In this document: positions 1-64,000 of the stretch, in pieces | How positions within the stretch are numbered: position 1 is the first letter of the stretch | Layout of the letters: every line of letters begins with the position of its first letter | Assembly: GCA_003156975.1 (NCBI GenBank) | Contig: PMIE01000043.1 | Location: 26,618 to 90,617 of the forward strand | Origin: Chloroflexota bacterium | GTDB taxonomy: Bacteria; Chloroflexota; Limnocylindria; Limnocylindrales; CSP1-4 | Direction: 5' to 3' | DNA: 64,000 nucleotides | Notes under the pieces: generated by a model | The model's database searches: none | Told to the model about the DNA's origin: nothing | The model's input: only the letters and a program-made list of their open reading frames with translations | Program-made: the position numbers and the translations under genes

Positions 1-452
1 TCGCGCTCCCAGTCCCAAGCCATGCCAACAGATCTCGTTTCGGCCTCCAGATACATCGAGACCGTCGCCATCCCAAACCCGAAGCGCTGGTAGATGGCGC
101 CTTCGGCCGCCCACAACGCAGCCAGCGGCTCGCCACGGCTGTGGCAGTCGTCGATCATCAGCCGCATCATCCCGCTCATCAGGCCGCGGCGACGGTGCGA
201 AGGCAGGACCGCGACGAAGGTGACGCCGCCGGTTGGGAGATTGCCGCCCGGCACGCTCATGCGCATCGTGAAGACACCGCTCGTGCCGACAATGCGATCG
301 CCATCGAAGGCCGCGAGCCAGCGCTCCTTGTCCGCCCCGCGCTCAACCCGGCCGATCATGTCGTCGGACAGGTCCTCGCTGAACCCGATCTCACTGACCC
401 TAAGCAGTTCAACGAACCGCTCCGGCGGGCAAACTCGAATCTCAACGCTCAT
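1..452 (-). CDS. GNAT family N-acetyltransferase (partial; C-terminus runs off the window start)
   Basis: Reverse translation from the ATG at 452 reads MSVEIRVCPPERFVELLRVSEIGFSEDLSDDMIGRVERGADKERWLAAFDGDRIVGTSGVFTMRMSVPGGNLPTGGVTFVAVLPSHRRRGLMSGMMRLMIDDCHSRGEPLAALWAAEGAIYQRFGFG, which is GNAT/Eis-like acetyl-CoA binding sequence. It is missing from the ORF track only because it is truncated by the window edge. Confidence 0.6.
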   Translation of the reverse strand, partial: MSVEIRVCPPERFVELLRVSEIGFSEDLSDDMIGRVERGADKERWLAAFDGDRIVGTSGVFTMRMSVPGGNLPTGGVTFVAVLPSHRRRGLMSGMMRLMIDDCHSRGEPLAALWAAEGAIYQRFGFGMATVSMYLEAETRSVGMAWDWER

Positions 453-587
453 GGCGTCATGGTCGCAGAAACGACCCTTGCGTGGTAGCAGACCACCCGT
501 TTGGGGAAGTGCCCGACTGCATTGCCGCGGCGATATGCTTGCGACCGCGCCGCAACTCGTCATCTGGCGCCATATTGGGAGACCTGG

Positions 588-1028
588 ATGGATCCGCGTA
601 ACCGGCGACAGTCGGCACTTCGCCTGATTGGGGCTTCCCTGGTCGTGATCGCGCTGGCATTCGCCAGCTACGGCTGCGGGGCCGACATACCGCGCGGGAA
701 GATCATCTTCTCTAAGGACGTCCCGACATTGGACGGGAAATGCTCACCCGCCAACCCGGTGACATCGGTCGCCGCCACGGACGCCGTCTACGCGACCTAC
801 GTCTTCAAGGCGAGGCCGGGCAGCGAGACTCTTACGCTCTCCGTCACCAAGGACGGTGCGGCGTGGGGCTCGACAGTCGACATTCCTTCGACCAACACGA
901 ACGGCAAGGACTGCCTCGGAGACAGCGACAACTATGCCTCCATCACCGGATGGGGACCGGGCGCCTATCACATGTCGATCAAGAATGGCGACTCTGTCGT
1001 CGCCGAGGGCGATCTGACAGTCAAGTAA
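588..1028 (+). CDS. hypothetical secreted protein/lipoprotein
   Basis: An internal ATG at 588 gives MDPRNRRQSALRLIGASLVVIALAFASYGCGAD, a signal peptide with a possible lipobox Cys. The downstream sequence is beta-rich. The 5' part of ORF 501..1028 is probably not coding. Confidence 0.45.
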   Translation: MDPRNRRQSALRLIGASLVVIALAFASYGCGADIPRGKIIFSKDVPTLDGKCSPANPVTSVAATDAVYATYVFKARPGSETLTLSVTKDGAAWGSTVDIPSTNTNGKDCLGDSDNYASITGWGPGAYHMSIKNGDSVVAEGDLTVK

Positions 1029-1079
1029 CTGCCCGTTGAGGCCGAAACGCGGCCGGCAGACAGCGCGCCATGTCTCGGT

Positions 1080-1103
1080 AGGCCGGCGCAGTCATACGCC
1101 GGC
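1080..1103. terminator. GC-rich hairpin between convergent genes (putative bidirectional terminator)
   Basis: ggccggcg-cagtcata-cgccggcc forms a perfect 8-bp stem followed by gcgtttctatgtgtg. It is nested inside a longer inverted repeat (ccgaaacgcggccggc ... gccggccgcgtttc). Confidence 0.35.
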
Positions 1104-1110
1104 CGCGTTT

Positions 1111-2067
1111 CTATGTGTGCGCGCGGAGCCAATCCACGATGCCAGCGACCACTTTCGGTCCCTCCGGCTCGTTGAGCGACTCGTGCCGCAGGTTCGGTAG
1201 CACGCGCCGTTCGACGCCAGGCAGCGCCGCGAGGGTCTCGCTGCCGGCGGTCGGGACGAGCGTGTCCGCTCCTCCGTGGATCACGAGCGTGGGGACGTTG
1301 AGCCGGGCGAACTGCGAGCGAGCCCGCTTCATCGCGCCGAAGAGCTGCGCGCCGAGGCGGGCCGTGGAGCGCGGCTGAACCAGCGGATCGGCAAAGTAGG
1401 CAACCCCAACGGCCGGGTCGTGAGCGAGTTGGTCACCCGAAATGGGGTTGGCTATCACCACGGTCGGAGCCACGACGCCCAGAACCGGAGCGAAGACCCG
1501 TTGCCATCCCGGCACCACAGCCTGGAGTGGCGGGGCGCTCAGCACCAGTAGATCCGGCGCCGGTCGACCGGAACAAGCATAGGTGAGGGCGATCAGCGCC
1601 CCCATCGAATGCCCGAAGAGGACCATCGGCACGCCGGGCTCCCTCATCGCCGCCAGCCTGACCTCGACGTCATCCAGAAAGTCATCCCAGCGCCGAACGT
1701 ATACGCGTCGCCCGCCGGAGAGTCCGTGGCCTCGCAGATCGAATGCCTGGACATCCAGGCCGGCCTCGGACATCAGCCGGGCGGTTCGCTCATAGCGGCC
1801 GCTGTGCTCGCCGATGCCGTGGACGATCAGCACTCGCGCCCAGGGCTCGCCGGCGGCCGGCCAGTGGCGGACGTGTAGCGGGGTTCCGTCGGCAGCAGGC
1901 CATTTCGATCGGGGCGGGCGCACCTCGAGCGGGGCCGCAGATCCGGAAGCGGTCTCAGTCGGAACCGCCATGTTGGCTCCTCCTCCGGACACCGGTTGGT
2001 GCCTCCGCAACATCTTAGCCCCACCGCGGGGCCGCCCGGCGGAATCGAAAACGAGGCCGCGTGGCAA
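1111..2067 (-). CDS. alpha/beta hydrolase (lysophospholipase/monoacylglycerol lipase-like)
   Basis: HGIGEHSGRYERTARLMSEAGLDVQAFDLRGHGLSGG is followed by the nucleophile elbow GHSMGALIALTYA. The start may instead be the internal MAVPTE. Confidence 0.8.
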   Translation of the reverse strand: MPRGLVFDSAGRPRGGAKMLRRHQPVSGGGANMAVPTETASGSAAPLEVRPPRSKWPAADGTPLHVRHWPAAGEPWARVLIVHGIGEHSGRYERTARLMSEAGLDVQAFDLRGHGLSGGRRVYVRRWDDFLDDVEVRLAAMREPGVPMVLFGHSMGALIALTYACSGRPAPDLLVLSAPPLQAVVPGWQRVFAPVLGVVAPTVVIANPISGDQLAHDPAVGVAYFADPLVQPRSTARLGAQLFGAMKRARSQFARLNVPTLVIHGGADTLVPTAGSETLAALPGVERRVLPNLRHESLNEPEGPKVVAGIVDWLRAHT

Positions 2068-2148
2068 GCATGCAGCCCCGTTACGATCGACGGCTTCAGG
2101 CCGCGGAGCGCCCGAATGATCCGGCGGACCTCCATCCGCGGGGTGCGG

Positions 2149-2544
2149 CTACTCCCCGGTCCGCTCCAGGAAGTCGAGAGAGGCGGAGTTGATGCAGTAG
2201 CGCAAGCCGGTCGGCTGCGGCCCATCGTCGAAGAGGTGGCCCAGATGCGCGCCGCAGTTTGCGCACACGACTTCGGTTCGAGTCATGCCGGCGCTGTTGT
2301 CCGGGCGCGTGAGAACCTTCGACTTGCCGACGACATCGGAGAAGCTCGGCCAGCCACAGTGCGCGTCGAACTTGTCCGTCGACTCAAAGAGCACGTCGCC
2401 GCACACGACGCACCGATATGCGCCTGCGGAGCGGGTGTCCCAGTAGGCGCCGGTAAAGGGCCGCTCGGTTGCGGCCTCTTGAGTCACCGCGAACTGGAGT
2501 GGAGTGAGCCGCCGGCGGAGCGCTTCGACGTCATTGGTCTTCAT
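2149..2544 (-). CDS. msrB: peptide-methionine (R)-S-oxide reductase MsrB
   Basis: A 131-aa protein with the CVVCG...[16 protein letters not shown] SelR/MsrB zinc and catalytic motifs. Its start overlaps the upstream stop as ATGA. Confidence 0.9.
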
Positions 2545-3494
2545 GCGTCCGCTCCTCCCGAGCGCATGGCCTTGATCAACTCACCGACTCGCGCCACTGC
2601 CTCGGGCGTCCGATGCGTGGCGTTACGGAAGATGAAACCGCCGAAGCCCGCGTCCAGGTATCGACCAAGAATGTCGGCGCCCTCCGACACGGTGACCGGA
2701 GCCACCGTCCCTCGCCGATCCTCGGGGATATGGGCTAGGAATGCGGCCTTGTCTCGCTCTGACTCGACGACCACGACCGGCACCGCGACGGTGCGCAGAA
2801 TCTCGGCCGGGTCGCGACCTATCGCCTCGCAATGCCGGTCCAGCACCTCGAGCTTGGCGGAAGCTTCCTCCAGGCTGCCGAACCAGTTTGTGATATCCGC
2901 GAATTGCGCCGCCACCTTGAGCGTCCGCTTCTCGCCACCGCCGCCGACGAGGATCTTCGGGCCGCCTCTCCGGATCGACCGCGGCACGTTCAGCGCCCGG
3001 TCGATTCGGTAGTAGGACCCGGTGAAGCTCGGCCGCTCCTCGGTGAACATCGCCCGAACGATCGCCAGCGCCTCCTCGAGCATGTCTTCGCGCAGGCCGA
3101 TCGGCGGAAACTCGAAGCCGTAGCCCTGGTGCTCGGACTCATTCCAGGCTGCGCCGATCCCGAGCACAGCGCGCCCCTTGGAGATCACGTCGAGAGTGGT
3201 GACGATCTTGGCCAGCATCGCGGGATTGCGATAGGTGACGCCGCTGACCATCGTCCCGAGCAGGACTCGCTCCGTCTTCACGGCCAGAGCTCCGAGAGTC
3301 GTGTACGCCTCGAGCATCGGCTCGTCCTCAGAGCCCACCACCCCGATCTGGTAGAAGTGGTCCATCACGGTGACCAGGTCGAACCCGGCATTCTCGGCCG
3401 CCTGGGCCAACTCGACCACTCGATCGAAGAGGCCAACTTCGGGCGCGCCCTGGAACGTGAAGCTGGGCATGTGATAGCCGAAGAAGGGTCGCAT
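2541..3494 (-). CDS. LLM class F420-dependent oxidoreductase (luciferase-like monooxygenase family)
   Basis: A 317-aa protein with a TIM-barrel LLM signature (DHFYQIG..., [39 protein letters not shown]). Confidence 0.85.
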
Positions 3495-3627
3495 TCCGCT
3501 CGATCTCCTGGCTGGGGTTGGTCGCTTCGGGACGGCTCAGACGCCGTCGGACACTACGACGCTAGCACGACGCATGGATGCCGTCGCCGCGCCGGCATCA
3601 CGGTTCCGTGCGATCAGCCTCTGCCGC

Positions 3628-4545
3628 TCACGACTGGTCGAGGTGCATCCCAGCCTGGGGCTTTGAGGCGAGCGGATCGGCGGGAGTTTCGGCGGCCTCG
3701 GTCGCGACCGGGGCGATGGGAGGCGCAGCCGAAGCCGGTGGCGCAGCCGCCAGTTCCTCGCCCGACTTGGGAGCCTGCTGCGGAACTTCCGTCGGCACCA
3801 GTCCGATCGGCGTCGGAGCGGCCGGAGTGGCGAGATCCTCGGAGCGACGCCTATGGGCCGACAGGATGTGGCAGGCGATGCGTTCCTGGTCGGCCTCGCT
3901 GATCCTGTCGAAGCGGACCGCCACCTTCGAGTACACGGCGGGCGCCTTCTCTGTCGAGCCGGCTGCGGCTGCCGGCCGGCTGCCGTTCGCCGGCATGTCC
4001 GGGTCTTCGATTCGGACGATCGTGCCTCCGGCAACCACGATCTCGCGGGATGAAAGCACCATGGCCACCCTGAGCTGCTCGCCAAAGAGCAGCGGCATGT
4101 CCGTGAGGAACTGGACGCCGCCGGCACCGATGTTGACGGTGCGGCCGCTGCCCATCTTCTCGGTGCCCAGGCTCCCCATGGCGCGAATGCGGACCACCCG
4201 GTCCAGGTCCACTCGAACGTGCGCCCGACGCATCGCCGTCTCGACGCCCTGCGGCCGCCTGACCGCAAAGACGCGCGACTTCTCCATGCCCGAGCGGCTG
4301 CCGCCGCCCAATCGTCGGACGAAGGCGCTCTCGATGACCAGAGCCCCGTCTCGCTCGAGCGTGAGGTGTATCAGCTGGCCTTCGATGAGGCTGAGCAGCC
4401 GCGGCTCGGGGAGGCGGGTGGCCAGCCAGAGTTCGGTGGCGAGGACGTTCGTGACGAAGACCGGCAACGCAATGGGGGCGCCGTCGATCTCCGTCTCGAC
4501 GACGAGCTCCTCATGAACCGACAGTTCCTTCGGGTCGGTCGCCAT
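3628..4545 (-). CDS. PilZ domain c-di-GMP receptor (YcgR-like: PilZN plus PilZ, with a Pro/Ala-rich tail)
   Basis: It carries the canonical c-di-GMP binding motifs RRAHVR (RxxxR) and NIGAGGVQF (D/NxSxGG). The N-terminal ~110 aa resemble a YcgR-N domain. It lies directly downstream of the EAL gene. Confidence 0.8.
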   Translation of the reverse strand: MATDPKELSVHEELVVETEIDGAPIALPVFVTNVLATELWLATRLPEPRLLSLIEGQLIHLTLERDGALVIESAFVRRLGGGSRSGMEKSRVFAVRRPQGVETAMRRAHVRVDLDRVVRIRAMGSLGTEKMGSGRTVNIGAGGVQFLTDMPLLFGEQLRVAMVLSSREIVVAGGTIVRIEDPDMPANGSRPAAAAGSTEKAPAVYSKVAVRFDRISEADQERIACHILSAHRRRSEDLATPAAPTPIGLVPTEVPQQAPKSGEELAAAPPASAAPPIAPVATEAAETPADPLASKPQAGMHLDQS

Positions 4546-4776
4546 CTAGGGGCTCACTGCCGCTTCGACTGATACGGCGGACATTGGAAGCGGGACGTCA
4601 GAGGCGTCGGCCTTCGATCGGCCTGCTGCTCTGCCTATCACGCTGATCCACCCCCTTGACCCGATTTTCGCCCAACTGCGACCGGCCGCATATTTGGAAT
4701 CGGCGGCCAGCCCATTCCAGTTTAGAACCACAACCCGAGGCGATGTCCCCGATCCGGGATCCTCGATCCGCCCGCC

Positions 4777-7233
4777 CTAGGCGGCCTCTCGGCGCCGCCT
4801 TCGTTTGGTGGATCGACCGAGCGCTCGATCGAGCTCGGCCGAATCCGCCGCCCAGGCTGCAATCGGCGCAGGCCTGGCCAGGTAGTAGCCCTGGCCGTAC
4901 TCCACCTTCAGCAACTTCAGCGTGGTCATTTCATTCTCCGTCTCGATCCCCTCGGCGATGAGTGCGCATCCGACGCTTTCTGCGAAACGGCACATTCCGG
5001 TAACCATTGCCTGCCGAGCCGGGTCGCTGTCGATGTTTCGAACCAGCGAGATATCCAGCTTTACGTACTGCGGCCGCAACTCCAGGATGTGGCGCAGCCC
5101 GGCGTAGCCGGCGCCGGCATCGTCTACGGCAAGCATGGCGTGGGATCGAACCTGGTCCAGGACCGCCATGAGTCGCGAGTAATCCTCGATCTCCGCATGC
5201 TCGGTGACTTCCAGCACGACCGGCCGATCGACCCTTGCCAGCACATCGAGCAGCGGCATCAGGCCTATTGCGAGCGCGGGCGAGACATTCAGGCTCACAA
5301 AGGTTCCTGCCGGCAGCCACTTTGCCTGCTCGACCTGGGCGTTGAGGCAGGCCTTCTCGAGCTGGACCATCATGCCCACCCTGTCGGCCGCAAGGAAGCG
5401 GAGGTCTGGTCGAGTTCCATCGTCGAATCGCGTCAGCGCCTCGAAGCCGACGTACTTGCGCGTGGTCAGTTCGACGATTGGCTGGAAGACTGGGGTGAAT
5501 GCCCGAAAGGCGATGACTTCCTTGACTTCTGCCTGCAGCGTTTCGCGTTGCCAGCGTTCCGACAGCATCGGCCCAAGGACGGCGGCCGACATGACGCTGA
5601 ACTCAGTCAGGGTCGCGAGCCGATCCGAGAGGCGGCTCGCGTGAGTGGGCGACGTGGCGCCCATCGACAGAAGGCCGATCGGCATGTCGTTCCAGATAAG
5701 TGGCGCGAGCGCTTCGGCCTGCAGACCCGAGGCGATCGTCGCCCGATCGAAATCGTCGCGCGGCACCCGGCCAGTCCACGATTCCAGCCACAAGCCGAAT
5801 TCCGCATGCTCCATGAGCTCGCGGCCGTTGCTGTCGGGGATCGGCTCCCCCACCGCCGCCAGCCGACAGGTCGACCCGCCCACAGCTATGGGCATGACGC
5901 CGATCGGGCTGAAGGCGTAGAGGACCACTGCGTCAATGCCATCGATACGCAACGCTTCTGAGCAGACCCGTTGGGCCGTCTCCTCGATTGTCGGCGCCGC
6001 CTCCAGGCGGGCCAGGGACACGGTCGTGGCAGCTCGCTCGCTCATCTCGGTGGTCAACCGCTCCGAGGCGGAGCGGGCTCGGCCCTGCAAGACCCTGAGC
6101 CGGACAACTGCGAGAAGGACCACCGCGCAGGTGCCGACCGCGATGGGGTCAATCTCGAGCGGCCGAGAGCGCGGCATCACGTCGAGAATCGCGCACCCAA
6201 CGATGGCTACGATCGGCAGCCACTCCGACGTCGCCCGGGCAAGACGGTCGTAGCGCCGTCCTCCACCACGCCCCAGGCTCCAGGTGGCGCCGCCAAATGC
6301 GGTGATCAGCGCCCCTGCCGGGAAAATGAAATCCAACGGTTCGATGCCGTCCGGCTTTCCGGACAAGATCCGCCCGATCAAGCCGTCCCAGGCCAGGGCG
6401 AGCAGGACGATGCCGGCGGTCACGGCCCACACGCCCCTACTCGACGGTTCGATCCGGAGAGAAATGGCGGCCACTGCGGACGCGGCCGCGCTGGCGAAGA
6501 AGAGCACCGAGACGAGAGGGACGAAGAGGTTGGCGGTGGGGTCGGCGAAGAGCGCGGCCACCTGGCTCCCCGGCATAAGGCTCTGGTTCATCCAGTTTGC
6601 GAGCACGAAGGTCGTCGATGCGGCAACTATCAGGAGACCGTCGAGAGTGACCGTCCGCCGAGCCTCACCCTCCAGCTGGCGATACAGGACGGTCATGAGG
6701 GTGACAACCCCCAGAACGGCCCCAACCACGTAGCAGACGTCGGATACCGCACGGATTGGGCCGATGGATTGATGGAGCAGGTCCGGCAGGGCGGCGATCA
6801 TCTGGCCGATGGCGGTCAGACCCAGGGCGATGGCCAACGCACGCCGCAGCCTGCGATGTTGCTGTTCACCGCGTGACGCAGCCAGGGCCACCGCAATGGC
6901 CGCGAAAGTGGGCGCTACCACCGCGGAGACGTCCTCGAACAGCAGCCAGTAGTTGCGAGGGTTGAGGATCTCGAGCACCGCTGCCATTGCGGTAATGGCG
7001 AGCCCAACGGTCAGCGTGCCCAGGCCCGGCCGGTTGGCGTACCCGGCCTTCAGCGCGAATGCATAGCCCCGAACGCAATTCCGGGCGCCCAGGACATGCC
7101 TGCCCGCGACCAGACGGCCTTCCGCCCGGAGGTTCACGCGGCCGTTCCTGCCCGACCGGCTCGGTCGTGGCGGCATTCGCTTGCCTGGTCGGCTCGTTCC
7201 ATGTCTACTCGCTACTGGGATACCGCCGCTCAC
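4777..7233 (-). CDS. membrane sensor c-di-GMP phosphodiesterase (polytopic TM region plus EAL domain)
   Basis: The C-terminal EAL domain shows VFQPIVELTT...YVGFEALTRF...QYVKLDISLVRNIDSDP...IAEGIETENE...QGYYLARP. The N-terminal ~350 aa contain many predicted TM helices. The start could lie downstream of 7233. Confidence 0.8.
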   Translation of the reverse strand: MSGGIPVASRHGTSRPGKRMPPRPSRSGRNGRVNLRAEGRLVAGRHVLGARNCVRGYAFALKAGYANRPGLGTLTVGLAITAMAAVLEILNPRNYWLLFEDVSAVVAPTFAAIAVALAASRGEQQHRRLRRALAIALGLTAIGQMIAALPDLLHQSIGPIRAVSDVCYVVGAVLGVVTLMTVLYRQLEGEARRTVTLDGLLIVAASTTFVLANWMNQSLMPGSQVAALFADPTANLFVPLVSVLFFASAAASAVAAISLRIEPSSRGVWAVTAGIVLLALAWDGLIGRILSGKPDGIEPLDFIFPAGALITAFGGATWSLGRGGGRRYDRLARATSEWLPIVAIVGCAILDVMPRSRPLEIDPIAVGTCAVVLLAVVRLRVLQGRARSASERLTTEMSERAATTVSLARLEAAPTIEETAQRVCSEALRIDGIDAVVLYAFSPIGVMPIAVGGSTCRLAAVGEPIPDSNGRELMEHAEFGLWLESWTGRVPRDDFDRATIASGLQAEALAPLIWNDMPIGLLSMGATSPTHASRLSDRLATLTEFSVMSAAVLGPMLSERWQRETLQAEVKEVIAFRAFTPVFQPIVELTTRKYVGFEALTRFDDGTRPDLRFLAADRVGMMVQLEKACLNAQVEQAKWLPAGTFVSLNVSPALAIGLMPLLDVLARVDRPVVLEVTEHAEIEDYSRLMAVLDQVRSHAMLAVDDAGAGYAGLRHILELRPQYVKLDISLVRNIDSDPARQAMVTGMCRFAESVGCALIAEGIETENEMTTLKLLKVEYGQGYYLARPAPIAAWAADSAELDRALGRSTKRRRRREAA

Positions 7234-7393
7234 AGGCTCCCGGCGCCTGGCGCGCGACTCAATCGGCGCAGGCGACCGCTACAGCGCGACCACCTGCCTT
7301 CTAGGTATCGGTCGGACTGTGCCGGTAGCCGGCCGTAGGTATCCACATTTGCCGCGGATTAGGTACCGTAGGACCACCGACTATGGAGGTCCA

Positions 7394-8515
7394 ATGCGCC
7401 CGCGAGACTTCGCCCTCGAACGGTTCTTTGCTCGTTGGGAATTCGCCGCCGAGCTTCTCTTGTGCGCCTCCGATGTGGAAGGCTGGGCGATGAGCGACGT
7501 GCTGGCGCTGGCCGACGAGAGCGACCGGCGGCGCTGGCAGGATCTGCACCTCGGCTATACCGAATCGCCTGGAGACCCGGCCCTGCGGGCTGCTATTTCG
7601 GGGCTGTACGAGCACGTCAATGCGGACGAAGTTCTGGTGTTCTCGGGCGCCGAGGAGGCGATCTTCGCCCTCCACAACGTCCTGCTTGCACCCGGCGACC
7701 ATGCAGTGGTGGTCAGACCGGCGTACCAGTCGCTGGCGGAAGTCGCGGTCGCGGCAGGCGCCGAAGTCACGCGCGTGGACCTTCGCGAATCCGACGGCTG
7801 GCGCCTGGATGTCGAGGATGTCCGAGCCGCCCTTCGGCCGAACACGAGGCTCATCCAACTCAACGAGCCGCACAATCCAACGGGCGCGCTGAGCGACCGG
7901 CCGACCTTCGACCGGCTCGTCTCGCTGGCGGCGGAAGCCGGCGCGCACCTGATCGTAGACGAGGTATACCGGTTCCTCGAGTTCGATCCCGCCGACCGAC
8001 TTCCGGCCGGTGCCGACGCTATGGCGACGGGCGTCAGCATCGGTGTCATGTCGAAGTCGTTCGCCCTGGCCGGCCTGCGCATCGGCTGGGTGGCGACTCG
8101 AGACCACGAACTGCTAGCGCGCCTGGCCGCGTTCAAGGACTACACCACGATCTGCAACTCGGCCCCGGCAGAGGTGCTGGCGCTGATCGCTCTCAAGGCC
8201 CGGGACCACGTCCTGATGCGAAATCGGGCCATCGTGACGGCCAACCTGCGGCAGCTGGATGTCTTCTTCGACCGCTGGAGGGGAACCTTCGAGTGGGTCC
8301 GACCGCGGGGCGGGAGCATCGGCTATCCCCGTCTCCTGGCGGACGTACCGATCGATCGCTTTGCCGAGGATCTCGTTCGCGAGACGGGCGTCCTCATTTT
8401 GCCGGGCACGGTCTTCGCCGATGCGGGGAACCACTTCCGCATCGGCTTCGGCCGGACGAACATGCCCGTGGCGCTCGATCGGCTGGAGCAGTACGCGGCC
8501 CGGACGCTGCGGTAG
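7394..8515 (+). CDS. PLP-dependent aminotransferase, class I/II
   Basis: The ATG at 7394 is preceded by GGAGG 4 nt upstream. Motifs include LNEPHNPTGA and SKSFALAGLRIGW (the PLP-lysine region). The 5' 213 nt of ORF 7181.. are not supported. Confidence 0.85.
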   Translation: MRPRDFALERFFARWEFAAELLLCASDVEGWAMSDVLALADESDRRRWQDLHLGYTESPGDPALRAAISGLYEHVNADEVLVFSGAEEAIFALHNVLLAPGDHAVVVRPAYQSLAEVAVAAGAEVTRVDLRESDGWRLDVEDVRAALRPNTRLIQLNEPHNPTGALSDRPTFDRLVSLAAEAGAHLIVDEVYRFLEFDPADRLPAGADAMATGVSIGVMSKSFALAGLRIGWVATRDHELLARLAAFKDYTTICNSAPAEVLALIALKARDHVLMRNRAIVTANLRQLDVFFDRWRGTFEWVRPRGGSIGYPRLLADVPIDRFAEDLVRETGVLILPGTVFADAGNHFRIGFGRTNMPVALDRLEQYAARTLR

Positions 8516-8629
8516 GCGGGCACGAGGCCGGCCGCACAAACAGCCCTTCGGCAGCCACCGGCGCCACTACTATTCAAGTAGCAGGTGCCTTCCGCACCTC
8601 GTTCGAACCGGTCACATGGAGGTTCGGAG

Positions 8630-9625
8630 ATGGCTTCTGGCTTCGGTCTCGGCTTCTTGGGCGGTCGCACCGGGTCGGCCCCGTCTCCCTTCGACGCCCT
8701 GGACGGCCCGCGCCTGGCCGGCCCGGAAGGCAGTCATCCGCTCCACTCGGTCGCGGCCGAGGAACTCCTCCGACCGACCGACGGCGCCGTGACAGGCGAG
8801 CTGGCTCTGGACAACCCGGCGCGGGTCGGCGACGGAATCACGGGCCACATTCGCCTCACGGCAAGCCAGGCCTTTGCCGCACGAAAGGGTTATCTGCGCC
8901 TGGTTGGGCTCCGGCTGGACGAGGTTCGCCGTTCGGAGGAGCACCGCAACTCGAAGGGCGAAGTCGAGTGGACCGAGAACTGGGTCGAGACGAGCGGCAA
9001 CCTGTTCTCGCATGACGAGTTCCTCGAGCCGCCCATTCCAACGGAACTCCAACCCGGCCAGGTCTGGGAATCTGCCTTCGCCATTCCAGCTCCGCCGCTC
9101 GGCCCGCCTTCGGCCCATCTCGGCGAATCGATCATCGCCTGGGCCCTTGAAGTCCGCTGGGACATCCCGATGGGTTCCGACCACTTCGTGGCCTTCTACC
9201 TGCCGCTGGCCCAGCACCCGGATCTATTGCGGGCGGGCGTCGGCAAGCAAGGCGGAGCGAGCCTCATGGCCAGCATCGCAGCCGGCGACGGCTCGATCAA
9301 CGTGACGTCGCCCCTGCCGGCACCGTCCGGCCAGGAATTGCTGGTCACCGCCAACTGGCCGGCCGCTCCCCAGGGGCAGGGCGCGCGCATCGAGCTGCAT
9401 CGCCGCACCAACGCCCCCAACGGCGTTGAGGGCATCATCGCCTCGATGCCGGTGGCCCTCGCGGACCTGGTGAAAGGCTCCGCGCAGGCGCAACTGCTCG
9501 TGCCGCCCGGCTCCGCTCCCTCGTTCGACGGGGCGGGTCTGGAGATCGACTACATCATTCGCGTCCTGGTCGACATCCGCTTCCGCCCCGACGCAGCCAT
9601 CGAGCGGCCGGTCGGCATCGTCTAG
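8630..9625 (+). CDS. hypothetical protein (possibly arrestin/Spo0M-like beta-sandwich)
   Basis: The ATG at 8630 follows GGAGG with 8-nt spacing. Composition is balanced and two beta-rich halves are visible. No diagnostic motif was recognised. Confidence 0.5.
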   Translation: MASGFGLGFLGGRTGSAPSPFDALDGPRLAGPEGSHPLHSVAAEELLRPTDGAVTGELALDNPARVGDGITGHIRLTASQAFAARKGYLRLVGLRLDEVRRSEEHRNSKGEVEWTENWVETSGNLFSHDEFLEPPIPTELQPGQVWESAFAIPAPPLGPPSAHLGESIIAWALEVRWDIPMGSDHFVAFYLPLAQHPDLLRAGVGKQGGASLMASIAAGDGSINVTSPLPAPSGQELLVTANWPAAPQGQGARIELHRRTNAPNGVEGIIASMPVALADLVKGSAQAQLLVPPGSAPSFDGAGLEIDYIIRVLVDIRFRPDAAIERPVGIV

Positions 9626-9836
9626 CGGGCGCCGCAAGACCGGCGTCCGGCAACGGCCGTCGAGCGACCTCGCCCGGCGGCCATTCTGTCTCCGAGCGAG
9701 GTTTCATCCTCGCCGGCGCGCTCGATCCGGCCTAGTGTCGGTCATGAAGCGGCGCCGGGATATCAGACAGATATCGCCTTGAGGCGCCGCGCCTCGACTG
9801 AGCGAATCCGGCTCGAGTCGAAGGAGGAGCTTCCAC

Positions 9837-10436
9837 ATGCCCAGTGCAGCACTGATCATCGCCGCGGTGGTGATCGTAGCCATCCTGACCCTGGTCGCAT
9901 GGTCTTCTGCCAGACGGCGTCGGACCGAGGGGCTGCGGCACAGCGCGCGGCTCCAGGAGCAATTCGGGTCGGAATACGATCGGACCCTGGCAGAGACGGG
10001 TGACGCCCGCAGCGCGGAGGCCGAATTGACGGCCCGGCAGGAGCGCGTCTCGGGGTTCGACATCAGGCACCTCGCGGACGACGAGGGCAAGCGCTTCGAC
10101 GACGAGTGGCTGGTCGTGAAGGCGAGCTTCGTGGACGATCCGTCTACGGCAGTCCGCGATGCCGACGCACTGCTCGGTCGGGTCATGTTGGCCCGCGGGT
10201 ATCCGGTCGCCGATTTCGAGCAGCGATCGGCCGACATCTCGGTGGATCACTCGCCGGTCCTCGCCCACTACCGGGCCGCTCATGAGATCGCGCTTCGTGA
10301 CGCCCAGGGTCAGGCGACCACGGAAGATCTGCGCCAGGCCGTCATCAGTTCACACGTCCTGTTCAGCGAGCTGGTGGAGAATCTCGTGCCGGTTGAGGTC
10401 GTCGCGGAGACGCCGGTTCTGGTCGCCGCACAGTAG
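9837..10436 (+). CDS. hypothetical membrane-anchored protein
   Basis: A strong RBS (AAGGAGGAG) precedes the ATG. There is an N-terminal TM helix ([18 protein letters not shown]) followed by a charged helical ectodomain or cytoplasmic domain. Confidence 0.6.
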
Positions 10437-11579
10437 TTCGCCTACCACCCCAGGTCCGGCGGGTATAGCAGCAGTTCGATAGCCCGCAGGCGATCCCGAA
10501 TCGGCGGGTCGGCGTCGCGAAGGCAGGCGTTCAGCGTCTCCCATGCGAGGGCGAAGTCGTTGTGCTGCAGATACTCGTTCGTCTCGCAGACGCAATCCTC
10601 GGACAGGCGCACGTTTGCGATCAGCGACCGCATCTCCTCGTCGAGCTGAACCCAGAGATCGAGCTGCTCCTGGGTGGTCACCTGGGCATCCTTGGAGAGG
10701 GCCCGAACACCGGGCGAGGCACGGGCGACTTGACGTTGCGCATGCGCGTGAGGCTACAGCCGAATGCGCACCACGAGGGGTTGCGCACTTAACGATCATC
10801 GGCTGATGAGACGAGCGCCACGATGTGCCTGTCGAAGAGATGTCTGGACCGACCGGACGACGTGGGGGCTGCGCCGTTTCCGCGCTGGCAACCGACACGC
10901 GGTCCAACGGTTGGGCCGACCCTTCCGACTTGAAGAAGTCGGTCGGCAGAGCCACGCCCGTGGCGTTGTTCGGGCAATAGCCGTCCGGGTTCTTGTCGAG
11001 ATACTGCTGGTGGTATGCCTCGGCGAAGTAGAACTCGGAAGCGGGGCCGATTTCGGTGGTGATCTCGCCCTTGCCGGCGGCCGTAAGCCGCTCCTGGAAC
11101 ATGTCGCGCGACGCCTCGGCTTCGCGCTGCTGCGCTTCGCCGTGGGTCAGGATCGCGGAGCGGTACTGCGTGCCCTGGTCGCCGCCCTGGCGCATGCTCT
11201 GCGTCGGGTCATGCTCTTCCCAGAACAGCCTTAGCAGCTCGCCGTAGGAGATCAACTCTGGGTCGAAGACGACACGGACGACCTCGATGTGGCCGGTGCG
11301 GCCGGTGCAGACCTCTTCGTACGTGGGGTTCGGCGTCCCGCCCCCAGCGTAGCCGACCGCCGTCGTGACCACGCCCGGGAGGCTCCAGAACAGCCTTTCG
11401 GCGCCCCAGAAGCAGCCCATTCCGAACTCGGCGATTTCGGTGCCGTCGGGGTACGGCGGTCGAAGCGAGGCGCCGTTGACGGCGTGTTTGGCCGGCACCG
11501 GCATTTCCGTCGCGCGGCCCGGCAGGACTTCATTCGGAGATGGCATCTTGAGCTTGTGGGGGTCGACGAACCAGTTCAT
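10350..11579 (-). CDS. msrA: peptide-methionine (S)-S-oxide reductase MsrA (ORF carries an anomalous ~190-aa low-complexity C-terminal extension)
   Basis: The MsrA core spans residues ~45-212 ([10 protein letters not shown]...[13 protein letters not shown]). After that the reading frame continues without a stop through R/A/S/P-rich sequence down to 10350. The true 3' end is uncertain. Confidence 0.7.
10442..10681 (-). CDS. small acidic helical protein (79 aa), function unknown (immunity/antitoxin-like?)
   Basis: [54 protein letters not shown]... shows clean coding-like codon usage with G/C at third positions. It lies entirely inside the 3' extension of the msrA ORF but in another frame. Confidence 0.45.
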
Positions 11580-11672
11580 ATGCCGAGTCTACGCCGGCCT
11601 CCGGCGCCCGTCCGCTCCCCCTCCGGGCGGGCCGCAGGGCGAACCGTGAAGAGCCCAACCTACAATCGGACG

Positions 11673-12353
11673 ATGACGCCCGAACGTTCGCGCTGTCTCG
11701 AAGTGCTGGCCGAACTGGTGCTGCAGCTGCGGCGACCGCACCCGATCCGCGTCGCCATCGACGGTCCCGACGCGGCCGGCAAGACCATCCTCGCCGACGA
11801 ACTGGCTCCGCTGCTGGAGCGCTCCGGACGGCCGGTCATTCGCGCGTCGATCGACGACTTCCACCGGCCGCAGGCCGAGCGGCTGGCGCGCGGCGCCGAG
11901 TCCCCGGAGGGCTACTTCCACGACTCGTTCGACTACCCGGCCCTGCGAGCTGCGCTTCTCGACCCGCTTGGCCCAGGCGGCGACCGTCAGTACCGTCGTC
12001 GAGTCTTCGACTTCGGGGCCGACGAGCCCGTCGCGGCGCCGGTCGAAGTGGCTCCATCCAACGCCGTGCTCGTGTTTGATGGGGTCTTCTTGCAGCGCGA
12101 CGAGCTGATCGACCTGTGGGACTTCAGTGCTTTCGTCTCGGCGCCGTTCGCCGAGACCCAGCGACGGGCCGCGGTGAGAGACGCGGTGCTCTTCGGGAGC
12201 GAGGACAAGACGCTGCACCGATATCGAGTGCGCTACGTCCCGGGCCAGCAGCTCTACTTCGGCCAGGTCCATCCGCTGGAGAAGGCCGACGTGGTCATCG
12301 ACAACGAGGATCCCGACCGGCCGCAGCTGCGATTGGGCGGAAGACGCGCCTGA
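11673..12353 (+). CDS. uridine kinase-like P-loop nucleoside/nucleotide kinase
   Basis: Walker A appears in RVAIDGPDAAGKTILADELA. The likely start is the ATG at 11673 or the GTG at 11646. The upstream part of ORF 11289.. overlaps msrA on the opposite strand and is rejected. Confidence 0.65.
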   Translation: MTPERSRCLEVLAELVLQLRRPHPIRVAIDGPDAAGKTILADELAPLLERSGRPVIRASIDDFHRPQAERLARGAESPEGYFHDSFDYPALRAALLDPLGPGGDRQYRRRVFDFGADEPVAAPVEVAPSNAVLVFDGVFLQRDELIDLWDFSAFVSAPFAETQRRAAVRDAVLFGSEDKTLHRYRVRYVPGQQLYFGQVHPLEKADVVIDNEDPDRPQLRLGGRRA

Positions 12354-12408
12354 CGCGCGTTCTCACCCGAAGTTGGACAGGCGCCGGGTTTGGGCTGACC
12401 ATGCCCCA

Positions 12409-13614
12409 ATGCGAAGGTCCATCCTCTTCCTCCTGCTCGCCGTCGCCCTTGCCGCGGCGGGGTGCGGTTCATCGGGGGCAGCGGCCACCCGAACCAGTTG
12501 GGCGCCGTCCTCTGGCGTTTCGGGCGCCGCCGCGGCTTTCCCGTCCGGCGCCTCGCCCGCGGCCTCGCCGGACAAGACCGTCTGGCTGTGCAGGCCGGGA
12601 CTGGCCAAGAACCCTTGCGCCGGAAGCCTCGATGCAACCGCGATCGACGCCGCCGGCAAGTCCACCGTGCAGCCGGCCACGCCGGCCGCCGACCCGCCCA
12701 TAGATTGCTTCTACGTCTACCCCACCGTCAGCAACCAGAAGACGGCCAACGCCAATCTCACGATCGACCCGCAAGAACGTTCCGTCGCGGTCGCGCAGGC
12801 CGCCCAGTTTTCGCAGGTGTGCCGGGTATACGCGCCGATGTATCCGCAGCTGACTCTGTCCGCCATCGCGACGCCCAGCAAGATCAACCTCCTATCCGCG
12901 CTGTCCGCCTACGTGGGTGTGGCTTCAGCCTTCGACGACTACATGGCTCACTACAACAACGGCCGGGGCATCGTGTTCATCGGGCACTCGCAAGGCGCGA
13001 TGATGCTGACTGCCCTGCTCACGGCCGACATCGACTCGAACCCTGCGGTCCGCCGATTGCTGGTGTCCGCTCTGCTCCTGGGCGGCAACATCCGGGTCCC
13101 GATCGGTGAGTCTGTCGGTGGCGACTTTGCCAACATTCCCGCTTGCGCTTCGAGTACCCAGACCGGCTGCGTCGTGGCCTATTCGAGTTTCGCCAGGACA
13201 CCTCCGGCCAACGCGCTATTCGGTCGGGTCGCCACCGCGATCAACGTGTTCGGCGCGAAATCGACAGTGCCGCTCCAGATCCTTTGCGTGAACCCGGCCG
13301 CTCCCGGCGGGGGAACTGGGACGCTGCAGCCCTACCTCCCAACTGACGGGCTTGCCTCCTTCCTTGGGAATAGCGCCCCCAAACCGCTACCCAAGACGCC
13401 ATTTGTGACGTGGCCCAATCAGTACACGGCCCACTGCGTCACGTCTGGCGGGGCGACGTGGCTACAGATCGACCACACTTCCGGCGGGGTGGATCTGCGA
13501 GGCAAGGTAGCCGCGGTGGAAGCGGCGACCTGGGGCCTGCACTTGATGGACGTGAACTTCGCGCTCGGCAACCTGGTCGATCTCGTCCGTTCGGAGTCGG
13601 CCGCGTTCCACTGA
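12409..13614 (+). CDS. DUF3089-like lipoprotein (alpha/beta-hydrolase fold)
   Basis: MRRSILFLLLAVALAAAGCGSS is a lipoprotein signal with a LAAAGC lipobox. The motifs GIVFIGHSQGAMML and CFYVYPT match DUF3089 architecture. Confidence 0.7.
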   Translation: MRRSILFLLLAVALAAAGCGSSGAAATRTSWAPSSGVSGAAAAFPSGASPAASPDKTVWLCRPGLAKNPCAGSLDATAIDAAGKSTVQPATPAADPPIDCFYVYPTVSNQKTANANLTIDPQERSVAVAQAAQFSQVCRVYAPMYPQLTLSAIATPSKINLLSALSAYVGVASAFDDYMAHYNNGRGIVFIGHSQGAMMLTALLTADIDSNPAVRRLLVSALLLGGNIRVPIGESVGGDFANIPACASSTQTGCVVAYSSFARTPPANALFGRVATAINVFGAKSTVPLQILCVNPAAPGGGTGTLQPYLPTDGLASFLGNSAPKPLPKTPFVTWPNQYTAHCVTSGGATWLQIDHTSGGVDLRGKVAAVEAATWGLHLMDVNFALGNLVDLVRSESAAFH

Positions 13615-13659
13615 GTCAGAACGGATTCTCCCGGTGGCGCCGCCCCGGCGCCGCGTGCC

Positions 13660-15204
13660 TCAGGATGGCCCGCTCTGGCGGAGGCGTGTGATCACCGCCG
13701 GTAGCCAGCGATCCAGGTAGGCGGCGTCGTACCGGGCCCGAATGGTGGCCGGCGCGGTGACGCGATCGAACGGCGACGCATCGACCAGCGCACTCGCCAC
13801 AGACTCGTAGGCACCGCAGGCGATGCCCGCAACCAGCGCCGCACCCAGCGCGGCCGCCTCTTCGGTCCGTACGACTTCCAACCGGCCGGGGCCGAGGGCT
13901 GCCTTTGCCACCATCCAACGCCGATTGCGCGCCCCGCCGCCGGTCAGCTTCACACGGTCGAGCGGCGTGACGGTGATGCGGGCGAGCTCATCGAGCATCC
14001 AGCGGACGTGATACGCGGCGCCATCGATAACCGCCGCGGCCAGATCCACCAGGCCGTGGGTCTCGCGGATCCCCTCGAACTCCAGAGTCGCCGAAGGATC
14101 GCGGTGCGGAGCGGTCCGGCCTCGCAGATACGGTCGAACGATCGGCTCGACCGGACCGGGCCCGGCCTTCTCCAGAAGCTCGAGAAACCGCGCATAACGG
14201 TCGACTACATCGGTCGTGGCCGGCATGAACGTGTCGAGGAACCACTCCACCAGGGCCCCGGACGATTGCAGCCCGCCCACCACATACGCGAGCCCATCGA
14301 CGGCATGGCAACCGGTGGAGAAGCCGGCGCGGCGGACATCCTCGGTGAGTTGCGGGCGCTTGGTCACCAGGAGTGTCGCCTCGGCGCTGCCCATCGAGTC
14401 GAGGGCGTCGCCCGGCTTGACTACCCCCGCACCGAGCGCCCCCGCCAGATGATCCTGTCCGGCGATCGCCACCGGCGTGCCACTCGGCAACCCCAGCCTC
14501 GCGGCAGCCGCCGCGGTCAGTCCGCCCGCAGCCTGGCCGAGTGGCAGAACCACGGGCATCTCGTCGGGCACGAGACTTGCCAGACCGAGCAGCTCCGGAT
14601 CCCAGACTCGCTTCGTGACGTCGAAGGCGAGGGTGCGGCATGCCAGCGACGCATTCGTGGCCAGCTGGCCGGTGAGGTCCAGGGCTACCAATTCGGCCAC
14701 TCCCGCCCAGCGGCGGAGCCGGGTGAAATCGGCGGCTCGCTGCTCGCGCAGCCATAGCAGCTTGGGCAGCGTGTACTTGGGCTCCGGCCTCAACCCCGTC
14801 CGGGCGAAGAGCTCCGGCGCCCCGATCTGGCGCTCCAGCCACGCCGCCTGGCGCTCCGGGCGCGGGTCGTACCAGGCCAGAATGTGGCCGACGGGCAGGT
14901 TTCGACGATCGATGGGGACGCCGGACTCGGACATGCTGGCGATGCCGATCGCCGCCGGCTTGTTGCGGGCGCCGGCCGCGGCTACGCATTCGGCGATGGC
15001 CGAGCTCACGGCCGCGAGCAGCTCGGCGGGCCGATGGTATGCGCCGCCGCCGCGAACCACGTGTGTGTCCGTGGCGCGCCGGGCGACGTGGAGCACGCCG
15101 GTCCCGGGGCCACTCCCCGGGGCCACGAGCGCGGCCTTGATGTGCGTCGAGCCGACATCGACACCGATCAGCGTGCGGGTAGCGGCGGACTTATGGGCGG
15201 GCAT
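13660..15204 (-). CDS. FGGY-family carbohydrate kinase (xylulokinase/gluconokinase-like)
   Basis: Starting at the ATG at 15204 the protein reads LIGVDVGSTHIKAALV, then the FGGY N- and C-domains follow (VAIAGQDHLAGALGAG, LTGGGARNRRWMV). Confidence 0.8.
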   Translation of the reverse strand: MPAHKSAATRTLIGVDVGSTHIKAALVAPGSGPGTGVLHVARRATDTHVVRGGGAYHRPAELLAAVSSAIAECVAAAGARNKPAAIGIASMSESGVPIDRRNLPVGHILAWYDPRPERQAAWLERQIGAPELFARTGLRPEPKYTLPKLLWLREQRAADFTRLRRWAGVAELVALDLTGQLATNASLACRTLAFDVTKRVWDPELLGLASLVPDEMPVVLPLGQAAGGLTAAAAARLGLPSGTPVAIAGQDHLAGALGAGVVKPGDALDSMGSAEATLLVTKRPQLTEDVRRAGFSTGCHAVDGLAYVVGGLQSSGALVEWFLDTFMPATTDVVDRYARFLELLEKAGPGPVEPIVRPYLRGRTAPHRDPSATLEFEGIRETHGLVDLAAAVIDGAAYHVRWMLDELARITVTPLDRVKLTGGGARNRRWMVAKAALGPGRLEVVRTEEAAALGAALVAGIACGAYESVASALVDASPFDRVTAPATIRARYDAAYLDRWLPAVITRLRQSGPS

Positions 15205-15351
15205 TCGCCAATCATGGCGCAGCCGGGCGGATGCCGTGGGCGGGTCGTGCCACCTACCTCGCCCTCGAGAGCCTCCGGTCGGGTCGACACAGCCTCCCCG
15301 GGGAGTACGATTCATTGGAACTCCGACGCGGAGCCCGCGACAGAGGTGACC

Positions 15352-16227
15352 ATGACCGACCGAAGTGAGGGACTACCGCTCGAGGCGCTGTGGGAGGCGC
15401 CTGAACGGCCGTTTGATCTGGTCGATCGCCGCGGCGGGGCCATGCCGGCCGCATTGGCCGAGCGGTTCCCCGGCGAGTTGACCATCGACCTCGGTCGCGA
15501 GCGCCCAACGATTGTGGCCAATTTCGTTTCGAGCGTGGACGGTGTCGTGGCGCTCGGCCCCGGAAAACCGAACGCCGGCGGCGGCGAGATCAGCGGTTTC
15601 TCCGATGCCGACCGATACATGATGGCCTTGCTGCGTGCGCTGGCCGACGTGGTGGTCATCGGTGCCGGCACAATGCGGGTGGGCCGTCGGCAGGTCTGGA
15701 CCGCGGCGCATATCCAGCCCGCCCTGGCCGGCGCCATCGCGGCATGGCGGGCCGAAATGTGGCTTACCGACAATCCAATCACGATCGTGGTAAGCGCAAG
15801 CGGCAACCTGGACCCAGCGCACGCCGGGTTCAACGCTCCGGACGTACCGGTCATCGTGGCCACCACTTCTGCCGGGGCGGAGCGGATGGCCAACTTGCCG
15901 TTCGGGCCAAACGTCCGGATCGCGACCGTCGGCAACGAGACGCACGTCCCGGCCGGCGCTCTACTCGAGGTAATCCGCGGAACCGGCGCCAGGCTCGCCC
16001 TGTGCGAAGGCGGGCCGCATCTCTTTGGCGAGATCCTGCGGGCCCGCCTTGTCGATGAGCTCTTCCTGACCGTTGCTCCGCAGGTGATTGGCCGAGACAG
16101 TTCCACGCATCGCCTCGGCCTGGTGGAAGGCACAGTCTTCGGCGAGGGCCGGGGCCGGTGGGCCAGCCTCTCCTCGATCCGCCGCGCCGGCGACGACCTC
16201 TTCCTGAGGTACCGATTCGAGCCGTAG
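15352..16227 (+). CDS. dihydrofolate reductase family protein (RibD C-terminal domain)
   Basis: The ATG at 15352 follows GAGG. The protein reads IVANFVSSVDGVVALGPGK...LADVVVIGAGTMRV...RLALCEGGPHLFGEILRARLVDELFLTVAPQVIG. Confidence 0.7.
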   Translation: MTDRSEGLPLEALWEAPERPFDLVDRRGGAMPAALAERFPGELTIDLGRERPTIVANFVSSVDGVVALGPGKPNAGGGEISGFSDADRYMMALLRALADVVVIGAGTMRVGRRQVWTAAHIQPALAGAIAAWRAEMWLTDNPITIVVSASGNLDPAHAGFNAPDVPVIVATTSAGAERMANLPFGPNVRIATVGNETHVPAGALLEVIRGTGARLALCEGGPHLFGEILRARLVDELFLTVAPQVIGRDSSTHRLGLVEGTVFGEGRGRWASLSSIRRAGDDLFLRYRFEP

Positions 16228-16471
16228 AGACGGCTGGGCCCCCTTCCCCAGCCGGCGGTTCTCGTTTCGTGCGGCCGGGCCGGCGAGAGACCGCCACGGG
16301 CTGCCACTCGTCCCACGGCAACCGGGCCACGCGCCCGGCTGCGCTGTGACAACCATTCCGCGTTTCGTGTCGTTCGGATCACCGCCTCTTGCCCCGTGGG
16401 CCTTAACATGTAGAGGTCGATAGAAACCCGCGGCCGCTCCTTCGGCTGCGCCCTCACCACGGAAGGCACGC

Positions 16472-17674
16472 ATGAGTCGAACCCCGCGCATCGGCATCCT
16501 CACCGGCGGCGGCGACGTCCCCGGCCTCAACGCCGTTATCAAGAGCGTCGTCTACCGCGCAACAGAGCTTGGCTATGAGGTCTACGGCATCCGGCGTGGG
16601 TGGGAAGGCCTGACCCACATGAAGCCGGGCCCGGGCCTGGACACCGACTACATCATCCCGCTCGATCGGACCAACACCCGCTCCATCGACCGGACCGGCG
16701 GAACCTGGCTGCACACCTCCCGGACCAACGCCCGCAAGATGAAGGCCGGCAAGACGCCGGCGCACATCGGGCCGGATCGGCTCAAGCAGCTGGAAACCTC
16801 GCCCGGCGTCTACAACTTCACGCCGGTCGTTCTCGAGAACATCGAGAAGCTCGGCCTTGACTACCTCGTCCCGATCGGTGGCGACGACACCCTGAGCTTC
16901 AGCCAGGTTCTGGCCGACAAGGGCGTCAAGCTCGTGGCCGTTCCCAAGACGATGGACAACGATGTCCAGGGCACCGAGTACTGCATCGGTTTCTCGACCG
17001 CCATCACGCGGGCAAAGGAAGCGATCAACCGCCAGCGGACTACCCTCGGCTCGCACGAGCGCATCGGGGTCTTCCGCATTTTCGGCCGTGACGCCGGCTT
17101 CACCGCGCTCTACACGGCCTACGTCACCAGCGGCCGCTGCCTGATCCCCGAATACCAGTTCGACCTGGACCATCTGGTCGAGCTGCTCGTCGAGGACAAG
17201 AAGAACAACCCCAGCAAGTACTCCTTCGCCATCGCGGCCGAAGGCGCAATCTGGAAGGGCGGCGAGCTGACCGAATATGGCCCGGCCGACGCCTTCGGCC
17301 ACAAGCACAAGGCCAACATTGCCGAAGTGCTCGCGTCCGAGATCCAGTCTCGCTCAGGCCAGGAGACGCTTGCCAGCGAGCTGACCTACGACCTTCGATC
17401 GGGCGATCCCGACGCGGTCGACTCCATCGTGGGCATCACCTTCGCCAACGTGGCGATGAACCTCATCGCCGACGGAATCAGCGGCCGGATGGTCGCCATT
17501 CGTGGCGGCAAGTACAGCCACTCGCCGCTGCCGAACCCGGATCAGGGACCCCGCTCGATCGACATCCCGGCGATGTACAACACCGATCGCTATCGCCCCA
17601 TCTACACGAACCGCATGGGGTTGCCGCTCTTGCTCGGTATCCCGGTGGACGAGGATCCGTCCCTCATCAAGTAG
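16472..17674 (+). CDS. pfp: pyrophosphate-dependent 6-phosphofructokinase
   Basis: IGILTGGGDVPGLNAVI...PIGGDDTLS, where GGDD in place of GGDG is the PPi-PFK signature. The sequence continues MDNDVQGTEYCIGFSTA. Length is 400 aa. Confidence 0.9.
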   Translation: MSRTPRIGILTGGGDVPGLNAVIKSVVYRATELGYEVYGIRRGWEGLTHMKPGPGLDTDYIIPLDRTNTRSIDRTGGTWLHTSRTNARKMKAGKTPAHIGPDRLKQLETSPGVYNFTPVVLENIEKLGLDYLVPIGGDDTLSFSQVLADKGVKLVAVPKTMDNDVQGTEYCIGFSTAITRAKEAINRQRTTLGSHERIGVFRIFGRDAGFTALYTAYVTSGRCLIPEYQFDLDHLVELLVEDKKNNPSKYSFAIAAEGAIWKGGELTEYGPADAFGHKHKANIAEVLASEIQSRSGQETLASELTYDLRSGDPDAVDSIVGITFANVAMNLIADGISGRMVAIRGGKYSHSPLPNPDQGPRSIDIPAMYNTDRYRPIYTNRMGLPLLLGIPVDEDPSLIK

Positions 17675-17697
17675 CTGATCTCCAGCCGCAGACTCGA

Positions 17698-17726
17698 AGG
17701 CCCCGGCTTTCGCCGGGGCCTTCTAT
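17698..17726 (+). terminator. intrinsic terminator downstream of pfp
   Basis: ggccccggc-tttc-gccggggcc forms a 9-bp GC stem followed by ttctatcatt. Confidence 0.5.
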
Positions 17727-17804
17727 CATTACCAGAACGAAACCAGAACGAGCGTCACGGGACGCACGTTTGACAAGGAAGGGTGGGCAAGGCACGGTTC
17801 ACAA

Positions 17805-19070
17805 GTGACGACTACACCAACTCCGGCGCCCCTGATCAACGGCCGTGACTTGTTACGCGACAATGGCCTGCCCGTCGAGGGGCCGATCCTGTGGGGTCGG
17901 CCGGTTACAGGCAGCGCTCCGGGCGTCTTCATCGTCGAGTTGCCCGCCCCACAACCCAAGGTCTCGATAGACCCGGATGCGATCCGCGAATGGCTGGGCC
18001 TCGCGCCGGGCCTCCGCCTCGATGGCAAGCGCCCCACTGTCGGCGAGTTGCAGACGCGGCTCGCGTCGTTCTGGCTGCCGAGCCAGGCCATCGTCTTCAT
18101 CGGCTCCAGCCAGAAATCGGTAGGGGCTCGCCTTGCCGGCATGTACAAGACCCCTCTCGGTGAGCGACGCCCGCAGCCGACCGGCTACTGGCTGAAGACC
18201 CTCCGCGACATCAACAAAGCCCGCATCTGGTGGGCCCCCGCATCGGACCCGGAGTTGTACGAAGACACCCTGCTCGAGGCCTTCATCAAGGCCGCCGGGG
18301 CTCTGCCGTATGGGGTTCTGGTCAGGCCGGGCGGCCAGGGCCGTGACCACGGTTTGACTGCGCCACTCCACGACGACGAGGCCGTTGCGCGGGCCAAGGT
18401 CAGGAAGGTCACACAGCTGGCGGACGCCAACGAAGAAGAGATGGCTGCGAGCATGTACCGCAGCGGCGCCAGACCACCGGTCCGCGTCAAGAAGACGACG
18501 CCGCGCAAGGTCGCCAAGCTCCCCCCCGCAACAACGGGACCATCCGCCATCGAGACTGTGGTGATCCGCAAGTCGACCAGGACGATCAATACGGGCGGAG
18601 CGCCCATTGCGCCGATCCACCTGACCGCCGACGGCCTGGCCGCCCTCCACTTCGAGCTGGACGAGCTGACCAACCGCCGTCGGCCCGAGGTCATCCAGCG
18701 CATCAAGTCGGCTCGTGAACTCGGCGACCTCAGTGAGAACGCCGACTACGAAGCCGCGCGCAAGGAGCAGTCCTTCCTGGAAGGCCGGGTCCAGCAGCTC
18801 GAGCAGATGATCAAGTACGCGGTCATGATCGAGGCGAGCCACGAAGGTGGCAGCGAGGTTGTCCTCGGCTCCACGGTGGTCATCGAGACGGACCGCCACG
18901 GCGAAGAGACCTTCACGATCGTCGGATCCGCCGAAGCGGATGCCGCGGCCGGCAAGATCAGCTTCACATCGCCGATTGGCCGGGCCCTGCTTGGTCGGCA
19001 TCCGGGCGAGACGATCCGCGTTCAGGTTCCGTCCGGCTCGCTCGACTACAAGGTGGTCCGGGTCAAGTAG
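17805..19070 (+). CDS. greA: transcription elongation factor GreA fused to a ~260-aa uncharacterised N-terminal domain
   Basis: The C-terminal ~160 aa are unmistakably GreA (ELGDLSENADYEAARKEQSFLEGRVQQLEQ; ...GSEVVLGSTVVIETD...GKISFTSPIGRALLGRHPGETIRVQVPSG). There is no in-frame stop between the N-domain, the basic linker (VRVKKTTPRKVAKLPP) and the GreA core. A GTG start is at 17805. Confidence 0.75.
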   Translation: MTTTPTPAPLINGRDLLRDNGLPVEGPILWGRPVTGSAPGVFIVELPAPQPKVSIDPDAIREWLGLAPGLRLDGKRPTVGELQTRLASFWLPSQAIVFIGSSQKSVGARLAGMYKTPLGERRPQPTGYWLKTLRDINKARIWWAPASDPELYEDTLLEAFIKAAGALPYGVLVRPGGQGRDHGLTAPLHDDEAVARAKVRKVTQLADANEEEMAASMYRSGARPPVRVKKTTPRKVAKLPPATTGPSAIETVVIRKSTRTINTGGAPIAPIHLTADGLAALHFELDELTNRRRPEVIQRIKSARELGDLSENADYEAARKEQSFLEGRVQQLEQMIKYAVMIEASHEGGSEVVLGSTVVIETDRHGEETFTIVGSAEADAAAGKISFTSPIGRALLGRHPGETIRVQVPSGSLDYKVVRVK

Positions 19071-19186
19071 GACCCACGCCGTCGAGTGATTCGGCCTTCC
19101 GGATGCCCGGCGCCCTTCCCGCCTCTGGAGCGCGAGTTTCGCGGCGCGAAGCTTTCGCGCTGTGTCGGCGGGCTGCCAAACCGCGC

Positions 19187-19831
19187 TCAGCTACTGGGTG
19201 GAGTGGGCGGCGTGGGCGGCGTGGTCTGAGTCCAGGCATCGGCTGCGGCTCGATTTGAGCGCGCCCGTCCGGGCAGGAGATTCCACAGCACGATCACGAC
19301 GCCCAGGCCAACCGCCATGAGTGGCAGCCCATTGTGGAGCACCGTGTTCGAGTCGCCGCCGTCGATGTTCAGAACGTTCTCGAAGAACAACCCGAAACCG
19401 ATGAACAGCCCAAGCCCGGCCGCGGCAGCCTGAAGTCCCGATTCCAAAATGTCCCTGCGGCGGTGCAGCAAGCCCCAAAGGATCAGGGTCACCCCGACCG
19501 ATCCAGGCGCGACAAGCGCCCACAGGTATGCCCAGCTGGCGTACGCACCGGTGGCATTTTGGAAGGCGAGCACCAGCCCGACCGTCGTGAGGGTACCTCC
19601 GGGGATCGCCGCCCCGAGTCCGCCCTCGTAGGAAATGGCCAGACCCATGAGGAGCAGCAAGACTCCGGGCGCAATGACGAACATGGGCCAACCGTATCGC
19701 CCCATGTCGAAGCCGAACTGCTCGGTCGCCAGGAAGTAGATGCCTAGCAGTACCAGAAACAGGCCGACGACCAGAGTCCCGCGGTTCCTGTCACCGCTGT
19801 TGCTCCGGGGCTCCTGCCATCCGTAACTCAT
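19187..19831 (-). CDS. hypothetical polytopic membrane protein
   Basis: GGAGG lies 8 nt upstream of the ATG. Five to six hydrophobic helices are present, plus a C-terminal TPPTPPTPP tail. Confidence 0.65.
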   Translation of the reverse strand: MSYGWQEPRSNSGDRNRGTLVVGLFLVLLGIYFLATEQFGFDMGRYGWPMFVIAPGVLLLLMGLAISYEGGLGAAIPGGTLTTVGLVLAFQNATGAYASWAYLWALVAPGSVGVTLILWGLLHRRRDILESGLQAAAAGLGLFIGFGLFFENVLNIDGGDSNTVLHNGLPLMAVGLGVVIVLWNLLPGRARSNRAAADAWTQTTPPTPPTPPSS

Positions 19832-19933
19832 GGGTCCGCCTCCATGTCGCGCTGTGGACCAGATCAGTCTAGACAGGCTTCACGCCGCTGAGATCATCCT
19901 GCAGTCTGACTATCGGGCGGATCGAGCCATTCT

Positions 19934-20998
19934 CTAGGAGGAGGCGACGAAGACCGGGACGTCGCCAATCATCAGGACCTTGTCCGGTCCCAGGTCCGCA
20001 TGGCTCCCGGCAACGACCAGCGACACGCTTACGCCGCCGGTCGCGTACACCATGGGCGTCCCGACACCGACCCTTCCATCGTGGTGAATGTCGCGGGCGA
20101 TCGGCGCTCCCTTCAGGCTCGCCGTCCCGTTGCCGTAGACGAGCAGCTCATTCATGGCGCGGTCGGGATCGATGGAGTCGGATGGCAGGCCGAGCCGAAC
20201 GGGATCGATCACCTGCCAGGTTGTGGGGCCCAACCCTTCGACGAGGATGTGGTAGCCGCCGTTGGCGGGGATCGCCTCGACGATCGGCAGCGAGCCCCCG
20301 AATCCGACATAGACGCGGGGTGAGCCGGTCCAGCCGGCCAGGCCAAACTGATCGAATGAGACCTGGACCATGGCGGCCGGCGAGGATCGAATGTCGATCG
20401 GCAGCGCCACGATCCAGCGGTCGCCGGGCGCCTTGATCGATGCCAGCTCGTCGGATATCAGCTTCGAGACAACGCGGCCCACCAGAACTACCCCGCCGGT
20501 CTCGGCGCTCGAGCCGTCGACCTGACCGGTGGCGACGAGCGGCATGAACTCCCCCGCGTATGCGCCCGTCGCAAGGCCATACGCGTTCGACGAGAGAGCG
20601 TAGTAGTTGGCCTTGCCGCCCTTGACCTCGATGCGCAGCCCGTTCATGGGCGGAACCGGAACAACGGAGCCGTCGGCGGCGGCGTAGATGAGTTCGGCGC
20701 CCCGCTGGACAAATCCGACTGGGTGCGCGGAAGGGCTGCTGACGACGGTCGGAGAGGCCGAGACAACGGGCGTGGGAGTGCCCGGCGTGCCGCCGCCCGA
20801 GGACACGGACGGAGAGGCGGTTTGACCCGCGCCTGTCCCAGGGGAGGTGGGCCGGGGCATCGACATTCCGGCTCTACCGGTCGCGGTCCGCGCGCCGCCC
20901 GCAAAGCCCGCGCCGAAGACCATAGCGGCAATTCCGACGCCCATGAGGACGAACGCCGCTCCGGTCAGACCTGCGACGACGCGCCGGGTGGGTTTCAT
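19934..20998 (-). CDS. hypothetical secreted/membrane-anchored protein with a Ser/Pro/Thr-rich linker
   Basis: The start is placed at MKPTRRVVAGLTGAAFVLMGVGIAAMVF (signal/anchor). A low-complexity S/P/T/G linker follows, then a ~250-aa beta-rich domain. Confidence 0.55.
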   Translation of the reverse strand: MKPTRRVVAGLTGAAFVLMGVGIAAMVFGAGFAGGARTATGRAGMSMPRPTSPGTGAGQTASPSVSSGGGTPGTPTPVVSASPTVVSSPSAHPVGFVQRGAELIYAAADGSVVPVPPMNGLRIEVKGGKANYYALSSNAYGLATGAYAGEFMPLVATGQVDGSSAETGGVVLVGRVVSKLISDELASIKAPGDRWIVALPIDIRSSPAAMVQVSFDQFGLAGWTGSPRVYVGFGGSLPIVEAIPANGGYHILVEGLGPTTWQVIDPVRLGLPSDSIDPDRAMNELLVYGNGTASLKGAPIARDIHHDGRVGVGTPMVYATGGVSVSLVVAGSHADLGPDKVLMIGDVPVFVASS

Positions 20999-21379
20999 CG
21001 ATGCGCAACCCCGCCTGCGGAGACTGCCTGCCAGTCTAGCGGCGCGGGCGCAGGTTACGTCGGTCGATGAGGCAACAGTGCAACGCCACGAGCGCGTTCG
21101 GCTGCGGTTGCCCGTGCGCAGGCGAGCGGCCAGCGATTTGGCGGCTCGTCCCATCCATTGATCGCACCTAGACGCTCACGTCCGAATTGCCTTTCAACGT
21201 GGCACCATTCGGGTGTGAGCAACCCCACCAATCCAGCCTTGCCGTCTGCGCCCGTGCCAGCCGCCTCCGATACCTCGCCCCAAGCCACCGCGCGAAGGGA
21301 GGCGACCCGCACCGCCCCCGCCAAGTCGGCCGCAGACCGCCCAACCGGCCATCGCGGCCGCCCCACCGGCGAACCGTCG

Positions 21380-22363
21380 ATGGCGGGCGAGGCCGACTAC
21401 CACACAGGCCGGCCGAACAAGGTCGCCGTCGTCGGCACGGGCATGGTCGGTTCGACCTTCGCCTACACATTGCTGCTGTCCGGCATCGCCTCGGAAATCG
21501 TCCTGATCGACGCGAATCGCGAGCGCGCCGAGGGCGAGGCGATGGATCTCAACCACGCCGTTCCATTTGCCCATCCGACGAAGATCTGCGCCGGCAACTA
21601 CTCCGACTGTCGAGGCGCCGCGGTCACAGTCATCTCCGCTGGCGTCGGACAGCGGCCGGGCGAATCGCGTCTCGATCTGGTCCGCCGCAATGCCGCCATC
21701 TTCGGTCAGATCGTCCCCAAAATCGCTGAGGCAAACCCTGAGGGAATCATCCTCGTCGCCACGAACCCTGTGGACATCCTGACCCATGTGACGCTCGATC
21801 TGGCCGAACTGCCCGCCAACCGCGTCTTCGGTTCGGGCACGATCCTGGACACGGCCCGCTTCCGCTACATGCTCAGCGAGCACCTGGGCGTCGACCCGCG
21901 CAGCGTCCATGCCTACATCATCGGTGAACACGGCGACAGTGAGGTCCCGGTCTGGTCGCTGGCCAACGTTGCCGGGATGCATCTGCCGGGCTTCTGCGCC
22001 GAGAACGGCATCCCGCTCGGCCCAGAGACGATGGACGAGATCTTCCGCCAGACGCGCGATGCGGCCTACGAGATCATCAGCCGCAAAGGCGCCACGTACT
22101 TCGCCGTGGCGGCCGGACTGATGCGGATCACCGAGGCCATTCTGCGCGACCAGAACACGGTTCTCTCCATCTCGAGCCTGGTTACGGACTACTACGGCAT
22201 CGACGATGTCTGCCTCAGCCTGCCCACCGTGATCAGCCGACGCGGCATCGAACGCGTGCTGCGCCTGGACCTGAGCCCGCAGGAGGCGCGCGGCGTCCGA
22301 AAGTCAGCCGAGGTCCTGCGCGCCACGATCAAGTCGCTGGCGGAGCCGACCAAGCCAGCCTGA
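21380..22363 (+). CDS. ldh: L-lactate dehydrogenase
   Basis: KVAVVGTGMVGSTFAY (NAD-binding region) and ILVATNPVD are present. The substrate loop GVGQRPGESRLDL and the catalytic His in IGEHGDS confirm the call. Confidence 0.85.
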   Translation: MAGEADYHTGRPNKVAVVGTGMVGSTFAYTLLLSGIASEIVLIDANRERAEGEAMDLNHAVPFAHPTKICAGNYSDCRGAAVTVISAGVGQRPGESRLDLVRRNAAIFGQIVPKIAEANPEGIILVATNPVDILTHVTLDLAELPANRVFGSGTILDTARFRYMLSEHLGVDPRSVHAYIIGEHGDSEVPVWSLANVAGMHLPGFCAENGIPLGPETMDEIFRQTRDAAYEIISRKGATYFAVAAGLMRITEAILRDQNTVLSISSLVTDYYGIDDVCLSLPTVISRRGIERVLRLDLSPQEARGVRKSAEVLRATIKSLAEPTKPA

Positions 22364-22365
22364 GC

Positions 22366-22749
22366 CTACCGCGGCAACGCGTGCTCCTCGAGCGGAGTGT
22401 CCCAATGCGCCTCGACGAGTTCGAAGCGATGCTGCTCCTCGCGGGCTAGCTTCTCGGCGTCGGGGTAGAGGCGGCGCTTGATGGCCGGGTCGGTGTGCTC
22501 CTCCATCGAGGCCCAGTCGCGGTAGGTAATCGTGACCTCGAAGGTCCAATCCTGGCGGCCGTCGCCGTGGAAACGAGGGGCGTAGGCCTTCACGTCGAGC
22601 AGACGGCCCGACTCAAGCTGGGCCTTCAACAGCGGCCAGTGGTTTCGCTCGAACAGCGCCACGAACTCGTCCTGGAAGCCCCAGCGGATCTTGTAGAAAT
22701 ACTGGACGGTCACGGGCTTGCCGGCGTCGGCCATCTCTGGCTCCTCCAT
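22366..22749 (-). CDS. hypothetical protein (NIPSNAP/dimeric alpha-beta barrel-like)
   Basis: A 127-aa protein reading VTVQYFYKIRWGFQDEFVALFERNHWPLL...WTFEVTITYRDWASMEEH. It is convergent with ldh. Confidence 0.5.
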   Translation of the reverse strand: MEEPEMADAGKPVTVQYFYKIRWGFQDEFVALFERNHWPLLKAQLESGRLLDVKAYAPRFHGDGRQDWTFEVTITYRDWASMEEHTDPAIKRRLYPDAEKLAREEQHRFELVEAHWDTPLEEHALPR

Positions 22750-22800
22750 TCGATCCGCCGGACCCCGCCGGCGGCCACTCGTGCCAGCCTACATCAATAG

Positions 22801-23664
22801 CTAGAGCACGCCGCCGAGCGACAGCAGCCATCTCGCGGGCAGCGCGGTCGCGAACGCGATGAGGACACTCGCCAGCGTACCGATGACCGCGGCCTCAGAA
22901 GGCACCCGTCCCTTGCCGTATCGGCCGCTTCCAAACGCCTTGATCGCGGCTATGAACCCGGCGGCGGTGAAGTCGCCAATGACCGCGAGCAGGGTGATTA
23001 CGGTGCGCTCCAACATGCCGATCAGCGCGGGCACGCTTGAGTGCGCCGGTTCTTTGGTCTTCGGGTCGAGGATGTTGAGGAGCCTCTCGAGCACCGCCGA
23101 GGCGAGGAACAGGTTGACGGCCGTCAGCGCGACGGTGACGCCAACCACGAGTCCGGCGCGAAGAACGTGGTCTGCCGAGGCATCGATACCCCAGAACGAC
23201 TTGACCAACCACGACACCGGATCCAGTAACGCCCAGGAGCGAATAGCCCAGGACGGCGAGACGGCAACCAGCGCGACAACGCCGGCAACTGAAAACATCC
23301 CGACACGCGACATGCCGAAAACGACACCGGCCAACGGGGACCACTTCTCGGAGCCTATCGGGCGAGGCGCCGGGTCGACTCGGCGGATCACCAGGTCGGC
23401 GCCGTTGGCCACCGCAAGGTAGACAACCCAGAACCCGACCACGCACGCGATGGACATCGCGAGCTGAGTGAAGAGCAGCGGGCACAGGCCGATCAGAAAG
23501 GCGAGCAGCAGGCGCGCCACGAGCCTGGCGCCCTTCCGGCCCCTGAACTCCCTCCACCGATCGGGCGGCTGATACGGCCACCCAACCCGAAGTACCACGT
23601 CGACGCATGCCGCGGCGGCGATGAACCAGGAGATGGCCAGGACCTGCAAGAGGTGAGAAGTCAT
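22801..23664 (-). CDS. polytopic membrane protein (SatE/DUF3307-like partner of SatD)
   Basis: The ATG at 23664 overlaps the SatD stop as ATGA. Six to eight TM helices are predicted. The 5' extension of ORF 22801..24120 is rejected. Confidence 0.55.
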   Translation of the reverse strand: MTSHLLQVLAISWFIAAAACVDVVLRVGWPYQPPDRWREFRGRKGARLVARLLLAFLIGLCPLLFTQLAMSIACVVGFWVVYLAVANGADLVIRRVDPAPRPIGSEKWSPLAGVVFGMSRVGMFSVAGVVALVAVSPSWAIRSWALLDPVSWLVKSFWGIDASADHVLRAGLVVGVTVALTAVNLFLASAVLERLLNILDPKTKEPAHSSVPALIGMLERTVITLLAVIGDFTAAGFIAAIKAFGSGRYGKGRVPSEAAVIGTLASVLIAFATALPARWLLSLGGVL

Positions 23665-24365
23665 TTTGTCCCCCGTGATCCTTGGGTTGATGCGCCGGCA
23701 GGCGGCTCCGGACCCAGAAGAGGTGCCGGGCCATCGCCGGCAAACGCCGAAACGTAAACCTTCCGAATGCCATCGACGAGATGCTGGATCGAGCGTGCTC
23801 GCGCCCGGCTGAACGCCACAGAGATCGTGGCCCGGCGCACGCCCAGGCGTTCGGCGACTTCCGACTGGCGGAGGCCCTCGATGAGAGCCAGCTGCGCGAC
23901 CACGCGCTGTCTCACGGTGAGCGAGTCGAGCAGGTCGGCCAGTGCGGGCGTCAGGTCGGCGAGCAGGTCGTCGGCGTATCCGTCGCCGGTGACGATGACT
24001 ATCCGGTCGTGGGAAGTGCGAGCGGCGTTGATCTCCTCTCGGGCCTTCAGGAAGGCGTCGCCGGTCCGTTCCGTCGCTGGCCCCTTTCCCGCATGCACGC
24101 TGCCGTGAACGATCGCCCACCGCAGCGAACGCGCATCGGGCGCCAGCGCGGCCATCAACACCGCGGTCAGCGGGTCGGCCTCGACACGCAGGAGGCCCTG
24201 GAGTTCATCTCCCTGCGTGAACCCGAACGGCGCGATGCGTTGGTCGCCGTATTTCCCGTCAAGCTCGCCGACGAGCCAGCGCAGCCAATCCGCCGCCCCG
24301 GCCGCGTCCTTTCGCGACGCGACGACGTCCGCGAACAGAACGATCCCGGTAGGCCCTCTCTTCAT
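23661..24365 (-). CDS. SatD family protein (nucleotidyl-cyclase-like N-domain plus sigma-70 region-4-like HTH)
   Basis: VLFADVVASRKDA...FGFTQGDELQGLL is the SatD GDEFQGL-type motif. The C-terminal LTVRQRVVAQLALIEGLRQSEVAERLGVRRATISVAFSRAR is an HTH. Confidence 0.65.
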   Translation of the reverse strand: MKRGPTGIVLFADVVASRKDAAGAADWLRWLVGELDGKYGDQRIAPFGFTQGDELQGLLRVEADPLTAVLMAALAPDARSLRWAIVHGSVHAGKGPATERTGDAFLKAREEINAARTSHDRIVIVTGDGYADDLLADLTPALADLLDSLTVRQRVVAQLALIEGLRQSEVAERLGVRRATISVAFSRARARSIQHLVDGIRKVYVSAFAGDGPAPLLGPEPPAGASTQGSRGTK

Positions 24366-24685
24366 GGCGCCAGGCTACCGGAATAGCCTGTTAGCCGTCA
24401 ACGGCTATCGCCTTGCCGTCCGCGCCGTCAGGAACGCCCAGCCGGTTCGCTCGGTTGCCGGAGCGTCGTCGCCGATCGGATCTAGGTCATCGGCTATCGG
24501 CGGCCGAGTCACGGACTCAGGCCGGGCGCCGTGGAGTCGCGGCCTGCGAGCGATCCAACGCGCGGCGATCGGGGGCGAACCGGACTCGCTATCCTGAGGC
24601 GGTGACGGCCGATACCAACTCCCCAGCCCAGCCGAGCGCCTCCACTTCCTCCATCCCGCTCAACCCGGGACGGCGAGATCTGGGG

Positions 24686-25462
24686 ATGCGGGCCACGATG
24701 ATCTTCCCCAACCGAGAGATCGTGGAGCGCTACTACGTCCCGCTCATCTATACCGCCTGCCGGACGTGCTATTCGGAGCTGGCGCCGGACGACATCTTCG
24801 AGCGGGCCGTCGATGGTCGAATCACACCGGAGAAGCAGCGTGAGCTGATCGGCCGCGTGATCGAATCCGGTCACGGCAGCACCATCGAGCATGTCGTCTT
24901 CACCTTCGCAATAACCGGCGTCAGTCGGACGCTGAGCCACCAGCTTGTCCGCCACAGGGCAGGAGTGGCCTTCGACCAGCAGAGTCAGCGCTACGTTACG
25001 TACAAGAAAGGCGCCTCGACGATGCTGCCCGGCACGATCGCCGAGGCCGACCCCGCGCTCCTGGAGCGGTATGAGGACCAGGTCGAAGGGGCGCTGGAGC
25101 TCTACACCGAGATGGTCGAGGCCGGCATCCCAGGCGAAGATGCGCGCTTCGTCTTTCCCAACGCCACACGCACGAACCTGGTAATGACCGCCAACCTGAG
25201 AGCTCTGATCCACATGTCCGGGCTGCGGCTCTGCACCATGGCCCAGTGGGAGATCCGGCGCCTCTTCCAGCTCGTGCGGCACGAGGTCTTTGCTACGAGC
25301 CCGTTCCTGGGCAGCTTCCTGGCTCCCAAGTGCGTGGCCCTGGGCTACTGCGACGAGTCCGGTAACCGCGACGAGCACTGCCCGATCCGTCCACACAAGG
25401 ACAACGTTCTGGGTGCCTGGGCCGACAAGGCCGCGAGAACGCGAGCGGGCGGTCAGAAGTAG
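24686..25462 (+). CDS. thyX: FAD-dependent thymidylate synthase ThyX
   Basis: The ThyX signature RHR-x7-S-x-RY appears in LSHQLVRHRAGVAFDQQSQRYV. The N-terminal segment is TACRTCYSE. The ATG is at 24686. Confidence 0.85.
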   Translation: MRATMIFPNREIVERYYVPLIYTACRTCYSELAPDDIFERAVDGRITPEKQRELIGRVIESGHGSTIEHVVFTFAITGVSRTLSHQLVRHRAGVAFDQQSQRYVTYKKGASTMLPGTIAEADPALLERYEDQVEGALELYTEMVEAGIPGEDARFVFPNATRTNLVMTANLRALIHMSGLRLCTMAQWEIRRLFQLVRHEVFATSPFLGSFLAPKCVALGYCDESGNRDEHCPIRPHKDNVLGAWADKAARTRAGGQK

Positions 25463-25739
25463 TCAGCGACATGACATCCATGGCAGTCGCGGGCAATTAG
25501 TCCTCATCCACGCCTCGAAGTCGGAGCGGTACGAAGGGGTACCGTGCTAGTACCTCCAGCGGGGTGCGTGCAGGCAACGACCACCTCATGATTCCGAGAG
25601 TCCCTTCATGTACCGTTTGGGACACTCGATACTGAGCTGATGTCTTGAACGGCCCAGCGCGTCGCCGGCCCGGGCGGGCGCAGGGCAGCTATCGCGGACT
25701 GATCGTCGGCGTCCTCTATTGGGACGTGGGACTGAGCCC

Positions 25740-26411
25740 ATGGAGATCAGCGTGAACGACTCGGCAGGGAATCACCCGACCCGTTTCCTTGCGGACCTGA
25801 CGCAGGCGATGCGTTCGACCGCTGAGGCGGCTCGTCTCTCGACAATCGAACAGTGCCGTCTCGACGCGCAGGCGTATGCCGAGCAGGTCAACGCTCGAAC
25901 CAAAGAGGAGTCCGAGCAATTCCGCAAGTCGGCCGATGCTGATGTCGCGACGATCCGCGAGCAGTCGAAAGCACGAATGGAGTTGATCCGGCAGGAAACC
26001 GAACGCCGTATCTCGCGCCGCCGCGAGCTCCTCGATCGCGATCTGGAGGAGTTCAACGCAGCCATAGGGGTCGAAGTCGAGAGCGTCCAGCATCGCGTCG
26101 AGGCATTCCAGAGCGAGGTTGCCGAGTTCTTCGAGCGGCTCCTTCAGGGCGGCGCGGATCCGACCGTCTTCGCGACTATGGCGTCTCAGATACCAGATCC
26201 GCCTTCCTTCGACGAACTCGACCCGAATACGCTGGCGAGCGATCTGCGGGCCCGGCGGCAGCAGGCCGAGCAGGAAGCCAGGGCTACTGCCTCGGGGACC
26301 TCACCGGCTGCGGCCTCGACAGGCGAAACGAAGGAGGCTCTCCCGGACCATTGGTGGCTGGATTCGCCAGCCAAGCTGGCGACAAGAGCCCACTCTGAAG
26401 GGCCTCAGTAA
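25740..26411 (+). CDS. coiled-coil protein, paralog A of a tandem pair
   Basis: MEISVNDSAGNHPTRFLADLTQAMRSTAEAARL... has heptad-rich charged helices through ~residue 130, then an acidic/Pro tail. It shares the N-terminal ~150 aa with paralog B. Confidence 0.65.
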   Translation: MEISVNDSAGNHPTRFLADLTQAMRSTAEAARLSTIEQCRLDAQAYAEQVNARTKEESEQFRKSADADVATIREQSKARMELIRQETERRISRRRELLDRDLEEFNAAIGVEVESVQHRVEAFQSEVAEFFERLLQGGADPTVFATMASQIPDPPSFDELDPNTLASDLRARRQQAEQEARATASGTSPAAASTGETKEALPDHWWLDSPAKLATRAHSEGPQ

Positions 26412-26754
26412 TCGGCTCTGAGCCGCACGCCGGCAAGTGATCCGGTCGCACTCCAGAATCTCAGTGCGCCGGCCGCGAGGGACTGCGGCGCAGTTCCCGA
26501 GCGATTTCGTTTGCATAAGCAGGGTCTGTTAGGCGGTACGTAAGGGCGGGTAGTCCTGGTACCTCCAGCGGGGTGCCTGGCGGCAACACCCGGCCCATCA
26601 TTCCAGCACGAAAAGCCCTCGTTGCTGGCCTTTGGACACGCGATAATGGTGCGTGGCCACGAGATCCAGCTCCGAGGGGCCCAAAAGTCGTGGTTGCGTA
26701 GTAACCTGAACGGAAGACTCCGGCGCTCGGCCGGAGCCCTGAGTCGTAGTCAAC

Positions 26755-27648
26755 GTGGAGATGAGCGTGAACGAGACGGCCGCGCGTCATCCGAACCGGT
26801 TCCTGGCGGACCTCACGCAGGCCATGCGTTCGACCGCCGAGACGGCGCGGCAAGCGACGATCGATCAGTGCCAGGCGGATGCCAAGGCATATACCGAGAA
26901 GCTGCACGCGCGGACTGACGACGAAGCAGCCTCCCTCCGCAAAGCCGCCGAAGCCGATGTCAGCGCAATTCGCGACTGGTCCAAGGCCGAGATGGAGCGC
27001 ATCCGCGTCGAGACCGAACAGCGAATCTCGCGTCGCCGCGAGCTTCTGGAGCAGGAGCTGCAGGAGTACAACTCTGCCATCGAACTCGAGATCGAGCGCG
27101 TCCAGAGCCGCGTCTCGGCCTTCGAAGGAGAAGTCGCCAACTTCTTCGAGCAGCTCAGCCAGGAGGCCGACCCCACGGTCTTCGCCAGCATGGCCGCTCA
27201 GATGCCCGACTCTCCATCCTTCGAAGAAGCGGAGCGCGGAAGCCTCGCACCGGACCTGCGCGCCCGCCGCGAACAGATCATGCGGGCAAGCCCAGAGGCG
27301 AGTGCCAGCCCGCAGACGGGCCCCGGAGCGGAGGACGCCGCCCCGGCGTCAAGCCAAGCCGCAGTCGCCAAGGCGGCCGCAGTCGAGTCCACTCAGGTAG
27401 TGGTCGTCGGACTCGTAAGCGTCGCCAGCATTGCCACCTTCAAGCGCCAGCTCGGCCGTCTGCCCGGCGTGAAGAACGTCGGCGTATCGTCCGGACCAGA
27501 CGGCGAGTTCATCTTCACCGTCGGACACGGCTCGGATACTTCGCTGAGCCAGATCATCCCAACTCTGCCTGCGTTCCAAGCCCGCGTCGTGAGCGAGCGA
27601 GATGGCGTCCTCAACGTCTCCGCACACGATCCGGAGGCGGAAGGCTAG
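26755..27648 (+). CDS. coiled-coil protein, paralog B, with an extra C-terminal alpha/beta domain
   Basis: A GTG at 26755 (or the ATG at 26761) gives (M)EMSVNETAARHPNRFLADLTQAMRSTAETARQ... The C-terminal VVVVGLVSVASIATFKRQLGRLPGVKNVGVSSGPDGEFIFTVGHGSD is a compact domain absent from paralog A. Confidence 0.65.
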   Translation: MEMSVNETAARHPNRFLADLTQAMRSTAETARQATIDQCQADAKAYTEKLHARTDDEAASLRKAAEADVSAIRDWSKAEMERIRVETEQRISRRRELLEQELQEYNSAIELEIERVQSRVSAFEGEVANFFEQLSQEADPTVFASMAAQMPDSPSFEEAERGSLAPDLRARREQIMRASPEASASPQTGPGAEDAAPASSQAAVAKAAAVESTQVVVVGLVSVASIATFKRQLGRLPGVKNVGVSSGPDGEFIFTVGHGSDTSLSQIIPTLPAFQARVVSERDGVLNVSAHDPEAEG

Positions 27649-27690
27649 ACTTCGCATCAGGCTCTCGCCTCTTCAGGGAGACTCCGTCAC

Positions 27691-28977
27691 GTGGCTCGGT
27701 CAGCTGTAGCAATCGCTCTTCCGCCAGCCGAGTTCGGCGCGGTCAGCGCACAGCTTCTTGAGGCTGGCTACGAGCCGATCGAAGTCAAGACGGCCGATGA
27801 CCTGGAGGCGCTGCTCAACAGGCGCCGAGATATCGGCGTGGCAATTCTCGACGGCGAGAACGACTTCGACCGGACCCTCGAGATGTACGCGTTGCTTCAC
27901 GACGAGGATCGCAACATTCCGGCCCTGATGGTGGTCGCGGCCCGCGCCCTTGATCGTATGAGCCTCGCCGGGAGAGCCCGCGTCAACGACGAGTATTTCA
28001 CCCGGCCCTACTCCGCCGAGTCGCTGCGATGGCGGGTTGAGGCGATGCTCATACGGGCCGAGATTCCCGTTGAGGACATGAGCAGCGGGATCATCGAAAG
28101 CTCGGCAGAGGCCTCCGCGTCGGCGGCCTCGTCGGCAGCCGCGTCGGTCGCGTCCGGCGAAAGCCCCCGTGGCCAGATCGTCATCGTCTTCAATCCCAAG
28201 GGCGGCGTCGGCAAGACGACGATCGCCGTCAACGTGGCCGCTCTCCTGCAGGTCCGAAAGAACCAGCAGGTGCTACTCGTTGACTGCGACACGGTCACCG
28301 GCCACGTTGCCTCATCGCTCGGCATGGAGAACATTCGTACCGTCGCCGACGCCTGGACGGAAGACCTCAACACGGGCGTCGCCGAGTCCTTTGCCGAGAT
28401 CGCGACGCAGCACCAGAACGGTGTCTCCGTGCTGGTCATGGCCGAATCGCCGCTCCACACTGAGATCCTCGAGCCCAAGCGCGTCGCAGAAGCGATCACG
28501 ACTGCCTGCCACGTGTACGACTGGGTGATCGTAGACATGCACCCGGACTACGGGCCGCTCAATCAGGTCATTTTCGAGCGAGCCGACAAGATCATCGTCC
28601 CGGTCACGCCCGACGTGCCCGCCATTCGGGCCGCAGTCCAGCTGCGCGAGGTTGCCGTTGAGCTGGACATTCGCGAGCGCCTGGCCATGGTCGTCAACCG
28701 CGCCAACAGCGGCGTCTCGGTCGCCGATATGGAACGAACGGTTGGAATGCCGGCCCTGGCCGAGGTTCGCTCTGCGGGAATGCTGTTCGTTCGGGCCGCA
28801 AACGAAGGCCGCTCGGCGGTGGAGCGGTTCCCCAAGGAGAAGGTCATCGACGACATCGAGCTGCTGTGCACTCGGATGATGGCGACCCGCGACTCGGGCG
28901 AGGCCAAGTCCGGCCAGGGCTTCATGGGCATCTTCTCCGGGGGTCGGAACACGAACCCCTCGATGCGCGCCTCTTAG
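27691..28977 (+). CDS. pseudo-receiver plus ParA/MinD-family P-loop ATPase (TadZ/CpaE/Ssd-like orphan)
   Basis: The GTG at 27691 has AGGGAG 10 nt upstream. The N-terminal CheY-like fold lacks the acidic pocket. A deviant Walker A (VFNPKGGVGKTTIAVN) is present. The ATPase domain has MinD/ParA features (LLVDCD, DWVIVDMHPD). Confidence 0.8.
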   Translation: MARSAVAIALPPAEFGAVSAQLLEAGYEPIEVKTADDLEALLNRRRDIGVAILDGENDFDRTLEMYALLHDEDRNIPALMVVAARALDRMSLAGRARVNDEYFTRPYSAESLRWRVEAMLIRAEIPVEDMSSGIIESSAEASASAASSAAASVASGESPRGQIVIVFNPKGGVGKTTIAVNVAALLQVRKNQQVLLVDCDTVTGHVASSLGMENIRTVADAWTEDLNTGVAESFAEIATQHQNGVSVLVMAESPLHTEILEPKRVAEAITTACHVYDWVIVDMHPDYGPLNQVIFERADKIIVPVTPDVPAIRAAVQLREVAVELDIRERLAMVVNRANSGVSVADMERTVGMPALAEVRSAGMLFVRAANEGRSAVERFPKEKVIDDIELLCTRMMATRDSGEAKSGQGFMGIFSGGRNTNPSMRAS

Positions 28978-29042
28978 CCGATCGCGTCAGCCGGCCGATC
29001 CCTTCGTTGTCGCCTGCGCGCCTTGCTCGCGGACGTTGAAGT

Positions 29043-29198
29043 CCGCTCGCTGCGGGTGCTCGGCTCCGCCTCGGTCTCGACCGTCGGACGCGCTCGGCGG
29101 CTGAGCGACGGCTCGCTGCGGGTGCTCGTCGGCGCCTTGGTCTCAAAGCCAGGCTTGCCTGGCTCACCGTCGGACGCGATCGGCGGCCGAGTGACGAC
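29043..29198. repeat. imperfect tandem direct repeat (~70-bp unit x2; second copy carries a 20-nt hairpin insertion) flanked by 16-bp outer direct repeats
   Basis: Unit 1 spans 29043-29111 and unit 2 spans 29112-29198, sharing gctcgctgcgggtgctcg...ggtctc...accgtcggacgcg.tcggcgg. The outer repeats cagccggccgatccct lie at 28988 and 29239. The region is a convergent 3' intergenic spacer. Confidence 0.5.
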
Positions 29199-29266
29199 TT
29201 GCGCCGTCGGGACGGCGCCTGGGACTACGATTCGGCTCCAGCCGGCCGATCCCTCTTGTTTGCCGA

Positions 29267-30223
29267 TCAGTCGCGCTTGTCGCGAGGCGGCCCGGCCTGA
29301 ACGCCGGGCAACGCGGCACTCTCGCGGGCCGAGGCTTGAGCCAGAACCACGCGCTGAGGCTGCGGGATCTCTATCCCGCCTTCCTGGAAGGCCGCCAGCA
29401 GACGCTTGCGTAGCTCGCCGCCCACTGCCCACTGCTCCGATGCACGGACCGTACCGAGGATCTTGAGCGTCACGCCCAACTCCCCCAGAGCCGAGACACG
29501 CTCCACTCTTGGGGCCTCGAGGATGCGCTGCGCCCACTCGTCGTCGTCCGCCAATTCCTGCCCCACCTGATTGACGATGGCCGTCGCCCGGTCGATGTCT
29601 GTGCCGTAGACGACCTGGATGTCTTGATTTACGCGGGCGAAGACACGGGTCAGATTCGAGGCAACGGTGATCTCACCGTTTGGCACGGTATGAACCGTCC
29701 CGTCCTGGTCCCTGAGAGTGGTCCGGCGCAGAGTGAAGTCCTCGACCTTGCCGGAGACTCCGGCGATGCGGACCACGTCGCCGACCGCGTATTGGTTCTC
29801 GACCAGGATCAGGGCACCGTTGAGGTAGTCACGGACGAGGTGCTGCGTGCCCAGGCCGATGGCTATTCCGGCGATCCCGAGCCCGGCGATTGCCGGCCCG
29901 ATGTCCAGTCTGAAGGCCGCCTCCAGAATCATCAGGGCGGCGATGACGACCACAAAGAAACGAATGACGTTGACCGCCAGAGCCTCGACGGTGTCCTGAC
30001 GCTTCTTGATCTCCGCCGCGCCCAGTTCGCGCGCGGTGCCTTCCAGAGTTTCGCGGTTCAGCAGGGCCCGGGCGATACCGCGGACGAAGACGTGGGCCAG
30101 GCGAATGACGACTGCGGCCGCCAGCAGAATGGCCACGGTCTTTGCGCTCCCTTCGAGCGCGCCGCCCAGGTGAAGCGGTGCCCCGCCCCAGGGTAGATTG
30201 ACAATCGGGTCGTTCAGGTCCAC
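29267..30223 (-). CDS. mscS: mechanosensitive ion channel, MscS family
   Basis: TM helices are followed by the MscS beta domain (GDVVRIAGVSGKVEDFTLRRTTLRDQDGTVHTVPNGEI). Confidence 0.85.
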   Translation of the reverse strand: MDLNDPIVNLPWGGAPLHLGGALEGSAKTVAILLAAAVVIRLAHVFVRGIARALLNRETLEGTARELGAAEIKKRQDTVEALAVNVIRFFVVVIAALMILEAAFRLDIGPAIAGLGIAGIAIGLGTQHLVRDYLNGALILVENQYAVGDVVRIAGVSGKVEDFTLRRTTLRDQDGTVHTVPNGEITVASNLTRVFARVNQDIQVVYGTDIDRATAIVNQVGQELADDDEWAQRILEAPRVERVSALGELGVTLKILGTVRASEQWAVGGELRKRLLAAFQEGGIEIPQPQRVVLAQASARESAALPGVQAGPPRDKRD

Positions 30224-30365
30224 GTGGATAGCGTAGCGCGGCCGGCACAGGTGCGGCGGTTCTCCGCCGCCGCTCGTGACAAAGAGGCGGCCCCTCGGGA
30301 GGGGGGACCGAGGGGCCGCGAAGTTGGCATGTTTAGTCTCTGGCCGCTGCAGCGGGCGGGAAACC

Positions 30366-31133
30366 TCAGATCGAGGCCACGACCCCGCCGATACGATCGG
30401 TGATCAGGGCAGCGACTTCACGAGCGTGATCCACGAGTTCCGGCACGCGGCTGGGTGCGATCCGATTGCCTGAGGCGCGAACCTCGAGCGCGGCCACAAC
30501 GGCTGCCCGCTGGTCGAAGACCGGCACGGCAATGGCGTTGACGCTGGGCTCGTGCTCGCCGAAGGCGGTCGCGAACCCACGCTTGCGGACGCGAGCCAAT
30601 TCCTCGAGGAGCAGATCGACCCGAACGATCGTGTGCGAGGTATAAGGAGTAAAGCCGATCTTGGAGAGGCGGATCACCTCTCTCTCGGGCCGGCTGGCCA
30701 GGAGCACCTTGCCGGGCGCCGTCGCGTGGAGCGGCGAGTTGCGGCCGGTTCTATCGCGGCCCATGCCCGAGGCATCGGAATAGGCGATCGTCAAAACGGT
30801 ATCTCCCTCGAGCACTTCGAGGGTCGTCGTCTCCCGAATCAACTTAGCCAGTGACTCGAGCTCGGAAAGGGCGATCGATCGGAGATCGAGCGACCTTTCC
30901 GCATGGCCACCGAGTCGAACGACAGCCAGGCCGAGCCGGTACTTGCCCGAGTCATCGTCCTGCTCGACAAGGCCTCGCTTCTGGAGCGTGGCGAGCAACC
31001 GGGACGCGGTCGACTTGTGGAGGCCGAGGCGTCGTGCGAGCTCGGTGACCCCTGCCTCCCCCTGTGTCTCCCCGAGAGCGATCAGGAGCGACGCAGCGCG
31101 GTCGACTGACCGTACTGCATTCCCGTCGAGCAT
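30366..31133 (-). CDS. IclR family transcriptional regulator
   Basis: The N-terminal HTH (VTELARRLGLHKSTASRLLATL) is followed by an IclR effector domain. It is divergent from the class V aminotransferase. Confidence 0.85.
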   Translation of the reverse strand: MLDGNAVRSVDRAASLLIALGETQGEAGVTELARRLGLHKSTASRLLATLQKRGLVEQDDDSGKYRLGLAVVRLGGHAERSLDLRSIALSELESLAKLIRETTTLEVLEGDTVLTIAYSDASGMGRDRTGRNSPLHATAPGKVLLASRPEREVIRLSKIGFTPYTSHTIVRVDLLLEELARVRKRGFATAFGEHEPSVNAIAVPVFDQRAAVVAALEVRASGNRIAPSRVPELVDHAREVAALITDRIGGVVASI

Positions 31134-31351
31134 CGTTTTCTCCTAACGGGCGTCTTCCGAATGGAAGCTGGACGCTTCCCCGGCAGCATCGGGGCTGCTC
31201 GCCGTTCCGCGCCCGAACCGGAACGACGCTGTGGAACTGTTGCGGCTACCGAGCCGATCGACGTCTCATCCCCGCGGACCTACCTAACCGAGTTGCCATT
31301 CCGGGTGGAATGGCCCTGTATGTCCCGCGGTGTGCGACGTCTGGGAGAATG

Positions 31352-31377
31352 TTTACATATTTACTCAGGATTAGTCA
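31352..31377. promoter_or_regulatory. AT-rich island in the IclR/aminotransferase divergent intergenic region (candidate promoter/operator)
   Basis: gtttacatatttactcaggattagtc stands out in a ~70% GC background and sits within the 487-bp divergent spacer. Confidence 0.25.
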
Positions 31378-31620
31378 AGCCCTGCCGGACCGTCCTCCAC
31401 GCTCCCCGACGTGTCATCTTCCCGGCAGTAAGGTACGGTTCGGTCCACCCGTGGCCGACCAAATTCGCGGGCCGCAAGTGCTTCAATCTGATAGCAAATC
31501 GCATCCTTGCCGGGGCAGAGGCAGCCCGGGGGGCACGCGCTTCCGGTCGGCCTCGCCGCGACGGTGCGACGCGTACCATCTGCTCCAGTCCCTATCCGTT
31601 GCCTTCCGGGAGCTACCGTG

Positions 31621-32964
31621 ATGAGTGATCGCCCATCGCATCTCAACGCCGGGCCTGCGGATGCCCTCGCTTCCGATGGAACGGGTGTCGGCGCGGCGCT
31701 GGCGGCCATTCGCGCCGAGTTCCCTGCCCTCGCCCGCCGCCACGGTGAAGGCGCCTACAGCTACCTCGACGGCCCCGGCGGTACGCAGGTCCCCAGGCGA
31801 ACGATCGAGGCCATGGCTCGCTATTTGGAGCGATCGAACGCCAACCACGAAGGCGCATTTGCCACCAGCGAGGAAAGCGACGCAATCCTGGCTGAGGCTC
31901 ACGCTGCCGCGGCCGATTTCCTCGGGGCGGCGGGGCCGGAGGAAGTCGCCTTCGGACAGAACATGACCACTCTCACATTCGCGGTGAGCCGCGCGATCGG
32001 GCGGACATTGCGCTCCGGCGACGAGATCGTCGTCACCCGCCTGGACCATGACGCCAATGTTGCGCCGTGGCTGGCTCTGGAGGAGGAGCGCGGCGTAACC
32101 GTCCGTTGGGTCGGGATCCGGGAGGATTGCACTCTGGACATGGCGGACCTCGAGCAGGCCCTTGGACCGCGCACCCGCATCGTGGCCGTCGCCATGGCAT
32201 CCAACGCGGTCGGGACGATCAATCCGGTCGCGCGCATCGTGGAGATGGCGCACGACGTCGGGGCGTGGACATATGTCGATGCCGTTCACGCTGCGCCGCA
32301 CATGGCCATCGACGTTGCCGCACTCGACACCGACTTCCTCGTCTGCTCCCCGTACAAGTTCTTCGGGCCGCACCTCGGCCTGCTGTACGGCAAGCCAGAA
32401 CGACTTGAGCAGCTGGCCTCGTACAAGGTGCGTCCCGCCCCGGACGGCGGGTCGGGCAAGTGGGAGACGGGCACGCTGCCGGGCGAATCAATCGCCGGCC
32501 TGCTTGGAACCTTCGACCACCTGGAGTGGATGGGCCGCGAGTTCGGTGGCGCGGGAGACGCCGCGACACGGGGCGACACTCTGGCTGCGGCGATGGGCGT
32601 GATCGGCGCTACCGAGCGCCGACTTGCCCTCTGGGCCATGGAGGCGCTGAGCGCGGTTCCCGGTTTGACCATGCGCGGCATCGTCGACCCCATGCGCATC
32701 GATGAACGCGTGCCGACCTTCGCGTTCACGCTCTCCGGCAGAACGCCACGGGAGGTTGCGGTCGAGTTGGGCAAACGTGGAATCGCGGTCTGGGATGGCG
32801 ACTACTATGCCTATGAACTGATTCGAGTCCTGGGCCTCGCCCAAACAGGAGGAATGGTTCGAGTCGGTTTCGTTCACTACAACGAGCCCGAGGAGATCGA
32901 GCGCCTCGCCGAGGCCCTTGGCGAGATAGCCGGACTGACGCCGACGACTTTGCCGTCTCGGTAG
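31621..32964 (+). CDS. class V aminotransferase / cysteine desulfurase-like PLP enzyme
   Basis: The start is the ATG at 31621 (a GTG lies at 31618). Motifs include VTRLDHDANVAPW and VCSPYKFFGPHLGLLYG (the PLP Lys region), in a SufS/Csd-like fold. Confidence 0.8.
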   Translation: MSDRPSHLNAGPADALASDGTGVGAALAAIRAEFPALARRHGEGAYSYLDGPGGTQVPRRTIEAMARYLERSNANHEGAFATSEESDAILAEAHAAAADFLGAAGPEEVAFGQNMTTLTFAVSRAIGRTLRSGDEIVVTRLDHDANVAPWLALEEERGVTVRWVGIREDCTLDMADLEQALGPRTRIVAVAMASNAVGTINPVARIVEMAHDVGAWTYVDAVHAAPHMAIDVAALDTDFLVCSPYKFFGPHLGLLYGKPERLEQLASYKVRPAPDGGSGKWETGTLPGESIAGLLGTFDHLEWMGREFGGAGDAATRGDTLAAAMGVIGATERRLALWAMEALSAVPGLTMRGIVDPMRIDERVPTFAFTLSGRTPREVAVELGKRGIAVWDGDYYAYELIRVLGLAQTGGMVRVGFVHYNEPEEIERLAEALGEIAGLTPTTLPSR

Positions 32965-32977
32965 TGATGGAGGGAGC

Positions 32978-33667
32978 ATGACCGACAAGGGGTCGACAGC
33001 CGCATTCTTCGAGGCCATCCGCCAGGGCAACGACGCTGCCGTCGACGCTGCCGTCGACGCCAAGCCTGAGTTGCTGGGCGCTCGTGACGAGGCGGGTCTA
33101 TCTCCAGTTCTGGCGGCTGCGTTCGCAGGCAACCGCAAGATGGCCGATCGAATTGCCGCAATCGAAGCGAAGTCGCCCGACGGGCTCGGCGTCTTCGACG
33201 CAGCCGCTGTCGGCAACGTTGGCGTCCTGCGGAGCCTGTTCGCCAGCGATCGCGCCTCCGTCGACGACAGCGGCCCGGGTGGCTACACGGCCCTCCACTT
33301 TGCGGCCTCCTTTGGCCAGCTGGAAGTGGCGCGACTTCTCCTGGGGCGCGGCGCGGATCCCAACGCCGTCGCCATGAACGGGTCGCGCGCCACGCCGCTC
33401 CACAGCGCCGTCACGGCCAGGCATCGCGACACGGCGAGCCTCCTTCTGGCGCTGGGCGCGTCGCCCAACTCAGTCCAGAAGGGCGGCATGACGCCGTTGC
33501 ACACGGCTGCTCGGGACGGCGACGAGGCAATCGTCGACATGCTTCTGCTCCGCGGCGCCGATCCCACGCGAAAGAGCGATGACGGCAAGACGGCCATCGA
33601 TCTGGCTGTCGAGAACGGCCACGCTGCCCTCGCCGGGGTTCTCCGCTCACAGGCCGGCAAGCGCTGA
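32978..33667 (+). CDS. ankyrin repeat protein
   Basis: GGAGGGAG is the RBS. Five to six ANK repeats are visible (G-TALHFAASFGQLEVARLLLGRGADPN; TPLHSAV...; TPLHTAARDGDEAIVDMLLLRGADP). Confidence 0.8.
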   Translation: MTDKGSTAAFFEAIRQGNDAAVDAAVDAKPELLGARDEAGLSPVLAAAFAGNRKMADRIAAIEAKSPDGLGVFDAAAVGNVGVLRSLFASDRASVDDSGPGGYTALHFAASFGQLEVARLLLGRGADPNAVAMNGSRATPLHSAVTARHRDTASLLLALGASPNSVQKGGMTPLHTAARDGDEAIVDMLLLRGADPTRKSDDGKTAIDLAVENGHAALAGVLRSQAGKR

Positions 33668-33708
33668 AGCGCGACTCTACTCGCGCCGCCTATTGAGCGC
33701 CGAGAAGC

Positions 33709-35427
33709 CTAGCTGGCGGCACCGAGCCAGCCCGGCAGCTCTTTGGCGAGGGTCGCAAGCGGCAGGGTGCCGTGGCCGAGGACGGCGTCGTGGAATGCGC
33801 TCAGCTTGAAGTCGGGCCCGAGACGCGCCGAGGTCTCGGTCCGGAGTCGCGTGATCTCGCGCTGCCCGATCTTGTAACAGAGGGCCTGTGCCGGCATGGC
33901 GATGTACCGATCGGTCTCGATGACCGACTCCGTGTTCGACTGGCCGGCCTCCAGCAACTGCTCGATGGACTGCTCGCGGGTCCAGCCCATGGCATGTATA
34001 CCCGTGTCGACGATCAGCCTGGCAGCGCGGTGAGCCTGGCCGTCGAGCATTCCGAACCGCTCCGCCTCGTTGAGGAAGAGGCCCATCTCGTCCGCAAGCC
34101 GTTCTGCGTACAGGCCCCAACCTTCGATGTAGGCCATTCCCGCCATGCGCGAGCCCATCCTCCGGAAGGCGTTGAGAGTTGGATGCTCGGTCTGGAGAGC
34201 GATCTGGAAGTGATGGCCGGGCACCGCCTCGTGGAAAGTCATGCTTGCCAGCCCGACGTAGCTTCGGCTCGGCAGGTCGTACGTGTTCACGTAGTAGACG
34301 CCCGGCCGGCTGCCATCGACCGGGGGCGCGTAGTAATACGCAGCGGGCGCGTCGGCTTCCTTGAACGGCTCCACCGGCCGGACTTCGCAGCCGGCCTTCG
34401 GCAGTGTCCCGAAGTACTTGGGCGACGCCGCGAAGGCGCGCTGGATCTGGCCGTTGGCGCGGTCGATCAGCGCCTCGATCGATTGCGGGATCATTGCTGG
34501 ATCGGCGCGGAGTGCGGCGCGGGCGACCTTGAGGTCGTCGCCAAGACCGAGGCCGCGGGCGATGACCCGCTGCTCGTCGTGGATCGAGGCCAGTTCCGCC
34601 AGCCCGATGCGATGCACTTCGCCGGCATCGAGGTTGAGCGAGGTCCACGCCCGAATCTGGGTCCGGTACAGCTCGTCTCCGTGCGGCGCCGAACTCAGCC
34701 CCGGGTCGTCGCGCGAGGCCTCGCGGTACTTGCCGAGCAGCGCGTCGAGGAAGCCGCGATCGGCCGGACGTACATATCGGGCGATCGCCGCGACGACCCT
34801 GGCGCGGTCCGAGGACTTCGGCAGCTTCAGCACCGAGATGATCGGCGACTCCTCGTCGGGAATGGCCAGCAGCCGCTCCATCTGGCTGATCACGCGCTCA
34901 GTTACGATTCGGGCCGCAGTCACTCCGCTCTCGAGGCCCTCACGCACCGTCTCGATGTTGGCCGCCATGAATCGCGGGTAGTCCGCCAGGCGAGCCATGA
35001 AGGCCTCGAACTGCTCCGGTGCCTCCGTCGGCTGGAAGGCCGCGAGAAGCGGCAGGATGGTCTGCGGGCCGTCCATCTGGTCGACGACCTTGAGCCGATC
35101 GAAGCGCTGGCCCTGCTGCTCAAGCTCGATGTCGCAGATGACTCGCATGATGTCGAGAGTGATGCGCTCTTCCGTGGGCAAGCTCGAGGTCGCGGACGCC
35201 TGAGCCTCGATAGCATCGGCTTCGGCGAGAGTGGCGCGATATAGCCGCGCCGCCCGCTCCCGGCCGCCGGGTCCCGGGTCGTCGAGCCGATCCATCCCCT
35301 GTTCGTAGCCGAGCAGGGTCGCGTTGATCGGCGACAGATCCAGAATGCCGCTCCAGAAGCGTTCCGAAAGTGCGTTCACCGCGTCGGCCGCGCTCGGGAC
35401 GTCGCCAACGGGAGTTGTTTCAGCCAC
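33709..35427 (-). CDS. DUF885 family protein (putative zinc-metallopeptidase-like)
   Basis: HEAVPGHHFQ is the HExxH-like motif. The start is placed at the GTG at 35427, with GGAGG 5 nt upstream. The longer ORF extension is rejected. Confidence 0.8.
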   Translation of the reverse strand: MAETTPVGDVPSAADAVNALSERFWSGILDLSPINATLLGYEQGMDRLDDPGPGGRERAARLYRATLAEADAIEAQASATSSLPTEERITLDIMRVICDIELEQQGQRFDRLKVVDQMDGPQTILPLLAAFQPTEAPEQFEAFMARLADYPRFMAANIETVREGLESGVTAARIVTERVISQMERLLAIPDEESPIISVLKLPKSSDRARVVAAIARYVRPADRGFLDALLGKYREASRDDPGLSSAPHGDELYRTQIRAWTSLNLDAGEVHRIGLAELASIHDEQRVIARGLGLGDDLKVARAALRADPAMIPQSIEALIDRANGQIQRAFAASPKYFGTLPKAGCEVRPVEPFKEADAPAAYYYAPPVDGSRPGVYYVNTYDLPSRSYVGLASMTFHEAVPGHHFQIALQTEHPTLNAFRRMGSRMAGMAYIEGWGLYAERLADEMGLFLNEAERFGMLDGQAHRAARLIVDTGIHAMGWTREQSIEQLLEAGQSNTESVIETDRYIAMPAQALCYKIGQREITRLRTETSARLGPDFKLSAFHDAVLGHGTLPLATLAKELPGWLGAAS

Positions 35428-35510
35428 GGAAGCCTCCAGCGACTCGCAGCTCCCGGGTGCTGCTCGGCGGCCCGGCATCGGCTGCTCACGCAAGATTACC
35501 GCGGACGCCC

Positions 35511-38432
35511 TCAAGAGCCGAAAAGCGGCAGCTGCTCGCCGACCGTATCCGCGATCGCATCGAGACCGAGATACGGCTCCAGGTCCGCCAGCGTCGCCTC
35601 GGGCCGGGCCGCGAACTCGACCAGGTGGTTCCACTTGATGAAATGCCAATTGCGCTCTTCGATCGCCTTGCGCAACAGCGGCGAGCGAGCCAGCTTGACC
35701 TTCACCAGATCGGCCCTCTCCGGCGGGATGACCAGGAACCGAACGACCTTGTCCTCTTCCGGGTAGCGCGCGTGGCGGGTCAGAACGGGTTCACCGAGCA
35801 TTGCCGTCCATTCGACCTCGAACAGAAAGCTCGCCTTGCGGCGGACGTACCAGGCGCAGTCGACTCGCTCGAGCTCGCCATCGGGAGCCCAGGCGATGAG
35901 CGGCAGATGGATTTCGTGTTCCGCCGTATCCAGCCGATCCGCGAGCGGGCGGCCACCGACTCTGCGATCCTGCTGGCGCTTGCCGATCCAGACGCTCATC
36001 CCCAGGTTGTGGCCGACATCGGCCAGCAAGGCGATGATTCGGTCGTGGTCCGCGGTGCGGCCTTCCAACTGCTCGAAGCCCGCCACCGACTCTGGGGTGC
36101 TCCCTGGAGCAAGGTAGCTGGCGAAACAAGCCTCCACGAGATCGCGGTCCGGGGCTTCGCGGCCTTTGAACATGGCCATGACTCGCTCGAACGCGGCCCG
36201 CTCTGTCAGATGACCCGCCGACGACAGGAGCGAAAAGACCCCCCACTCCACCCTGTCGGCCAGCGGTTGCGCCGCGACGCCGCGATCCTCGTCCGAGGCC
36301 AACCAGTACTGGCCGGGCTCTATCTGGCGGATGCCGCGATTGTTGGGCCGGTCCAACTCCTCATGGATGATCTGGATCAGTTGCGCCACCGGATCCGTGC
36401 GTGAGGCTTCATCGGGCATCCCCAGAATCGTCCGCACCGCGGCACGGGCCGAGTCTCCCGTGGAGACTCCGGTGGTGGCGCGGCTCCTCGCCACCTCCTG
36501 GACCTTGCCGTCGGCGGTCGTGTCGCTCGATGACGCGTCGACCCAGGCCGACCACCCATCGTCGGCGTGGTCGGGCCGCAGAACCCGCGCCAGACGGGCG
36601 AGCTGCCCCGAAGCGTCGAGCCCAATCAGGACATCGCCGAGGATGTGATCGAAGTTCGCCGGCTCTCCTCTGGCCTTCAGCAGCTCCACAGCAGTATCCG
36701 TAATCGCCTGGGCGGCGGCGCCTACCCGGAATGGACCGTCGTCGAGTCTCTCGGGCGCCGCGAAGGCTCCCCGGCCCGGAATGGTTCCGGGGTCGCCGGC
36801 CCCGCCCTCCACCGGCGGCAGCGGACGATTGGCCCGCGTCCGCGGCCCGGGCGCCATGACGCCGGTTCCCGGCACGAAGGCGACGATGCCGGGACTGTCG
36901 TCCCCGCCCCGATGAAGACGGGCATCGATCAGACGACAGCCCGCCGCCGCTCCGCCGAGAGCCGCCGCGACCAGAGTGGCGGGCTGGGCATCGTCGAGCA
37001 GCAGAACGGCCCGACCTGTCTGCGCGAGAGCCGGCGTGGCGATGGCCAGTGACCTGCCCACGGCTCGGGCCAGATCCACCGCTTCCTCTTCCGGGGTCGG
37101 CTTCGACGTGGGCTTGAACAACTCGTCGTGCGGCAGAAGGGCCACGGCGGCCGCCCCAAAAACCCAGCCCGTTCCGTGATACAGCGCCGCGAGCCGTTCC
37201 GGCGTCCAGCGAAGAGGCGCCTGCCCCAGAACGAGCCTCACGCGCGATTGCGACCCGGAGTGGGCCATCCGCTCGCCGTGGAGCCCGAGACGGCGCAGCG
37301 AGCCTGGTGTCGCCTCTCCGACGGTCACATTGGCCGTGGTTCCCTCCAGAGTTGAGATATCGACGCCGGGGCGGGCCAGAGCGGACCGTGGCGTCCCCGA
37401 TTCGAGACTGAGGCAGAAGGACTTGACCAGATTCAACCCGGCCTCGAAGGCCAGCCACGGGTTGAGTTCGTGCCACTCGCGCGCGGTCGGCACCTTGAGG
37501 ACGCCGTTGGCTATGCGAACCGGCGCAGGCTTGCCCTGAGTAACGTTCAGCCGGCTCGCCAGCAGGACGGCGTGGAGGAAGGCGAGGCGGAGCGCCGCGG
37601 TGAGGGCTCCGTCGCGATCCTCCGCATCGATACGAGTGAGGATCGCATGCAACCCCAGGAGCTGGCGCGGCGTGTGGAGGTCTACGAGCTGATCCACAAG
37701 AGGGTGCGTTGGCCGTGGCGCCGGAAACCGCCGCCGCATCGCCTCGCGAACCTCACCGCTCGAAGGGACCGACTCCGCAAGCCGGACGTCGCCGAGGGTG
37801 AAGACCGCCGACCGAAGCTCGGCGCCGCCTTCCTTGGCCTGGCAGTACGGGCACCTGTACTCGCGGGCAATCGGGCGGAGAAACTCCTCCGGGCCCGCCT
37901 GCAACTCGTGAACGGGGCCCGACAAGGCAGGTGTGCGGGATGCGGAGGCCTTGGCGCGGCTGCGCCCCGGGGACTTGCCCGCGGCGATGCCCTCGGCCCG
38001 CACGGGCACGGCCACAGGCTGCCAGACCATTGACTCCAGGATCACCGGGCGGCTGCACGTCGGGCAGACGCTCGCGTAGAGCGCCTCGATGGTCCTCCGA
38101 ACCGTAGAACCGGAGAACGGCGAGTTCGAGATAGCCGTCATGGCGGACTCGACCTGGCGCACGTTAGGCGGACGAAGAACTACATCGGCGAGCAGCCTCG
38201 TCAGTGGCCAGATTTCATAGTCCGCGGCCCGGCGTTGCTCCGCGATCGCGGCCCGAGCAACCCAGCCGCCACGGCCGTTCAGGTCCAGGACCACTTCGCC
38301 CGGCTTGGTTCCCGCTTCAATTGCCGCGACACATTCCGATGCCGGGGCGGGTGGGCAGAGGCGCTCGAAAAATGGCAGCGTGGGAACGCTGGCGAGCACA
38401 GGCTCGGGGTTTGTGGCGGCACTCCCGACCAT
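35511..38432 (-). CDS. large (973 aa) protein with a SAM-MTase motif-I-like segment, two Zn-ribbon CxxC pairs and a C-terminal nuclease-like region (DUF1156/COG1743-like?)
   Basis: EVVLDLNGRGGWVARAA at residues 46-62 resembles methyltransferase motif I. CPTC (123-126) and CPYC (194-197) form a candidate zinc ribbon. The C-terminal ...VDCAWYV...FLFEVEWT resembles a PD-(D/E)xK core. Composition is protein-like throughout. Confidence 0.55.
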   Translation of the reverse strand: MVGSAATNPEPVLASVPTLPFFERLCPPAPASECVAAIEAGTKPGEVVLDLNGRGGWVARAAIAEQRRAADYEIWPLTRLLADVVLRPPNVRQVESAMTAISNSPFSGSTVRRTIEALYASVCPTCSRPVILESMVWQPVAVPVRAEGIAAGKSPGRSRAKASASRTPALSGPVHELQAGPEEFLRPIAREYRCPYCQAKEGGAELRSAVFTLGDVRLAESVPSSGEVREAMRRRFPAPRPTHPLVDQLVDLHTPRQLLGLHAILTRIDAEDRDGALTAALRLAFLHAVLLASRLNVTQGKPAPVRIANGVLKVPTAREWHELNPWLAFEAGLNLVKSFCLSLESGTPRSALARPGVDISTLEGTTANVTVGEATPGSLRRLGLHGERMAHSGSQSRVRLVLGQAPLRWTPERLAALYHGTGWVFGAAAVALLPHDELFKPTSKPTPEEEAVDLARAVGRSLAIATPALAQTGRAVLLLDDAQPATLVAAALGGAAAGCRLIDARLHRGGDDSPGIVAFVPGTGVMAPGPRTRANRPLPPVEGGAGDPGTIPGRGAFAAPERLDDGPFRVGAAAQAITDTAVELLKARGEPANFDHILGDVLIGLDASGQLARLARVLRPDHADDGWSAWVDASSSDTTADGKVQEVARSRATTGVSTGDSARAAVRTILGMPDEASRTDPVAQLIQIIHEELDRPNNRGIRQIEPGQYWLASDEDRGVAAQPLADRVEWGVFSLLSSAGHLTERAAFERVMAMFKGREAPDRDLVEACFASYLAPGSTPESVAGFEQLEGRTADHDRIIALLADVGHNLGMSVWIGKRQQDRRVGGRPLADRLDTAEHEIHLPLIAWAPDGELERVDCAWYVRRKASFLFEVEWTAMLGEPVLTRHARYPEEDKVVRFLVIPPERADLVKVKLARSPLLRKAIEERNWHFIKWNHLVEFAARPEATLADLEPYLGLDAIADTVGEQLPLFGS

Positions 38433-38606
38433 GCCTCAATTGTGACAGACGGACCGGCCGACGACTGCCGGTTGTCCGCCCCACGGACCGAGGCCGCTGC
38501 AGGGCGAGCCTTTTCGATCCGACTGGCGAACCTTTTGGGTTCACCAGTCGTCGGTGAGTGTCAAAGGGTCCGACGGCGCAGCCGGCCGAGCCCGACAATC
38601 CACGAG

Positions 38607-39167
38607 ATGGGGCGACATGTGCAAGCAGTAACCGCGGACACGGCGCGTGAGACTCCGACGCTCGATGCGTTCGAAGCTCTCAGCGACCGCTGTCTCGACG
38701 ATTCGTACCGGTTGGCGGCCGTGGTCTTGCGCGACCAGGCCGAAGCGCAGGATGTCGTCCACGACGCGGTCCTGCTGGGATGGCGCAAGTTCGGTTCGTT
38801 GCGCGATCCGGCACGCTTCGACGCCTGGTTCGGGCGGATCGTCCTGAACCTATGTCGCGACCGGCTCCGGACCAGGCGGCGTGGGCAGGTCCGCGAGGCG
38901 GCGCTCGTCGCCGAAATGGATATGGGTGGGCACGACGACTTTGGTCGCGTGATGGAGCGCGATGCAATCGCCGCCGCCTTTCCCACGCTCGATCCAGACC
39001 TGCAGTTGGTCGTGGCCCTGCGGTTCTACAAAGACCTCCAACTCGAGGCGATCGCCGACCTTCTGGGCATCCCACTCGGGACCGTGAAATCGCGTCTCCA
39101 CACCGGACTGAAGCGCCTGCGTGCCGAGCTCGAACGAGCCGGCTGGCGAGGGGAGAACGAACGATGA
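38607..39167 (+). CDS. RNA polymerase sigma-70 factor, ECF subfamily
   Basis: Region 2 (DVVHDAVLLGWRKF) and region 4 (LQLEAIADLLGIPLGTVKSRLHTGLKRLR) are present. Length is ~187 aa. The 5' extension of ORF 38235.. is rejected. Confidence 0.8.
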   Translation: MGRHVQAVTADTARETPTLDAFEALSDRCLDDSYRLAAVVLRDQAEAQDVVHDAVLLGWRKFGSLRDPARFDAWFGRIVLNLCRDRLRTRRRGQVREAALVAEMDMGGHDDFGRVMERDAIAAAFPTLDPDLQLVVALRFYKDLQLEAIADLLGIPLGTVKSRLHTGLKRLRAELERAGWRGENER

Positions 39168-40660
39168 AGTACCAGGCCGGCAGCTTTGCCGCGGCGCGAA
39201 AAGGCCACTCCGATCGACCGGACCGAATGGAAGCTGAACTCACCAGATGGCTCGACGGACTCGAGCCGACCGGAACTCCCATCGCCCTGCGCCTCCGGAC
39301 TTTCGCCGATCTCCGGGAAGAGGCCGCGCGACCGCGGCGGCGATTCGCCCGGCTGGGACCGGCGCTCTCGTCGATTGGCTCGCTCGGGGCGATCGTCATC
39401 GGGGCGAGCCTGATCATGCTGGTCGCGGTCGTTGGAGCGACGGTAGACCATGCCCACGCAGTCGCAGGCGGGATGGCTCCGCTAACGGGCAGCGGGTCCG
39501 TTCCGCAGACGCCGGGGGACTTCTCGGACATCGGCTACGGCCCGGACCCGGTGGCACTATCGATTCTCTTCGCAGCGACGGCGCTGGCCGCCTGGGGCGC
39601 GCTCCAGACACGAGTCCGGCGATTCGTGGCGCGCGTGACGTACGGCAAGGACGAAGCTCCTGCCGGCGAGCCTCTCCCTTTCAAGCGGCAGCTTCGCCAC
39701 ATGCCGCGCGCGGCGTTGGCTACGGGAGCGATCGGGGCGTTGTTCGTGGCTTGGGAAATCTGGATGGTTCTCACCTATCAGGGCGCAGGGCTGATCCAGC
39801 CGAACTGGATTGTCTTCTTTCAGTGGATCGGGCTGATCACGTTCATCCCCTACTGCTCCATCGTGGCGCTGCGCTATCGCCTGGCAGATCGATCGAGCAG
39901 GCTGCTGCTTACGGCGACGACCGCGATGCTGGCCGCCTACGTCCTCGTTGCGGCTCTCCTCACGCTGGATCTGATGACGATCTACAGCCAGTGGCTGAAC
40001 GAGCTCGCTGAGCTGTCCACCAGTCTCATGGCGGTCTCCACCGTCGCTCTGGCCGCCGGCCTGGCAAGTCGCCACGGAGGAATACCGCGGCCTCCACTGT
40101 GGATCGCGTCAACCATCGTGGGTGGCTTCTTCTTGCTCGTTGCGGCCGGGTACTTCATCGTCGGGATGTGGCCGCACACGGCGGAGGGCTGGATCACAGA
40201 CGCCACCGGGATCCTGTCCAGTTGGCTCGGCACGGTCGGCTGGGCTGCGATCACATGGATTGGCCTCTCCGCCTGGCGGCAGAGAAGCTCATGGGGCTGG
40301 CGGCTGCTTCTGTTCGTTGGGGTTCTCGCCCTGCTGGACCGCGTCCCCGGGTACGTGCTCGGGATCTACTCCTCGAACTCAATTGCCACCTCGCCTGGTG
40401 GAGACGGGAGCCTCCTGGAAACGATCCGAATGCAGTACTTCTGGTGGAAGAGCACGGGCATGACCCTGGAGATGTTCGGGGTTCTCGTCGTCCTCGTGAG
40501 CGGCCTTCGGATCGCGCGGCCGAGTCTCGGGGACCCCGCTTCTCCGTTGCAGGACGACGAACTTGGGCCGATCCAGTCACCGGCCGAGGATGTCGCGAGC
40601 GCGAATCGGATGGACGGCGCGAGCAACGCGGCGGCGGACGGCATATCGGCGGACGCATAA
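39164..40660 (+). CDS. putative anti-sigma factor / polytopic membrane protein
   Basis: The ATG overlaps the sigma-factor stop as ATGA. A ~60-aa cytoplasmic N-domain is followed by ≥10 TM helices. Confidence 0.6.
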   Translation: MKYQAGSFAAARKGHSDRPDRMEAELTRWLDGLEPTGTPIALRLRTFADLREEAARPRRRFARLGPALSSIGSLGAIVIGASLIMLVAVVGATVDHAHAVAGGMAPLTGSGSVPQTPGDFSDIGYGPDPVALSILFAATALAAWGALQTRVRRFVARVTYGKDEAPAGEPLPFKRQLRHMPRAALATGAIGALFVAWEIWMVLTYQGAGLIQPNWIVFFQWIGLITFIPYCSIVALRYRLADRSSRLLLTATTAMLAAYVLVAALLTLDLMTIYSQWLNELAELSTSLMAVSTVALAAGLASRHGGIPRPPLWIASTIVGGFFLLVAAGYFIVGMWPHTAEGWITDATGILSSWLGTVGWAAITWIGLSAWRQRSSWGWRLLLFVGVLALLDRVPGYVLGIYSSNSIATSPGGDGSLLETIRMQYFWWKSTGMTLEMFGVLVVLVSGLRIARPSLGDPASPLQDDELGPIQSPAEDVASANRMDGASNAAADGISADA

Positions 40661-40684
40661 GTGGCCGGCGAAGCCGCCGGCCAC
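40661..40684. terminator. GC-rich hairpin at convergent gene ends
   Basis: gtggccggcg-aagc-cgccggccac starts immediately after the anti-sigma stop codon. A second hairpin (ctgaaaccg...cggtttcag) lies at ~40714-40742. Confidence 0.35.
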
Positions 40685-40745
40685 TGAGACTCGAAGTTCC
40701 GATCTGAACCACTGAAACCGACCCTACGGGGCCGGTTTCAGCTAT

Positions 40746-41684
40746 CTACGCCTCGTCGAGGTCGTCGGTCTCCTCTTCGAAGGCTTCCTCGCCGGTGATC
40801 TCGGCGGGCAGCACCCGATCGAGGTCCTGGATGCCCTCATCTTCTTCGTCGTCCTCGAGATCCTCTTCCATGAGCTCTTCCTCGCGGAGAAGCGTGCCCT
40901 TGGTATATGGGCGCAGGTCCGAGGAACGAGCGGCCGTTGGGAAGCTGACCTTGCCGTAGTTGCGGGGGTCCTGGAAGATCTCGCGGATGACGATCCGGAC
41001 GTCGCGATCGCCGAGCGACGTGATTCCGGCCGAGTACTTGTTGCCGTCGGCGAGCAGCTTGAGCAGGCGCGCGGCGACGCGCGGCTCGACGATGCCGATG
41101 AGCTGTCCGTTGGCGTGGGCGAAGAGCCGGTTGCCCTCGGCCATCAGCTCAACGGAGTCGCCCGGATTGACGTGAGCAAGGAGGCGAGGAGAGGCGAGGT
41201 CCGTCAGCATCGCGAAGCCGGTCTTGCCGGTCTCCTCCACGAAGATGGCAACGGGCGCCTTTTCGGCCTTCTCCGGCGGGGCGGTCTTGTCGCCGGCTTC
41301 GCTCATGAGAACGCGCAGCCGCTCGATGTTCCGCTCGGCGATTCTGTTCGTGGGATCCAGGGCGAGAGCAACCTGGTAGTGCTCCCGCGCTTCGCCCAGC
41401 TCACCCATCTCCCAAAGGGATTTGGCGAGGCGATTCTCGGCCTCGGCTTCTGGGCCGAACTCAAGGATCTTGCGGTTGGTCTCGGCCGCCTCCGCCCAGC
41501 GACCTGCGGCGCCGTGGCCGATCGCCTGTTCGGCCAGCTGTCGCTTGATCCGAACGGTGTTGCCGCCGGTGGTCTTTTCGATCTCGGGGAAGGCCAAGGA
41601 GATGTGTCCTTTCGTTGGCTGCGCCAGGCCGATTGCTGGAGCGGCGAGATGGCGGTGGTTGCCATCTCGCGGAAGGCATACCAA
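40746..41684 (-). CDS. TPR-repeat protein with a highly acidic C-terminal tail
   Basis: TPR-like helices appear in WAEAAETNRKILEFGPEA...GELGEAREHYQVALALDPTN. The C-terminal EELMEEDLEDDEEDEG...EEAFEEETDDLDEA is an acidic tail. The real start is more likely the TTG at 41597, which has AAGGA 9 nt upstream. Confidence 0.6.
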   Translation of the reverse strand: MVCLPRDGNHRHLAAPAIGLAQPTKGHISLAFPEIEKTTGGNTVRIKRQLAEQAIGHGAAGRWAEAAETNRKILEFGPEAEAENRLAKSLWEMGELGEAREHYQVALALDPTNRIAERNIERLRVLMSEAGDKTAPPEKAEKAPVAIFVEETGKTGFAMLTDLASPRLLAHVNPGDSVELMAEGNRLFAHANGQLIGIVEPRVAARLLKLLADGNKYSAGITSLGDRDVRIVIREIFQDPRNYGKVSFPTAARSSDLRPYTKGTLLREEELMEEDLEDDEEDEGIQDLDRVLPAEITGEEAFEEETDDLDEA

Positions 41685-41767
41685 TTCTGACGGCTGGAAC
41701 CCGTCCGGACATTGTTTCTAGCATCCTATTCGGGCTCTGTCAACGCGAGCCCAATTCAGCCGGGCCC

Positions 41768-42634
41768 TCAGCCCCTCCGAACGAAGACCCGCAGCTCGCC
41801 GGCCCACAGCTGGAGGTCCAGGACAACTTCCTCCGTTCTGATCAGATATCCCGTCAGTTCGAGCAGTTCGTTGTATTGCGGGATGGCCTGCTGGACGGTC
41901 TGATTGGCCAGACCGCCGTACGGCGGTTGTTCCGTGACGTCGTAGGCGCACCAGCGACCGTATCGGTCGACATAGGAGCGGTCCGACTCGCTCAGCGGTT
42001 CCGGCAGAGGATCCACCCAGGCCGCTCCATATGCCTCGAGCGTCCAGTCCGCGGCCGCATCGCACATCAAGACGAGCCCGTCGGCGAAGGTCAATTCGAT
42101 CGGGCCGTCGCTCGTGTTCACCTCGCCCTGGAACACGTAGTGGAGCCGCCGGATGCGCGTGATCTCCCGGCCCACCAGAGCTGGCGGGACGGATAGCCGG
42201 TTGGCGCGATTCCAGCCTTCGTGGCGCGGCAACCGCGCTCCCGGGGTCATGACCAGCGTCCGGAAGAGATGGTCCAGCGTGGCGGCGCAATCGCCGGTCA
42301 ATCCTGTGTGCACCTCGGAACGCCCGACCATCGTGCTGCTCGGCGATGACAACCAATGAAACCTTTCGGCCTTGGCGAGCGCCGCGATCGGGCCGGCGGA
42401 CGAGTCACCGCGGGCGACTCGCTCTATCCCCGCAAGCTGAGCGGCGATCTCATCCGCGTCGCAGTCCGGAGCGAGCGCCGTGAGACGGGTCACGTCCAGG
42501 CCCGTCCGGGCATCCAGGAAGCGCCGCTCCCTGCAGAACAGGACGACGCCGGCATTGATGAACTCGGCCCGTTCGACGCGTGGAACGGCCCGCAGGACTG
42601 TATACGTGAAGGGACTACGCGCCTGTGCGGACAC
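41768..42634 (-). CDS. DUF3037 domain protein with a C-terminal extension (partner of the HipA-like kinase)
   Basis: The GTG start has AGGAGG 6 nt upstream. The N-terminal FTYTVLRAVPRVERAEFINAGVVLF matches the DUF3037 consensus (YvPD..RgEfvNvGVil). Its 5' end overlaps the upstream kinase gene by 20 nt. Confidence 0.7.
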   Translation of the reverse strand: MSAQARSPFTYTVLRAVPRVERAEFINAGVVLFCRERRFLDARTGLDVTRLTALAPDCDADEIAAQLAGIERVARGDSSAGPIAALAKAERFHWLSSPSSTMVGRSEVHTGLTGDCAATLDHLFRTLVMTPGARLPRHEGWNRANRLSVPPALVGREITRIRRLHYVFQGEVNTSDGPIELTFADGLVLMCDAAADWTLEAYGAAWVDPLPEPLSESDRSYVDRYGRWCAYDVTEQPPYGGLANQTVQQAIPQYNELLELTGYLIRTEEVVLDLQLWAGELRVFVRRG

Positions 42635-43394
42635 GTTCCGCCTCCTGCGCGAGTGCTCGATGGACGGCCAGTCGACGGTTCAGGTAGTCGAGATATGCGG
42701 CCCTGTGGGCGGCTGGGTCCGGCAGGCCATCCTGCGGCACCAGCCAATCGTCGGGCACGGCCTCGACTATCGAGCGGAAGAGTTCCGCGGAGAGCAACGG
42801 GGCGAGCCGGTCGTCCGCTTCGACGATCGAGCCGGCGAGCGGCAGCAGGACGTGGCTCTTGATTGCGGCCAGCGGCTTGCGAGCGTGGGCCGGGACGTCC
42901 TTCCAGGTGTGGTGGATGTACAGGGCCGAGCCGTGGTCGATCAGCCACAAGCGGCGATGCCAGACCAGCAAGTTCGTGTTGCGGGCGTCGCGATCCACGT
43001 TGGTGACGAAGGAGTCGAACCAGACGACGGCTGCGCAGACATCGGCGGGAGGCCTGAAGCCGGCGGCCGGATCAAGGCCCAGAGAACCGGGCAGGAAGTC
43101 CAAACCAACGTTCACGCCGCTGCTGCGCTGGAGCAGTTCCCGGATCTCCTGGTCGGGTTCGGCGGCCGCCAGGCGCGGGTCGAAGTTCACGAGCACGATC
43201 TCCGGGACGAGCAGCCCAAGTGCCCGGGCGATCTCTCCGGCAATCAGCTCGGCGACGAGGGCCTTCTCGCCGTGACCTGCGCCACGGAACTTGGCCACGT
43301 ACAAGCCGTCGTCGTCAGCCTCAACCACCGCCGGCAGCGAGCCACCCTCGCGCAGCGGGGTCACGTAGCGTGTAGCGGTGACGTGACGGATCAC
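42615..43394 (-). CDS. HipA-like Ser/Thr kinase domain protein (PI3/4-kinase-like fold)
   Basis: FVTNVDRDARNTNLLV...WLIDHGSALY matches the HipA catalytic-loop consensus (GNTDRH.KN...D). LYVAKFRGAGHGEKALVAE is a Gly-rich loop. Length is 259 aa. Confidence 0.65.
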   Translation of the reverse strand: MIRHVTATRYVTPLREGGSLPAVVEADDDGLYVAKFRGAGHGEKALVAELIAGEIARALGLLVPEIVLVNFDPRLAAAEPDQEIRELLQRSSGVNVGLDFLPGSLGLDPAAGFRPPADVCAAVVWFDSFVTNVDRDARNTNLLVWHRRLWLIDHGSALYIHHTWKDVPAHARKPLAAIKSHVLLPLAGSIVEADDRLAPLLSAELFRSIVEAVPDDWLVPQDGLPDPAAHRAAYLDYLNRRLAVHRALAQEAERVRTGA

Positions 43395-43545
43395 CCGGCA
43401 AGTATCGGCCTATGGCCGGGACCCCGCACAGCTGGTACGACAGTACGGGCGTTGCGTAGGCCGTGGCGCCCGAAGTGGCCGCCGGCCGTGGCGTGAATTC
43501 GGGGAGTGGCGGCCAATTCGGGGAGTGGCGGCAGCCGCCGTTCCT

Positions 43546-44484
43546 CTATCTGGCCAGCATGCCCCAGACCATGACGACCGCGGCGGCGAAGCCGAGTGCG
43601 GCCAGTTCCTTGAGCAACGGGTAGTTGTCCTTGAGCGGGTCCCGCGATTCTCTGATGGCCATGACCAGGTAAGCCACGAACATCAGCAAGGCCGGCACGA
43701 ATAGCCGTGGCAGCCCGAGTGTCCGAAGCAGAGTTGCGGCGACGGCGACGGCAACGGCGTACTGGCCGGTTGCGACTATTCGAACGATGCGATCGGAGCG
43801 GTACGGCGACGCCAGGGACGCCAGCCGATACCCCACGCCGCCTGCCACCAGGGCATTGAGAACAACAAACTCGGCCAGCCGCGTGCTGCTCAGGGCTTCG
43901 TGAGCGAGCGCCAGACCACCGGGGACCAGACCGCCCGCTGCAACGAACCCCAGAAAAGCGAGTCCCATAGCAGTGAGGCGAACATCCAGCGGCCGGGGGT
44001 GGGGCGACAGCTCGGGAGTGTGAATGACCACCGGCTCGACCACGATCTGCGCCAGGCCGAACTCGGCTCGCGGCCTGGGGCGCATACGAACTGCAGGGGC
44101 AACCGCCATGCCGGAGGCCACGGCGCTATCCGCGAAGGAGGCAGGGTCCTCGGAGGCCGTGAGCACGTCGGGTGCCGTCTCGAGGTCGAAGGCCCAGGCC
44201 ACGACCGCGAAACCGAGCGCGAAATCTAGAGCCAGCCATGGCACCGGGGAGACGACGCGGGCAATCCCCGCGATCGAGAAGGCGGCAAGCGCCGGGAACA
44301 CCATCGGGATGAGGGGCATGCGCCACGGAAGCCACTCCCCCACGAGCGGGGCCGTAGCGGCGGCGGCGGCCACCACTATCAGGGCCGTAACCACGAGCGC
44401 CGGAATCGGGTCCAGCCAGTGGACGAGAACTGCGATCGAGGCCACCACTAGCCCGAGTTCCCGGGCCACATTTCGTTGCTGCAT
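43546..44484 (-). CDS. hypothetical polytopic membrane protein
   Basis: The start is placed at MQQRNVARELGLVV (ATG at 44484). Eight to nine hydrophobic helices follow. The longer ORF extension is rejected. Confidence 0.55.
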   Translation of the reverse strand: MQQRNVARELGLVVASIAVLVHWLDPIPALVVTALIVVAAAAATAPLVGEWLPWRMPLIPMVFPALAAFSIAGIARVVSPVPWLALDFALGFAVVAWAFDLETAPDVLTASEDPASFADSAVASGMAVAPAVRMRPRPRAEFGLAQIVVEPVVIHTPELSPHPRPLDVRLTAMGLAFLGFVAAGGLVPGGLALAHEALSSTRLAEFVVLNALVAGGVGYRLASLASPYRSDRIVRIVATGQYAVAVAVAATLLRTLGLPRLFVPALLMFVAYLVMAIRESRDPLKDNYPLLKELAALGFAAAVVMVWGMLAR

Positions 44485-44522
44485 TCGATCATGGTACGCA
44501 ACCACGACCGATCGCGGCATAT

Positions 44523-46394
44523 TCAGCGGCGAACCCCGTGTCGGACTGCGCCGGCGGCGACCCGCCCTGGCTTGCCCGAGACCCACTCGAGCAGCTCCGC
44601 GCGAGCTCTCGTATTCATCACCTGGTGAGGCTCGAGCCAGGCGCGGCGAGCCATTGCGGTGCCCCACCGGAGACTGTCCAGCTCCTCCGTTCGGTGCGCG
44701 TCGGAATCGATCGTGAAGACGCAGCCGAACTCCGCCGCCCGGCGCGCCCGAACGTCCGAGAGGTCGAGACGCTCATCCGACCCGTTCAACTCCAGGGCAG
44801 TGCCGGTTCGGGCAGCCTCCGAGAAGACGGCGTCCCAGTCCAGGTCCAGGTCGTCGCGGGAACCGATGTACCTGCCGGCCGGATGGGCAATGATGTCGAC
44901 GTTCGGGTTTCGAATGGCGGCCAGCGTCCGGGCGGTCAACTGGTCGCGCGGCTGCTTCCGTGAGACGTGGACCGAGGCGACGACCAGGTCGTAGCGGGCA
45001 AGCAGATCATCGGGGTAGTCGAGCGTGGCATCGGCCCGGACCTCCAGCTCGCAGCCGTGCAGCAGCCGGAAGCCCCCGGCCGGTGTTTCGGGCGGAGCCG
45101 TGCCCGCGGCCTCCTCCGCCTCGAACCGGCGATTGAGCGCCGCCACGATCTCCCGTTGCGTCTCAACCCGCTCGAGCGAGAGGCCGTGGGCGATTGCAAG
45201 ACTGACTGTGTGGTCGGTCAGGACAAGGTACGAGTAGCCACGCCGGCGAGCCGCCTCCGCCATCTGCTCGATCGTATGGACTCCGTCGGACCAATCGGAG
45301 TGGATGTGGCAATCGCCGCGAAGGTCGGCCGGCGTCACCAGGCGCGGCAACGTCCCGGCGAGACCGGCCTCCACCTCGCCGCGATCCTCGCGCAGTTCCG
45401 GCTCGATGAACGGCAGCCCGAGGAAGCCGTACGCCTCCGTCTCGGTCGCGAAAGTCCGCAATTCGGCCGGCTCGCCCGCCTCCCCCAGGGCCGGCTCGCC
45501 GTCATCGCGGAGTCGCAGATAGCCCTTCTCGGACAGACTCCAACCGATGTCGCGGGCCATGCCTCGAAGGCGGACGTTGTGTTCCTTGGAGCCTGTGAAG
45601 TGGATCAGATACGTGCCTGCCTCGCCGGGCGGCATGATCATCAGGTCAACCTGCGGGCCGCGAAGCAAGCGGACCGCGGCCTTGTGTGGGCCCTTCGCGA
45701 TCACGGACTCGACCGAGCCGAGCGATGTGAAACGTTCCACCAGCTCGAGCGGCCGATCGGTTTCGGCAAGCAGATCCAGATCGCCGATCGTCTCTCGCCG
45801 ACGGCGGAACGAGCCGGCCGGGTGGATCGATCGAAGGCCCGGCGCGCCCGACAGTTCGGCCAGAAGCGTCTCCAGGATCGCCTCGGCCTGGCCCAGTCGC
45901 ATCCGCTCTTGCCGGCTCTCGAGCGCAGCTATCCCCGCCAGAACACCTTGCTCGGTCTTCTCGGACATGCCTTTGAGGCCGCGCAACCCGCCGGACTCAG
46001 CCGCCCGCCGGAGATCGTCGAGCGTCTCGATGCCCAGTTCGTCGTGGAGTTGCCTTACCGTCCGCGGCCCGACGCCGGGAAGACTCAGCAGCGCCACCAG
46101 GCTGGGCGGCACCTCTCGGCGCAGGCGGTCGTAGAAGTCCATGTGACCGGTCCGGGCCAGCTCTTCGATCTTCTTCGCGATCGCATCCCCAACGCCGGGG
46201 ATCTTCGGCGGCTTGCCGTCCAGGTAGGCGCGCGAAACCTCGGCGGGCGAGTGGGCTATCGCGTCCGCGGCCTTGTGGTACGCGACCGTCTTGAAGACCA
46301 GCTCGCCCTTGACTTCGAGCATGTCGCCGATCTCGTGGAAGATGCGGGCCAACTCGGCGTTTGAAGGGATCGAGGTCGTTTCGGGCGCATCCAT
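44523..46394 (-). CDS. polX: DNA polymerase X family protein with C-terminal PHP phosphoesterase domain
   Basis: The N-terminal HhH motifs (IPGVGDAIAKKI, LPGVGPRTVRQL) and the nucleotidyltransferase motif GSFRRRRETIGDLDLL are present. The PHP domain (CHIHSDWSDG...HPAGRY) follows. Confidence 0.85.
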   Translation of the reverse strand: MDAPETTSIPSNAELARIFHEIGDMLEVKGELVFKTVAYHKAADAIAHSPAEVSRAYLDGKPPKIPGVGDAIAKKIEELARTGHMDFYDRLRREVPPSLVALLSLPGVGPRTVRQLHDELGIETLDDLRRAAESGGLRGLKGMSEKTEQGVLAGIAALESRQERMRLGQAEAILETLLAELSGAPGLRSIHPAGSFRRRRETIGDLDLLAETDRPLELVERFTSLGSVESVIAKGPHKAAVRLLRGPQVDLMIMPPGEAGTYLIHFTGSKEHNVRLRGMARDIGWSLSEKGYLRLRDDGEPALGEAGEPAELRTFATETEAYGFLGLPFIEPELREDRGEVEAGLAGTLPRLVTPADLRGDCHIHSDWSDGVHTIEQMAEAARRRGYSYLVLTDHTVSLAIAHGLSLERVETQREIVAALNRRFEAEEAAGTAPPETPAGGFRLLHGCELEVRADATLDYPDDLLARYDLVVASVHVSRKQPRDQLTARTLAAIRNPNVDIIAHPAGRYIGSRDDLDLDWDAVFSEAARTGTALELNGSDERLDLSDVRARRAAEFGCVFTIDSDAHRTEELDSLRWGTAMARRAWLEPHQVMNTRARAELLEWVSGKPGRVAAGAVRHGVRR

Positions 46395-46512
46395 CGAGAG
46401 AATGGTAGCCGGGGGGATGCCGGCACAGGCAAGTGGCACGCGAGGGGCCGCAGGCTGATCCTGCCAGGTCGCCGTCCGTCTGACGGCGACTACTCTGACG
46501 GCGATCAGGCGA

Positions 46513-48039
46513 TTACTTGGGCGCCTCGGATTGCCACGCCTCGACTACGCGGTCGCGGCCGGTTCTCTTGGCCGCGTAGAGCGCCCTGTCGGCGCGTTCG
46601 ACGATTTCGTCGATCGGCTCGCCCGCGAACTGCCCGGATGCCACGCCGACCGAGACGGTGACCCGTTCCTCCACGCCGGCCTCGGTGAGGTCCATCTCGC
46701 GCACGTTCTGGCGGATCCGCTCGCCGATCTCCAGAGCGATGCCATGCGACGGGTTGCGCAGCAGGACGGTGAACTCCTCACCGCCGAAGCGGACGGGCAC
46801 GTCCTCCTCCCGAACGGACAACTGGATGGCGTTGGCGATCGATCGCAGAACGATGTCGCCGGTCTGATGCCCATACCGGTCGTTGAGCAACTTGAAATGG
46901 TCGACGTCGATCGTCACGATGGCGACGCGATCGCTGGATCTGCGGCGGCTCGCGATCAGCCGGCAATACTCGTCGAAGTAGCGGCGGTTGGGGAGCTGTG
47001 TCAGCTGATCGGTTCGGGCTTCAGACTCGGCGGCCTGGTGCGAGTAGACGCGAGCCAGCGCCGCAGAGGCCTCGAAGGCAGCGCTGTTCAGCAGCCTCAC
47101 TGCGGCCTCGGGCCAGGCCTCGCTGGTCCGGCGCGACAGGACGATTGCGCCGGCGATGACTCGGCCCGATTGGAGCGGCGCGGCCAGGGTATTGCGCAGA
47201 CCGTAGACGTCCCGAAGCCGGTAGGCGATCCGGTCCGCTACCTCGCTGGCTTTCGCCTCCGCCTGGAAGGCGTTCCGGGAGCCCGTCCGTATGTTGCTCC
47301 GGAACGTGGCCGTCGCCACGTCCGCGGCCCCTGCCGGATCGCCCGAACGGTCGTGAGGATCGCGCCATACCGGAGTCGGGTCGCCGTCGACGAACCGCAG
47401 GGGCGTTCGGTGGGGCGCCTGTCCGGACAGCTCGCGCAGTCGGGCCTCTACCGGTTCCAGCTGGCGCAGCGGCATGACCGTATTCGACGCCGGCGTGCCG
47501 GAGAGCATCGACACGAAGGTCACGTCCAGGACCGTGCTTCCGGGCCTCAGTCGCACCACGGCGACGTGGTCCGCTTCGGTGGCTGCGCCAAGCTCGTGGA
47601 CGATCGCCTCGACCACCGCGTCGGGCGAGACCGATCGCGACAGGGCCCGCAATATGCGGCTGAAGCTCTCCGCCTCCGAGTTGCGCCGCTCCACTTCGAT
47701 GCCGGAGGCTCGGGCGTTCATGACCGCCGACGAGACGAGGCCGGTGATCGCGATCGACAGGGCCAGCTCCATTACGCCGCCGTGATGGACGAAGTACGCA
47801 ACGAGCCCCTGGCCCAGGAGAAGGACAACCGACATCGCGAGCAAAGCCCATGCCAGGAGAACGCGCGGAGCTCGCGCTCCTCCGTGCTCGTCGGAAGGCT
47901 CGTCGGCGCGAAGCCGGTTCGAAAGGGCCGACTGCCCAGATCGGGTACGGCGTCCAAGCCACCTGAGGGCCAGATCTGCCGGACCGCCGCGAGCCAGGAA
48001 GGCCTGGACCCGCAAGGCGACCGCGCGGAGGACCCACAT
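46513..48039 (-). CDS. diguanylate cyclase (TM/GAF-like sensor plus GGDEF domain with an active GGEEF site)
   Basis: RFGGEEF, LTQLPNRRYFDE and DVDHFKLLNDRYGHQTGD are present. The start is placed at MWVLRAV (48039). Upstream in-frame sequence is ambiguous. Confidence 0.8.
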   Translation of the reverse strand: MWVLRAVALRVQAFLARGGPADLALRWLGRRTRSGQSALSNRLRADEPSDEHGGARAPRVLLAWALLAMSVVLLLGQGLVAYFVHHGGVMELALSIAITGLVSSAVMNARASGIEVERRNSEAESFSRILRALSRSVSPDAVVEAIVHELGAATEADHVAVVRLRPGSTVLDVTFVSMLSGTPASNTVMPLRQLEPVEARLRELSGQAPHRTPLRFVDGDPTPVWRDPHDRSGDPAGAADVATATFRSNIRTGSRNAFQAEAKASEVADRIAYRLRDVYGLRNTLAAPLQSGRVIAGAIVLSRRTSEAWPEAAVRLLNSAAFEASAALARVYSHQAAESEARTDQLTQLPNRRYFDEYCRLIASRRRSSDRVAIVTIDVDHFKLLNDRYGHQTGDIVLRSIANAIQLSVREEDVPVRFGGEEFTVLLRNPSHGIALEIGERIRQNVREMDLTEAGVEERVTVSVGVASGQFAGEPIDEIVERADRALYAAKRTGRDRVVEAWQSEAPK

Positions 48040-48496
48040 GACCCTGAGCAGCGCAGCACCGACCAGGACGCGCAGGGAGAGTCCCCCTGGGTCCCTCCCA
48101 TCAGGATTCTGGGCACGGATCAGGCTCACCAGGGAAGCATGCGCCAAATGGGTCGGATTTCTCGTCGTTCCGGCGGGTACATGGAGGCTAGGGAGACCGG
48201 TACTTCCGTTCAATCTGTCCTTCTCGCGCGTTGACCCAACGCACGAATGCGGACTACACTCCCGCTTGGTCGAGGCAATGCCCGCAGGGGTTGCTGCGCG
48301 CCTCTCGGCCAGCCCCAATCCGTTTCGGAGGATATCTCCCTCAGTGGAGACCGGACCCCGTACCAACGGCGTCGCACGCGCTGACAGCGCGCCCCACGCC
48401 GAAATCCCTCATCTGGTCCGCCCGGCCCTCTAGCGGTGTGCGCCCTCCGGCGCAGGCCACCGACTGGCGGGGATGGACCCGCCGTCGAGGTGGCAT

Positions 48497-49771
48497 ATGC
48501 TCTATCTCAGCCAGGCGATTGGCCGGCCCGTGCGCGATCAGCACGGCGAGTCGATCGGAACGGTTGCCGACCTGATCGTCGCCATCGGCGATCGGTATCC
48601 GCCTGTGACCGGGATCGTCGTCAAGACGAACGGCCGCGAGATATTCCTTCACTGGAACTCGGTGACATCGCTGGATGCAGGCGGCGCCACGCTCGGCACC
48701 TCCGCCATCGATATCAGCAAGTTCCAGCAAAGGCCCAACGAGATCCGTCTGAAGCAGGACTTGATGGACCGCCAGATCGTCGACATCGACGGTCGGAAGG
48801 TGGTCCGAGTCAACGACCTGCGCCTGGATGAGGTCGAGGGTTCGCTCCACCTCGTCGCAGTCGACGTGGGGGCCTCCGGGCTGCTTCGGCGGCTCGGGAT
48901 CGAAGGGCCGTGGCGAGTCATCGCCCGGGGCGTGGGTCGCGGCGTTCCGGAGCGATATATCGATTGGGAGGACGTGGATCCGGTCGAGCGGACGATCGCC
49001 AGCGTCAAGCTGCGCGTCCCGCACAAGGGTCTGGCGGAACTCCACCCGGCCGACCTTGCGACGATCATGGATCAGCTCAGCCGCAACGACCGCGTGGGCG
49101 TCATCGCCGCCCTGGACGACGAGGCGGCGGCCGATGCCATCGGCGAGATGGAGCCCGAGACTCAGGTCGACATCCTTGAAGACCTCGAGCCCGGCCGTGC
49201 CGCCGACATCCTCGAGGAGATGGACCCGGACGAGGCCGCGGATCTTGTGGCCGATCTGTCCGAGGAGAGCCGCGAGGAAATCCTGGGCCTCATGGAAAAG
49301 GAAGAGGCCGACGAGGTGCAGGAACTGATGACGTACGCCGAGGACACGGCGGGCGGCATCATGACGACCGAGTTCGTGGCCGTGCCGGCCACGCTCACCG
49401 CCGCCCAAACGATCGATCGCCTGCGCGAACTCGAGCCCGACGCCGAGACCATCTACTACGTGTACGTTACCGATTCAGACGGCCGCCTCTGTGGCGTTCT
49501 GTCCTTGCGAGACCTGATCGTGGCCAAGCCGAACACGACCATTGCAACTTGTATGTACCCAGATCCGGTCGCCGTCCGCACGGATGCCAGCCAGGAAGAG
49601 GTCACCGAAGTGGTGGCCCGGTACAACCTGCTGGCAGTCCCCGTGGTCGACGCGGAGGGCCGCCTCGAGGGCATCGTCACCGTCGACGACGCGATTGACA
49701 CTCTCCTGCCGCAACCGTCCAAGCGCCGCATCCCGCGCCTCTTCAGCAGGTCCGGTGGCGGCGACCGATGA
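48497..49771 (+). CDS. soluble MgtE N-terminal domain plus tandem CBS protein with an N-terminal PRC-barrel-like domain (no transporter TM domain)
   Basis: An acidic MgtE-N helical bundle (DDEAAADAIGEMEPETQVDILEDLEPGRAADILEEMDPDEAADLVADL) is followed by a CBS pair (MTTEFVAVPATLT...; LAVPVVDAEGRLEGIVTVDD). The ORF ends without any TM segment. Its stop overlaps the NRAMP start as ATGA. Confidence 0.75.
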   Translation: MLYLSQAIGRPVRDQHGESIGTVADLIVAIGDRYPPVTGIVVKTNGREIFLHWNSVTSLDAGGATLGTSAIDISKFQQRPNEIRLKQDLMDRQIVDIDGRKVVRVNDLRLDEVEGSLHLVAVDVGASGLLRRLGIEGPWRVIARGVGRGVPERYIDWEDVDPVERTIASVKLRVPHKGLAELHPADLATIMDQLSRNDRVGVIAALDDEAAADAIGEMEPETQVDILEDLEPGRAADILEEMDPDEAADLVADLSEESREEILGLMEKEEADEVQELMTYAEDTAGGIMTTEFVAVPATLTAAQTIDRLRELEPDAETIYYVYVTDSDGRLCGVLSLRDLIVAKPNTTIATCMYPDPVAVRTDASQEEVTEVVARYNLLAVPVVDAEGRLEGIVTVDDAIDTLLPQPSKRRIPRLFSRSGGGDR

Positions 49772-51051
49772 GGAAGCCGGCTATCGCCCTCAGCCCTCGA
49801 GCGGCAAACCGGGTCAGGCTGGCGGCGATCCTGGGCGTCCTGGGCCCGGGCCTGGTGAGCGGCTTCGCCGACAACGACGCCGGTGGAATCACGACCTACT
49901 CCGTTGCCGGCGTCAAGTACGGGTATGAGCTGCTGTGGGTCCTGCTGGCCACACAGATAGTCCTGTTCTTCACCCAGGAAGTGGGTGCTCGACTTGGGCT
50001 GGCAACCGGCCAGGGACTGACGGGGCTGGTCCGCGAGCGGTTCGGCGTCCGCTGGGTCACGTTCCTGACAGTGACGATGCTCATTGCGAATACCGGCTCG
50101 ATCGTCGCGGAGTTCGCCGGCACCGCGGCGGCTCTCAGCCTGTTCAACGTGGCACCCGCCGTCAGCGCCATCCTGGCCGCATCCGTCGTCATTCTGCTCC
50201 TCACTCGCGGCAGCTTCGGCAAGGTCCAGTACCTGTTCGTGGCCACGGGCATCGGCATCTCACTGGCGTATTTCGTTTCGGCGCTCATGGCCAAACCGGA
50301 CTGGGGCCTGGCCGCTTCCTCACTGGTCATCCCGCGCGGATCGCTCAACGGCGCCTACTGGTTGGCGGTCGTCGCAACCGTCGGCACCACGATCACACCC
50401 TGGGGACAGGCCTTCATCCAATCGTATTGCGCCGACAAACGGCTCGGACCCGAAGACCTCGTGGGCGAGCGGCTGGACGTCGGCCTGGGGGCATTGCTGA
50501 CCAACCTGATCGCGGCCTTCATCGTCGTTGCCTGCGCATCCGCCCTGGCGGCTCACGGAGTGAAGATCGACACCAACTCCCCCACCGCGATCGCGGATAT
50601 CGCCAAGGCGCTGGCACCGCTGGCCGGCGGAGGGGCGACGGTCCTGTTCGCCGTTGGGTTGCTGGCGGCATCCTTCCTTGGACTCGGAGTTGTGCCGCTG
50701 ACAAGTGCGTATGCGGCCTGCGAAGCCTTCGGATGGGAGACCGGCGTGAACTGGCAATGGCGTGAGGCGCCGGCGTTCTACGGCCTTCTGGTCTTCTTCA
50801 TTGTCTTTGCCGGACTGTTCGTCCTGATCCCGGGCCTGCCTCTCGTGCAAGTCATGTTCATGGCCCAGGTGATCAATGCCTTGCTGCTCCCATTCGTGCT
50901 GGTTTTCGTGATGCTGCTTGCGTCGGACAAGAAGCTGATGGGGCCGCTGGCCAGTGGCCGATTCCTCCAGATAGTCGGTTGGACGGGAACGGCGCTGCTG
51001 GTGCTGCTGTCCGTGACGCTGGCCTGGTCGTCGTTCTTCGTCAAGGCTTGA
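49768..51051 (+). CDS. mntH: NRAMP family divalent metal (Mn2+/Fe2+) transporter
   Basis: GPGLVSGFADNDAGGITTYSVAGVKYGY is the NRAMP DPGN-type consensus region. Eleven TM helices are predicted. Length is 427 aa. Confidence 0.85.
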   Translation: MRKPAIALSPRAANRVRLAAILGVLGPGLVSGFADNDAGGITTYSVAGVKYGYELLWVLLATQIVLFFTQEVGARLGLATGQGLTGLVRERFGVRWVTFLTVTMLIANTGSIVAEFAGTAAALSLFNVAPAVSAILAASVVILLLTRGSFGKVQYLFVATGIGISLAYFVSALMAKPDWGLAASSLVIPRGSLNGAYWLAVVATVGTTITPWGQAFIQSYCADKRLGPEDLVGERLDVGLGALLTNLIAAFIVVACASALAAHGVKIDTNSPTAIADIAKALAPLAGGGATVLFAVGLLAASFLGLGVVPLTSAYAACEAFGWETGVNWQWREAPAFYGLLVFFIVFAGLFVLIPGLPLVQVMFMAQVINALLLPFVLVFVMLLASDKKLMGPLASGRFLQIVGWTGTALLVLLSVTLAWSSFFVKA

Positions 51052-51075
51052 GGCGACACCGGGGTCTGCTAGAGG

Positions 51076-52185
51076 CTAGGTACGAACGCCCAGTTCCGCC
51101 CATACCTCCGCCATTCGAGCCGCGGCGGTCCGGATATCGTGCCCGGCAACCGAAGCCGGTCCGGCCGCGCCGAGCCGTGCCCGCAGGCCGGCGTCTTGCA
51201 GCCGACTCAGAGCGCCGGCCAGGGCGCCGGGATCGTCGGGCGGAATGAGCAGACCGTTCTCTCCGTCGCGAACCACCTCGCGCAGGCCCCCGACATCCGA
51301 TGCGATCACCGGCGTTCCACATGCGAGACCCTCCACGGCCGCCAACCCGAGGGGCTCTCGGCGCGACGGGACCACGACAACATCTGCCGTCCGCATCCAG
51401 GCCGCGATCTCGGCGGGGGGTGCGGGCGGCAGCAACCGAACTGACGGAAGGAGCGTGGAGATGGACTCGGCCAGAGGGCCGTCCCCAACCATCACTCCGG
51501 ACCACCCGGCCGGCCCGGCGAGATCGAGTGCGGCGGCAAAGACATCGGCGCCCTTGCGCTCGGACAAGGTTCCAACGTACAAGGCGAACAAACCCTCCGG
51601 TGCACCGAGGCGGATTCGCTCGGCGGAGCGATCGGCGGCTGGAGTGGCGGCTGGAGTGGCGCCGCCGGCCGGCCGGAAGACCGTCATGTCCACGCCCGGC
51701 GAGATGACCCGTGCCGTGGCGCCGAGTCTCTCCACGAAACCGGCGGTATCCCGGGAGTTGGTAACCACGGCCCTGGATCCCCGGACGACCCAGCCGGCAA
51801 GCGAGCCGTGGAATCGGTTGCGCCGGGCATAGTCGGCCACGTCGCCGCCGTGGGCGTAAGCGACCATTGGGATGCGCCGGAGTCTCGCCGCGAGCAGGCC
51901 GATCACCCCGGCGAAGTAGACGGGGTGCGACTCCACGCCGTCGAAGCGGCCCCTCGCCGTCAGGGCCCGGCGGGCGATCCCCAGGTGGCGGAACAGCGAG
52001 TTGCTCCGATAGCTGGTCGGTCCGGCGACGACGACTTCGACGCCCCGCTCACGCAGCGCCGCCACGCGGCGAGCCACAAAGGGGCTCATGTTGGGGCGAT
52101 CCGGCGTCGGGTAGATGTTCGTGACGAGGAGCAGCCGCGTGGGCCGCTGGGGGGCGCCTGGTTTCGGTGAAGGGCGCTCTGGCAT
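51076..52185 (-). CDS. glycosyltransferase family 4
   Basis: Start is the ATG at 52185 (MPERPSP...). A GT-B fold with an E-x7-E-like region is visible (VVPSRREPLGLAAVEGLACGTPVIASDVGG). The 5' 1.2 kb of ORF 51076..53379 is antisense to wecB and is rejected. Confidence 0.75.
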   Translation of the reverse strand: MPERPSPKPGAPQRPTRLLLVTNIYPTPDRPNMSPFVARRVAALRERGVEVVVAGPTSYRSNSLFRHLGIARRALTARGRFDGVESHPVYFAGVIGLLAARLRRIPMVAYAHGGDVADYARRNRFHGSLAGWVVRGSRAVVTNSRDTAGFVERLGATARVISPGVDMTVFRPAGGATPAATPAADRSAERIRLGAPEGLFALYVGTLSERKGADVFAAALDLAGPAGWSGVMVGDGPLAESISTLLPSVRLLPPAPPAEIAAWMRTADVVVVPSRREPLGLAAVEGLACGTPVIASDVGGLREVVRDGENGLLIPPDDPGALAGALSRLQDAGLRARLGAAGPASVAGHDIRTAAARMAEVWAELGVRT

Positions 52186-52323
52186 GTCCGGAATGATGGC
52201 AGGGCCGCGTCGATCCTGCGCCCGGTGCGCGTCGGCCGCGCACGACTCGGCCGGCGCCAGCGCCGCCCTGCCGGCCCCGACGCCGAACCTGTGCGGACCA
52301 ACGCGGGCCGCTACCATTGGCCC

Positions 52324-53445
52324 ATGCCCCGAACGGTTCTGTGCGTCGTCGGCGCGCGACCCAACTTCATGAAAATGGCGCCGCTGCTCGCCGCGATGCG
52401 TCGACGCCCGGATCGCCTCGCGCCGCTGCTGGTCCACACCGGCCAGCACTATGACGCGGCCATGTCGGATGTCTTCTTCGACCAGCTCGGCATGCCGAAG
52501 CCGGACATACATCTCGGCATAGGGCCCGGAAGCCACGCCACACAGACCGCCGGCATCATGGTCGCGATGGAGCGCGTGGTCGCCGACACGGCGCCGCAGC
52601 TGCTCCTGGTCGTGGGCGACGTCAACTCGACGATCGCGGCGGCGGTCGTAGCAGCGAAGGCGGGGATCCCGCTGGCCCACGTCGAGGCCGGCCTGCGAAG
52701 CTTCGACCGGCGGATGCCCGAGGAAGTCAACCGTATCGTCACCGATGCCCTGGCCTCCTATCTCTTCGTGACCGAAGAGTCGGGGGTTGTGAATCTGCAG
52801 CACGAGGGCGTGGACGCTTCGCGGATCTTCCTGGTAGGGAACGTGATGATAGACACGCTCGATTCGCTGCTGCCGACCATACGAGAGCGTCACAAGGCCG
52901 CCGAGCTGGGCCTTTCGGCCGGCGAATACGGCGTCGTGACTCTGCACCGACCCTCGAACGTCGACGACGCGGAGATGCTGGCCAGGTGGGTCGGAGCACT
53001 CGAGGTGATGGCCCGCCGGCTGCCGCTCGTCTTCCCGGCCCACCCCCGGACTGCCGCCCGCCTCGCCGCCGAGGGACTGGCGGATCGACTGTCCGCCGCG
53101 GGAGTACAGATCGTTGAGCCGCAGCCGTACGTGGAGTTCATCAGCCTCGTCGCCGATGCCCGCGTCGTTCTCACAGACTCCGGCGGAATCCAGGAAGAGA
53201 CCACAGTCCTCGGCACGCCCTGCTTGACTCTGCGAGAAAGCACCGAGCGGCCGGCAACCGTGACTCTCGGAACCAACCGACTCGTTGGAACGGACCCTTC
53301 GGATGCAGTGCAAGCGCTGGAGGAGGCGCTGGCAACAGCCCCACTCAAGCCGCCCCCGCCGCCATTCTGGGACGGGCACGCCGCAGAGCGGATCGTCGAG
53401 ATCCTCGATGGACGCGAATGGACTGCTCTGGGAACGCCGGCTTAG
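52324..53445 (+). CDS. wecB: UDP-N-acetylglucosamine 2-epimerase (non-hydrolysing)
   Basis: VLCVVGARPNFMKMAPL...HTGQHYD...GDVNSTIAAA...HVEAGLRSFD...TDSGGIQEE is the classic WecB/MnaA motif set. Confidence 0.85.
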   Translation: MPRTVLCVVGARPNFMKMAPLLAAMRRRPDRLAPLLVHTGQHYDAAMSDVFFDQLGMPKPDIHLGIGPGSHATQTAGIMVAMERVVADTAPQLLLVVGDVNSTIAAAVVAAKAGIPLAHVEAGLRSFDRRMPEEVNRIVTDALASYLFVTEESGVVNLQHEGVDASRIFLVGNVMIDTLDSLLPTIRERHKAAELGLSAGEYGVVTLHRPSNVDDAEMLARWVGALEVMARRLPLVFPAHPRTAARLAAEGLADRLSAAGVQIVEPQPYVEFISLVADARVVLTDSGGIQEETTVLGTPCLTLRESTERPATVTLGTNRLVGTDPSDAVQALEEALATAPLKPPPPPFWDGHAAERIVEILDGREWTALGTPA

Positions 53446-53475
53446 CGACCGGCCGGGCAGAGGCGAAGACTCCGA

Positions 53476-54873
53476 TCAGTTGGCTTTGCGGCGTGATCCG
53501 CCGGGCTCCGCCGCGTGTTCGCTCAGGACCCCGTCCAGGACTGCCGCCAGCTCAGCCGCCAGGTTGACCCTGTCGTAGCGGCCGGCCGCATCGGCATGAC
53601 CCGGCGCGGGAGGATCGTCGAGCAGCCGCTCCAGGGCATCGGCAACGCTGGCGGGATCCACATCGGCACCCCTTCCGCCCGGCATGCCCTCGATCAAGCG
53701 ACGCCCCTCACCGGGCGGCATGACGGCCAGGACCGGCCGATCGAGGGCCATGTACTCGAAGACCTTGCCGCCGACGAACATCTCCGTGCCAGGTTCGTCC
53801 GGCATGAGCTGAAGCAGGGCATCGGCTCCGGCCATCTGTGCCAGCGCTTCTCGCCGCGGAACGAAATCCTCGAACCGGACGACGTCTCCGAGGCGGCCCG
53901 GGCTCGTGTAGGCGGCCGCGACGCGCTTGTTCTCCTCGTTGGCGCGGCCCAGGAACCTGACCCGCAGCCGCGCCCGAATCTCCGGTCGCCGCTCGATCAG
54001 TCGCTCAACGCCACCGAGGAAGGCATTCAGCTCGCCCTTCCGGTAGAGGCTTCCGGCAAAGAGCAGAGTGAACTTTGTCGGGTCGGACCGCGTCGGCTCG
54101 ATGCCCGCAAAATCGGCCCGGTCGTAGCCGTTCGGGATGTAGATGAACTTGTCGGCCAGCGATGGGTACCGGGCTGCGAACATATCGCGCAAGCCTTCCA
54201 TTGCGAGGACCACGCGATCGGCCCGCTCCACGATCCAGCGCTCCGTGCGACGCTGCATCTGACGCTTCGGCGTCCTCGGGGTCGGCAGAATTGGGCTATC
54301 CACCCAGGGGTCTCGGAAGTCCGCCACCCACGGCAGCCCGGTCCTGCTCTTGATCGCGCCGGCCACGATGTGCGACGAGATGGGCAGTGAACTCGAGTAC
54401 AGGACATCGACGGGCCGGCGCGAATTGGCCCGCAGTCCTGCCCGAACCGCGGACGGCAGCCAGGCGATGCCCTGATCCGGAAACAGCAACGCGTCCCACA
54501 GGCGCTGCCAGGCCCTTGCTCCCAGCCGGCCCGCACGCCGGATCGGCGAGGAATGTCGCGGTCGTTGGCTGCCCAATTCGCAGGAGCCGGCGGCATTGGC
54601 CTCACCTGCGACCGAGCCTCGGGCCATGCGGCGGCTCGCCACCATCGCCGCCCGCGCCGGCTCCAGGCTGAGGCTGCGGTGGACCTCGATTCCGTCCGGA
54701 ACGGAGGCCAGAAGGGCGGGATCGCGCAAAGGAAACGCCGGATCTCGCGGCGCAAGCACGACGGGTTCCCAACCCCAACGGCGCAGATGCGTCACGTACT
54801 TGAGGGTCCGCTGCACGCCTATCCCGCCCACCGGCGGGAAATGATAGGTCACGACGAGAACGCGGCCGGGCAT
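53476..54873 (-). CDS. glycosyltransferase family 4
   Basis: The GT-B N-domain (VLVVTYHFPPVGGIGVQR) and C-domain (FVGGKVFEYMALDRPVLA) are present. Confidence 0.8.
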   Translation of the reverse strand: MPGRVLVVTYHFPPVGGIGVQRTLKYVTHLRRWGWEPVVLAPRDPAFPLRDPALLASVPDGIEVHRSLSLEPARAAMVASRRMARGSVAGEANAAGSCELGSQRPRHSSPIRRAGRLGARAWQRLWDALLFPDQGIAWLPSAVRAGLRANSRRPVDVLYSSSLPISSHIVAGAIKSRTGLPWVADFRDPWVDSPILPTPRTPKRQMQRRTERWIVERADRVVLAMEGLRDMFAARYPSLADKFIYIPNGYDRADFAGIEPTRSDPTKFTLLFAGSLYRKGELNAFLGGVERLIERRPEIRARLRVRFLGRANEENKRVAAAYTSPGRLGDVVRFEDFVPRREALAQMAGADALLQLMPDEPGTEMFVGGKVFEYMALDRPVLAVMPPGEGRRLIEGMPGGRGADVDPASVADALERLLDDPPAPGHADAAGRYDRVNLAAELAAVLDGVLSEHAAEPGGSRRKAN

Positions 54874-54882
54874 CTCCAGACT

Positions 54883-56103
54883 CTACCTGGCCGACGACGT
54901 GGGCGGGACGCGCCGGCCTGCGGATGACTCCGACAGGACGGCCGCGTATACCGCTCGAAACTGGGCCCCGACGGGGGCCAGGCCGTATCGAGCCTGTGCC
55001 CGAGCGCAGATCGCCGCTCCATCGAAGGAACCCGGGTTCGCCAGGACGCTCTCTATGGCATCGGCCAGCGCGATCGGATCTTCCGGAGCCACGAGGATCC
55101 CGTCCTGCTCCGACATCATCTCGGGGATGCCACCGACGGTCGTCGAAACGACCGGCAGGCCCGATGCCATCGCTTCGATGATGACGCAAGGCAGGTTCTC
55201 GAACCGGCTCGGGAGCACGAAGACATCCGACGCCCGCATGAGGTCCGCAACGCCGCTCTTCTTGAGGGCCCCGCAAAACGTGATCGAGGCCGCAACCGGC
55301 GACTCGGCGACGCGGCGCTCATGTTCCGCCCGGGTTGGTCCATCGCCAACGACGTCCAGATGCCAGTCGTTCCGCCGTTCGGCCAGCAGCACCAGCGACG
55401 CCAGCAGGGTCGGGAAACCCTTGTGATCGGTGGGCTCCAGGTTGCCAACGAACAGCAAGTGCTTGGGTCCGCTCGCCCGATCCTCGCCCTTGGCCGGATG
55501 GAAGATCGCGGTGTCGACAGCGTTCGGCACGATCTCGAAACGGGCTCTCACGCCGTATGCCTCGATCGCCCGCTGAAGATAGAGACAGACCGGCAGAACA
55601 CGAGCGGCATTTCGAAACGCGTAGCGAGCCATGTGGACGGCGGCCCTTGTCAGAGTCCGCCTGGGAAACGCCGTGAAGTGCTCGGTGATCACAACGGGCG
55701 TGCGAGTCAGCCTGCCTACGATCACGGCCGGGACGCCGGCGCTGTAGACGTGGGCGTGGATCACGTCGGGGCGGTAGCCGCCTGCGCGCAGCCGCCGGCA
55801 AGCCCGGATCACACTCCAGATGTAGATCGGGTAAGAGAGGCCGGTCGACAGGCGCCGCAGCGGGCCTCCGAACCGGAATGCCCCGTGCAGGACGCGGTAG
55901 GTCTTGATCCCCTCCATCAACTCCGCGTCGTGCTCCTCGTCCATTTGCCACAGGCCGTGCCCTCGGCCGGCCAGGCCGGGGATGTGGAGGACTCTGACCT
56001 CGGCGCCGGACGCCCGTACGGCCTTGGCGTGCTCACGCACGAAGATGCCGTTGTATATCCGGTCCGGAGCGGGGTACCAGTCCGTGAGGAAGAGGACTCT
56101 CAT
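54883..56103 (-). CDS. glycosyltransferase family 4
   Basis: The start is placed at MRVLFLTDWYP. The motif FVLPSRFENLPCVIIEAMASGLPVVSTTVGGIPE is present. Confidence 0.8.
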   Translation of the reverse strand: MRVLFLTDWYPAPDRIYNGIFVREHAKAVRASGAEVRVLHIPGLAGRGHGLWQMDEEHDAELMEGIKTYRVLHGAFRFGGPLRRLSTGLSYPIYIWSVIRACRRLRAGGYRPDVIHAHVYSAGVPAVIVGRLTRTPVVITEHFTAFPRRTLTRAAVHMARYAFRNAARVLPVCLYLQRAIEAYGVRARFEIVPNAVDTAIFHPAKGEDRASGPKHLLFVGNLEPTDHKGFPTLLASLVLLAERRNDWHLDVVGDGPTRAEHERRVAESPVAASITFCGALKKSGVADLMRASDVFVLPSRFENLPCVIIEAMASGLPVVSTTVGGIPEMMSEQDGILVAPEDPIALADAIESVLANPGSFDGAAICARAQARYGLAPVGAQFRAVYAAVLSESSAGRRVPPTSSAR

Positions 56104-56297
56104 CTGGACGCGAGGGTCGCACATGGCTGGAGAGCCCGTCAACCGTGAGGATGGCATTCGCGGCGATCTGCGGCAGAGGGGCCTGACGCGGTACTCTCAG
56201 GGATACCAGGCTGCTTGATGGCCGCCGAGTGGAATCCGTCACCGCTCAGACATCAGCCGCAGCCGTCGAGTGGAACTGTGGCGACACCGGAGGAATC

Positions 56298-57608
56298 GTG
56301 AAAGAGGACCGTTCAGTCGGCGTGATCGGGCTTGGCTACGTGGGTCTGCCGCTGGCGTTGGGCCTGACCGAAGCAGGGCTGACGGTTGTCGGCATCGATG
56401 CCAGTGTCCGCCGCGTGGAGGAACTCAACGCCGGCCACTCCCCTATCGACGACATAAACGACGCCCGCCTGGCGGCCGCAATGAAGGCCGGCTTCCGAGT
56501 CTCGGGGCCGGATCGAGCGGCTCTGGCCGCGGTTGACGCGATGATCGTCTGCGTCCCAACGCCGATCACGCAGTCCAAAGACCCGGACCTCGCCCCGGTT
56601 ATCTCTGCGGCAGAGCTGGTCGCGGCGTCGCTTCACGCCGGTCAACTCGTCGTGCTGCAGTCAACTACCTTCCCCGGAACTACCAACGGTCCGTTCCGAG
56701 AGGTTCTGGAACGATCCGGGCTCGTTGCCGGCAAAGACTTCGACCTGGCGTTCGCCCCCGAGCGCGTCAATCCGGGCGATCCGGCGAGTTCCGGACGGCT
56801 CGTGCCTCGACTCGTGGGCGGCGTCACGCCGGCCGGCACCGCTCGGGCCAAGCTCCTGTTCGAGAACATCAACACCACGGTCATTCCGTTGTCGTCGCCG
56901 GACACGGCCGAGATGGCGAAGCTCCTCGAGAATGTCTTCCGCAATATCAACATCGCCTTCGTGAATCAGCTCGCGCTGCTGTGCGAACGGATGGGCCTCG
57001 ACGTCTGGGAGGTCATCGACGCGGCAGCGACCAAGCCGTTCGGCTTCATGGCGTTCCGGCCCGGAGCGGGCGTCGGCGGACACTGCATCCCCGTCGACCC
57101 CTACTACCTCGCCTGGCGAGCCCGCGAGTTCGATTTCGTGGAGCGCTTCATCGAGCTGGCGGGTGACATCAATCTGGCCATGCCCCGCCACGTCGTCCAA
57201 CTGGCCGCCGACGCGCTCAACGAGCGTGGCCGCTCCCTGAAGGGATCGCGCGTCGGGGTCATAGGCGTGGCCTTCAAGCCGGACGTCCAGGACGCCCGCA
57301 ATACGCCCGCAGCGGACGTGCTGGCGATTCTGGGAAGCCGCGGCGCCGAAGTCTCGTTCCACGATCCGCTGGTCTCAGAGCTGCGTGACACGAACGGCAA
57401 GGTCCACCACTCCGTGTCGCTGGAGGAACTCCTCCGCGACTCGAACCTGCTCGTCGTCGTGACGGCCCACAAGCGACTGGACTGGGAGGCCATCTACGGC
57501 CAGGCGGATCTTGTCGTGGACACGGCCAACAGCTCGCGCGGTCGTGTGAAGCGGGCGAATCAGGTCCTTCGGCTGGGAGCAGGCTGGGCGACGCCGGACG
57601 CCGGCTAG
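56298..57608 (+). CDS. nucleotide-sugar dehydrogenase (UDP-ManNAc/UDP-glucose dehydrogenase family)
   Basis: The GTG start has GGAGGA upstream. The motifs VGVIGLGYVGLPLA (Rossmann fold), GGHCIPVDPYYL (catalytic Cys) and VIGVAFKPDVQDARNTPA are present. Confidence 0.85.
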   Translation: MKEDRSVGVIGLGYVGLPLALGLTEAGLTVVGIDASVRRVEELNAGHSPIDDINDARLAAAMKAGFRVSGPDRAALAAVDAMIVCVPTPITQSKDPDLAPVISAAELVAASLHAGQLVVLQSTTFPGTTNGPFREVLERSGLVAGKDFDLAFAPERVNPGDPASSGRLVPRLVGGVTPAGTARAKLLFENINTTVIPLSSPDTAEMAKLLENVFRNINIAFVNQLALLCERMGLDVWEVIDAAATKPFGFMAFRPGAGVGGHCIPVDPYYLAWRAREFDFVERFIELAGDINLAMPRHVVQLAADALNERGRSLKGSRVGVIGVAFKPDVQDARNTPAADVLAILGSRGAEVSFHDPLVSELRDTNGKVHHSVSLEELLRDSNLLVVVTAHKRLDWEAIYGQADLVVDTANSSRGRVKRANQVLRLGAGWATPDAG

Positions 57609-59011
57609 TTCCCGGGCCGCAACCGTCGCAGAACGGGAGAGGCGCCCCACAGCCGCCACAGGGTCTGCAGTAGCAAGACGACCTCTTCCCGGCCCGGGAC
57701 AAAGAGGCGGAATGGCGACAAACCGGAAAGACGACTCGCGAAAGTGAGCGCCACCACCGCCTGGAAGGTATACGAAACAAGCGAGGCAAGGGCGGCCCCG
57801 ACGATCCCGAACAGCGGAATCAGCACGATGTTGAGCGCGACGTTGAGGACGAGTGAGGCGATCGTCCCGATCGAGATCAGGCCCGGGTGACCGCGGCCCG
57901 CAAGGTAGCTGATCATGACCTTGCCGACGCTGAATGAGACTGCGCCCGGCAGAAGGACGAGAAACGCCGGCAGGCAGTCCACGTAGGCCCGCAGCACCAC
58001 GTGAATGCCGACTATCCCGATCGGAACCAGCGTCACGGCCACCAGAAGTGTGAGCAGCGTGGTCAGACGGCCGACTCGTCCGACCATTCGGTTGGCGTCC
58101 TCGACCGTCGCCCCCGCGACGCGCGGCAGGAATATCGCGCCCACGGCATCGGGGATGTAGAAGACGAGCTCCGCCATGGTGACGGCCATGCTGTAGAGCC
58201 CGAGCATCCTCTTGGCCGTTACCGCGGAGAGGATCAAGGCCTGGATGAGGTAGGTGTCCGCGCGGTAGTGGAAGTACCCAGTGATGCTCGACGGATAGAC
58301 TTTCGCGCCGTACGCAACCACGCTCCGGACAGGCGCAGGCTCACCGGATGGATTGGCTCTGGCGAGCCTGTGGATCGTGATCAGGATCAATGCCACAGTC
58401 GCGATATTGATCACGATCGTGGTCGCCACGGCGCCGTTGACTCCGAGGCGAAGCACTCCCACGAGGATGATGACCAGAGCCAGCGAGAGGCAGGCCATGC
58501 ACAGCTGGATCAGGTTCCAGGAGCGGACCTTCTGGCGGCCATAAAGGATCGACACGCCAAACGCCGACAGGATCGAGAGCGGCACGGTGAAGAGGATCAC
58601 CCGCAGGAGCGTGTCCGGAGCCGCGTGGAAGAGAGTCCGCTCGAGTACCGGCAGGAGCAGCCACACGAGCGCGACAAGGGCCAGAGAGAACACCGCCGAG
58701 AACGCGTAGGTCAGCTTCAGCAGGCTGGCGATCGAATGGCCGCGACCGGCGAAGAAGTTGATCGCGTTGGGCAGCCCGAACATGCCGACGGCAACGATCA
58801 TTCCCGGAACCGTCACGACGGCGACGAGCTCACCCTTGTGCGTGGGGCCCAGGAGCGCCGAGAGCAGGAACGAACTGACGAAAGCGATGCCGAAGAGCGC
58901 GACAGAAGTGGTCAGCACTCCGGCGACCCGACTGGCGAAAACCCCCATCGGCTTGCCGGCCCGACCCGAAACGTCGGATCCGGCAGGGGTGGAGTCGAGC
59001 TGGTTGGTCAT
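57605..59011 (-). CDS. polysaccharide biosynthesis flippase (Wzx/MOP superfamily)
   Basis: A 468-aa protein with ~14 TM helices. Its stop overlaps the convergent dehydrogenase stop. Confidence 0.8.
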   Translation of the reverse strand: MTNQLDSTPAGSDVSGRAGKPMGVFASRVAGVLTTSVALFGIAFVSSFLLSALLGPTHKGELVAVVTVPGMIVAVGMFGLPNAINFFAGRGHSIASLLKLTYAFSAVFSLALVALVWLLLPVLERTLFHAAPDTLLRVILFTVPLSILSAFGVSILYGRQKVRSWNLIQLCMACLSLALVIILVGVLRLGVNGAVATTIVINIATVALILITIHRLARANPSGEPAPVRSVVAYGAKVYPSSITGYFHYRADTYLIQALILSAVTAKRMLGLYSMAVTMAELVFYIPDAVGAIFLPRVAGATVEDANRMVGRVGRLTTLLTLLVAVTLVPIGIVGIHVVLRAYVDCLPAFLVLLPGAVSFSVGKVMISYLAGRGHPGLISIGTIASLVLNVALNIVLIPLFGIVGAALASLVSYTFQAVVALTFASRLSGLSPFRLFVPGREEVVLLLQTLWRLWGASPVLRRLRPGN

Positions 59012-59085
59012 TGGTCGAGGACTCTATCAGTCTCTGCGCGAGGCCGCTGCCGGGTGACGATCGAGCCGCGGAGCGGCGTCCGAGC

Positions 59086-60159
59086 TCAGGCGATGCCGAG
59101 CGACTCGAGAACGGTGCCCGCCCTGGCTGCCCATGTCGACTCCGGAAGGCAGGCGAACCGCCGCGCATTCGTCGCCAGCCGGCGGGCGAGAGCTTCGTCC
59201 GCAAGCAGCTCGAGAAGGCCCTCGGCAATCCCCTCGGCCGTGTCGGGCGTCGTCAAGCCGGCGTCGCTCTCCTCCAGAACGCGGGCGGTTTCGGTTGCGG
59301 CGGTCGCCACGACAGGCTTGCCGTAACTGAGGTAGTCCCACAACTTGATCGGGATGACGAAGTTGGTGTACTCGGTGATGGGCCTGGGAATGACGCAGCA
59401 GCGGGCGTCGGTCAGCACCTGAACGAGACCATCACGGCCGGTCCGCCGTAGGTCCACGTAATCCGGCAGCGCGGCTCGACGCTCCGCCGACGGGCTCGGC
59501 CCGACCGCCACCAGCCGGGCCTCCGGGCAGCGAGCGCGAACTATCGCCATCGCCTCCACCAGCGTGTCGAAGCCATCGGCCCACCCCACGCCGCCGACAT
59601 ATGCCACCAGCGGCTGTCCACCGGCGCCCAGATCGGGCGAGGAAGGATCTGTTCCCGGCGGTAGCAGAACAGGCCGGCGCAGATGGAGCGCCTCTCCCAG
59701 GCCTGCCGACTGCACGTAGCGAACCGTTGCGATGCGAGCCAGAAGCGGCTTGGTCAGGCGCCACGCCCAATCCGAGAGGACCTGACGGCGGCGCTGGCGC
59801 GGGTAGATGTCCCGGTATAGCTGGTAGGCGTCACGGAAGTACACGCCGACCGGCTTTCGAAGGAGCCGCATCAGCAGCAGGAAAGCCAGATCCGTCGGCA
59901 TCGAACTGGTCGTCACCGACTCCACATAGACGACGCCCACACGCCGCGGCCCACCACGAAGAAGCCATCTCAGGCTCGCCGCGGCGCGACGGAAGCGGCC
60001 GCCCACGATGCGTTCGGTGTGGGTTCGAGCGGACAGCGCCCGAGTCATCATCTCGATGCGGACCTTGGGAGCCTTGTCCAGACCGGCCAGGTCGTACATG
60101 CCGTAGAGCAGCACGCCCTTACTGCGAACGGTTTGGCTCAGGGGTCTATCCGACATCAC
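59086..60159 (-). CDS. glycosyltransferase (GT-B fold, family 4-like)
   Basis: The C-terminal domain motifs VIPRPITEYTNFVIPIKLWDYLSYGKPVVATA are present. Confidence 0.75.
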   Translation of the reverse strand: MMSDRPLSQTVRSKGVLLYGMYDLAGLDKAPKVRIEMMTRALSARTHTERIVGGRFRRAAASLRWLLRGGPRRVGVVYVESVTTSSMPTDLAFLLLMRLLRKPVGVYFRDAYQLYRDIYPRQRRRQVLSDWAWRLTKPLLARIATVRYVQSAGLGEALHLRRPVLLPPGTDPSSPDLGAGGQPLVAYVGGVGWADGFDTLVEAMAIVRARCPEARLVAVGPSPSAERRAALPDYVDLRRTGRDGLVQVLTDARCCVIPRPITEYTNFVIPIKLWDYLSYGKPVVATAATETARVLEESDAGLTTPDTAEGIAEGLLELLADEALARRLATNARRFACLPESTWAARAGTVLESLGIA

Positions 60160-60243
60160 TGCAAAGATAACTCAGCGACCCGCGAATGCCGGCGCCACCA
60201 GCGCTCACCACCTCAGCGGACCAACTGGCCGCGCGAACCTGCG

Positions 60244-61725
60244 CTACGGGCAGACGTTGCGGGGTTTTGCCTTGCCGGACCAGAGGCTGTCCGTGCCAAA
60301 CAGCTTGATCGACTCAGCGGCAAGAACCGGCATGTTCGGGCAGATCGACGCGTTCGGGGTGTTGCTCGCATAGGTGGGTGGGCTCAACACCACATTGGTG
60401 AAGTTGGCGTCCGGAACACTCACCGCCGCCGCCACATAGTCCGCAACCATTGAGGTCTTGAAGGACTTGGAAACCTGGACGCTCTTTCCAACCGTCTGGA
60501 TCAGGCCCGGAATCTGCAGAACGGCGCCTGGCTGGGACATCTTCGACAAGAGGGCCCGCATCACCTGCTGCTGGCGAGCCGCCCGCTTGTAGTCCGAGTC
60601 GCAGGTTCGCTCTCTGGCGTAGGCGAGAGCACGCATGCCGTTCAAGTGCTGCATGCCGGCGCCGATGTACAGCCCCTTGGTGCCATCGATCCAGAAGAAG
60701 CCCGCGCACTGGATTACGGACGGGTTGTTCACGTCGATACCACCGACGGCGTCGATCATCTTCATGAAGCCATCGAGATCCATCACCGCCCAGTAGTCGA
60801 TGTGGATTCCGACCAGATACTGGACCTCCCGCACGAACATTCCGAATCTGCCCTCGGGGTCACCCTGCGGCGGGGACTTGATGTTCCCTTTGGACAGTTG
60901 CGCCTGCATGTAGGTGATTTCGTACGATTCCGAGAGCGGGACCTTGCCGCCGTAGTACAGAGGGTAGCCCGCGAATTCCCTGGGTACGCTCACCATCTGG
61001 ACCGAGTTGGCTTTGGGATCGTAGCTGACGACCATGATCGAGTCGTAGTGAGTTCCCGATCGGACGGCAAGCCCGGAACTCGGGGAGGCGTCCTTGCCCG
61101 CAAAGAGCATCGTTACGCGGCCATCGGGCGCTTCCGTTGCGGTTGGGGAGGGCGTCGGAGAGGGCGTCTGGTCTTGCGTGCCGTCAGCGACCTGTGAGGG
61201 CACCAACGTGGGGACGTCGCTTGGGATAGGTGAGTCGTCTACCAGATCGTTTCCGCCGCCGTAGATCTGATTCTCGGCGTTATACGCATCGGCCAGGAGG
61301 TAGCTCCCGGCGCCATGGGTCAGAACGATGATTGCGGCGAGGGCCGCGAGAACAGCCCGATGCGCGGGGCGACTGCTGAGGTGCCGCTTGCCTTCCACGA
61401 AGGGCTGGGTCACGCTGACGAGCCGCCAGACGCCGATGACGATCAGGAGGATCAGGGCGCCCAATACGTACACCGGTTCCAGGAAGCGAGCCCCGAAAGC
61501 TACCGCCCCGCTGCGAAGCTGGTACGCCAGAAGTGGTACCAGGATCAGCGTCGGGACAAAGAAGATCGCCGCGAGCCGGCGATTGCCCGCGTACAGCTGG
61601 CCCAGGCCGGGCCAGATGAAGGACAGCAGGGCGGCGATAGACGGCGATCGCCCTTTGTCGGATGCGGGAGGCGTGTTCGTATCCAAAGCGAGCGGACTGT
61701 AACACACCATTCCGGGAGTTCGCAT
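60244..61725 (-). CDS. LCP family (LytR-CpsA-Psr) cell-envelope glycopolymer transferase
   Basis: The start is placed at MRTPGM. There is an N-terminal TM anchor and an S/P/T linker. The LCP domain reads DSIMVVSYDPKANSVQMVSVPRE...LNGMRALAYARER. Confidence 0.8.
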   Translation of the reverse strand: MRTPGMVCYSPLALDTNTPPASDKGRSPSIAALLSFIWPGLGQLYAGNRRLAAIFFVPTLILVPLLAYQLRSGAVAFGARFLEPVYVLGALILLIVIGVWRLVSVTQPFVEGKRHLSSRPAHRAVLAALAAIIVLTHGAGSYLLADAYNAENQIYGGGNDLVDDSPIPSDVPTLVPSQVADGTQDQTPSPTPSPTATEAPDGRVTMLFAGKDASPSSGLAVRSGTHYDSIMVVSYDPKANSVQMVSVPREFAGYPLYYGGKVPLSESYEITYMQAQLSKGNIKSPPQGDPEGRFGMFVREVQYLVGIHIDYWAVMDLDGFMKMIDAVGGIDVNNPSVIQCAGFFWIDGTKGLYIGAGMQHLNGMRALAYARERTCDSDYKRAARQQQVMRALLSKMSQPGAVLQIPGLIQTVGKSVQVSKSFKTSMVADYVAAAVSVPDANFTNVVLSPPTYASNTPNASICPNMPVLAAESIKLFGTDSLWSGKAKPRNVCP

Positions 61726-61775
61726 TTTCCGGTCGGGCGGCGGCCGATGCGCTTGCGGATTGGTCGCGCGGTTCC

Positions 61776-62351
61776 TCAGTCCTGCCTGAAGGTGAACTGA
61801 GAGGCGTTGGGCGAGGCCAGCCACTCGGCCAGTGTCGGCGCGGATTCATCCTTGGCGGAGAGGATCGGGTTGCTGACGGGCCAATCGATGCCGATGTCCG
61901 GGTCGTTCCAGCGGATGCCGCCCTCAGTGGCGTGGTTGTACGTGCCCGTGGTCAGGTACTCGATTTCTGCGACTTCCGACAACACGCAGAAGCCCCGGGC
62001 GAAGCTGGCCGGGGCCCACAGCTGGCGCGGATCTTCGGCGTCCCCTTCCAGGCCGACCCAGCGCCCGGCCGTCGGAGATCCCAGCCGGATGTCGACTGCA
62101 ACCAGGAAGGCCCGGCCCATCACGACCCGCATGAGCTTGCCCATCGGTGGATCCCATTGGAAGTGGAGCCCTCGAACCACACCCTTGGTGGAGCGGGAAT
62201 GGTTGAGTTGCAGGAATCGATCCGGCAGACCCAGACGGGCAAACAGATCCTGGCGATAGACCTCCATGAAGAAGCCGCGGCCGTCGGGCATTCGCTCGGG
62301 CACGACGATCTTGACCTCGTCGAGCGCGGTCGATTCGATGGAGAAGGGCAT
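61776..62351 (-). CDS. rmlC: dTDP-4-dehydrorhamnose 3,5-epimerase
   Basis: The RmlC cupin motifs FFMEVYRQD..., RGLHFQ and LWAPASFARGF are present. The start is placed at MPFSIE (62351). Confidence 0.8.
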   Translation of the reverse strand: MPFSIESTALDEVKIVVPERMPDGRGFFMEVYRQDLFARLGLPDRFLQLNHSRSTKGVVRGLHFQWDPPMGKLMRVVMGRAFLVAVDIRLGSPTAGRWVGLEGDAEDPRQLWAPASFARGFCVLSEVAEIEYLTTGTYNHATEGGIRWNDPDIGIDWPVSNPILSAKDESAPTLAEWLASPNASQFTFRQD

Positions 62352-62576
62352 CGGATTGTGGCTCCAGACTGCGGTGGGTTCGGGCTCCCGGAGGCCCTGG
62401 CCGTCCGGGACGGTCATCCCGCGAAGGATGGCGCGCGGCCCTCGCAGGCAGGGTTACCGTATCCAAACCCGCAGCCTGTAGAATACCTACTCGCCGTTGC
62501 GACTTCGCGCCATCAGCGCGATACTCCATTCCTCAGGGTGCGTCGCGATCTTGCGCCCGAGGAGAAGGGGCGAAAT

Positions 62577-64000
62577 TTGATCCGCCGCTATGCCGCGGTA
62601 CTGCGTTGGTCTCTCGCCGCCGCGGACATTGTTCTCGCGCTGTTGGTCGTGGTAGTGGCGACCAACTTCCGATTCGGGCAGGGATCCGGCTGGCCCCTGG
62701 ACCAATCTGCCGCAATCAACAATCCGGACCTTTCCCTGCCGGACCCAAAGCTTGCCGTTGCCGTCTTCATCGGCATGTGGATCGCGGTCCTGTGGATGCT
62801 CGGCATGTACCGCAGCCGGGCCAGATGGACGAGGCGAAGCGACGTTGCCACTGTGCTGCGGGCGACCGTAGTCCAGCTGGTTGCGACCCTCAGCTTGCTG
62901 TGGATCTTCAAGCTGCCCGACGTCAGCCGCTTGCTGCTGGCGGTCGTCTTCCCGTTACTTGCGATTGCCGCGATCGGCATCCGGATCGTAGTGCGGCAGA
63001 TCCTCGTGCTTGCCCGTGACCATGGCCGCAACGTCCGATACATGCTGGTTCTTGGGGCCGGGCCCCGGGCCAAGGCGTTCGCGGACCTGGTCGAGAGCCA
63101 CGCCGAGCTGGGCCTTGTTGTCATCGGGCACCTGAAGGCGGACCCGTCGGATGCGGGAGTGGTGCTGGACCGACCGCTTCTCGGCATGATCGACGACCTG
63201 GAGCAGGTCCTTCACGGCCAGATCGTGGACGAAGTGGCCGTCTGCCTCCCCTTCTCCATGGAGGATCTCATCGAGCAGGTGGCCCTGCTGTGCGAGCAGG
63301 AGGGCAAGGTTGTCAGGATGCCGGTCGCTCCCATGGAACGCCTGTTGACGAACGGCCGGCTCGAGAGCATCGACGGCGTCGGCGTCTATTCGCTGGCCAA
63401 CGGTCCGGATCGCGCTATCGGTCTGGCGCTGAAACGAACGATGGACGTGGTCGGCGCGTTGGTGGCGATGGTCGTCCTTTCTCCGGTGCTGGCGCTGCTG
63501 GCAATCGCGATCAGGCTCGACTCAGAAGGGCCCGTTCTCTTCCGCCAGGAGCGCGTCGGGCTGCACGGGCGATCCTTCAACGTTCTGAAGTTCCGGAGCA
63601 TGTGCAACGACGCCGAGGGGCAGCTCCCGGATCTCCGGGATCAGAACGAGATCAACGGGCATGCCTTCAAGCTGGCCGAAGACCCGAGGGTCACGCGCGT
63701 GGGGCGATTCCTGCGGCGCTCGTCTCTCGATGAGCTGCCTCAGCTCGTGAACGTGCTACGTGGCCAGATGAGTCTCGTGGGACCGCGTCCGCCACTGCCC
63801 ACCGAAGTCGCCAACTACGACACGTGGCATCGCCGCAGGCTCTCGATGAAGCCCGGAATGACAGGGCTCTGGCAGGTCGGCGGACGCCACAGCCCGGAGT
63901 TCGACTACTGGGTCGCTCAGGACCTGGAGTACATCGACAGCTGGTCCCTGTGGCTGGACTTCAAGATCATGGCAAGAACGGTTCCGGCGGTCCTGGGCGG
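62577..64000 (+). CDS. undecaprenyl-phosphate sugar phosphotransferase (WbaP/EpsL-type bacterial sugar transferase), 3'-partial at the window end
   Basis: The frame-0 translation gives N-terminal TM helices and a central Rossmann-like domain. The C-terminal catalytic domain reads VLKFRSM...DELPQLVNVLRGQMSLVGPRP...GMTGLWQV. A TTG at 62577 has GGAGAAGGGG upstream, and a GTG at 62538 is an alternative start. The gene is missing from the ORF track because it runs off the window end. Confidence 0.8.
   Translation, partial: MIRRYAAVLRWSLAAADIVLALLVVVVATNFRFGQGSGWPLDQSAAINNPDLSLPDPKLAVAVFIGMWIAVLWMLGMYRSRARWTRRSDVATVLRATVVQLVATLSLLWIFKLPDVSRLLLAVVFPLLAIAAIGIRIVVRQILVLARDHGRNVRYMLVLGAGPRAKAFADLVESHAELGLVVIGHLKADPSDAGVVLDRPLLGMIDDLEQVLHGQIVDEVAVCLPFSMEDLIEQVALLCEQEGKVVRMPVAPMERLLTNGRLESIDGVGVYSLANGPDRAIGLALKRTMDVVGALVAMVVLSPVLALLAIAIRLDSEGPVLFRQERVGLHGRSFNVLKFRSMCNDAEGQLPDLRDQNEINGHAFKLAEDPRVTRVGRFLRRSSLDELPQLVNVLRGQMSLVGPRPPLPTEVANYDTWHRRRLSMKPGMTGLWQVGGRHSPEFDYWVAQDLEYIDSWSLWLDFKIMARTVPAVLG

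Follow-up and report, generated by a model that had tools for sequence, protein, structure and literature searches.

A GreA fusion protein of Limnocylindria with a conserved N-terminal domain that probably derives from a GIY-YIG-type endonuclease

In a clade of the Chloroflexota class Limnocylindria, GreA is encoded as the C-terminal part of a longer protein, and we think it fairly likely that this lineage's GreA carries a permanently attached, exapted and probably non-catalytic module of GIY-YIG origin, tethered by a basic linker. Few bacterial transcription factors are as well understood as GreA, which is nearly always a minimal protein of ~158 aa with only two domains, a coiled coil and a C-terminal FKBP-like domain, the latter being the part that binds the rim of the RNA polymerase (RNAP) secondary channel. 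The fusion gene was analyzed within a 64-kb stretch of DNA (hereafter the window). In its ORF (17805-19070) GreA occupies residues ~269-421 and a folded domain occupies residues ~10-195, with a variable basic linker between them. The parts of the gene are as follows.

17805..19070, + strand: coding sequence of the fusion protein, with a GTG start, 421 aa, stop included and no internal stop (ORF list and full-length in-frame homologs)
17832..18374, + strand: N-terminal folded domain (N-domain, residues ~10-190), a GIY-YIG-like core with elaborations (AlphaFold2 models, family search, hallmark analysis, dN/dS 0.18)
17943..18083, + strand: conserved two-helix insert of ~47-50 residues (residues 47-93; W63, D73, G74, P77, R85, W90) (model secondary structure, whole-family conservation, dN/dS 0.14)
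18390..18608, + strand: linker of variable sequence (residues ~196-268), probably disordered, with many T, A, R, P and K residues (column identity, dN/dS, composition)
18618..18824, + strand: GreA N-terminal coiled-coil domain (residues 272-340) with the acidic tip GDLSENADY (Pfam PF03449; alignment to PDB 1GRJ, E 5e-30)
18852..19067, + strand: GreA C-terminal FKBP-like globular domain (residues 350-421) (Pfam PF01272; NCBIfam GreA equivalog)

A first-pass annotation of this DNA had proposed a 421-aa ORF uninterrupted by a stop, with GreA in its C-terminal part, and both proposals were borne out. The GreA_GreB_N model (PF03449) matched residues 272-340 with 88.9 bits (cutoff 24.5), covering model positions 2-70 of 71, and the GreA_GreB C-terminal model (PF01272) matched residues 350-421 with 82.7 bits (cutoff 26.9). 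Two NCBIfam GreA equivalogs also scored above their cutoffs (NF001263, 177.3 against 145; TIGR01462, 163.1 against 139), and the protein fell below the cutoffs of the NCBIfam GreB and Rnk models. The acidic tip aligned to GDLKENAEY of 1GRJ, such that D308 and E311 (18726-18737), which are nearly invariant among homologs, correspond to D41 and E44 of Escherichia coli GreA. Judged by these alignments, the GreA part is canonical and complete with its catalytic acidic tip. Residues 269-421 thus contain the same coiled coil with acidic tip and the same FKBP-like domain as the E. coli protein, whereas the conserved N-terminal domain of ~190 aa and the linker of ~70 aa are additional.

We considered if the long ORF is an artefact of annotation or assembly, either two merged genes or a GreA made from an internal start behind a non-functional upstream read-through. 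There are in-frame GTG codons at residues 252 and 253, and the homologous loci L012, L020, L021, L041 and L042 are split by frameshifts, both of which would fit such an artefact. No more than 9 of 26 species keep the two GTG codons, however, and the junction has no conserved start codon: no single position there holds a start in more than 9 of the 26. The split loci are mostly from long-read MAGs in which adjacent genes are frameshifted too, whereas ~36 of the 42 species-level Limnocylindria/Chloroflexota genomes with a fusion locus, all independent assemblies, give a single in-frame alignment. L041 was also evaluated as a divergent homolog (49% identity) and rejected, as frameshifts in a long-read MAG produce the low identity. 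In-frame GreA fusions recur in ~190 protein clusters (90% identity), and the best matches to residues 1-260 were all 400-445 aa long with both GreA Pfam domains present. The N-domain is under strong purifying selection, with dN/dS of 0.18 compared with 0.45 for the linker and 0.16 for GreA, and mean column identity is 0.57 in the linker as opposed to 0.81-0.86 in the domains on either side. The first-pass annotation had raised the prospect of an internal start and of homologs that lack the N-domain and have a stop or frameshift at the junction, and neither applies. Because homologs hold the N-domain in frame and the junction is without a conserved start codon, we conclude from sequence comparison that the fusion gene is real and is neither an assembly nor a start-codon artefact. 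The artefact reading is effectively refuted by these comparative data, and we give it almost no credence.

A tblastn search found no second Gre-family gene in the 64-kb window, and no second greA was present outside the fusion itself in the 42 homologous loci of 12 kb each. The fusion gene is vertically conserved across the Limnocylindria clade, the hosts of which belong to an abundant lineage of soil, peat and freshwater Chloroflexota, and the locus has a housekeeping appearance, with a promoter-like element of its own after pfk and no defence genes close by. Three features were identified upstream of the start codon.

17696..17723, + strand: G+C-rich hairpin GAAGGCCCCGG-CTTTCG-CCGGGGCCTTC, past the stop of a phosphofructokinase-like gene (16472-17674) (read from the sequence)
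17770..17775, + strand: perfect TTGACA hexamer, a candidate -35 element for a dedicated fusion-gene promoter (invariant across species in a 27-species alignment)
17792..17802, + strand: invariant 11-mer GCACGGTTCAC, which ends 2 nt before the GTG start (27-species alignment; single occurrence in the window)

Most of the 27 aligned species share the hairpin, which probably ends the upstream transcription unit and was missed by a terminator scan because the stem is not followed by a T-run. A consensus promoter scan upstream of the fusion gene returned no canonical sigma-70 -35/-10 pair, so it is the conservation of TTGACA that suggests a promoter role. The 11-mer contains cAcggT (17793-17798), which is placed 17 nt after TTGACA and is therefore a possible non-canonical -10; the 11-mer could act in this way to give a leaderless mRNA from ~17805, or it could be an operator. 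No Shine-Dalgarno sequence occurs at a proper distance from the GTG at 17805. That a conserved promoter-like element directly precedes the start of the long ORF further argues against an artefactual upstream extension.

The linker had been described as rich in lysine and arginine, and we found it to be rich in K, R, P and T, with the quoted strings PVTGSAPGVFIVELP, AIVFIGSSQKSVGARLAGMY and VRVKKTTPRKVAKLPP all present in the protein. The last of these is a basic patch within the linker (residues 226-241, nt 18480-18527). A semi-conserved GPSAIE.PVVRR motif lies immediately N-terminal to GreA, and in the first AlphaFold2 model pLDDT was below 50 at residues 177-203.

The N-terminal domain had been called folded (~200 aa) in the same annotation, and this is corroborated by an AlphaFold2 model with a mean pLDDT of 95.9 and a pTM of 0.90. 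Residues 1-260 or 1-200 had no match in Pfam, NCBIfam, PADLOC, PHROGs or PDB sequences, and profile searches of PDB sequences with three alignments were likewise empty. Family searches recovered 931 clusters (50% identity) at E ≤ 1e-3, 659 of them at E ≤ 1e-10, and no Pfam, NCBIfam or PADLOC model covers the 931-cluster family. Its members occur in three architectures: fused to GreA, as standalone proteins of ~200 aa, or with another C-terminal module (module X). Members with intact hallmarks are found between TerL and portal genes, adjoining an integrase, beside Zorya-like genes and downstream of Avs2. In a synteny comparison meant to tell orthologs from paralogs, both the GreA fusions of shorter length and the proteins with module X had contexts unlike that of the window. 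We conclude that the N-domain is a folded and selected member of a large family.

This family probably derives from a GIY-YIG-type endonuclease. The family consensus GVY...YIG...R...Y...E...PFAN follows the canonical GIY-YIG order, and more than 170 intact members carry six ordered hallmarks on the expected secondary-structure elements. Members of the family show Tyr (GIY), Tyr (YIG), Arg, Tyr/His, Glu and Asn in the same order as do R.Eco29kI (PDB 3MX4 and 3NIC), the UvrC N-terminal domain and I-TevI, on what may be a strand-strand-helix-strand-helix core, and the modeled order of strand, insert, strand, helix, helix, strand and helix is consistent with that core. Foldseek returned R.Eco29kI as the top PDB match for both of two independent models, at sub-threshold scores (E 0.065-0.08, TM ~0.3), and the sub-threshold matches to viral proteins include GIY-YIG and homing endonucleases. 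Full-length family members matched PF20815 or PF01541 in 3 of 150 cases (E 0.003-0.006). When the two-helix insert was deleted from intact members, 5 of 10 matched these two models in register (best E 7e-4), as compared with a weak GIY-YIG match of 13.1 bits in 1 of 10 degenerate sequences from the window's clade, in constructs that were designed with the GIY-YIG hypothesis in mind. The segment from YIG to Arg gave weak matches to a PHROG endonuclease and to the UvrC N-terminus.

The first-pass annotation had considered a GIY-YIG assignment and dismissed it on motif spacing, a dismissal that was probably wrong. The distance from GIY to YIG is ~55 residues in the N-domain family, with 55 residues separating positions 42 and 98 of the window's protein, as opposed to 10-11 in I-TevI and UvrC, and the models attribute this unusual spacing to the conserved two-helix insert, which separates the 'GIY' strand (40-45) from the 'YIG' strand (96-102) while the six hallmarks keep their canonical order across the family. 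R.Eco29kI, a proven GIY-YIG enzyme and the top structural match, itself has a gap of 27 residues (PMC1952068), and like the N-domain family it carries additional residues between the two motifs along with an N-terminal extension. The architecture also resembles I-TevI, in that a flexible linker connects an N-terminal nuclease domain with a targeting module at the C-terminus, and free-standing family members occur in phage genomes. Unlike I-TevI, the C-terminal partner of the fused N-domain is an RNAP-binding factor and not a DNA-binding domain.

The N-domain might instead have a distinct fold in which the motifs are coincidental, with a protein-protein or regulatory role such as docking on a lineage-specific RNAP surface or autoinhibition of GreA. 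Every fold and sequence match to GIY-YIG proteins is sub-threshold, including those of intact relatives, which whether full-length or insert-deleted reached at most 20.2 bits against curated Pfam GIY-YIG cutoffs of 22.4-22.6, and in this the family differs from established GIY-YIG enzymes. Only ~80 of the ~190 residues would correspond to a GIY-YIG core, and the invariant tryptophans W30, W63, W90, W129, W142 and W143 have no GIY-YIG counterpart. A coincidence of motifs, however, would have to place six hallmarks in order on the expected elements in more than 170 intact members and to make GIY-YIG models, in the correct register, the recurring weak matches among 24,736 Pfam models. It would also have to account for one GIY-YIG enzyme heading the PDB matches of both models and for genomic contexts typical of free-standing endonucleases. 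We therefore consider a distinct fold unlikely.

The window's copy has lost part of the signature that its intact relatives retain. Its hallmark positions are F42 (17928-30), F98 (18096-98), R109 (18129-31), Y114, Q124, E153 (18261-63) and V171 (18315-17). At the GIY tyrosine (Y6 of I-TevI, Y49 of R.Eco29kI) the clade has Phe in 97% of sequences, as opposed to Tyr in 71-75% of standalone and other non-GreA members. At the YIG tyrosine (Y17 of I-TevI, Y76 of R.Eco29kI) the clade is 59% Tyr and 41% Phe, and unfused members are 86-89% Tyr. The asparagine position (N90 of I-TevI, N154 of R.Eco29kI), which in GIY-YIG enzymes follows the glutamate by 12-15 residues or more, is Val in 86% of the clade and Asn, as part of the family motif PFANL, in 76-91% of unfused members, and the family-conserved His124 is Gln in 92% of the clade as it is in the window. 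The first-pass annotation had overlooked that the window's copy is without both tyrosines, the asparagine and the family-conserved histidine; the missing tyrosines and asparagine also set this copy apart from GIY-YIG enzymes.

Other parts of the pocket are retained. The arginine of the first helix (R27 of I-TevI, R104 of R.Eco29kI) is present as R109, 11 residues past the YIG position, and is 98-100% conserved in Limnocylindria fusions and in the unfused classes, with Arg in 90% and Lys in 10% of 20 distant fusions. The metal-binding glutamate of GIY-YIG enzymes (E75 of I-TevI, E142 of R.Eco29kI) is present as E153 on the helix at 149-164, in 100% of the clade and in 88-97% of unfused members, and its position suggests that it may bind metal. 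Within the window's clade, conservation is 99-100% for R109, E153 and H182 and 84% for Y114.

The intact signature YYRYHEN was found in 1 of 146 GreA-fused sequences compared with 172 of 267 unfused ones, a comparison that is not phylogenetically independent, since 113 of the fused copies come from one close clade. Within the same Chloroflexota subfamily, YYRYHEN was intact in none of 13 GreA-fused proteins and in 15 of the 18 that carry the other C-terminal module. Which hallmark residues are lost varies among divergent fusions, and E153 is gone in ~30% of them; such differing decay is what one would expect if selection on catalysis were relaxed. As far as these alignments indicate, the erosion of hallmarks is specific to the GreA-fused copies.

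Is the N-domain still an active nuclease, with GreA targeting it to cut DNA or RNA at stalled or backtracked polymerases? Such an enzyme might carry out a kind of transcription-coupled processing by incising DNA where complexes are blocked, or it might cut extruded RNA or attack hijacked RNAP during infection. The near-invariance of R109, E153 and H182 leaves room for a modified catalytic activity, and purifying selection on the domain is strong. In addition, the intact relatives resemble real nucleases in phage and defence contexts, and there is a precedent in GreA/B-C domains fused to nuclease effectors that are predicted to act on RNAP (PMC8195603). In R.Eco29kI, however, the Y49A, H108F and E142A variants are catalytically dead while DNA binding is retained (PMC1952068), and the title of PDB 3NIC calls Y49F an 'inactive variant'; the equivalent essential tyrosine is the one that is Phe in nearly all of the clade. 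The replacements at the YIG, Asn and His124 positions, the varied losses among divergent fusions and the vertical conservation of a housekeeping-looking locus also speak against a working nuclease. Since both tyrosines, the asparagine and the family-conserved histidine are lost, the N-domain of the window is probably not an active nuclease, and we hold the cutting variants to be quite doubtful.

The exapted and probably non-catalytic module could have arisen as follows. The ancestral family would have consisted of free-standing GIY-YIG-like endonucleases in phages, integrative elements and defence islands, or of nuclease domains placed N-terminal to another, tethered module. In an ancestor within the Chloroflexota (class Limnocylindria), one such domain may have become attached to the GreA N-terminus by a linker that is long, flexible and basic, and this would give an I-TevI-like plan of N-terminal nuclease, tether and C-terminal targeting part, with GreA as the targeting part. 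Relaxed selection on catalysis after the fusion would then have allowed Tyr42 to become Phe, Tyr98 Phe, His124 Gln and Asn171 Val in the window's copy, and different residues to be lost in other fused lineages, while purifying selection continued to act on the fold and a partial pocket (R109, E153, H182) no less strongly than on GreA. The GreA part presumably occupies the RNAP secondary channel in the usual way. The N-domain would sit outside the channel on a basic leash of ~70 residues, and its role would involve no cutting. The most plausible such role is binding to an RNAP surface or to nucleic acid, whether DNA (upstream or downstream) or extruded RNA, and such binding would raise GreA occupancy or steer GreA to particular stalled complexes. 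The suggestion in the first-pass annotation that the N-domain serves as a tether to DNA or RNAP is a reasonable, if speculative, idea.

We compared the fusion protein with other systems in which a Gre-type domain is joined to a further module. GreA/B-C conflict systems combine a variable effector with TPR, GreA/B-C and PIN domains (Kaur, Iyer, Burroughs and Aravind, eLife 2021; PMC8195603). As in those systems, which are predicted to act on RNAP, a Gre-type domain that binds the secondary channel and an N-terminal effector, there sometimes a DNase, are found in one polypeptide (PMC8195603). The conflict proteins contain only the C-terminal domain of GreA/B together with TPR and PIN domains, and are fast-evolving and sporadic (PMC8195603), whereas the fusion protein has a full, slow-evolving GreA with its catalytic coiled coil, a degenerate effector and a vertical distribution. 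Pfam detected no TPR or PIN domain in the fusion protein, only the GreA domains. The long GreA proteins of Chlamydiae (NF004969, ~718 aa) and spirochaetes (NF011309, ~906 aa) likewise have a C-terminal GreA behind an N-terminal part to which the model descriptions assign no function, and NF004969 is titled 'transcript cleavage factor/unknown domain fusion protein'. The fusion protein scored 45.6 bits against the 697 of NF004969 and 92.4 against the 714 of NF011309, in each case through its GreA part only, and as far as model coverage shows, the N-terminal domains of those proteins are unrelated to that of the window. HelD has its Gre-like domain at the N-terminus, with a helicase-like ATPase as partner, and is not known to have any sequence relationship to the N-domain. 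This mycobacterial and Bacillus RNAP-recycling factor is reported to use a Gre-like secondary-channel domain to attach another enzymatic module to RNAP (10.1101/2020.07.20.211821), and in this joining of a Gre-like channel domain to another module HelD is similar to the fusion protein. A whole-word literature search for GreA with GIY-YIG found no paper.

A functional sensor or effector at stalled RNAP, in which GreA occupies the secondary channel and the GIY-YIG-derived pocket of R109, E153 and H182 meanwhile engages DNA or the extruded 3′ RNA of backtracked complexes, seems to us improbable. If true, it would couple transcript-cleavage rescue to a step that recognizes, or even incises, templates that are damaged or obstructed. 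No counterpart has been described for such a link, within one polypeptide, between Gre-mediated restart and the processing of nucleic acid. A mobile homing-type endonuclease would then also have been domesticated as part of a core transcription factor throughout a whole bacterial class. For the family as a whole, the occurrence of members in phage packaging modules and beside Avs2 or Zorya-like genes makes it a candidate new family of homing or defence endonucleases. The difference between free-standing copies that are intact and GreA-fused copies that are eroded would, as read from their sequences, make a clean natural case of a mobile nuclease domain taking on a non-catalytic role by exaptation. 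In Limnocylindria, GreA has been kept joined to a second domain that is under equally strong selection, which implies an extra layer of control or targeting for the rescue of backtracked RNAP.

The reading frame at 17805-19070 (plus strand), described in the first-pass annotation as an uninterrupted 421-aa ORF, matches that description exactly. The gene and its flanks carry the following features:

16472 onward, region to 17723, upstream of the fusion: pfk-like gene of 400 aa, with PfkA-type motifs by eye
17696-17723: conserved G+C-rich hairpin without a T-run, after the pfk end
17770-17775, upstream of the fusion: TTGACA
between TTGACA and GCACGGTTCAC: variable spacer of ~16 nt
17792-17802: GCACGGTTCAC, an 11-mer ending 2 nt before the GTG
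17805-19070, plus strand: fusion CDS with GTG start, 421 aa, no internal stop (ORF listing)
19187-19831, minus strand, downstream of the fusion: gene for a 214-aa multi-pass membrane protein
19934-21154, minus strand, downstream of the fusion: gene for a 406-aa protein with an N-terminal hydrophobic segment

The fusion protein qualifies as a genuine GreA by every sequence criterion. In Pfam, both the GreA/GreB N-terminal coiled coil (residues 272-340) and the C-terminal domain (residues 350-421) score far above the gathering score, the protein exceeds the curated cutoffs of the NCBIfam GreA equivalogs NF001263 and TIGR01462, and E. coli GreA (1GRJ, E 5e-30) is the nearest protein with a solved structure. 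The acidic tip is kept as GDLSENADY, with D308 and E311 corresponding to D41 and E44 of E. coli GreA in the alignment to 1GRJ. No second Gre-family gene was found within the 64-kb window. An antisense ORF of 382 aa (17853-19001, minus strand) mirrors nearly all of the fusion gene; we regard it as the usual high-G+C shadow ORF (window G+C, 66.6%) and not as a gene candidate.

Residues 1-260, used as a query by themselves, match 190 clusters at 90% identity. Almost all of these proteins are 400-445 aa long and have both GreA Pfam domains; identities reach down to ~59%, and Candidatus Limnocylindrales is the source wherever one is named. Scanning one genome per species yielded 42 loci, all from Chloroflexota/Limnocylindria MAGs of fens, peat and soils, and in ~36 of these the N-domain, linker and GreA form a single in-frame alignment. 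The non-conforming loci are frameshifted and belong mostly to long-read assemblies in which the adjacent pfk is frameshifted too; these copies look like assembly error, not biology, and their frameshifts are the origin of falsely "short" or "no-Pfam" homologues, P0063 among them. The broken loci include L012, L020, L041 and L042 (MFD long-read MAGs) and L021, with pfk also disrupted in L041. Conservation along the protein tracks the domain boundaries: mean column identity is 0.81 over residues 31-200, falls to 0.57 in the linker (201-270) and rises to 0.86 in GreA. In pairwise comparisons of 26 species, the N-domain has a median dN/dS of 0.18 (0.14 in its two-helix insert, residues 47-93), the linker 0.45 and GreA 0.16. 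Around the junction these species have no conserved in-frame ATG, GTG or TTG, at most 9 of the 26 having one at any one position. The annotation had named an internal start, or homologues that lack the N-domain and have a stop or frameshift at the junction, as ways in which the fusion could prove spurious; on both counts the evidence speaks for the long protein, and the fusion of GreA to an N-terminal domain is real. A shorter GreA fusion of 368 aa (P0413, L049:6001-7107), with an N-domain 45-50% identical, lies on a 3.1-Mb contig in a neighbourhood unlike that of the window, beside a beta-lactamase-family gene and response regulators; this copy may be orthologous to the window's gene, in a distant lineage of Limnocylindria, or paralogous to it.

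The upstream gene of the window looks like a phosphofructokinase from its motifs, and the pfk-greA order is kept in close Limnocylindria loci. Both TTGACA and GCACGGTTCAC are invariant in 27 species although the proteins of those species are only 60-85% identical, and the 11-mer occurs once in the window. No Shine-Dalgarno sequence was found at a proper distance from the GTG. The arrangement suggests a dedicated promoter and a leaderless mRNA possibly starting at the GTG, and it could alternatively be an operator; we keep the promoter reading tentative because GCACGGTTCAC departs from the canonical -10 and a consensus promoter scan called no promoter. On the downstream side, a membrane-protein homologue likewise follows the fusion in L041, so this adjacency seems conserved.

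Residues 1-260 had no match in Pfam, NCBIfam or PDB sequences. AlphaFold2 gave a moderate N-domain model from an alignment of the window's own Limnocylindria clade (pLDDT 76.8) and a very confident one from a diverse family alignment (pLDDT 95.9, pTM 0.90), with the element order H13-19, E25-29, E40-45, H57-66, H79-87, E96-102, H106-115, H128-132, E140-145, H149-164, H191-199. Searching 1.84 billion representatives exhaustively with a profile gave a family of 931 clusters at 50% identity with E<=1e-3 (659 with E<=1e-10), for which Pfam, NCBIfam, PADLOC and PHROGs hold no model. The family has three recurrent architectures. Some members are fused to GreA and measure 345-480 aa. Others stand alone at ~200 aa; they make up at least 725 clusters at 90% identity, are all called "hypothetical", lack a Pfam match and include MAG names from Deltaproteobacteria and Rhodospirillaceae. 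In the third group, of ~300-370 aa, the N-domain and an Ala/Pro-rich linker precede other C-terminal modules. One such module in Chloroflexota is a conserved segment of ~80 residues (...LNDAVQTIACRRL...WTIRC) with no Pfam match. Specific to Chloroflexota is the combination of an intact nuclease-like N-domain, an Ala/Pro-rich linker and this module (...LNDAVQTIACRRLVRELTV...WTIRC) in GreA's place, carried by P0320 (L050:6001-7047), P0313, P0315, P0316, P0319, P0332, P0339 and P0353. I-TevI consists of an N-terminal nuclease domain, a flexible tether and a C-terminal module, and the family follows the same plan with an interchangeable C-terminal module; in the fusions, GreA would occupy the targeting position.

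The consensus sequence of the family is PGVYVVEL ... (conserved two-helix segment) ... LYIG...S...R...YY.T.LG..RPHAGGHWLKTL ... E..LL..F ... PFANL ... HG. Numbered as in the window, strands 40-45 and 96-102 carry Tyr42 and Tyr98, the helix that follows has Arg109 and Tyr114, helix 149-164 bears Glu153, and Asn171 completes the series. The GIY-YIG hallmarks are Y6, Y17, R27, H31, E75 and N90 in I-TevI, equivalent to Y49, Y76, R104, H108, E142 and N154 in R.Eco29kI (PMC1952068). As judged from the alignment and the predicted fold, the consensus is an ordered GIY-YIG hallmark set on the expected strand-strand-helix-strand-helix core. The first-pass annotation had rejected GIY-YIG on spacing. The GIY-to-YIG distance is indeed 55 residues, filled by a conserved subdomain (W63, D73, G74, P77, R85, W90), and the corresponding 27 residues in R.Eco29kI (PMC1952068) indicate that this spacing is not fixed. 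Independent pointers agree, every one of them sub-threshold: R.Eco29kI is the best Foldseek PDB match of both models (E 0.065 and 0.081, TM ~0.3); BFVD matches include GIY-YIG and homing endonucleases; PF20815 or PF01541 is matched by 3 of 150 family members (E 0.003-0.006) and, once the insert is removed, in register by 5 of 10 intact members (best E 7e-4, 20.2 bits against a cutoff of ~22.5); and the YIG..R segment of standalone members weakly matches a PHROG endonuclease family and the UvrC N-terminus. The window's own copy fails several defining GIY-YIG features. We consider descent from GIY-YIG likely, if not proven; of the earlier interpretation the fusion thus stands, and the rejection gives way to a probable GIY-YIG ancestry in which the insert accounts for the gap and catalytic residues have been lost.

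Intact relatives of the N-domain occur in settings typical of free-standing homing endonucleases and of defence effectors, and this supports the view that the family was ancestrally a nuclease. Intact standalone members of ~202 aa lie between TerL and portal genes, a typical site of free-standing homing endonuclease genes, on two independent phage-like contigs (L051:5001-5609 and L053:5001-5609), and another adjoins a phage integrase (L052). Immediately after a 323-aa member in L054 come a MotA/ExbB-type gene with a faint likeness to ZorA, an OmpA-type gene and a large AAA_11/AAA_12 helicase, so that this neighbourhood (L054:5001-9979) resembles a Zorya-like defence locus with a ZorA/ZorB-like pair and helicase; in L048, a ResIII/DEAD helicase follows a member of 313 aa. 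The intact standalone member P0250 (L043:5001-5612; also L044-L047) lies ~560 nt downstream of an Avs2 STAND NTPase (L043:739-4437; PADLOC, 1229 bits) that matches its model only from position ~310, indicating that the usual N-terminal effector domain is absent; this may be a split Avs2 with its nuclease effector supplied in trans.

At the seven hallmark positions scored (42, 98, 109, 114, 124, 153 and 171), the intact signature YYRYHEN prevails among unfused members. The window copy reads FFRYQEV and its clade F[F/Y]R[Y/F]QEV (F42 97%, V171 86%, Q124 92%; position 98 Y 59%, F 41%). Divergent GreA fusions have each decayed differently (FYRQNAN, FYKGSEN, YFRRYEV, FFRAFAN, VYRPLAT), which argues for repeated loss. 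Within the same Chloroflexota subfamily, the signature is intact in 15 of 18 members with the alternative C-terminal module versus 0 of 13 full GreA fusions; over the whole collection it is intact in 1 of 146 fused versus 172 of 267 unfused proteins, a difference inflated by shared ancestry, as 113 fused proteins form one clade. In R.Eco29kI, Y49A, H108F and E142A abolish cleavage and largely keep DNA binding (PMC1952068), and the PDB entry of a Y49F crystal form bears the title "inactive variant". The fused N-domain is therefore most likely no longer a conventional GIY-YIG nuclease, yet it is strongly selected. R109, E153 and H182 are 99-100% conserved within the window's clade and could still serve to bind a ligand or support an altered activity, and the main rival explanation is that the N-domain may still be an active, RNAP-targeted nuclease. 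We prefer a non-catalytic role because the catalytic residues are eroded.

Because GreA has its N-terminus outside the RNAP secondary channel and the linker is a basic, probably disordered leash of ~70 residues, DNA, extruded RNA or RNAP surfaces close to the mouth of the channel could be within reach of the N-domain. The GreA C-terminal domain binds the rim of the channel and the coiled coil reaches the active site (PMC8195603, PMC3132773). In the preferred non-catalytic reading, the N-domain would anchor the protein to nucleic acid or RNAP and thereby modulate where or how long GreA acts. The fusion protein belongs neither to the long-GreA equivalogs of chlamydiae or spirochaetes (NCBIfam) nor to the conflict systems (GreA/B-C + TPR + PIN) described by Kaur et al. 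2021, which are a precedent for a Gre-type RNAP-binding domain joined to nuclease effectors (PMC8195603), and our literature search found no paper naming GreA together with GIY-YIG. We suggest that it is a GreA with a lineage-wide N-terminal module, probably derived from a nuclease and exapted.

Follow-up and report, generated by a model that had tools for sequence, protein, structure and literature searches.

Three open reading frames lie on the plus strand of the window, the whole 64-kb stretch of DNA that was analyzed, and encode two paralogous coiled-coil proteins followed by an ATPase. Paralog A (25740..26411) specifies 223 amino acids and is without a C-terminal domain, paralog B, the conserved partner gene (26755..27648), specifies 297 amino acids, and the third gene (27691..28977) specifies a 428-residue protein in which a pseudo-receiver is joined to a ParA/MinD ATPase. 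The coordinates given in the first-pass annotation are correct, and all three ORFs have coding-type GC3 values (0.72–0.82). The Shine-Dalgarno spacing conserved among relatives indicates that translation of A and B probably begins at GTG codons at 25752 and 26767, each 12 nt downstream of the respective ORF start, and the ATPase gene has a Shine-Dalgarno sequence (AGGGAG) 10 nt 5' of its own GTG. An Actinobacteria/Thermoleophilia setting had been supposed for this DNA, but its homologs assign the lineage to Candidatus Limnocylindria (Chloroflexota).

Gene order was compared in loci from the best 80 of 328 matching species, a locus being considered informative when it held a full-length B gene and enough downstream sequence. 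In all 75 informative loci B precedes the receiver-ATPase gene on the same strand, with a gap of 5–63 nt, and this synteny holds down to 37% identity for B and 42% for the ATPase. In two of the relatives inspected, the gap between the called genes is 7 nt (L083) and 3 nt (L084). The flanks of the pair vary: close relatives have ThyX and MscS, and distant relatives have MoaA, PNP, and acetyl-CoA synthetase on the opposite strand. The conserved core of the locus consists of B and the ATPase. The triad of A, B, and ATPase that had been put forward as the unit does not survive this comparison, as roughly one in two close relatives and every distant one lacks A.

The B protein family and its paralog

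B belongs to a large family, with 1344 homologs in a 90%-clustered collection, 1077 clusters at 50% identity, and a span of 328 GTDB species; among the best 120 matches B is at least 76% identical. As had been supposed, the protein lies outside any named family, none having been matched in Pfam, NCBIfam, PHROGs, PADLOC, or PDB sequences. An ATP synthase b or FliH-type stator identity was rejected, the best score being 14.7 bits for A against a cut-off of 211, with no score for B. No N-terminal hydrophobic segment that might serve as a membrane anchor was found in the A and B sequences.

The dominant feature of B is a long helix of about 125 amino acids (residues 13–136; 26791..27162, plus strand), which has the conserved start RFLADLTQAMRSTAE, continues in hendecads and then in heptads, and is predicted by AlphaFold2 with pLDDT above 90. 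The earlier description of this segment as heptad-rich is right in that the helix is long and carries regular heptads, but these are confined to residues ~91–134; residues ~39–91 are hendecads, and the hydrophobicity profile of the B family peaks at a period of 3.68, with a power that was reached by one of 2000 shuffles. Many polar residues of the helix are invariant, unlike those of a purely structural coiled coil. Downstream lies a linker rich in acidic residues, alanine, and proline (residues 178–210; 27286..27384, plus strand), predicted to be disordered (AlphaFold2 pLDDT below 50 for residues 182–208) and ranging from 30 to more than 400 amino acids among B homologs. The extra compact C-terminal domain noted earlier in paralog B only is borne out by the AlphaFold2 model, in which residues 211–289 adopt a beta-alpha-beta-beta-alpha-beta-beta arrangement with pLDDT of about 90. 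The domain (27385..27621, plus strand) is predicted to have a generic ferredoxin-like fold and resembles the HMA (heavy-metal-associated) fold; membership in that family was rejected, since the domain has no cysteines and the metal site requires CxxC.

Paralogy of A and B is upheld by 111 identities over 175 positions (63%; E 1e-75). Of the related loci, about 24 have an intact A ortholog 5' of B and about 21 have none, and none was found in the locus of any distant relative; A is, judged by these sequence comparisons, a duplicate confined to one clade and carried by roughly half of the close relatives. It lacks the ferredoxin-like domain and has a C-terminal motif of its own, LPDHWWLDSP (26340..26369, plus strand), conserved across most A orthologs as [LP]PDHWW[LM]DSP, or as PRGRWW in one subclade.

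The two window proteins share a peptide, NHPTRFLADLTQAMRSTAE in A and RHPNRFLADLTQAMRSTAE in B, that had been proposed to activate the ATPase from the N-terminus. This proposal does not hold for the family: most members are longer than the window proteins, and in most of them the shared peptide lies 60–190 residues from the N-terminus, where it is simply the start of the long helix. Long-form members open instead with an invariant MATTDxRxGFRLPW, the pattern MATT[DE]x[RK]xGFRLPW occupying residues 1–14 in 93 of 101 long-form homologs and occurring in all 29 long-form loci carrying a match. It is this opening sequence, and not the window's shared peptide, that fits the usual pattern of an ATPase-activating peptide, which is short, conserved, positively charged, and N-terminal and makes contact with the ATPase dimer. 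The A and B sequences of the window are without it, and the activating-peptide model therefore cannot apply unchanged in this organism.

The receiver-ATPase and related proteins

The third protein was described as a ParA/MinD-type deviant Walker A ATPase fused to a receiver, and this description is sound. Its Pfam matches are AAA_31 (1.9e-19), CbiA, ParA, and MipZ; among PDB sequences it is matched best by 3ea0 (E 8.6e-13), which was deposited as "ATPase, ParA family", and next by MinD and Soj; and among its best 120 matches the homologs are at least 82% identical. The deviant Walker A motif PKGGVGKTT (28195..28221, plus strand) is invariant in all 69 sequences aligned, as are the KGGVGKT core, D198xD200, and the Walker B residue D282. 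The N-terminal receiver domain (residues 3–125; 27697..28065, plus strand) is atypical, with weak matches to PhoB/OmpR receivers. It had been described as lacking the acidic phospho-pocket, which is partly so: across the 69 sequences both Mg-binding acids of CheY (D12/D13) are replaced by an invariant L10/P11, T87 by V82, and K109 by R105, but the phospho-acceptor aspartate (CheY D57) is kept as D54 in 68 of 69.

Near its C-terminus the protein carries the motif QGFMGIFS (28915..28938, plus strand), a hydrophobic patch with flanking basic residues. A hydrophobic motif is found at this place in nearly all of the 69 homologs, in forms that include GF[LM]GIF, SLLKNLFGRK, GFRLFxRxK, F[GS]LFxRxK, and GFRLPxRAR, and a strict four-hydrophobic pattern is found in 51 of them. 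The motif, for example in the form SLLKNLFGRK, resembles the membrane-targeting sequence of MinD. As the motif is glycine-rich, contains proline in some clades (GFRLP), and lies 8–15 residues from the C-terminal end rather than at its extremity, a MinD-type amphipathic helix is not established.

The protein shares with MinD the deviant Walker A motif and an adjacent partner gene, but differs in its added pseudo-receiver, in a partner, B, that is unrelated to MinE, and in its surroundings. MinD acts together with MinC and with MinE or DivIVA, the genes usually being neighbors, but neither MinC nor MinE domains were found among the window ORFs or in the neighborhoods inspected. Scores against the MinD models fall well below their cut-offs (TIGR01968, 52.9 bits against 212.9; TIGR01969, 56.9 against 201.75). 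A ParA of the ParABS kind was likewise rejected, as the match to NF041546 reaches 70 of the 180 bits required, in two stretches, and the upstream protein B is without ParB domains. Ssd (Rv3660c-type) is a CpaE-like ATPase with a proposed role in division-site control. Its model (TIGR03815, CpaE_hom_Actino/Ssd) is among the two best NCBIfam matches, over the ATPase domain, but at 65 bits the window protein scores less than half of the 154.45-bit cut-off and comes from Chloroflexota rather than Actinobacteria. The mycobacterial ssd gene, we presume, adjoins tad genes, whereas the window gene does not.

A candidate spatial-organization module

What the analysis shows is how the genes are ordered, how well they are conserved, which motifs they carry, and which folds are predicted for their products; a positioning role, a B-ATPase interaction, membrane binding, and stimulation of the ATPase are inferred. 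There is roughly an even chance that B and the ATPase are cognate partners, co-transcribed and together forming a ParA/MinD-type spatial-organization module specific to the class Limnocylindria, and the pair probably positions something in the cell, candidates being the division site, the nucleoid, or an envelope machine. The self-organizing positioning system suggested by the first-pass annotation is retained in part, with an orphan TadZ-like ATPase, an unnamed partner family, and strict B-ATPase synteny on its side, and with the triad, the proposed peptide, and the lineage given up.

With its catalytic motifs intact, the ATPase would form an ATP-sandwich dimer and may dock, by way of the hydrophobic and basic motif in its C-terminal tail, on a surface that is most likely the membrane. 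B would oligomerize through its ~125-residue helix and act as partner of the ATPase, either as a scaffold or landmark or as an ATPase-activating protein, and its ferredoxin-like domain, carried on a flexible linker, could bind cargo or the pseudo-receiver of the ATPase. For most of the family the likely ATPase-contacting element is MATTDxRxGFRLPW followed by a disordered acidic stretch. In the window's clade this peptide appears to have been lost and the linker shortened, and about half of the clade seems to have gained paralog A, whose helix is that of B and whose C-terminal motif, containing WW, is new; A probably co-assembles with B via the shared helix and may alter the complex in valency or output.

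Two described systems are organized along comparable lines. In Myxococcus, the ParA/MinD ATPase PomZ works with a coiled-coil scaffold that activates it, and PomX begins with a conserved peptide in which one residue is basic, followed by an Ala/Pro-rich disordered region and a coiled coil (PMC7993993). Long-form B proteins have the same layout (peptide, disordered Ala/Pro/acidic region, coiled coil), and the window, like the PomX/PomY/PomZ system, has two coiled-coil genes beside one ATPase gene. However, there is no sequence similarity, PomZ is without a receiver and binds DNA, B adds a ferredoxin-like domain, the A and B proteins of the window lack the N-terminal peptide, and A and B are paralogous whereas PomX and PomY are mutually unrelated. 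In McdA/McdB, which positions carboxysomes, two genes encode a ParA-type ATPase and its partner, a small coiled-coil protein that is partly disordered and serves to mark the cargo (PMC11407121). The layout is shared, but the window is without carboxysome genes, McdA is without a receiver and binds the nucleoid, and the proteins have no sequence relationship.

The closest architectural likeness is to TadZ, which consists of an atypical receiver and a ParA/MinD ATPase domain whose Walker A-like motif reads K/RGGxGxS/T, and which is described as encoded within the tad locus, beside tadA (bioRxiv 10.64898/2026.07.08.737194). The KGGVGKT of the window protein fits that consensus, being also the canonical ParA/MinD motif, and JGI annotation names many of its homologs "pilus assembly protein CpaE". 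TadZ/CpaE acts as a localization hub rather than as a pattern-forming ATPase, which counts against a positioning module; the protein could be a dispersed TadZ/CpaE that localizes a Tad (Flp) pilus encoded elsewhere, with B as a coiled-coil landmark or recruiter similar to PodJ or RomR, but this we consider unlikely. Its best match among PDB sequences, 3ea0, is one that we take to be a TadZ-type ATPase domain, and the CpaE/Ssd model stands among its top matches; that 65-bit score falls far short of 154, however, ParA and MinD models score similarly, and the established structure of TadZ from Eubacterium rectale is not among the PDB sequence matches with E up to 0.001. TadZ-type proteins are recruited by polar landmarks in other bacteria, CpaE by PodJ in Caulobacter and TadZA by RomR in Bdellovibrio (bioRxiv 10.64898/2026.07.08.737194). 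B could play such a landmark role, but it is homologous to neither, and the Tad machines of those bacteria are encoded with the ATPase. PodJ is itself rich in coiled coils. Across the 64 kb of the window, Pfam scans of the main ORFs detected no T2SSE, T2SSF, Flp, or TadE match, as the first-pass annotation had stated, nor within 13–21 kb around five relative loci (L001, L002, L058, L083, and L084), so that within the neighborhoods inspected the ATPase lies in no dispersed tad locus and the TadZ/CpaE-like architecture occurs outside one both here and in the relatives. The window ATPase further differs from TadZ/CpaE in having the full KGGVGKT with both lysines, the hydrophobic and basic tail, and a B gene that is always 5', and TadZ-like ATPases are also known in non-Tad systems, such as TsfV of T7SSf (PMC11217815).

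B and A could also be primarily amphipathic-helix proteins that bind membrane or lipid surfaces, comparable to apolipoproteins, PspA, or perilipins, with an ATPase that regulates their assembly rather than positioning cargo. The 3.68-residue period of the 11-residue repeats in B and the weak, recurrent matches to Apolipoprotein A1/A4/E in 50 of 79 family members point this way; but the Apolipoprotein score (25 bits against a cut-off of 90) is typical of compositional or coiled-coil similarity, a right-handed coiled coil is equally compatible with hendecads, and the many invariant charged residues and separate conserved globular domain of B argue for specific protein contacts, making this explanation improbable. 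It is more improbable still that B is an unrelated structural coiled coil whose place in one operon with a generic ParA-like ATPase has no functional meaning. Coiled-coil proteins are common, but the pair is maintained at close spacing in every informative locus while its flanks change, and both proteins are unusually conserved.

A spatial-organization module built from B and the ATPase would be of interest beyond this locus. ParA/MinD ATPases are a general bacterial means of placing chromosomes, division rings, organelles, and envelope machines, and new ATPase-partner pairs have each shown how specificity is built. B adds an unannotated partner family in which three conserved modules are split by disordered linkers, beside an ATPase that keeps the TadZ architecture class-wide with tad genes in no neighborhood inspected. 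Soils, peat, and lakes harbor abundant Limnocylindria, which are essentially uncultured and whose cell biology is, to our knowledge, wholly undescribed. More tentatively, and with some doubt, the pair may represent an undescribed, class-wide cell-organization system of these bacteria, in which a TadZ-architecture ATPase uncoupled from pili and a new partner with GFRLPW peptide, coiled coil, and ferredoxin-like head would place a core structure, for example the division site or an envelope machine, rewired in the window's clade by loss of the peptide and gain of A. The loss of a presumed contact peptide and the gain of a paralog in one clade offer a natural experiment, and the small size of the A, B, and ATPase proteins makes them amenable to heterologous and in vitro work.

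A conserved element upstream of A and B

A conserved element occurs in exactly two copies in the window, one 5' of A (25527..25595, plus strand; core GTACCTCCAGCGGGGTGC at 25550–25567) and one 5' of B (26536..26605, plus strand; core at 26559–26576), and the copies align between the two intergenic regions. No Rfam match was obtained for the element and no covariation was found in the RNAalifold fold of the B-side copy, the single-sequence fold of which has z = -1.1. The B-side copy is conserved in relatives about 190 nt upstream of B, and in the RNAalifold prediction its CCUCC pairs with the Shine-Dalgarno GGAG.

The B–ATPase gene pair and its distribution

Three co-oriented open reading frames, all with coding-type GC3, occupy positions 25740..28977 of the forward strand. 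These are the coiled-coil paralogs A (25740..26411, 223 aa) and B (26755..27648, 297 aa), only the latter carrying a C-terminal domain, and directly downstream an ATPase in which a pseudo-receiver is fused to a ParA/MinD domain (27691..28977, 428 aa). A pattern scan covering a single genome for each GTDB species gave relatives in 328 species, and A, B, the C-terminal domain of B, the ATPase and the neighboring genes were mapped by tblastn on the best 80 of these 328 species loci. In 75 of the 80, B with its C-terminal domain is followed after 5-63 nt by the receiver-ATPase; of the other five, two are contig ends and three are solitary paralogs lacking the C-terminal domain. The pair is thus kept in 75 of 75 informative loci, in agreement with the linkage proposed in the first-pass annotation. 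Linkage persists at identities as low as 37% for B and 42% for the ATPase, and two distant loci with gene calls (L083 and L084) have gaps of 7 and 3 nt between the two genes. Homologs of B form 1077 clusters at 50% identity in a representative library, and 821 of these reach E 1e-10 or better. According to the taxon labels of the MAG records, the organism-labeled homologs among the best 120-150 matches per protein search belong to Candidatus Limnocylindrales/Limnocylindria or to "Chloroflexi/Chloroflexota" MAGs, which places the window in the uncultured class Limnocylindria (Chloroflexota) rather than in the actinobacterial or thermoleophilial setting that had been expected. A few matches are labeled unexpectedly (Acidimicrobiaceae, Sulfotelmatobacter, Dormiibacterota), perhaps as a result of contig mis-binning.

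Close relatives share the window's flanking genes, with ThyX upstream and MscS/IclR downstream. Distant relatives have three intervening genes on the opposite strand (MoaA, a member of the purine-nucleoside-phosphorylase family and acetyl-CoA synthetase), and their ThyX is sometimes inverted. Since ThyX and MscS shift position or orientation there, neither was accepted as functionally linked to the pair. A defense system was also rejected, there being no meaningful PADLOC matches and a gene order typical of a core chromosomal region.

Paralog A lies outside the conserved unit. That A and B are paralogs is clear from their 63% identity across 175 residues (E 1e-75), and the peptide originally quoted as common to them is present in both. 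The proposal that the three genes form a triad did not hold, however, since A is found between ThyX and B in approximately 24 close relatives and is absent from approximately 21 others (e.g., the 1.1-Mb contig L001/L007) and from all distant clades. Only 3 of the approximately 24 A orthologs carry a truncation or frameshift, and a motif at the C-terminus, [LP]PDHWW[LM]DSP (PRGRWW in one subclade), is common to most of them, so A is not a decaying copy. The first GTG/ATG of the B reading frame is mutated in relatives, which retain a GGGGAG Shine-Dalgarno sequence with a GTG 6 nt beyond it; the true starts of A and B are therefore probably 12 nt downstream of those listed, at 25752 and 26767, giving proteins that begin M-N-E/D. 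A third paralog type, distant from any ATPase, combines the same N-terminal helix module with a different C-terminal region of ~150 aa (…YEELAVIYRGRGDAEAEISILERFARQEHAPG…) in L056 (about 5998-6900) and L061 (about 5989-6930). A copy of A 99% identical to that of the window lies on the 5.8-kb contig L051 (PMLI01000335.1), labeled Acidimicrobiaceae; this contig is probably mis-binned and derived from Limnocylindria of the fen population that also yielded the window.

Both paralogs are preceded, at ~190 nt, by a conserved element of ~70 nt (25527-25595 for A, 26536-26605 for B; …GGTACG.AAGGG…GTACCTCCAGCGGGGTGC…GCAAC…CATSATTC) that occurs nowhere else in the window, indicating that the duplication carried ~250 nt of upstream sequence along. 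The B-side copy is kept in many close relatives. The CCUCC of the element could pair with the Shine-Dalgarno GGAG. Tests of the element as an RNA gave no Rfam match, no covariation and a fold stability that is not unusual (z-score -1.1), and it could thus be a promoter/operator or a leader.

The receiver-ATPase fusion

Pfam families matched by the ATPase are AAA_31, CbiA, ParA and MipZ; among PDB sequences 3ea0, deposited as "ParA family ATPase", ranks first (E 8.6e-13), ahead of structures of MinD and Soj. None of the curated NCBIfam models reaches its cut-off (bits/cut-off: ParA_partition 70/180, CpaE_hom_Actino (Ssd) 65/154, archaeal MinD 57/202, bacterial MinD 53/213), and the protein is accordingly classed, by sequence, as a ParA/MinD-superfamily member outside all named subfamilies. 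An atypical receiver domain joined to ParA/MinD is the TadZ/CpaE architecture (bioRxiv 10.64898/2026.07.08.737194), and the likeness noted in the first-pass annotation is confirmed at this level. Assignment to TadZ/CpaE nevertheless fails on locus context and the curated model, to MinD on the curated model and MinC/E, and to ParA on the curated model and ParB.

Across 69 orthologs taken from related loci, K170-G-G-V-G-K175-T, D198xD200 and D282 are invariant; with its catalytic motifs intact, the ATPase should bind and hydrolyze ATP. The N-terminal 125 residues constitute a degenerate receiver, said initially to lack the acidic phospho-pocket. This is half correct: where CheY has its two Mg-binding acids, all 69 sequences have L10/P11, and CheY T87 and K109 correspond to V82 and R105, but 68 of 69 retain Asp (D54) as the phospho-acceptor residue.

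The tail following the ATPase domain is poorly conserved, except that nearly all homologs have a short hydrophobic patch with basic flanks, reading GF[LM]GIFxGGRN in the window's clade and SLLKNLFGRK, GFRLFxRxK, F[GS]LFxRxK or GFRLPxRAR in other clades. Some versions closely resemble the membrane-targeting sequence of MinD, but others contain Pro, and membrane binding through the tail is accordingly treated as no more than a reasonable inference. In some of the clades with long-form B the tail reads GFRLP or GFRLF, similar to the GFRLPW peptide of B (described below), for which a shared docking site and a shared membrane affinity are both possible.

The B family and its N-terminal peptide

An AlphaFold2 model of B, run with a 79-sequence alignment, predicts a single long helix at residues 13-136 (pLDDT >90), two short helices, a disordered stretch at 182-208 and, at 211-289, a compact beta-alpha-beta-beta-alpha-beta-beta domain (pLDDT ~90; pTM 0.70 when modeled alone), in line with the C-terminal alpha/beta domain reported earlier. 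A metal-binding HMA identity for this ferredoxin-like domain was rejected because it has no cysteine. The description of the helix as heptad-rich is only partly right: regular heptads are confined to its last 45 residues, whereas the center (~39-91) is built of 11-residue repeats in which hydrophobic positions are sparse, and in the family profile hydrophobicity recurs most strongly with a period of 3.68 residues. Searches of Pfam, NCBIfam, PHROGs, PADLOC and PDB, by single sequence and profile and with all 79 members, returned only sub-threshold coiled-coil noise, and A and B stay unplaced among named families as first reported. ATP synthase b and FliH were ruled out by scores and the absence of a membrane anchor.

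Most B homologs are considerably longer than that of the window (370-680 aa). These long forms (seen in L052-L084, e.g., L083 10001-10060) begin with MATT[DE]x[RK]xGFRLPW[ST], followed by 50-180 residues of acidic/Ala/Pro low complexity, the helix (starting RFLADLxRAMRxxAE), a second low-complexity linker of up to ~400 residues with the small motifs DPRLxxLGL and AARLAGLVPS, and the C-terminal domain. Of 101 long-form proteins 93 carry the N-terminal peptide, as do nearly all long-form loci. It is near-invariant between clades whose helices share only 37-57% identity with the window's, and in 0.96 Mb of related loci its GFRLPW motif is confined to B N-termini. It is missing from A and B of the window and from their whole clade; neither reading frame can be extended upstream, and no separately encoded GFRLPW peptide was found in any of the six frames of the window. 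The peptide shared by A and B, to which an N-terminal activating role had been ascribed, corresponds in most family members to an internal helix start, and MATT…GFRLPW, lost in the window's organism, is the better candidate for that role.

A putative positioning module and other genes of the window

ParA/MinD ATP-sandwich dimers attach to a matrix via C-terminal regions, and a cognate partner, whose gene usually adjoins that of the ATPase, makes contact with them and stimulates them through its N-terminal region (PMC11407121; PMC7993993). Judged by these general rules, the reading with the most support is that B is the cognate partner of the ATPase in a ParA/MinD-type positioning module; to this reading we assign a probability of about 0.5. 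The conserved N-terminal peptide, disordered Ala/Pro region and coiled coil of long-form B are also the layout of PomX (PMC7993993). In the mechanism we infer from the observed gene order, conservation, motifs and predicted folds, the ATPase dimer would sit on the membrane via its tail motif and B would oligomerize through its helix and bind and stimulate the ATPase, its two conserved ends, borne on flexible linkers, joining the ATPase to cargo or the pseudo-receiver; in the window's clade A would co-assemble with B via the 63%-identical helix. By analogy the module would operate as a ParA/MinD ATPase with a partner, the former TadZ/CpaE-like in appearance and the latter from an unannotated family. 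No description of the B–ATPase pair, the B family or Limnocylindria cell organization was found in the literature.

The main alternative is that the ATPase is a dispersed TadZ, working for a Tad machine whose genes lie elsewhere, while B acts as a landmark of the PodJ or RomR kind. The receiver and ParA/MinD architecture fits, but the defining genomic association with tad genes fails: as the first-pass annotation had it, Tad/Flp components are found neither among the main ORFs of the 64-kb window nor in the neighborhoods inspected in relatives. TadZ-like ATPases also exist outside Tad systems (T7SSf TsfV, PMC11217815), and we regard this explanation as unlikely. Still less probable is a lipid-surface role for the 11-residue-repeat helix, suggested by its hydrophobic periodicity and by sub-threshold Apolipoprotein matches, and a meaningless adjacency of B and ATPase, contradicted by their synteny, is scarcely credible. 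Although another orphan ParA/MinD system would not astonish a specialist, the proposed partnership of B and the ATPase is a useful and testable lead, with interest residing in class-wide conservation in an abundant uncultured lineage, a TadZ architecture without tad genes in the inspected neighborhoods, and an invariant GFRLPW peptide followed by its loss and the gain of a paralog in the window's clade.

Several other genes of the window merit mention. At 22801-24365 (-), the gene of a SatD-like/sigma-70 region-4 protein (23661-24365) precedes that of a multi-pass membrane protein (DUF3307 in relatives); close relatives keep the two genes upstream of ThyX, and they also occur near the locus in L083. 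A 421-aa ORF at 17805-19070 (+) has GreA/GreB domains only at residues 272-421, its 270-aa N-terminal extension having no Pfam match. A 973-aa ORF at 35511-38432 (-) likewise has no Pfam match; it resembles in size a gene (1001-1015 aa) that L001 and L002 have at a comparable place, downstream of their DUF885 gene. Cyclic-di-GMP genes encode a PilZ-domain protein (3628-4545), an 818-aa EAL protein (4777-7233) and a GAF-GGDEF cyclase (46513-48366). At 41768-43394 (-), a HipA-like kinase (PF20613, 42615-43394) adjoins a DUF3037 protein (41768-42634), possibly as a toxin-antitoxin-like or regulatory pair. Finally, a cell-envelope polysaccharide cluster at 51076-62417 encodes four GT4 glycosyltransferases, a UDP-glucose/GDP-mannose dehydrogenase, a LytR-CpsA-Psr ligase, a dTDP-4-dehydrorhamnose 3,5-epimerase and a polysaccharide-biosynthesis (flippase-type) protein that scores below the Pfam cut-off.

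Follow-up and report, generated by a model that had tools for sequence, protein, structure and literature searches.

Fused restriction-modification (RM) enzymes of Type IIC/IIG (the Eco57I, MmeI and BcgI class) carry a methylase and a nuclease in one polypeptide, with an active gamma-class methylase, a nuclease that is usually N-terminal and a patchy, mobile distribution. MutH and Vsr are repair nucleases with a restriction endonuclease (REase) fold and are precedents for domestication into chromosomal maintenance. BREX type-3 PglXI and the DUF1156 methylases have in common a methylase core with an embedded four-cysteine TRD, PglXI has a C-terminal HTH triad, and this architecture, a methylase with a nested zinc-finger TRD, has recently been reported to be specific to BREX type-3 and BREX-related systems (bioRxiv 10.1101/2025.10.09.681413). 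R.NmeDI is a characterised REase of 351 aa (PMC2095814). Here we describe ORF X, a 973-aa protein with an ATG start that is encoded at 35511..38432 on the minus strand (the strand of all its features given below) of a 64,000-nucleotide stretch of Chloroflexota DNA, the window.

ORF X is a genuine gene rather than a chance reading frame in high-GC DNA: it has 690 homologues, many of them full-length with E = 0, the family comprises 1448 representative clusters, and the start methionine and the N-terminus are conserved among homologues. Searched alone against Pfam, NCBIfam and PDB sequences, ORF X returned nothing usable, with no Pfam match at E <= 1. The AlphaFold (AF2) model has a pLDDT of 83 and a pTM of 0.81, and a Foldseek search of the whole model against the PDB gave no significant match, the top 50 being mostly weak methylase matches. 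Based on distant relatives and the model, the protein has four parts: a split methylase core and a nested recognition domain make up the N-terminal two thirds, and HTH/winged-helix modules and a predicted C-terminal nuclease the remaining third. We lean modestly toward the hypothesis that ORF X is a domesticated, RM-derived DNA endonuclease in which a dead methylase serves as the DNA-reading module.

The first part of the methylase core (aa ~20-75; 38208..38375) contains a remnant of motif X, strand beta1 with motif I, and beta2 with the motif II acid E73 (model strands 46-52 and 67-72), and its homologue in beta-class N6/N4 methylases is their C-terminal X-I-II segment. PADLOC MTase_II matches ORF X at 2.7e-6, the family profile aligns to the motif X-I-II region of M.RsrI, and hhalign comparison of the family with the active methylase P0297 gave a probability of 91.6 and E = 8e-7. 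ORF X itself has no match to PF01555 N6_N4_Mtase (gathering threshold 26.7 bits); positions 160-215 of the 221 in this model are matched in 15 of 40 distant relatives, and sister-clade members score 30-33.6 bits, only over those same positions. Family members have their nearest solved relatives in M.RsrI, CcrM, MboIIA and N4-cytosine methylases. The second part of the core (aa ~367-520; 36873..37334) supplies beta3, helix, beta4, helix, beta5, helix, beta6 and beta7 in the secondary structure of the model and was aligned to 'VQVFQRSATDL..DMVFMDPPF..LKPGG' of P0297. A first-pass annotation of this DNA had noticed an N-terminal SAM-methyltransferase-like motif (EVVLDLNGRGGWVARAA, aa 46-62), and this segment indeed corresponds by homology to motifs X-I-II, with which N6/N4 DNA methylases bind SAM. 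The same annotation expected a Rossmann fold around residues 40-250; the fold is not contiguous there, being split between aa ~20-75 and ~367-520.

Methylase motifs I and IV have both decayed. Where motif I is canonically DPFxGSG, ORF X has D50-L-N-G-R-G-G-W57 (38262..38285), with Arg in place of the first Gly of GxG. DLxGRGGW predominates among 82 Limnocylindria orthologues, the sister clade has DPFCRxx, and across the family the first Gly is replaced by Arg, Gln or His. The degenerate motif IV, R-L-V-L-G-Q-A-P-L-R-W (aa 398-408; 37209..37241), aligns to DMVFMDPPFGS of P0297 and has neither D/N/S nor an aromatic residue, with GQ(A/P)P(L/V) where DPPF is expected; the NPPY/DPPY-type motif that was to be sought after alignment is GQAPL in ORF X. 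This degenerate form is itself conserved within Limnocylindria as GQ[PA]P[VLIM]R, the degenerate forms of both motifs are fixed in the 82 orthologues, and the sister clade has T-[SAREQ]-PP-[RYSAG] at motif IV. More than 140 full-length members with the nuclease were retrieved, none of which has a canonical motif IV, and the motifs are degenerate in all nuclease-bearing members checked. Two other placements of motif IV were rejected. N324-P-W326 was assigned to the insert because active P0297 has the same motif upstream of its true DPPF, and an hhalign end pairing of 'NVTVGE' with 'DMVFMD' of P0297 was judged a ragged-end misalignment because a MAFFT alignment that includes the sister clade sets 'RLVLGQAPL' against 'DMVFMDPPF' (and 'YHGTGWVFG' against 'LWESWLG'). 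Two acidic residues are kept, the motif-I aspartate D50 and, on beta2, E73, which is Asp in the sister clade. This pattern of residues suggests that the methylase half is dead, having lost methyl transfer; given D50, E73 and the conservation of the degenerate motif IV, the module may have a non-canonical activity or bind a ligand.

Between strands 2 and 3 of the core lies a nested recognition (TRD-like) insert of ~290 aa (aa ~76-366; 37335..38207). The two CxxC pairs previously read as a Zn ribbon (CPTC, aa 123-126, and CPYC, aa 194-197, 71 aa apart) do form one inside this insert: its four cysteines, C123/C126 and C194/C197 (37842..38066), are invariant, and the model shows beta-hairpins at 128-140 and 182-191 and a variable low-confidence loop at aa ~142-180 (pLDDT < 50 for 143-170). 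The insert motifs HTPRQL (aa 253-258) and W-x-E-x-N-P-W-x-x-F-E (aa 320-330) are conserved and are common to P0297. Sister-clade inserts match the PADLOC PglXI model at ~1e-10; ORF X itself does not match it. A resemblance to COG1743/DUF1156 proteins had been proposed, and it survives at the level of architecture (a core with an embedded four-cysteine TRD, and the PglXI matches of the sister-clade inserts) but not of domain content: no DUF1156 domain (PF06634) was found in ORF X (E <= 1), in 40 family members (E <= 0.1) or in active P0297. ORF X is therefore not a member of the DUF1156 family, nor is it a BREX type-3 PglXI, as it has neither a PglXI model match nor the BREX partners BrxC, PglZ and BrxHII.

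Beyond the core, the model and alignment show, at aa ~569-620 (36573..36728), a module of helices that includes a conserved RGEP motif and is probably an HTH by likeness to the C-terminal triad of PglXI. It is followed by a linker (aa ~621-678; 36399..36572) that is poorly conserved and of low model confidence, and by a predicted winged-helix-like module (aa ~679-782; 36087..36398) before the nuclease. The latter is a probable PD-(D/E)xK restriction-endonuclease-like domain similar to NmeDI_C (aa ~783-945; 35598..36086), so that the PD-(D/E)xK likeness first seen in VDCAWYV...FLFEVEWT (aa 857-876) is supported by NmeDI_C (PF27126) matches of homologues, by PADLOC REase_II and, weakly, by REase-fold matches in Foldseek. 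Precomputed PF27126 matches exist for many homologues (E <= 1e-5 for P0167 and P0274, weak for P0119), and none is recorded for P0001, which is 95% identical to ORF X. The top Foldseek matches of the C-terminal model are EcoT38I (E = 0.017), VC1899, AF2093, MspJI, McrC, BsaWI and YaeQ, none at E <= 1e-3. A profile search with this domain returned only in-family proteins and fragments among its best 120 matches, with no new architectures among the matches listed. The alignments point to a putative active site of the BamHI-style D...ExE type, D858 ... E872-V-E874 (35811..35861), whose residues lie on the beta2/beta3 strands of the models. D858 and E872-x-E874 do not vary among 52 or among 82 orthologues, and FEVEWTA is present in 82/82; in the sister clade the first acid of ExE varies (E/Q/D/T/V) and the second is Gln in two members. 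This conservation suggests that ORF X cuts as a nuclease, and its ancestry suggests DNA as the substrate.

Relatives of ORF X are present in at least 519 species genomes, the best 80 all being named Chloroflexota except one, and standalone relatives also occur in other Chloroflexota. In Limnocylindria the order TPR protein, ORF X, DUF885 is fixed: among 83 loci with ORF X, the TPR gene is upstream in 78, DUF885 is downstream in 77 and PolX is present in 70. The whole ~20-kb region (PolX, TPR, ORF X, DUF885, IclR, MscS, ParA) is syntenic, and the sequence identity of ORF X co-varies with that of its neighbours (rho 0.63-0.85). Among the relatives reachable by the scans, every locus fetched via the TPR neighbour with enough flank contains ORF X (27/27), with no empty sites. 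Family genes lie among metabolic genes, and the neighbours in the window and in syntenic loci are TPR, sigma, DUF885, Ank, aminotransferase and IclR genes. As first described, the gene is solitary: neither the window nor the syntenic loci contain a DUF499 or DUF3780 partner, and no BREX genes lie near it or in the checked loci of its relatives. Its divergence from an ECF sigma gene (ATG at 38607) likewise holds, as does the 83-bp gap to the DUF885 gene (33709..35427, minus strand; Pfam 4.2e-148) if the latter starts at GTG 35427, which is preceded by GGAGG. A terminator/promoter scan between these two genes was uninformative. DUF885 is a conserved downstream neighbour in Limnocylindria only; it is absent beside relatives in five sister-clade loci, two of which have an HD-domain or OB+HD gene upstream. 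ORF X is a vertically inherited, fixed gene of the chromosomal backbone in Limnocylindria and not a mobile defence gene, and therefore a housekeeping, or at least fixed, role is favoured over a mobile RM system. The idea that orthologues might be conserved housekeeping genes of another assigned function is half borne out, since they are conserved across the lineage but have no assigned function.

We propose that the ancestor of ORF X was a fused RM enzyme, and that decay affected the motif-I glycine loop and the motif-IV residues (D/N/S)PP(Y/F/W) but spared the D...ExE of the nuclease. The dead methylase and its TRD would then only find and read DNA, with a fixed sequence, the methylation state or a flipped base as the feature recognised, and the NmeDI-like nuclease would cut close by. 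Retention of the motif-I aspartate and the motif-II acid means that an adenosyl ligand may still be bound by the methylase module. ORF X would in this way be a clear case of RM enzyme domestication, in which one of the two catalytic halves was silenced and the gene settled in the stable chromosome, and a dead methylase that reads the state of DNA would represent a new coupling of epigenetic or lesion sensing to cleavage. A narrower proposal, which we consider rather unlikely, is that the dead methylase is a base-flipping reader of the methylation or damage state at a fixed DNA motif that licenses the fused nuclease, so that ORF X would be a Chloroflexota-specific housekeeping nuclease acting, for example, in MutH-like strand discrimination or lesion-specific nicking. 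If true, a methylase fold would here for the first time have been exapted to sense for a repair or restriction nuclease, and the PglXI-type nested TRD would for the first time have been placed outside BREX-type systems.

Alternatively, ORF X could be a modification-dependent (Type IV-like) nuclease in which the dead methylase pocket would recognise a flipped base of foreign DNA that bears a methyl group or another modification, before cleavage by the nuclease. A dead methylase with an intact nuclease would avoid self-cleavage without a cognate methylase, MspJI and McrC are among the top C-terminal Foldseek matches, and the ancestry lies in RM systems. Nevertheless, these structural matches are weak, the gene lies outside defence islands, is not patchily distributed and co-diverges with its housekeeping neighbours, and a full-text literature search found no obvious precedent for methylase-fold readers in restriction enzymes, including Type IV; we regard this reading as improbable.

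The single-polypeptide RM or defence enzyme that the first-pass annotation had suggested fares worse. As an active single-chain RM enzyme (Type IIC/IIG-like), ORF X would methylate host DNA via a non-canonical motif IV (QPP-aliphatic) and cleave unmethylated invaders, which would fit the presence of methylase and REase modules in one chain, the retention of D50 and E73, the conservation of the degenerate motifs within Limnocylindria and an ancestry in Type II RM components. We think it quite unlikely, given that every member lacks the catalytic D/N/S and the aromatic residue of motif IV, that sister-clade sequences vary freely at these positions (S/A/R/E/Q/V, then R/Y/S/A/G/P), that the first Gly of motif I is Arg, Gln or His, and that the recognition insert is conserved and not diversifying; moreover, unlike RM genes, ORF X is inherited vertically at a fixed locus, and none of the 27 loci was empty. 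A role on RNA (rRNA or tRNA processing), or as a purely structural nucleic-acid binder with both enzymatic folds inactive, would suit a single-copy gene that is conserved throughout the lineage and has housekeeping neighbours; the weak Foldseek matches include rRNA and tRNA methylases, and 2/5 sister loci have an HD-domain or OB+HD gene upstream. This too seems distinctly improbable to us, as all relatives at the sequence level are DNA methylases and Type II REases, the RNA-methylase Foldseek matches are not significant (E >= 0.095) and the invariant D...ExE triad argues for catalysis. Least credible is a two-gene module of ORF X with the DUF885 metallopeptidase-like protein, which follows on the same strand in 77/83 loci, usually 35-300 bp away, lies beside ORF X in most long loci fetched via the TPR gene and is joined to its C-terminus in the database ORF P0262: the adjacency is unspecific because the whole ~20-kb region is syntenic, the five sister-clade loci have no nearby DUF885, and P0262, which matches only profile positions 738-882 before DUF885, is probably a frameshift read-through in a high-GC contig.

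We now return to the proposed domesticated endonuclease, and to how it compares with the systems described above. Like ORF X, BREX type-3 PglXI (BrxXI) and the BREX-related DUF1156 (COG1743) methylases have an N6/N4-type Rossmann core split between strands 2 and 3 by an alpha+beta TRD insert of ~250-290 aa with a four-cysteine zinc finger, followed by C-terminal HTH-like modules. ORF X differs in having neither a DUF1156 domain nor BREX, DUF499 or DUF3780 partners, in its degenerate motifs I and IV (FxGxG and D/N-PP-Y/F in that family), in its extra, predicted C-terminal PD-(D/E)xK nuclease and in its vertically inherited backbone locus. P0297, a tandem zinc-ribbon-TRD Type II methylase (PADLOC MTase_II PDLC03312), shows the same order of elements (motif X-I-II, CxxC...CxxC, TPRxL helix, ExNxW, motif IV strand, LKPGG), but its motifs DPFCGSGMT and DPPFGSNIFY are canonical, it carries two methylase modules and an XRE HTH but no nuclease, and its neighbours are the HNH/MTaX1, Mrr_cat, GmrSD_N and NACHT genes of a defence island. 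With R.NmeDI-type Type II REases (Pfam NmeDI_C, PADLOC REase_II PDLC03534) ORF X probably has in common the C-terminal PD-(D/E)xK domain of ~160 aa and nothing else; compared with R.NmeDI, it is about three times larger and has no cognate C5 methylase. Its likeness to MutH and Vsr is one of analogy alone, and those nucleases have no methylase-derived reader. In contrast to the Type IIC/IIG enzymes Eco57I, MmeI and BcgI, ORF X has a split core that is probably dead, a predicted C-terminal nuclease and a fixed place in its lineage, and its motif decay, fixed synteny, co-divergence and lack of empty sites set it apart from fused RM enzymes and mobile defence genes. An uncharacterised, lineage-wide family without usable Pfam or NCBIfam annotation acquires a concrete anatomy and a testable hypothesis, and ORF X places the nested zinc-finger TRD methylase architecture outside BREX-type defence systems.

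ORF X, which runs from 35511 to 38432 on the minus strand with an ATG start and encodes a 973-aa protein, is a genuine gene, despite the GC content of 66-70% in the window and the long spurious ORFs frequent there. A protein search returned 690 homologues, including more than 100 full-length ones at E = 0, an exhaustive profile search returned 1448 representative clusters, and the start methionine and N-terminus of X are conserved among homologues. Every string that the first-pass annotation quoted is present in the translation, namely EVVLDLNGRGGWVARAA (aa 46-62), CPTC (aa 123-126), CPYC (aa 194-197), and VDCAWYV...FLFEVEWT (aa 857-876). The reported 83-bp gap to the downstream, same-strand DUF885 gene (Pfam 4.2e-148) likewise agrees with a likely GTG start at 35427, which is preceded by GGAGG; the divergent ECF sigma gene begins at 38607. 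Met1 is missing from alignment A1 and from the first model of X, and positions in both are one lower than the true ones.

Direct searches with X gave little: zero Pfam matches even at E <= 1, nothing meaningful in NCBIfam, and nothing in a PDB sequence search. Residues 38-104 weakly match a Type II methylase model (PADLOC, 2.7e-6), and with a 52-sequence family profile residues 23-77 align with the motif X-I-II region of M.RsrI at only E = 0.25. Relatives are more informative. Exhaustive searching identified a sister clade of 760-890-aa proteins at 25-30% identity. Of 40 distant family members scanned with Pfam, 15 match PF01555 (N6_N4_Mtase), and these matches always pair their residues ~20-80 with positions 160-215 of the 221-position model, which cover the C-terminal segment that holds motifs X-I-II in beta-class methylases. 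Beyond the sister clade lies P0297, a canonical tandem methylase of 1293 aa (hhalign probability 91.6 against the X family, E = 8e-7). Each of its modules reads YHTKVPP...DPFCGSGMTGVAA...LSDLSP, followed by CPTC...CTWC and FTRRNL or YTPRNL, and continues with E-W/V-N-V, VQVFQRSATDL...DMVFMDPPFGSNIFY, and LKPGG.

An alignment of X, sister-clade proteins, and the two modules of P0297 assigns motifs X-I-II to aa ~20-75 of X (β1 46-52, β2 67-72), an insert to aa ~76-366, and the Rossmann remainder to aa ~367-520. The insert comprises a four-cysteine zinc ribbon, a helical bundle with HTPRQL, and a β-meander ending W-x-E-x-N-P-W-x-x-F-E, and the remainder comprises β3 (NVTVGE), a helix, β4 (RLVLGQAPL), helices, β5, a helix, and a β6-β7 hairpin. 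Based on these equivalences, the methylase fold is present in X but split. The Rossmann methylase initially proposed thus stands as a fold, but not as a contiguous domain at aa 40-250. An AlphaFold2 model of X built with the family alignment has pLDDT 83 and pTM 0.81, with low confidence confined to the zinc-ribbon loop (aa 143-170) and a linker (aa 635-676).

This layout matches the architecture described for BREX type-3 PglXI and DUF1156 "BREX-related" methylases, in which a target recognition domain (TRD) of ~250 residues is inserted between core strands 2 and 3, with a four-cysteine zinc finger at its apex and HTH-like domains at the C-terminus; that work reports finding none of the insert's homologues beyond BREX systems (bioRxiv 10.1101/2025.10.09.681413). 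Sister-clade members match the PADLOC PglXI model over precisely the stretch of the insert (aa ~153-297, E about 1e-10), and their N-termini match many PADLOC MTase_II models, down to 1.5e-16. Thus, the early suspicion of a COG1743/DUF1156 resemblance was right on architecture but not on membership, as the DUF1156 domain was not found in X, in 40 family members, or in P0297. No DUF499 or DUF3780 partner of X occurs in the window or in the syntenic loci. Conservation across the recognition insert of X is high (column identity 0.6-0.8, with many invariant residues), and the insert does not show the hypervariability of diversifying RM specificity domains.

The catalytic motifs of the methylase are degenerate. 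Motif I reads D-P-F-C-G-S-G-M-T in the active relative P0297, D-L-N-G-R-G-G-W in X, predominantly DLxGRGGW in Limnocylindria orthologues, and DPFC-R/Q/H-x-x in the sister clade, so that GxG has lost its first glycine across the family except in P0133. Motif IV is D-P-P-F in P0297, G-Q-A-P-L in X, LGQ-[PA]-P-[VLIM]-R in the orthologues, and T/S/G/A, then S/A/R/E/Q/V, then P-P, then R/Y/S/A/G/P in the sister clade; neither the polar catalytic residue nor the base-stacking aromatic is maintained. A regex scan of more than 140 retrieved full-length proteins with C-terminal FxVEWT found no canonical (D/N/S)PP(Y/F/W). The motif-I aspartate and the acid ending β2 (E73 in X, aspartate in the sister clade and P0297) are retained. 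From the degenerate motifs I and IV we infer that methyl transfer has been lost in X; the protein could conceivably bind SAM, SAH, or another adenosyl ligand. P0133 (943 aa) has DPWAGTGW at motif I and SPPP at motif IV, is the only nuclease-bearing member retrieved with an intact motif-I GxG, and may be an intermediate in methylase decay.

For the C-terminus, which the first-pass annotation had likened to PD-(D/E)xK enzymes, that reading draws support from matches on homologues. Precomputed Pfam matches to PF27126 (NmeDI_C) occur on many of them (E <= 1e-5 in P0167 and P0274, weak in P0119), and the PADLOC REase_II model PDLC03534 matches the same region in five family members. This model spans 351 positions, the length of R.NmeDI (351 aa; PMC2095814). 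Residues 676-973, modeled separately (pLDDT 85), form a winged-helix-like module followed by an α-β-β-β-α-β core. The best Foldseek matches of this model in the PDB are individually weak, like all structural matches in this analysis; they are led by the restriction endonuclease EcoT38I (E = 0.017) and include MspJI, McrC (McrBC complex), BsaWI, and also VC1899, AF2093, and YaeQ, which we take to be PD-(D/E)xK-type folds; winged-helix-containing O-methyltransferases are intermixed. In the model D858 and E872-V-E874 sit on adjacent strands, and neither set of sequences compared (52 aligned homologues, 82 Limnocylindria orthologues) varies at any of the three acids; FEVEWTA is found in 82/82 orthologues. 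In its spacing, D...ExE is similar to the form of the PD-(D/E)xK motif known from BamHI. Among sister-clade proteins, ExE varies at its first acid and has E/D at its second, apart from Q in a few such as P0200, P0267, and P0275. We infer that the C-terminus of X is an active metal-dependent nuclease. C-terminal-only family proteins of ~300-460 aa (P0331, P0332, P0357, P0400, P0406, and others) lie on contigs of 0.2-2.2 Mb and may be X genes split by assembly frameshift errors rather than standalone nuclease genes.

With one genome scanned per GTDB species, at least 519 genomes encode a relative, and the best 80 of these are Chloroflexota/Candidatus Limnocylindria MAGs except for one contig labeled Candidatus Saccharimonadales (DASPHN010000101.1). 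The latter has the full Limnocylindria synteny of PolX, TPR, X, and DUF885, and is probably a mis-binned Chloroflexota contig. Across 83 X loci compared by tblastn, X is followed by a same-strand DUF885 gene in 77 and directly preceded by a same-strand, highly conserved TPR gene in 78, with PolX upstream in 70 and IclR downstream in 65. The identity of X to the window protein (42-74%) tracks that of every neighbor (Spearman rho 0.63-0.85), which is the pattern expected of vertical descent. In a reverse test, 80 metagenome loci were fetched via the TPR neighbor; X was present in 27/27 of those extending 6 kb or more downstream, with not one empty site among them. Sister-clade genes, from other Chloroflexota including Anaerolineae, are isolated among metabolic genes, with no DUF885 nearby in the five loci examined. 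In two of these five, an HD-domain gene lies directly upstream on the same strand (L084 7208-7828; L085 6723-7718), one encoding OB-fold plus HD. A functional link between X and DUF885 is weak, as synteny extends over the entire region and sister clades lack the pairing. Only one ORF, P0262, fuses X with DUF885, and it appears to be a frameshift artefact.

In the window, the TPR gene (40746-41684, minus strand) encodes an acidic C-terminal tail and is the most conserved of the neighborhood, at 67-91% identity in loci where X has 42-74%. Between it and X are inserted the ECF sigma gene (38607-39167, plus strand) and, downstream of sigma, a gene for a multi-pass membrane protein with no Pfam match, a putative anti-sigma factor (38780-40660, plus strand). 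This pair adjoins X in only 5/83 genome loci and ~9/80 metagenome loci. The divergent sigma pointed out at the outset is thus present but is not a conserved partner. A HipA_2-like kinase gene (41768-42634, Pfam 1.3e-18) and an overlapping DUF3037 gene (42615-43394, Pfam 4.4e-38), both on the minus strand between PolX and the TPR gene, are confined to 12-13 of the 83 related loci and are thus a variable insertion in a conserved backbone; they may form a toxin-like or defense-like module. Farther away, tandem paralogous plus-strand ORFs (25719-26411 and 26755-27648) share near-identical, coiled-coil-like N-termini (NHPTRFLADLTQAMRSTAE), just upstream of a receiver-like/ParA-MinD-type ATPase gene (27691-28977); this ParA-type gene is conserved at the margin of the syntenic block in 25/83 loci.

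These observations fit descent from Type II/BREX-related systems of a fused methylase-REase, which became fixed in an early Chloroflexota lineage, lost its methyl-transfer chemistry, and kept its nuclease. In the most economical mechanism, the dead methylase core, zinc-ribbon TRD, and HTH and winged-helix modules would form a DNA-reading head and the PD-(D/E)xK domain would cut or nick DNA. Since the same chain provides no cognate methylation, self-damage would have to be avoided through substrate choice (modification, lesion, or structure) or regulation. Such a protein could act in Type IV-like restriction or in housekeeping repair or maintenance. We favor a fixed or housekeeping role, given that the gene is universal in its lineage, keeps its synteny, and diverges together with its neighbors.

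The setting of P0297 is a typical defense island, with an HNH/MTaX1 gene, Mrr_cat, GmrSD_N, a NACHT gene, and a UvrD/PD-(D/E)xK helicase as neighbors. An N6/N4 methylase with a nested zinc-finger TRD, an NmeDI-like nuclease, and the idea of methylase-nuclease fusions are all already known. What we did not find described is their combination as a catalytically decayed PglXI-type methylase module joined to an intact nuclease, outside any BREX or RM cassette, in a vertically inherited gene that belongs to the core of a large uncultured lineage.
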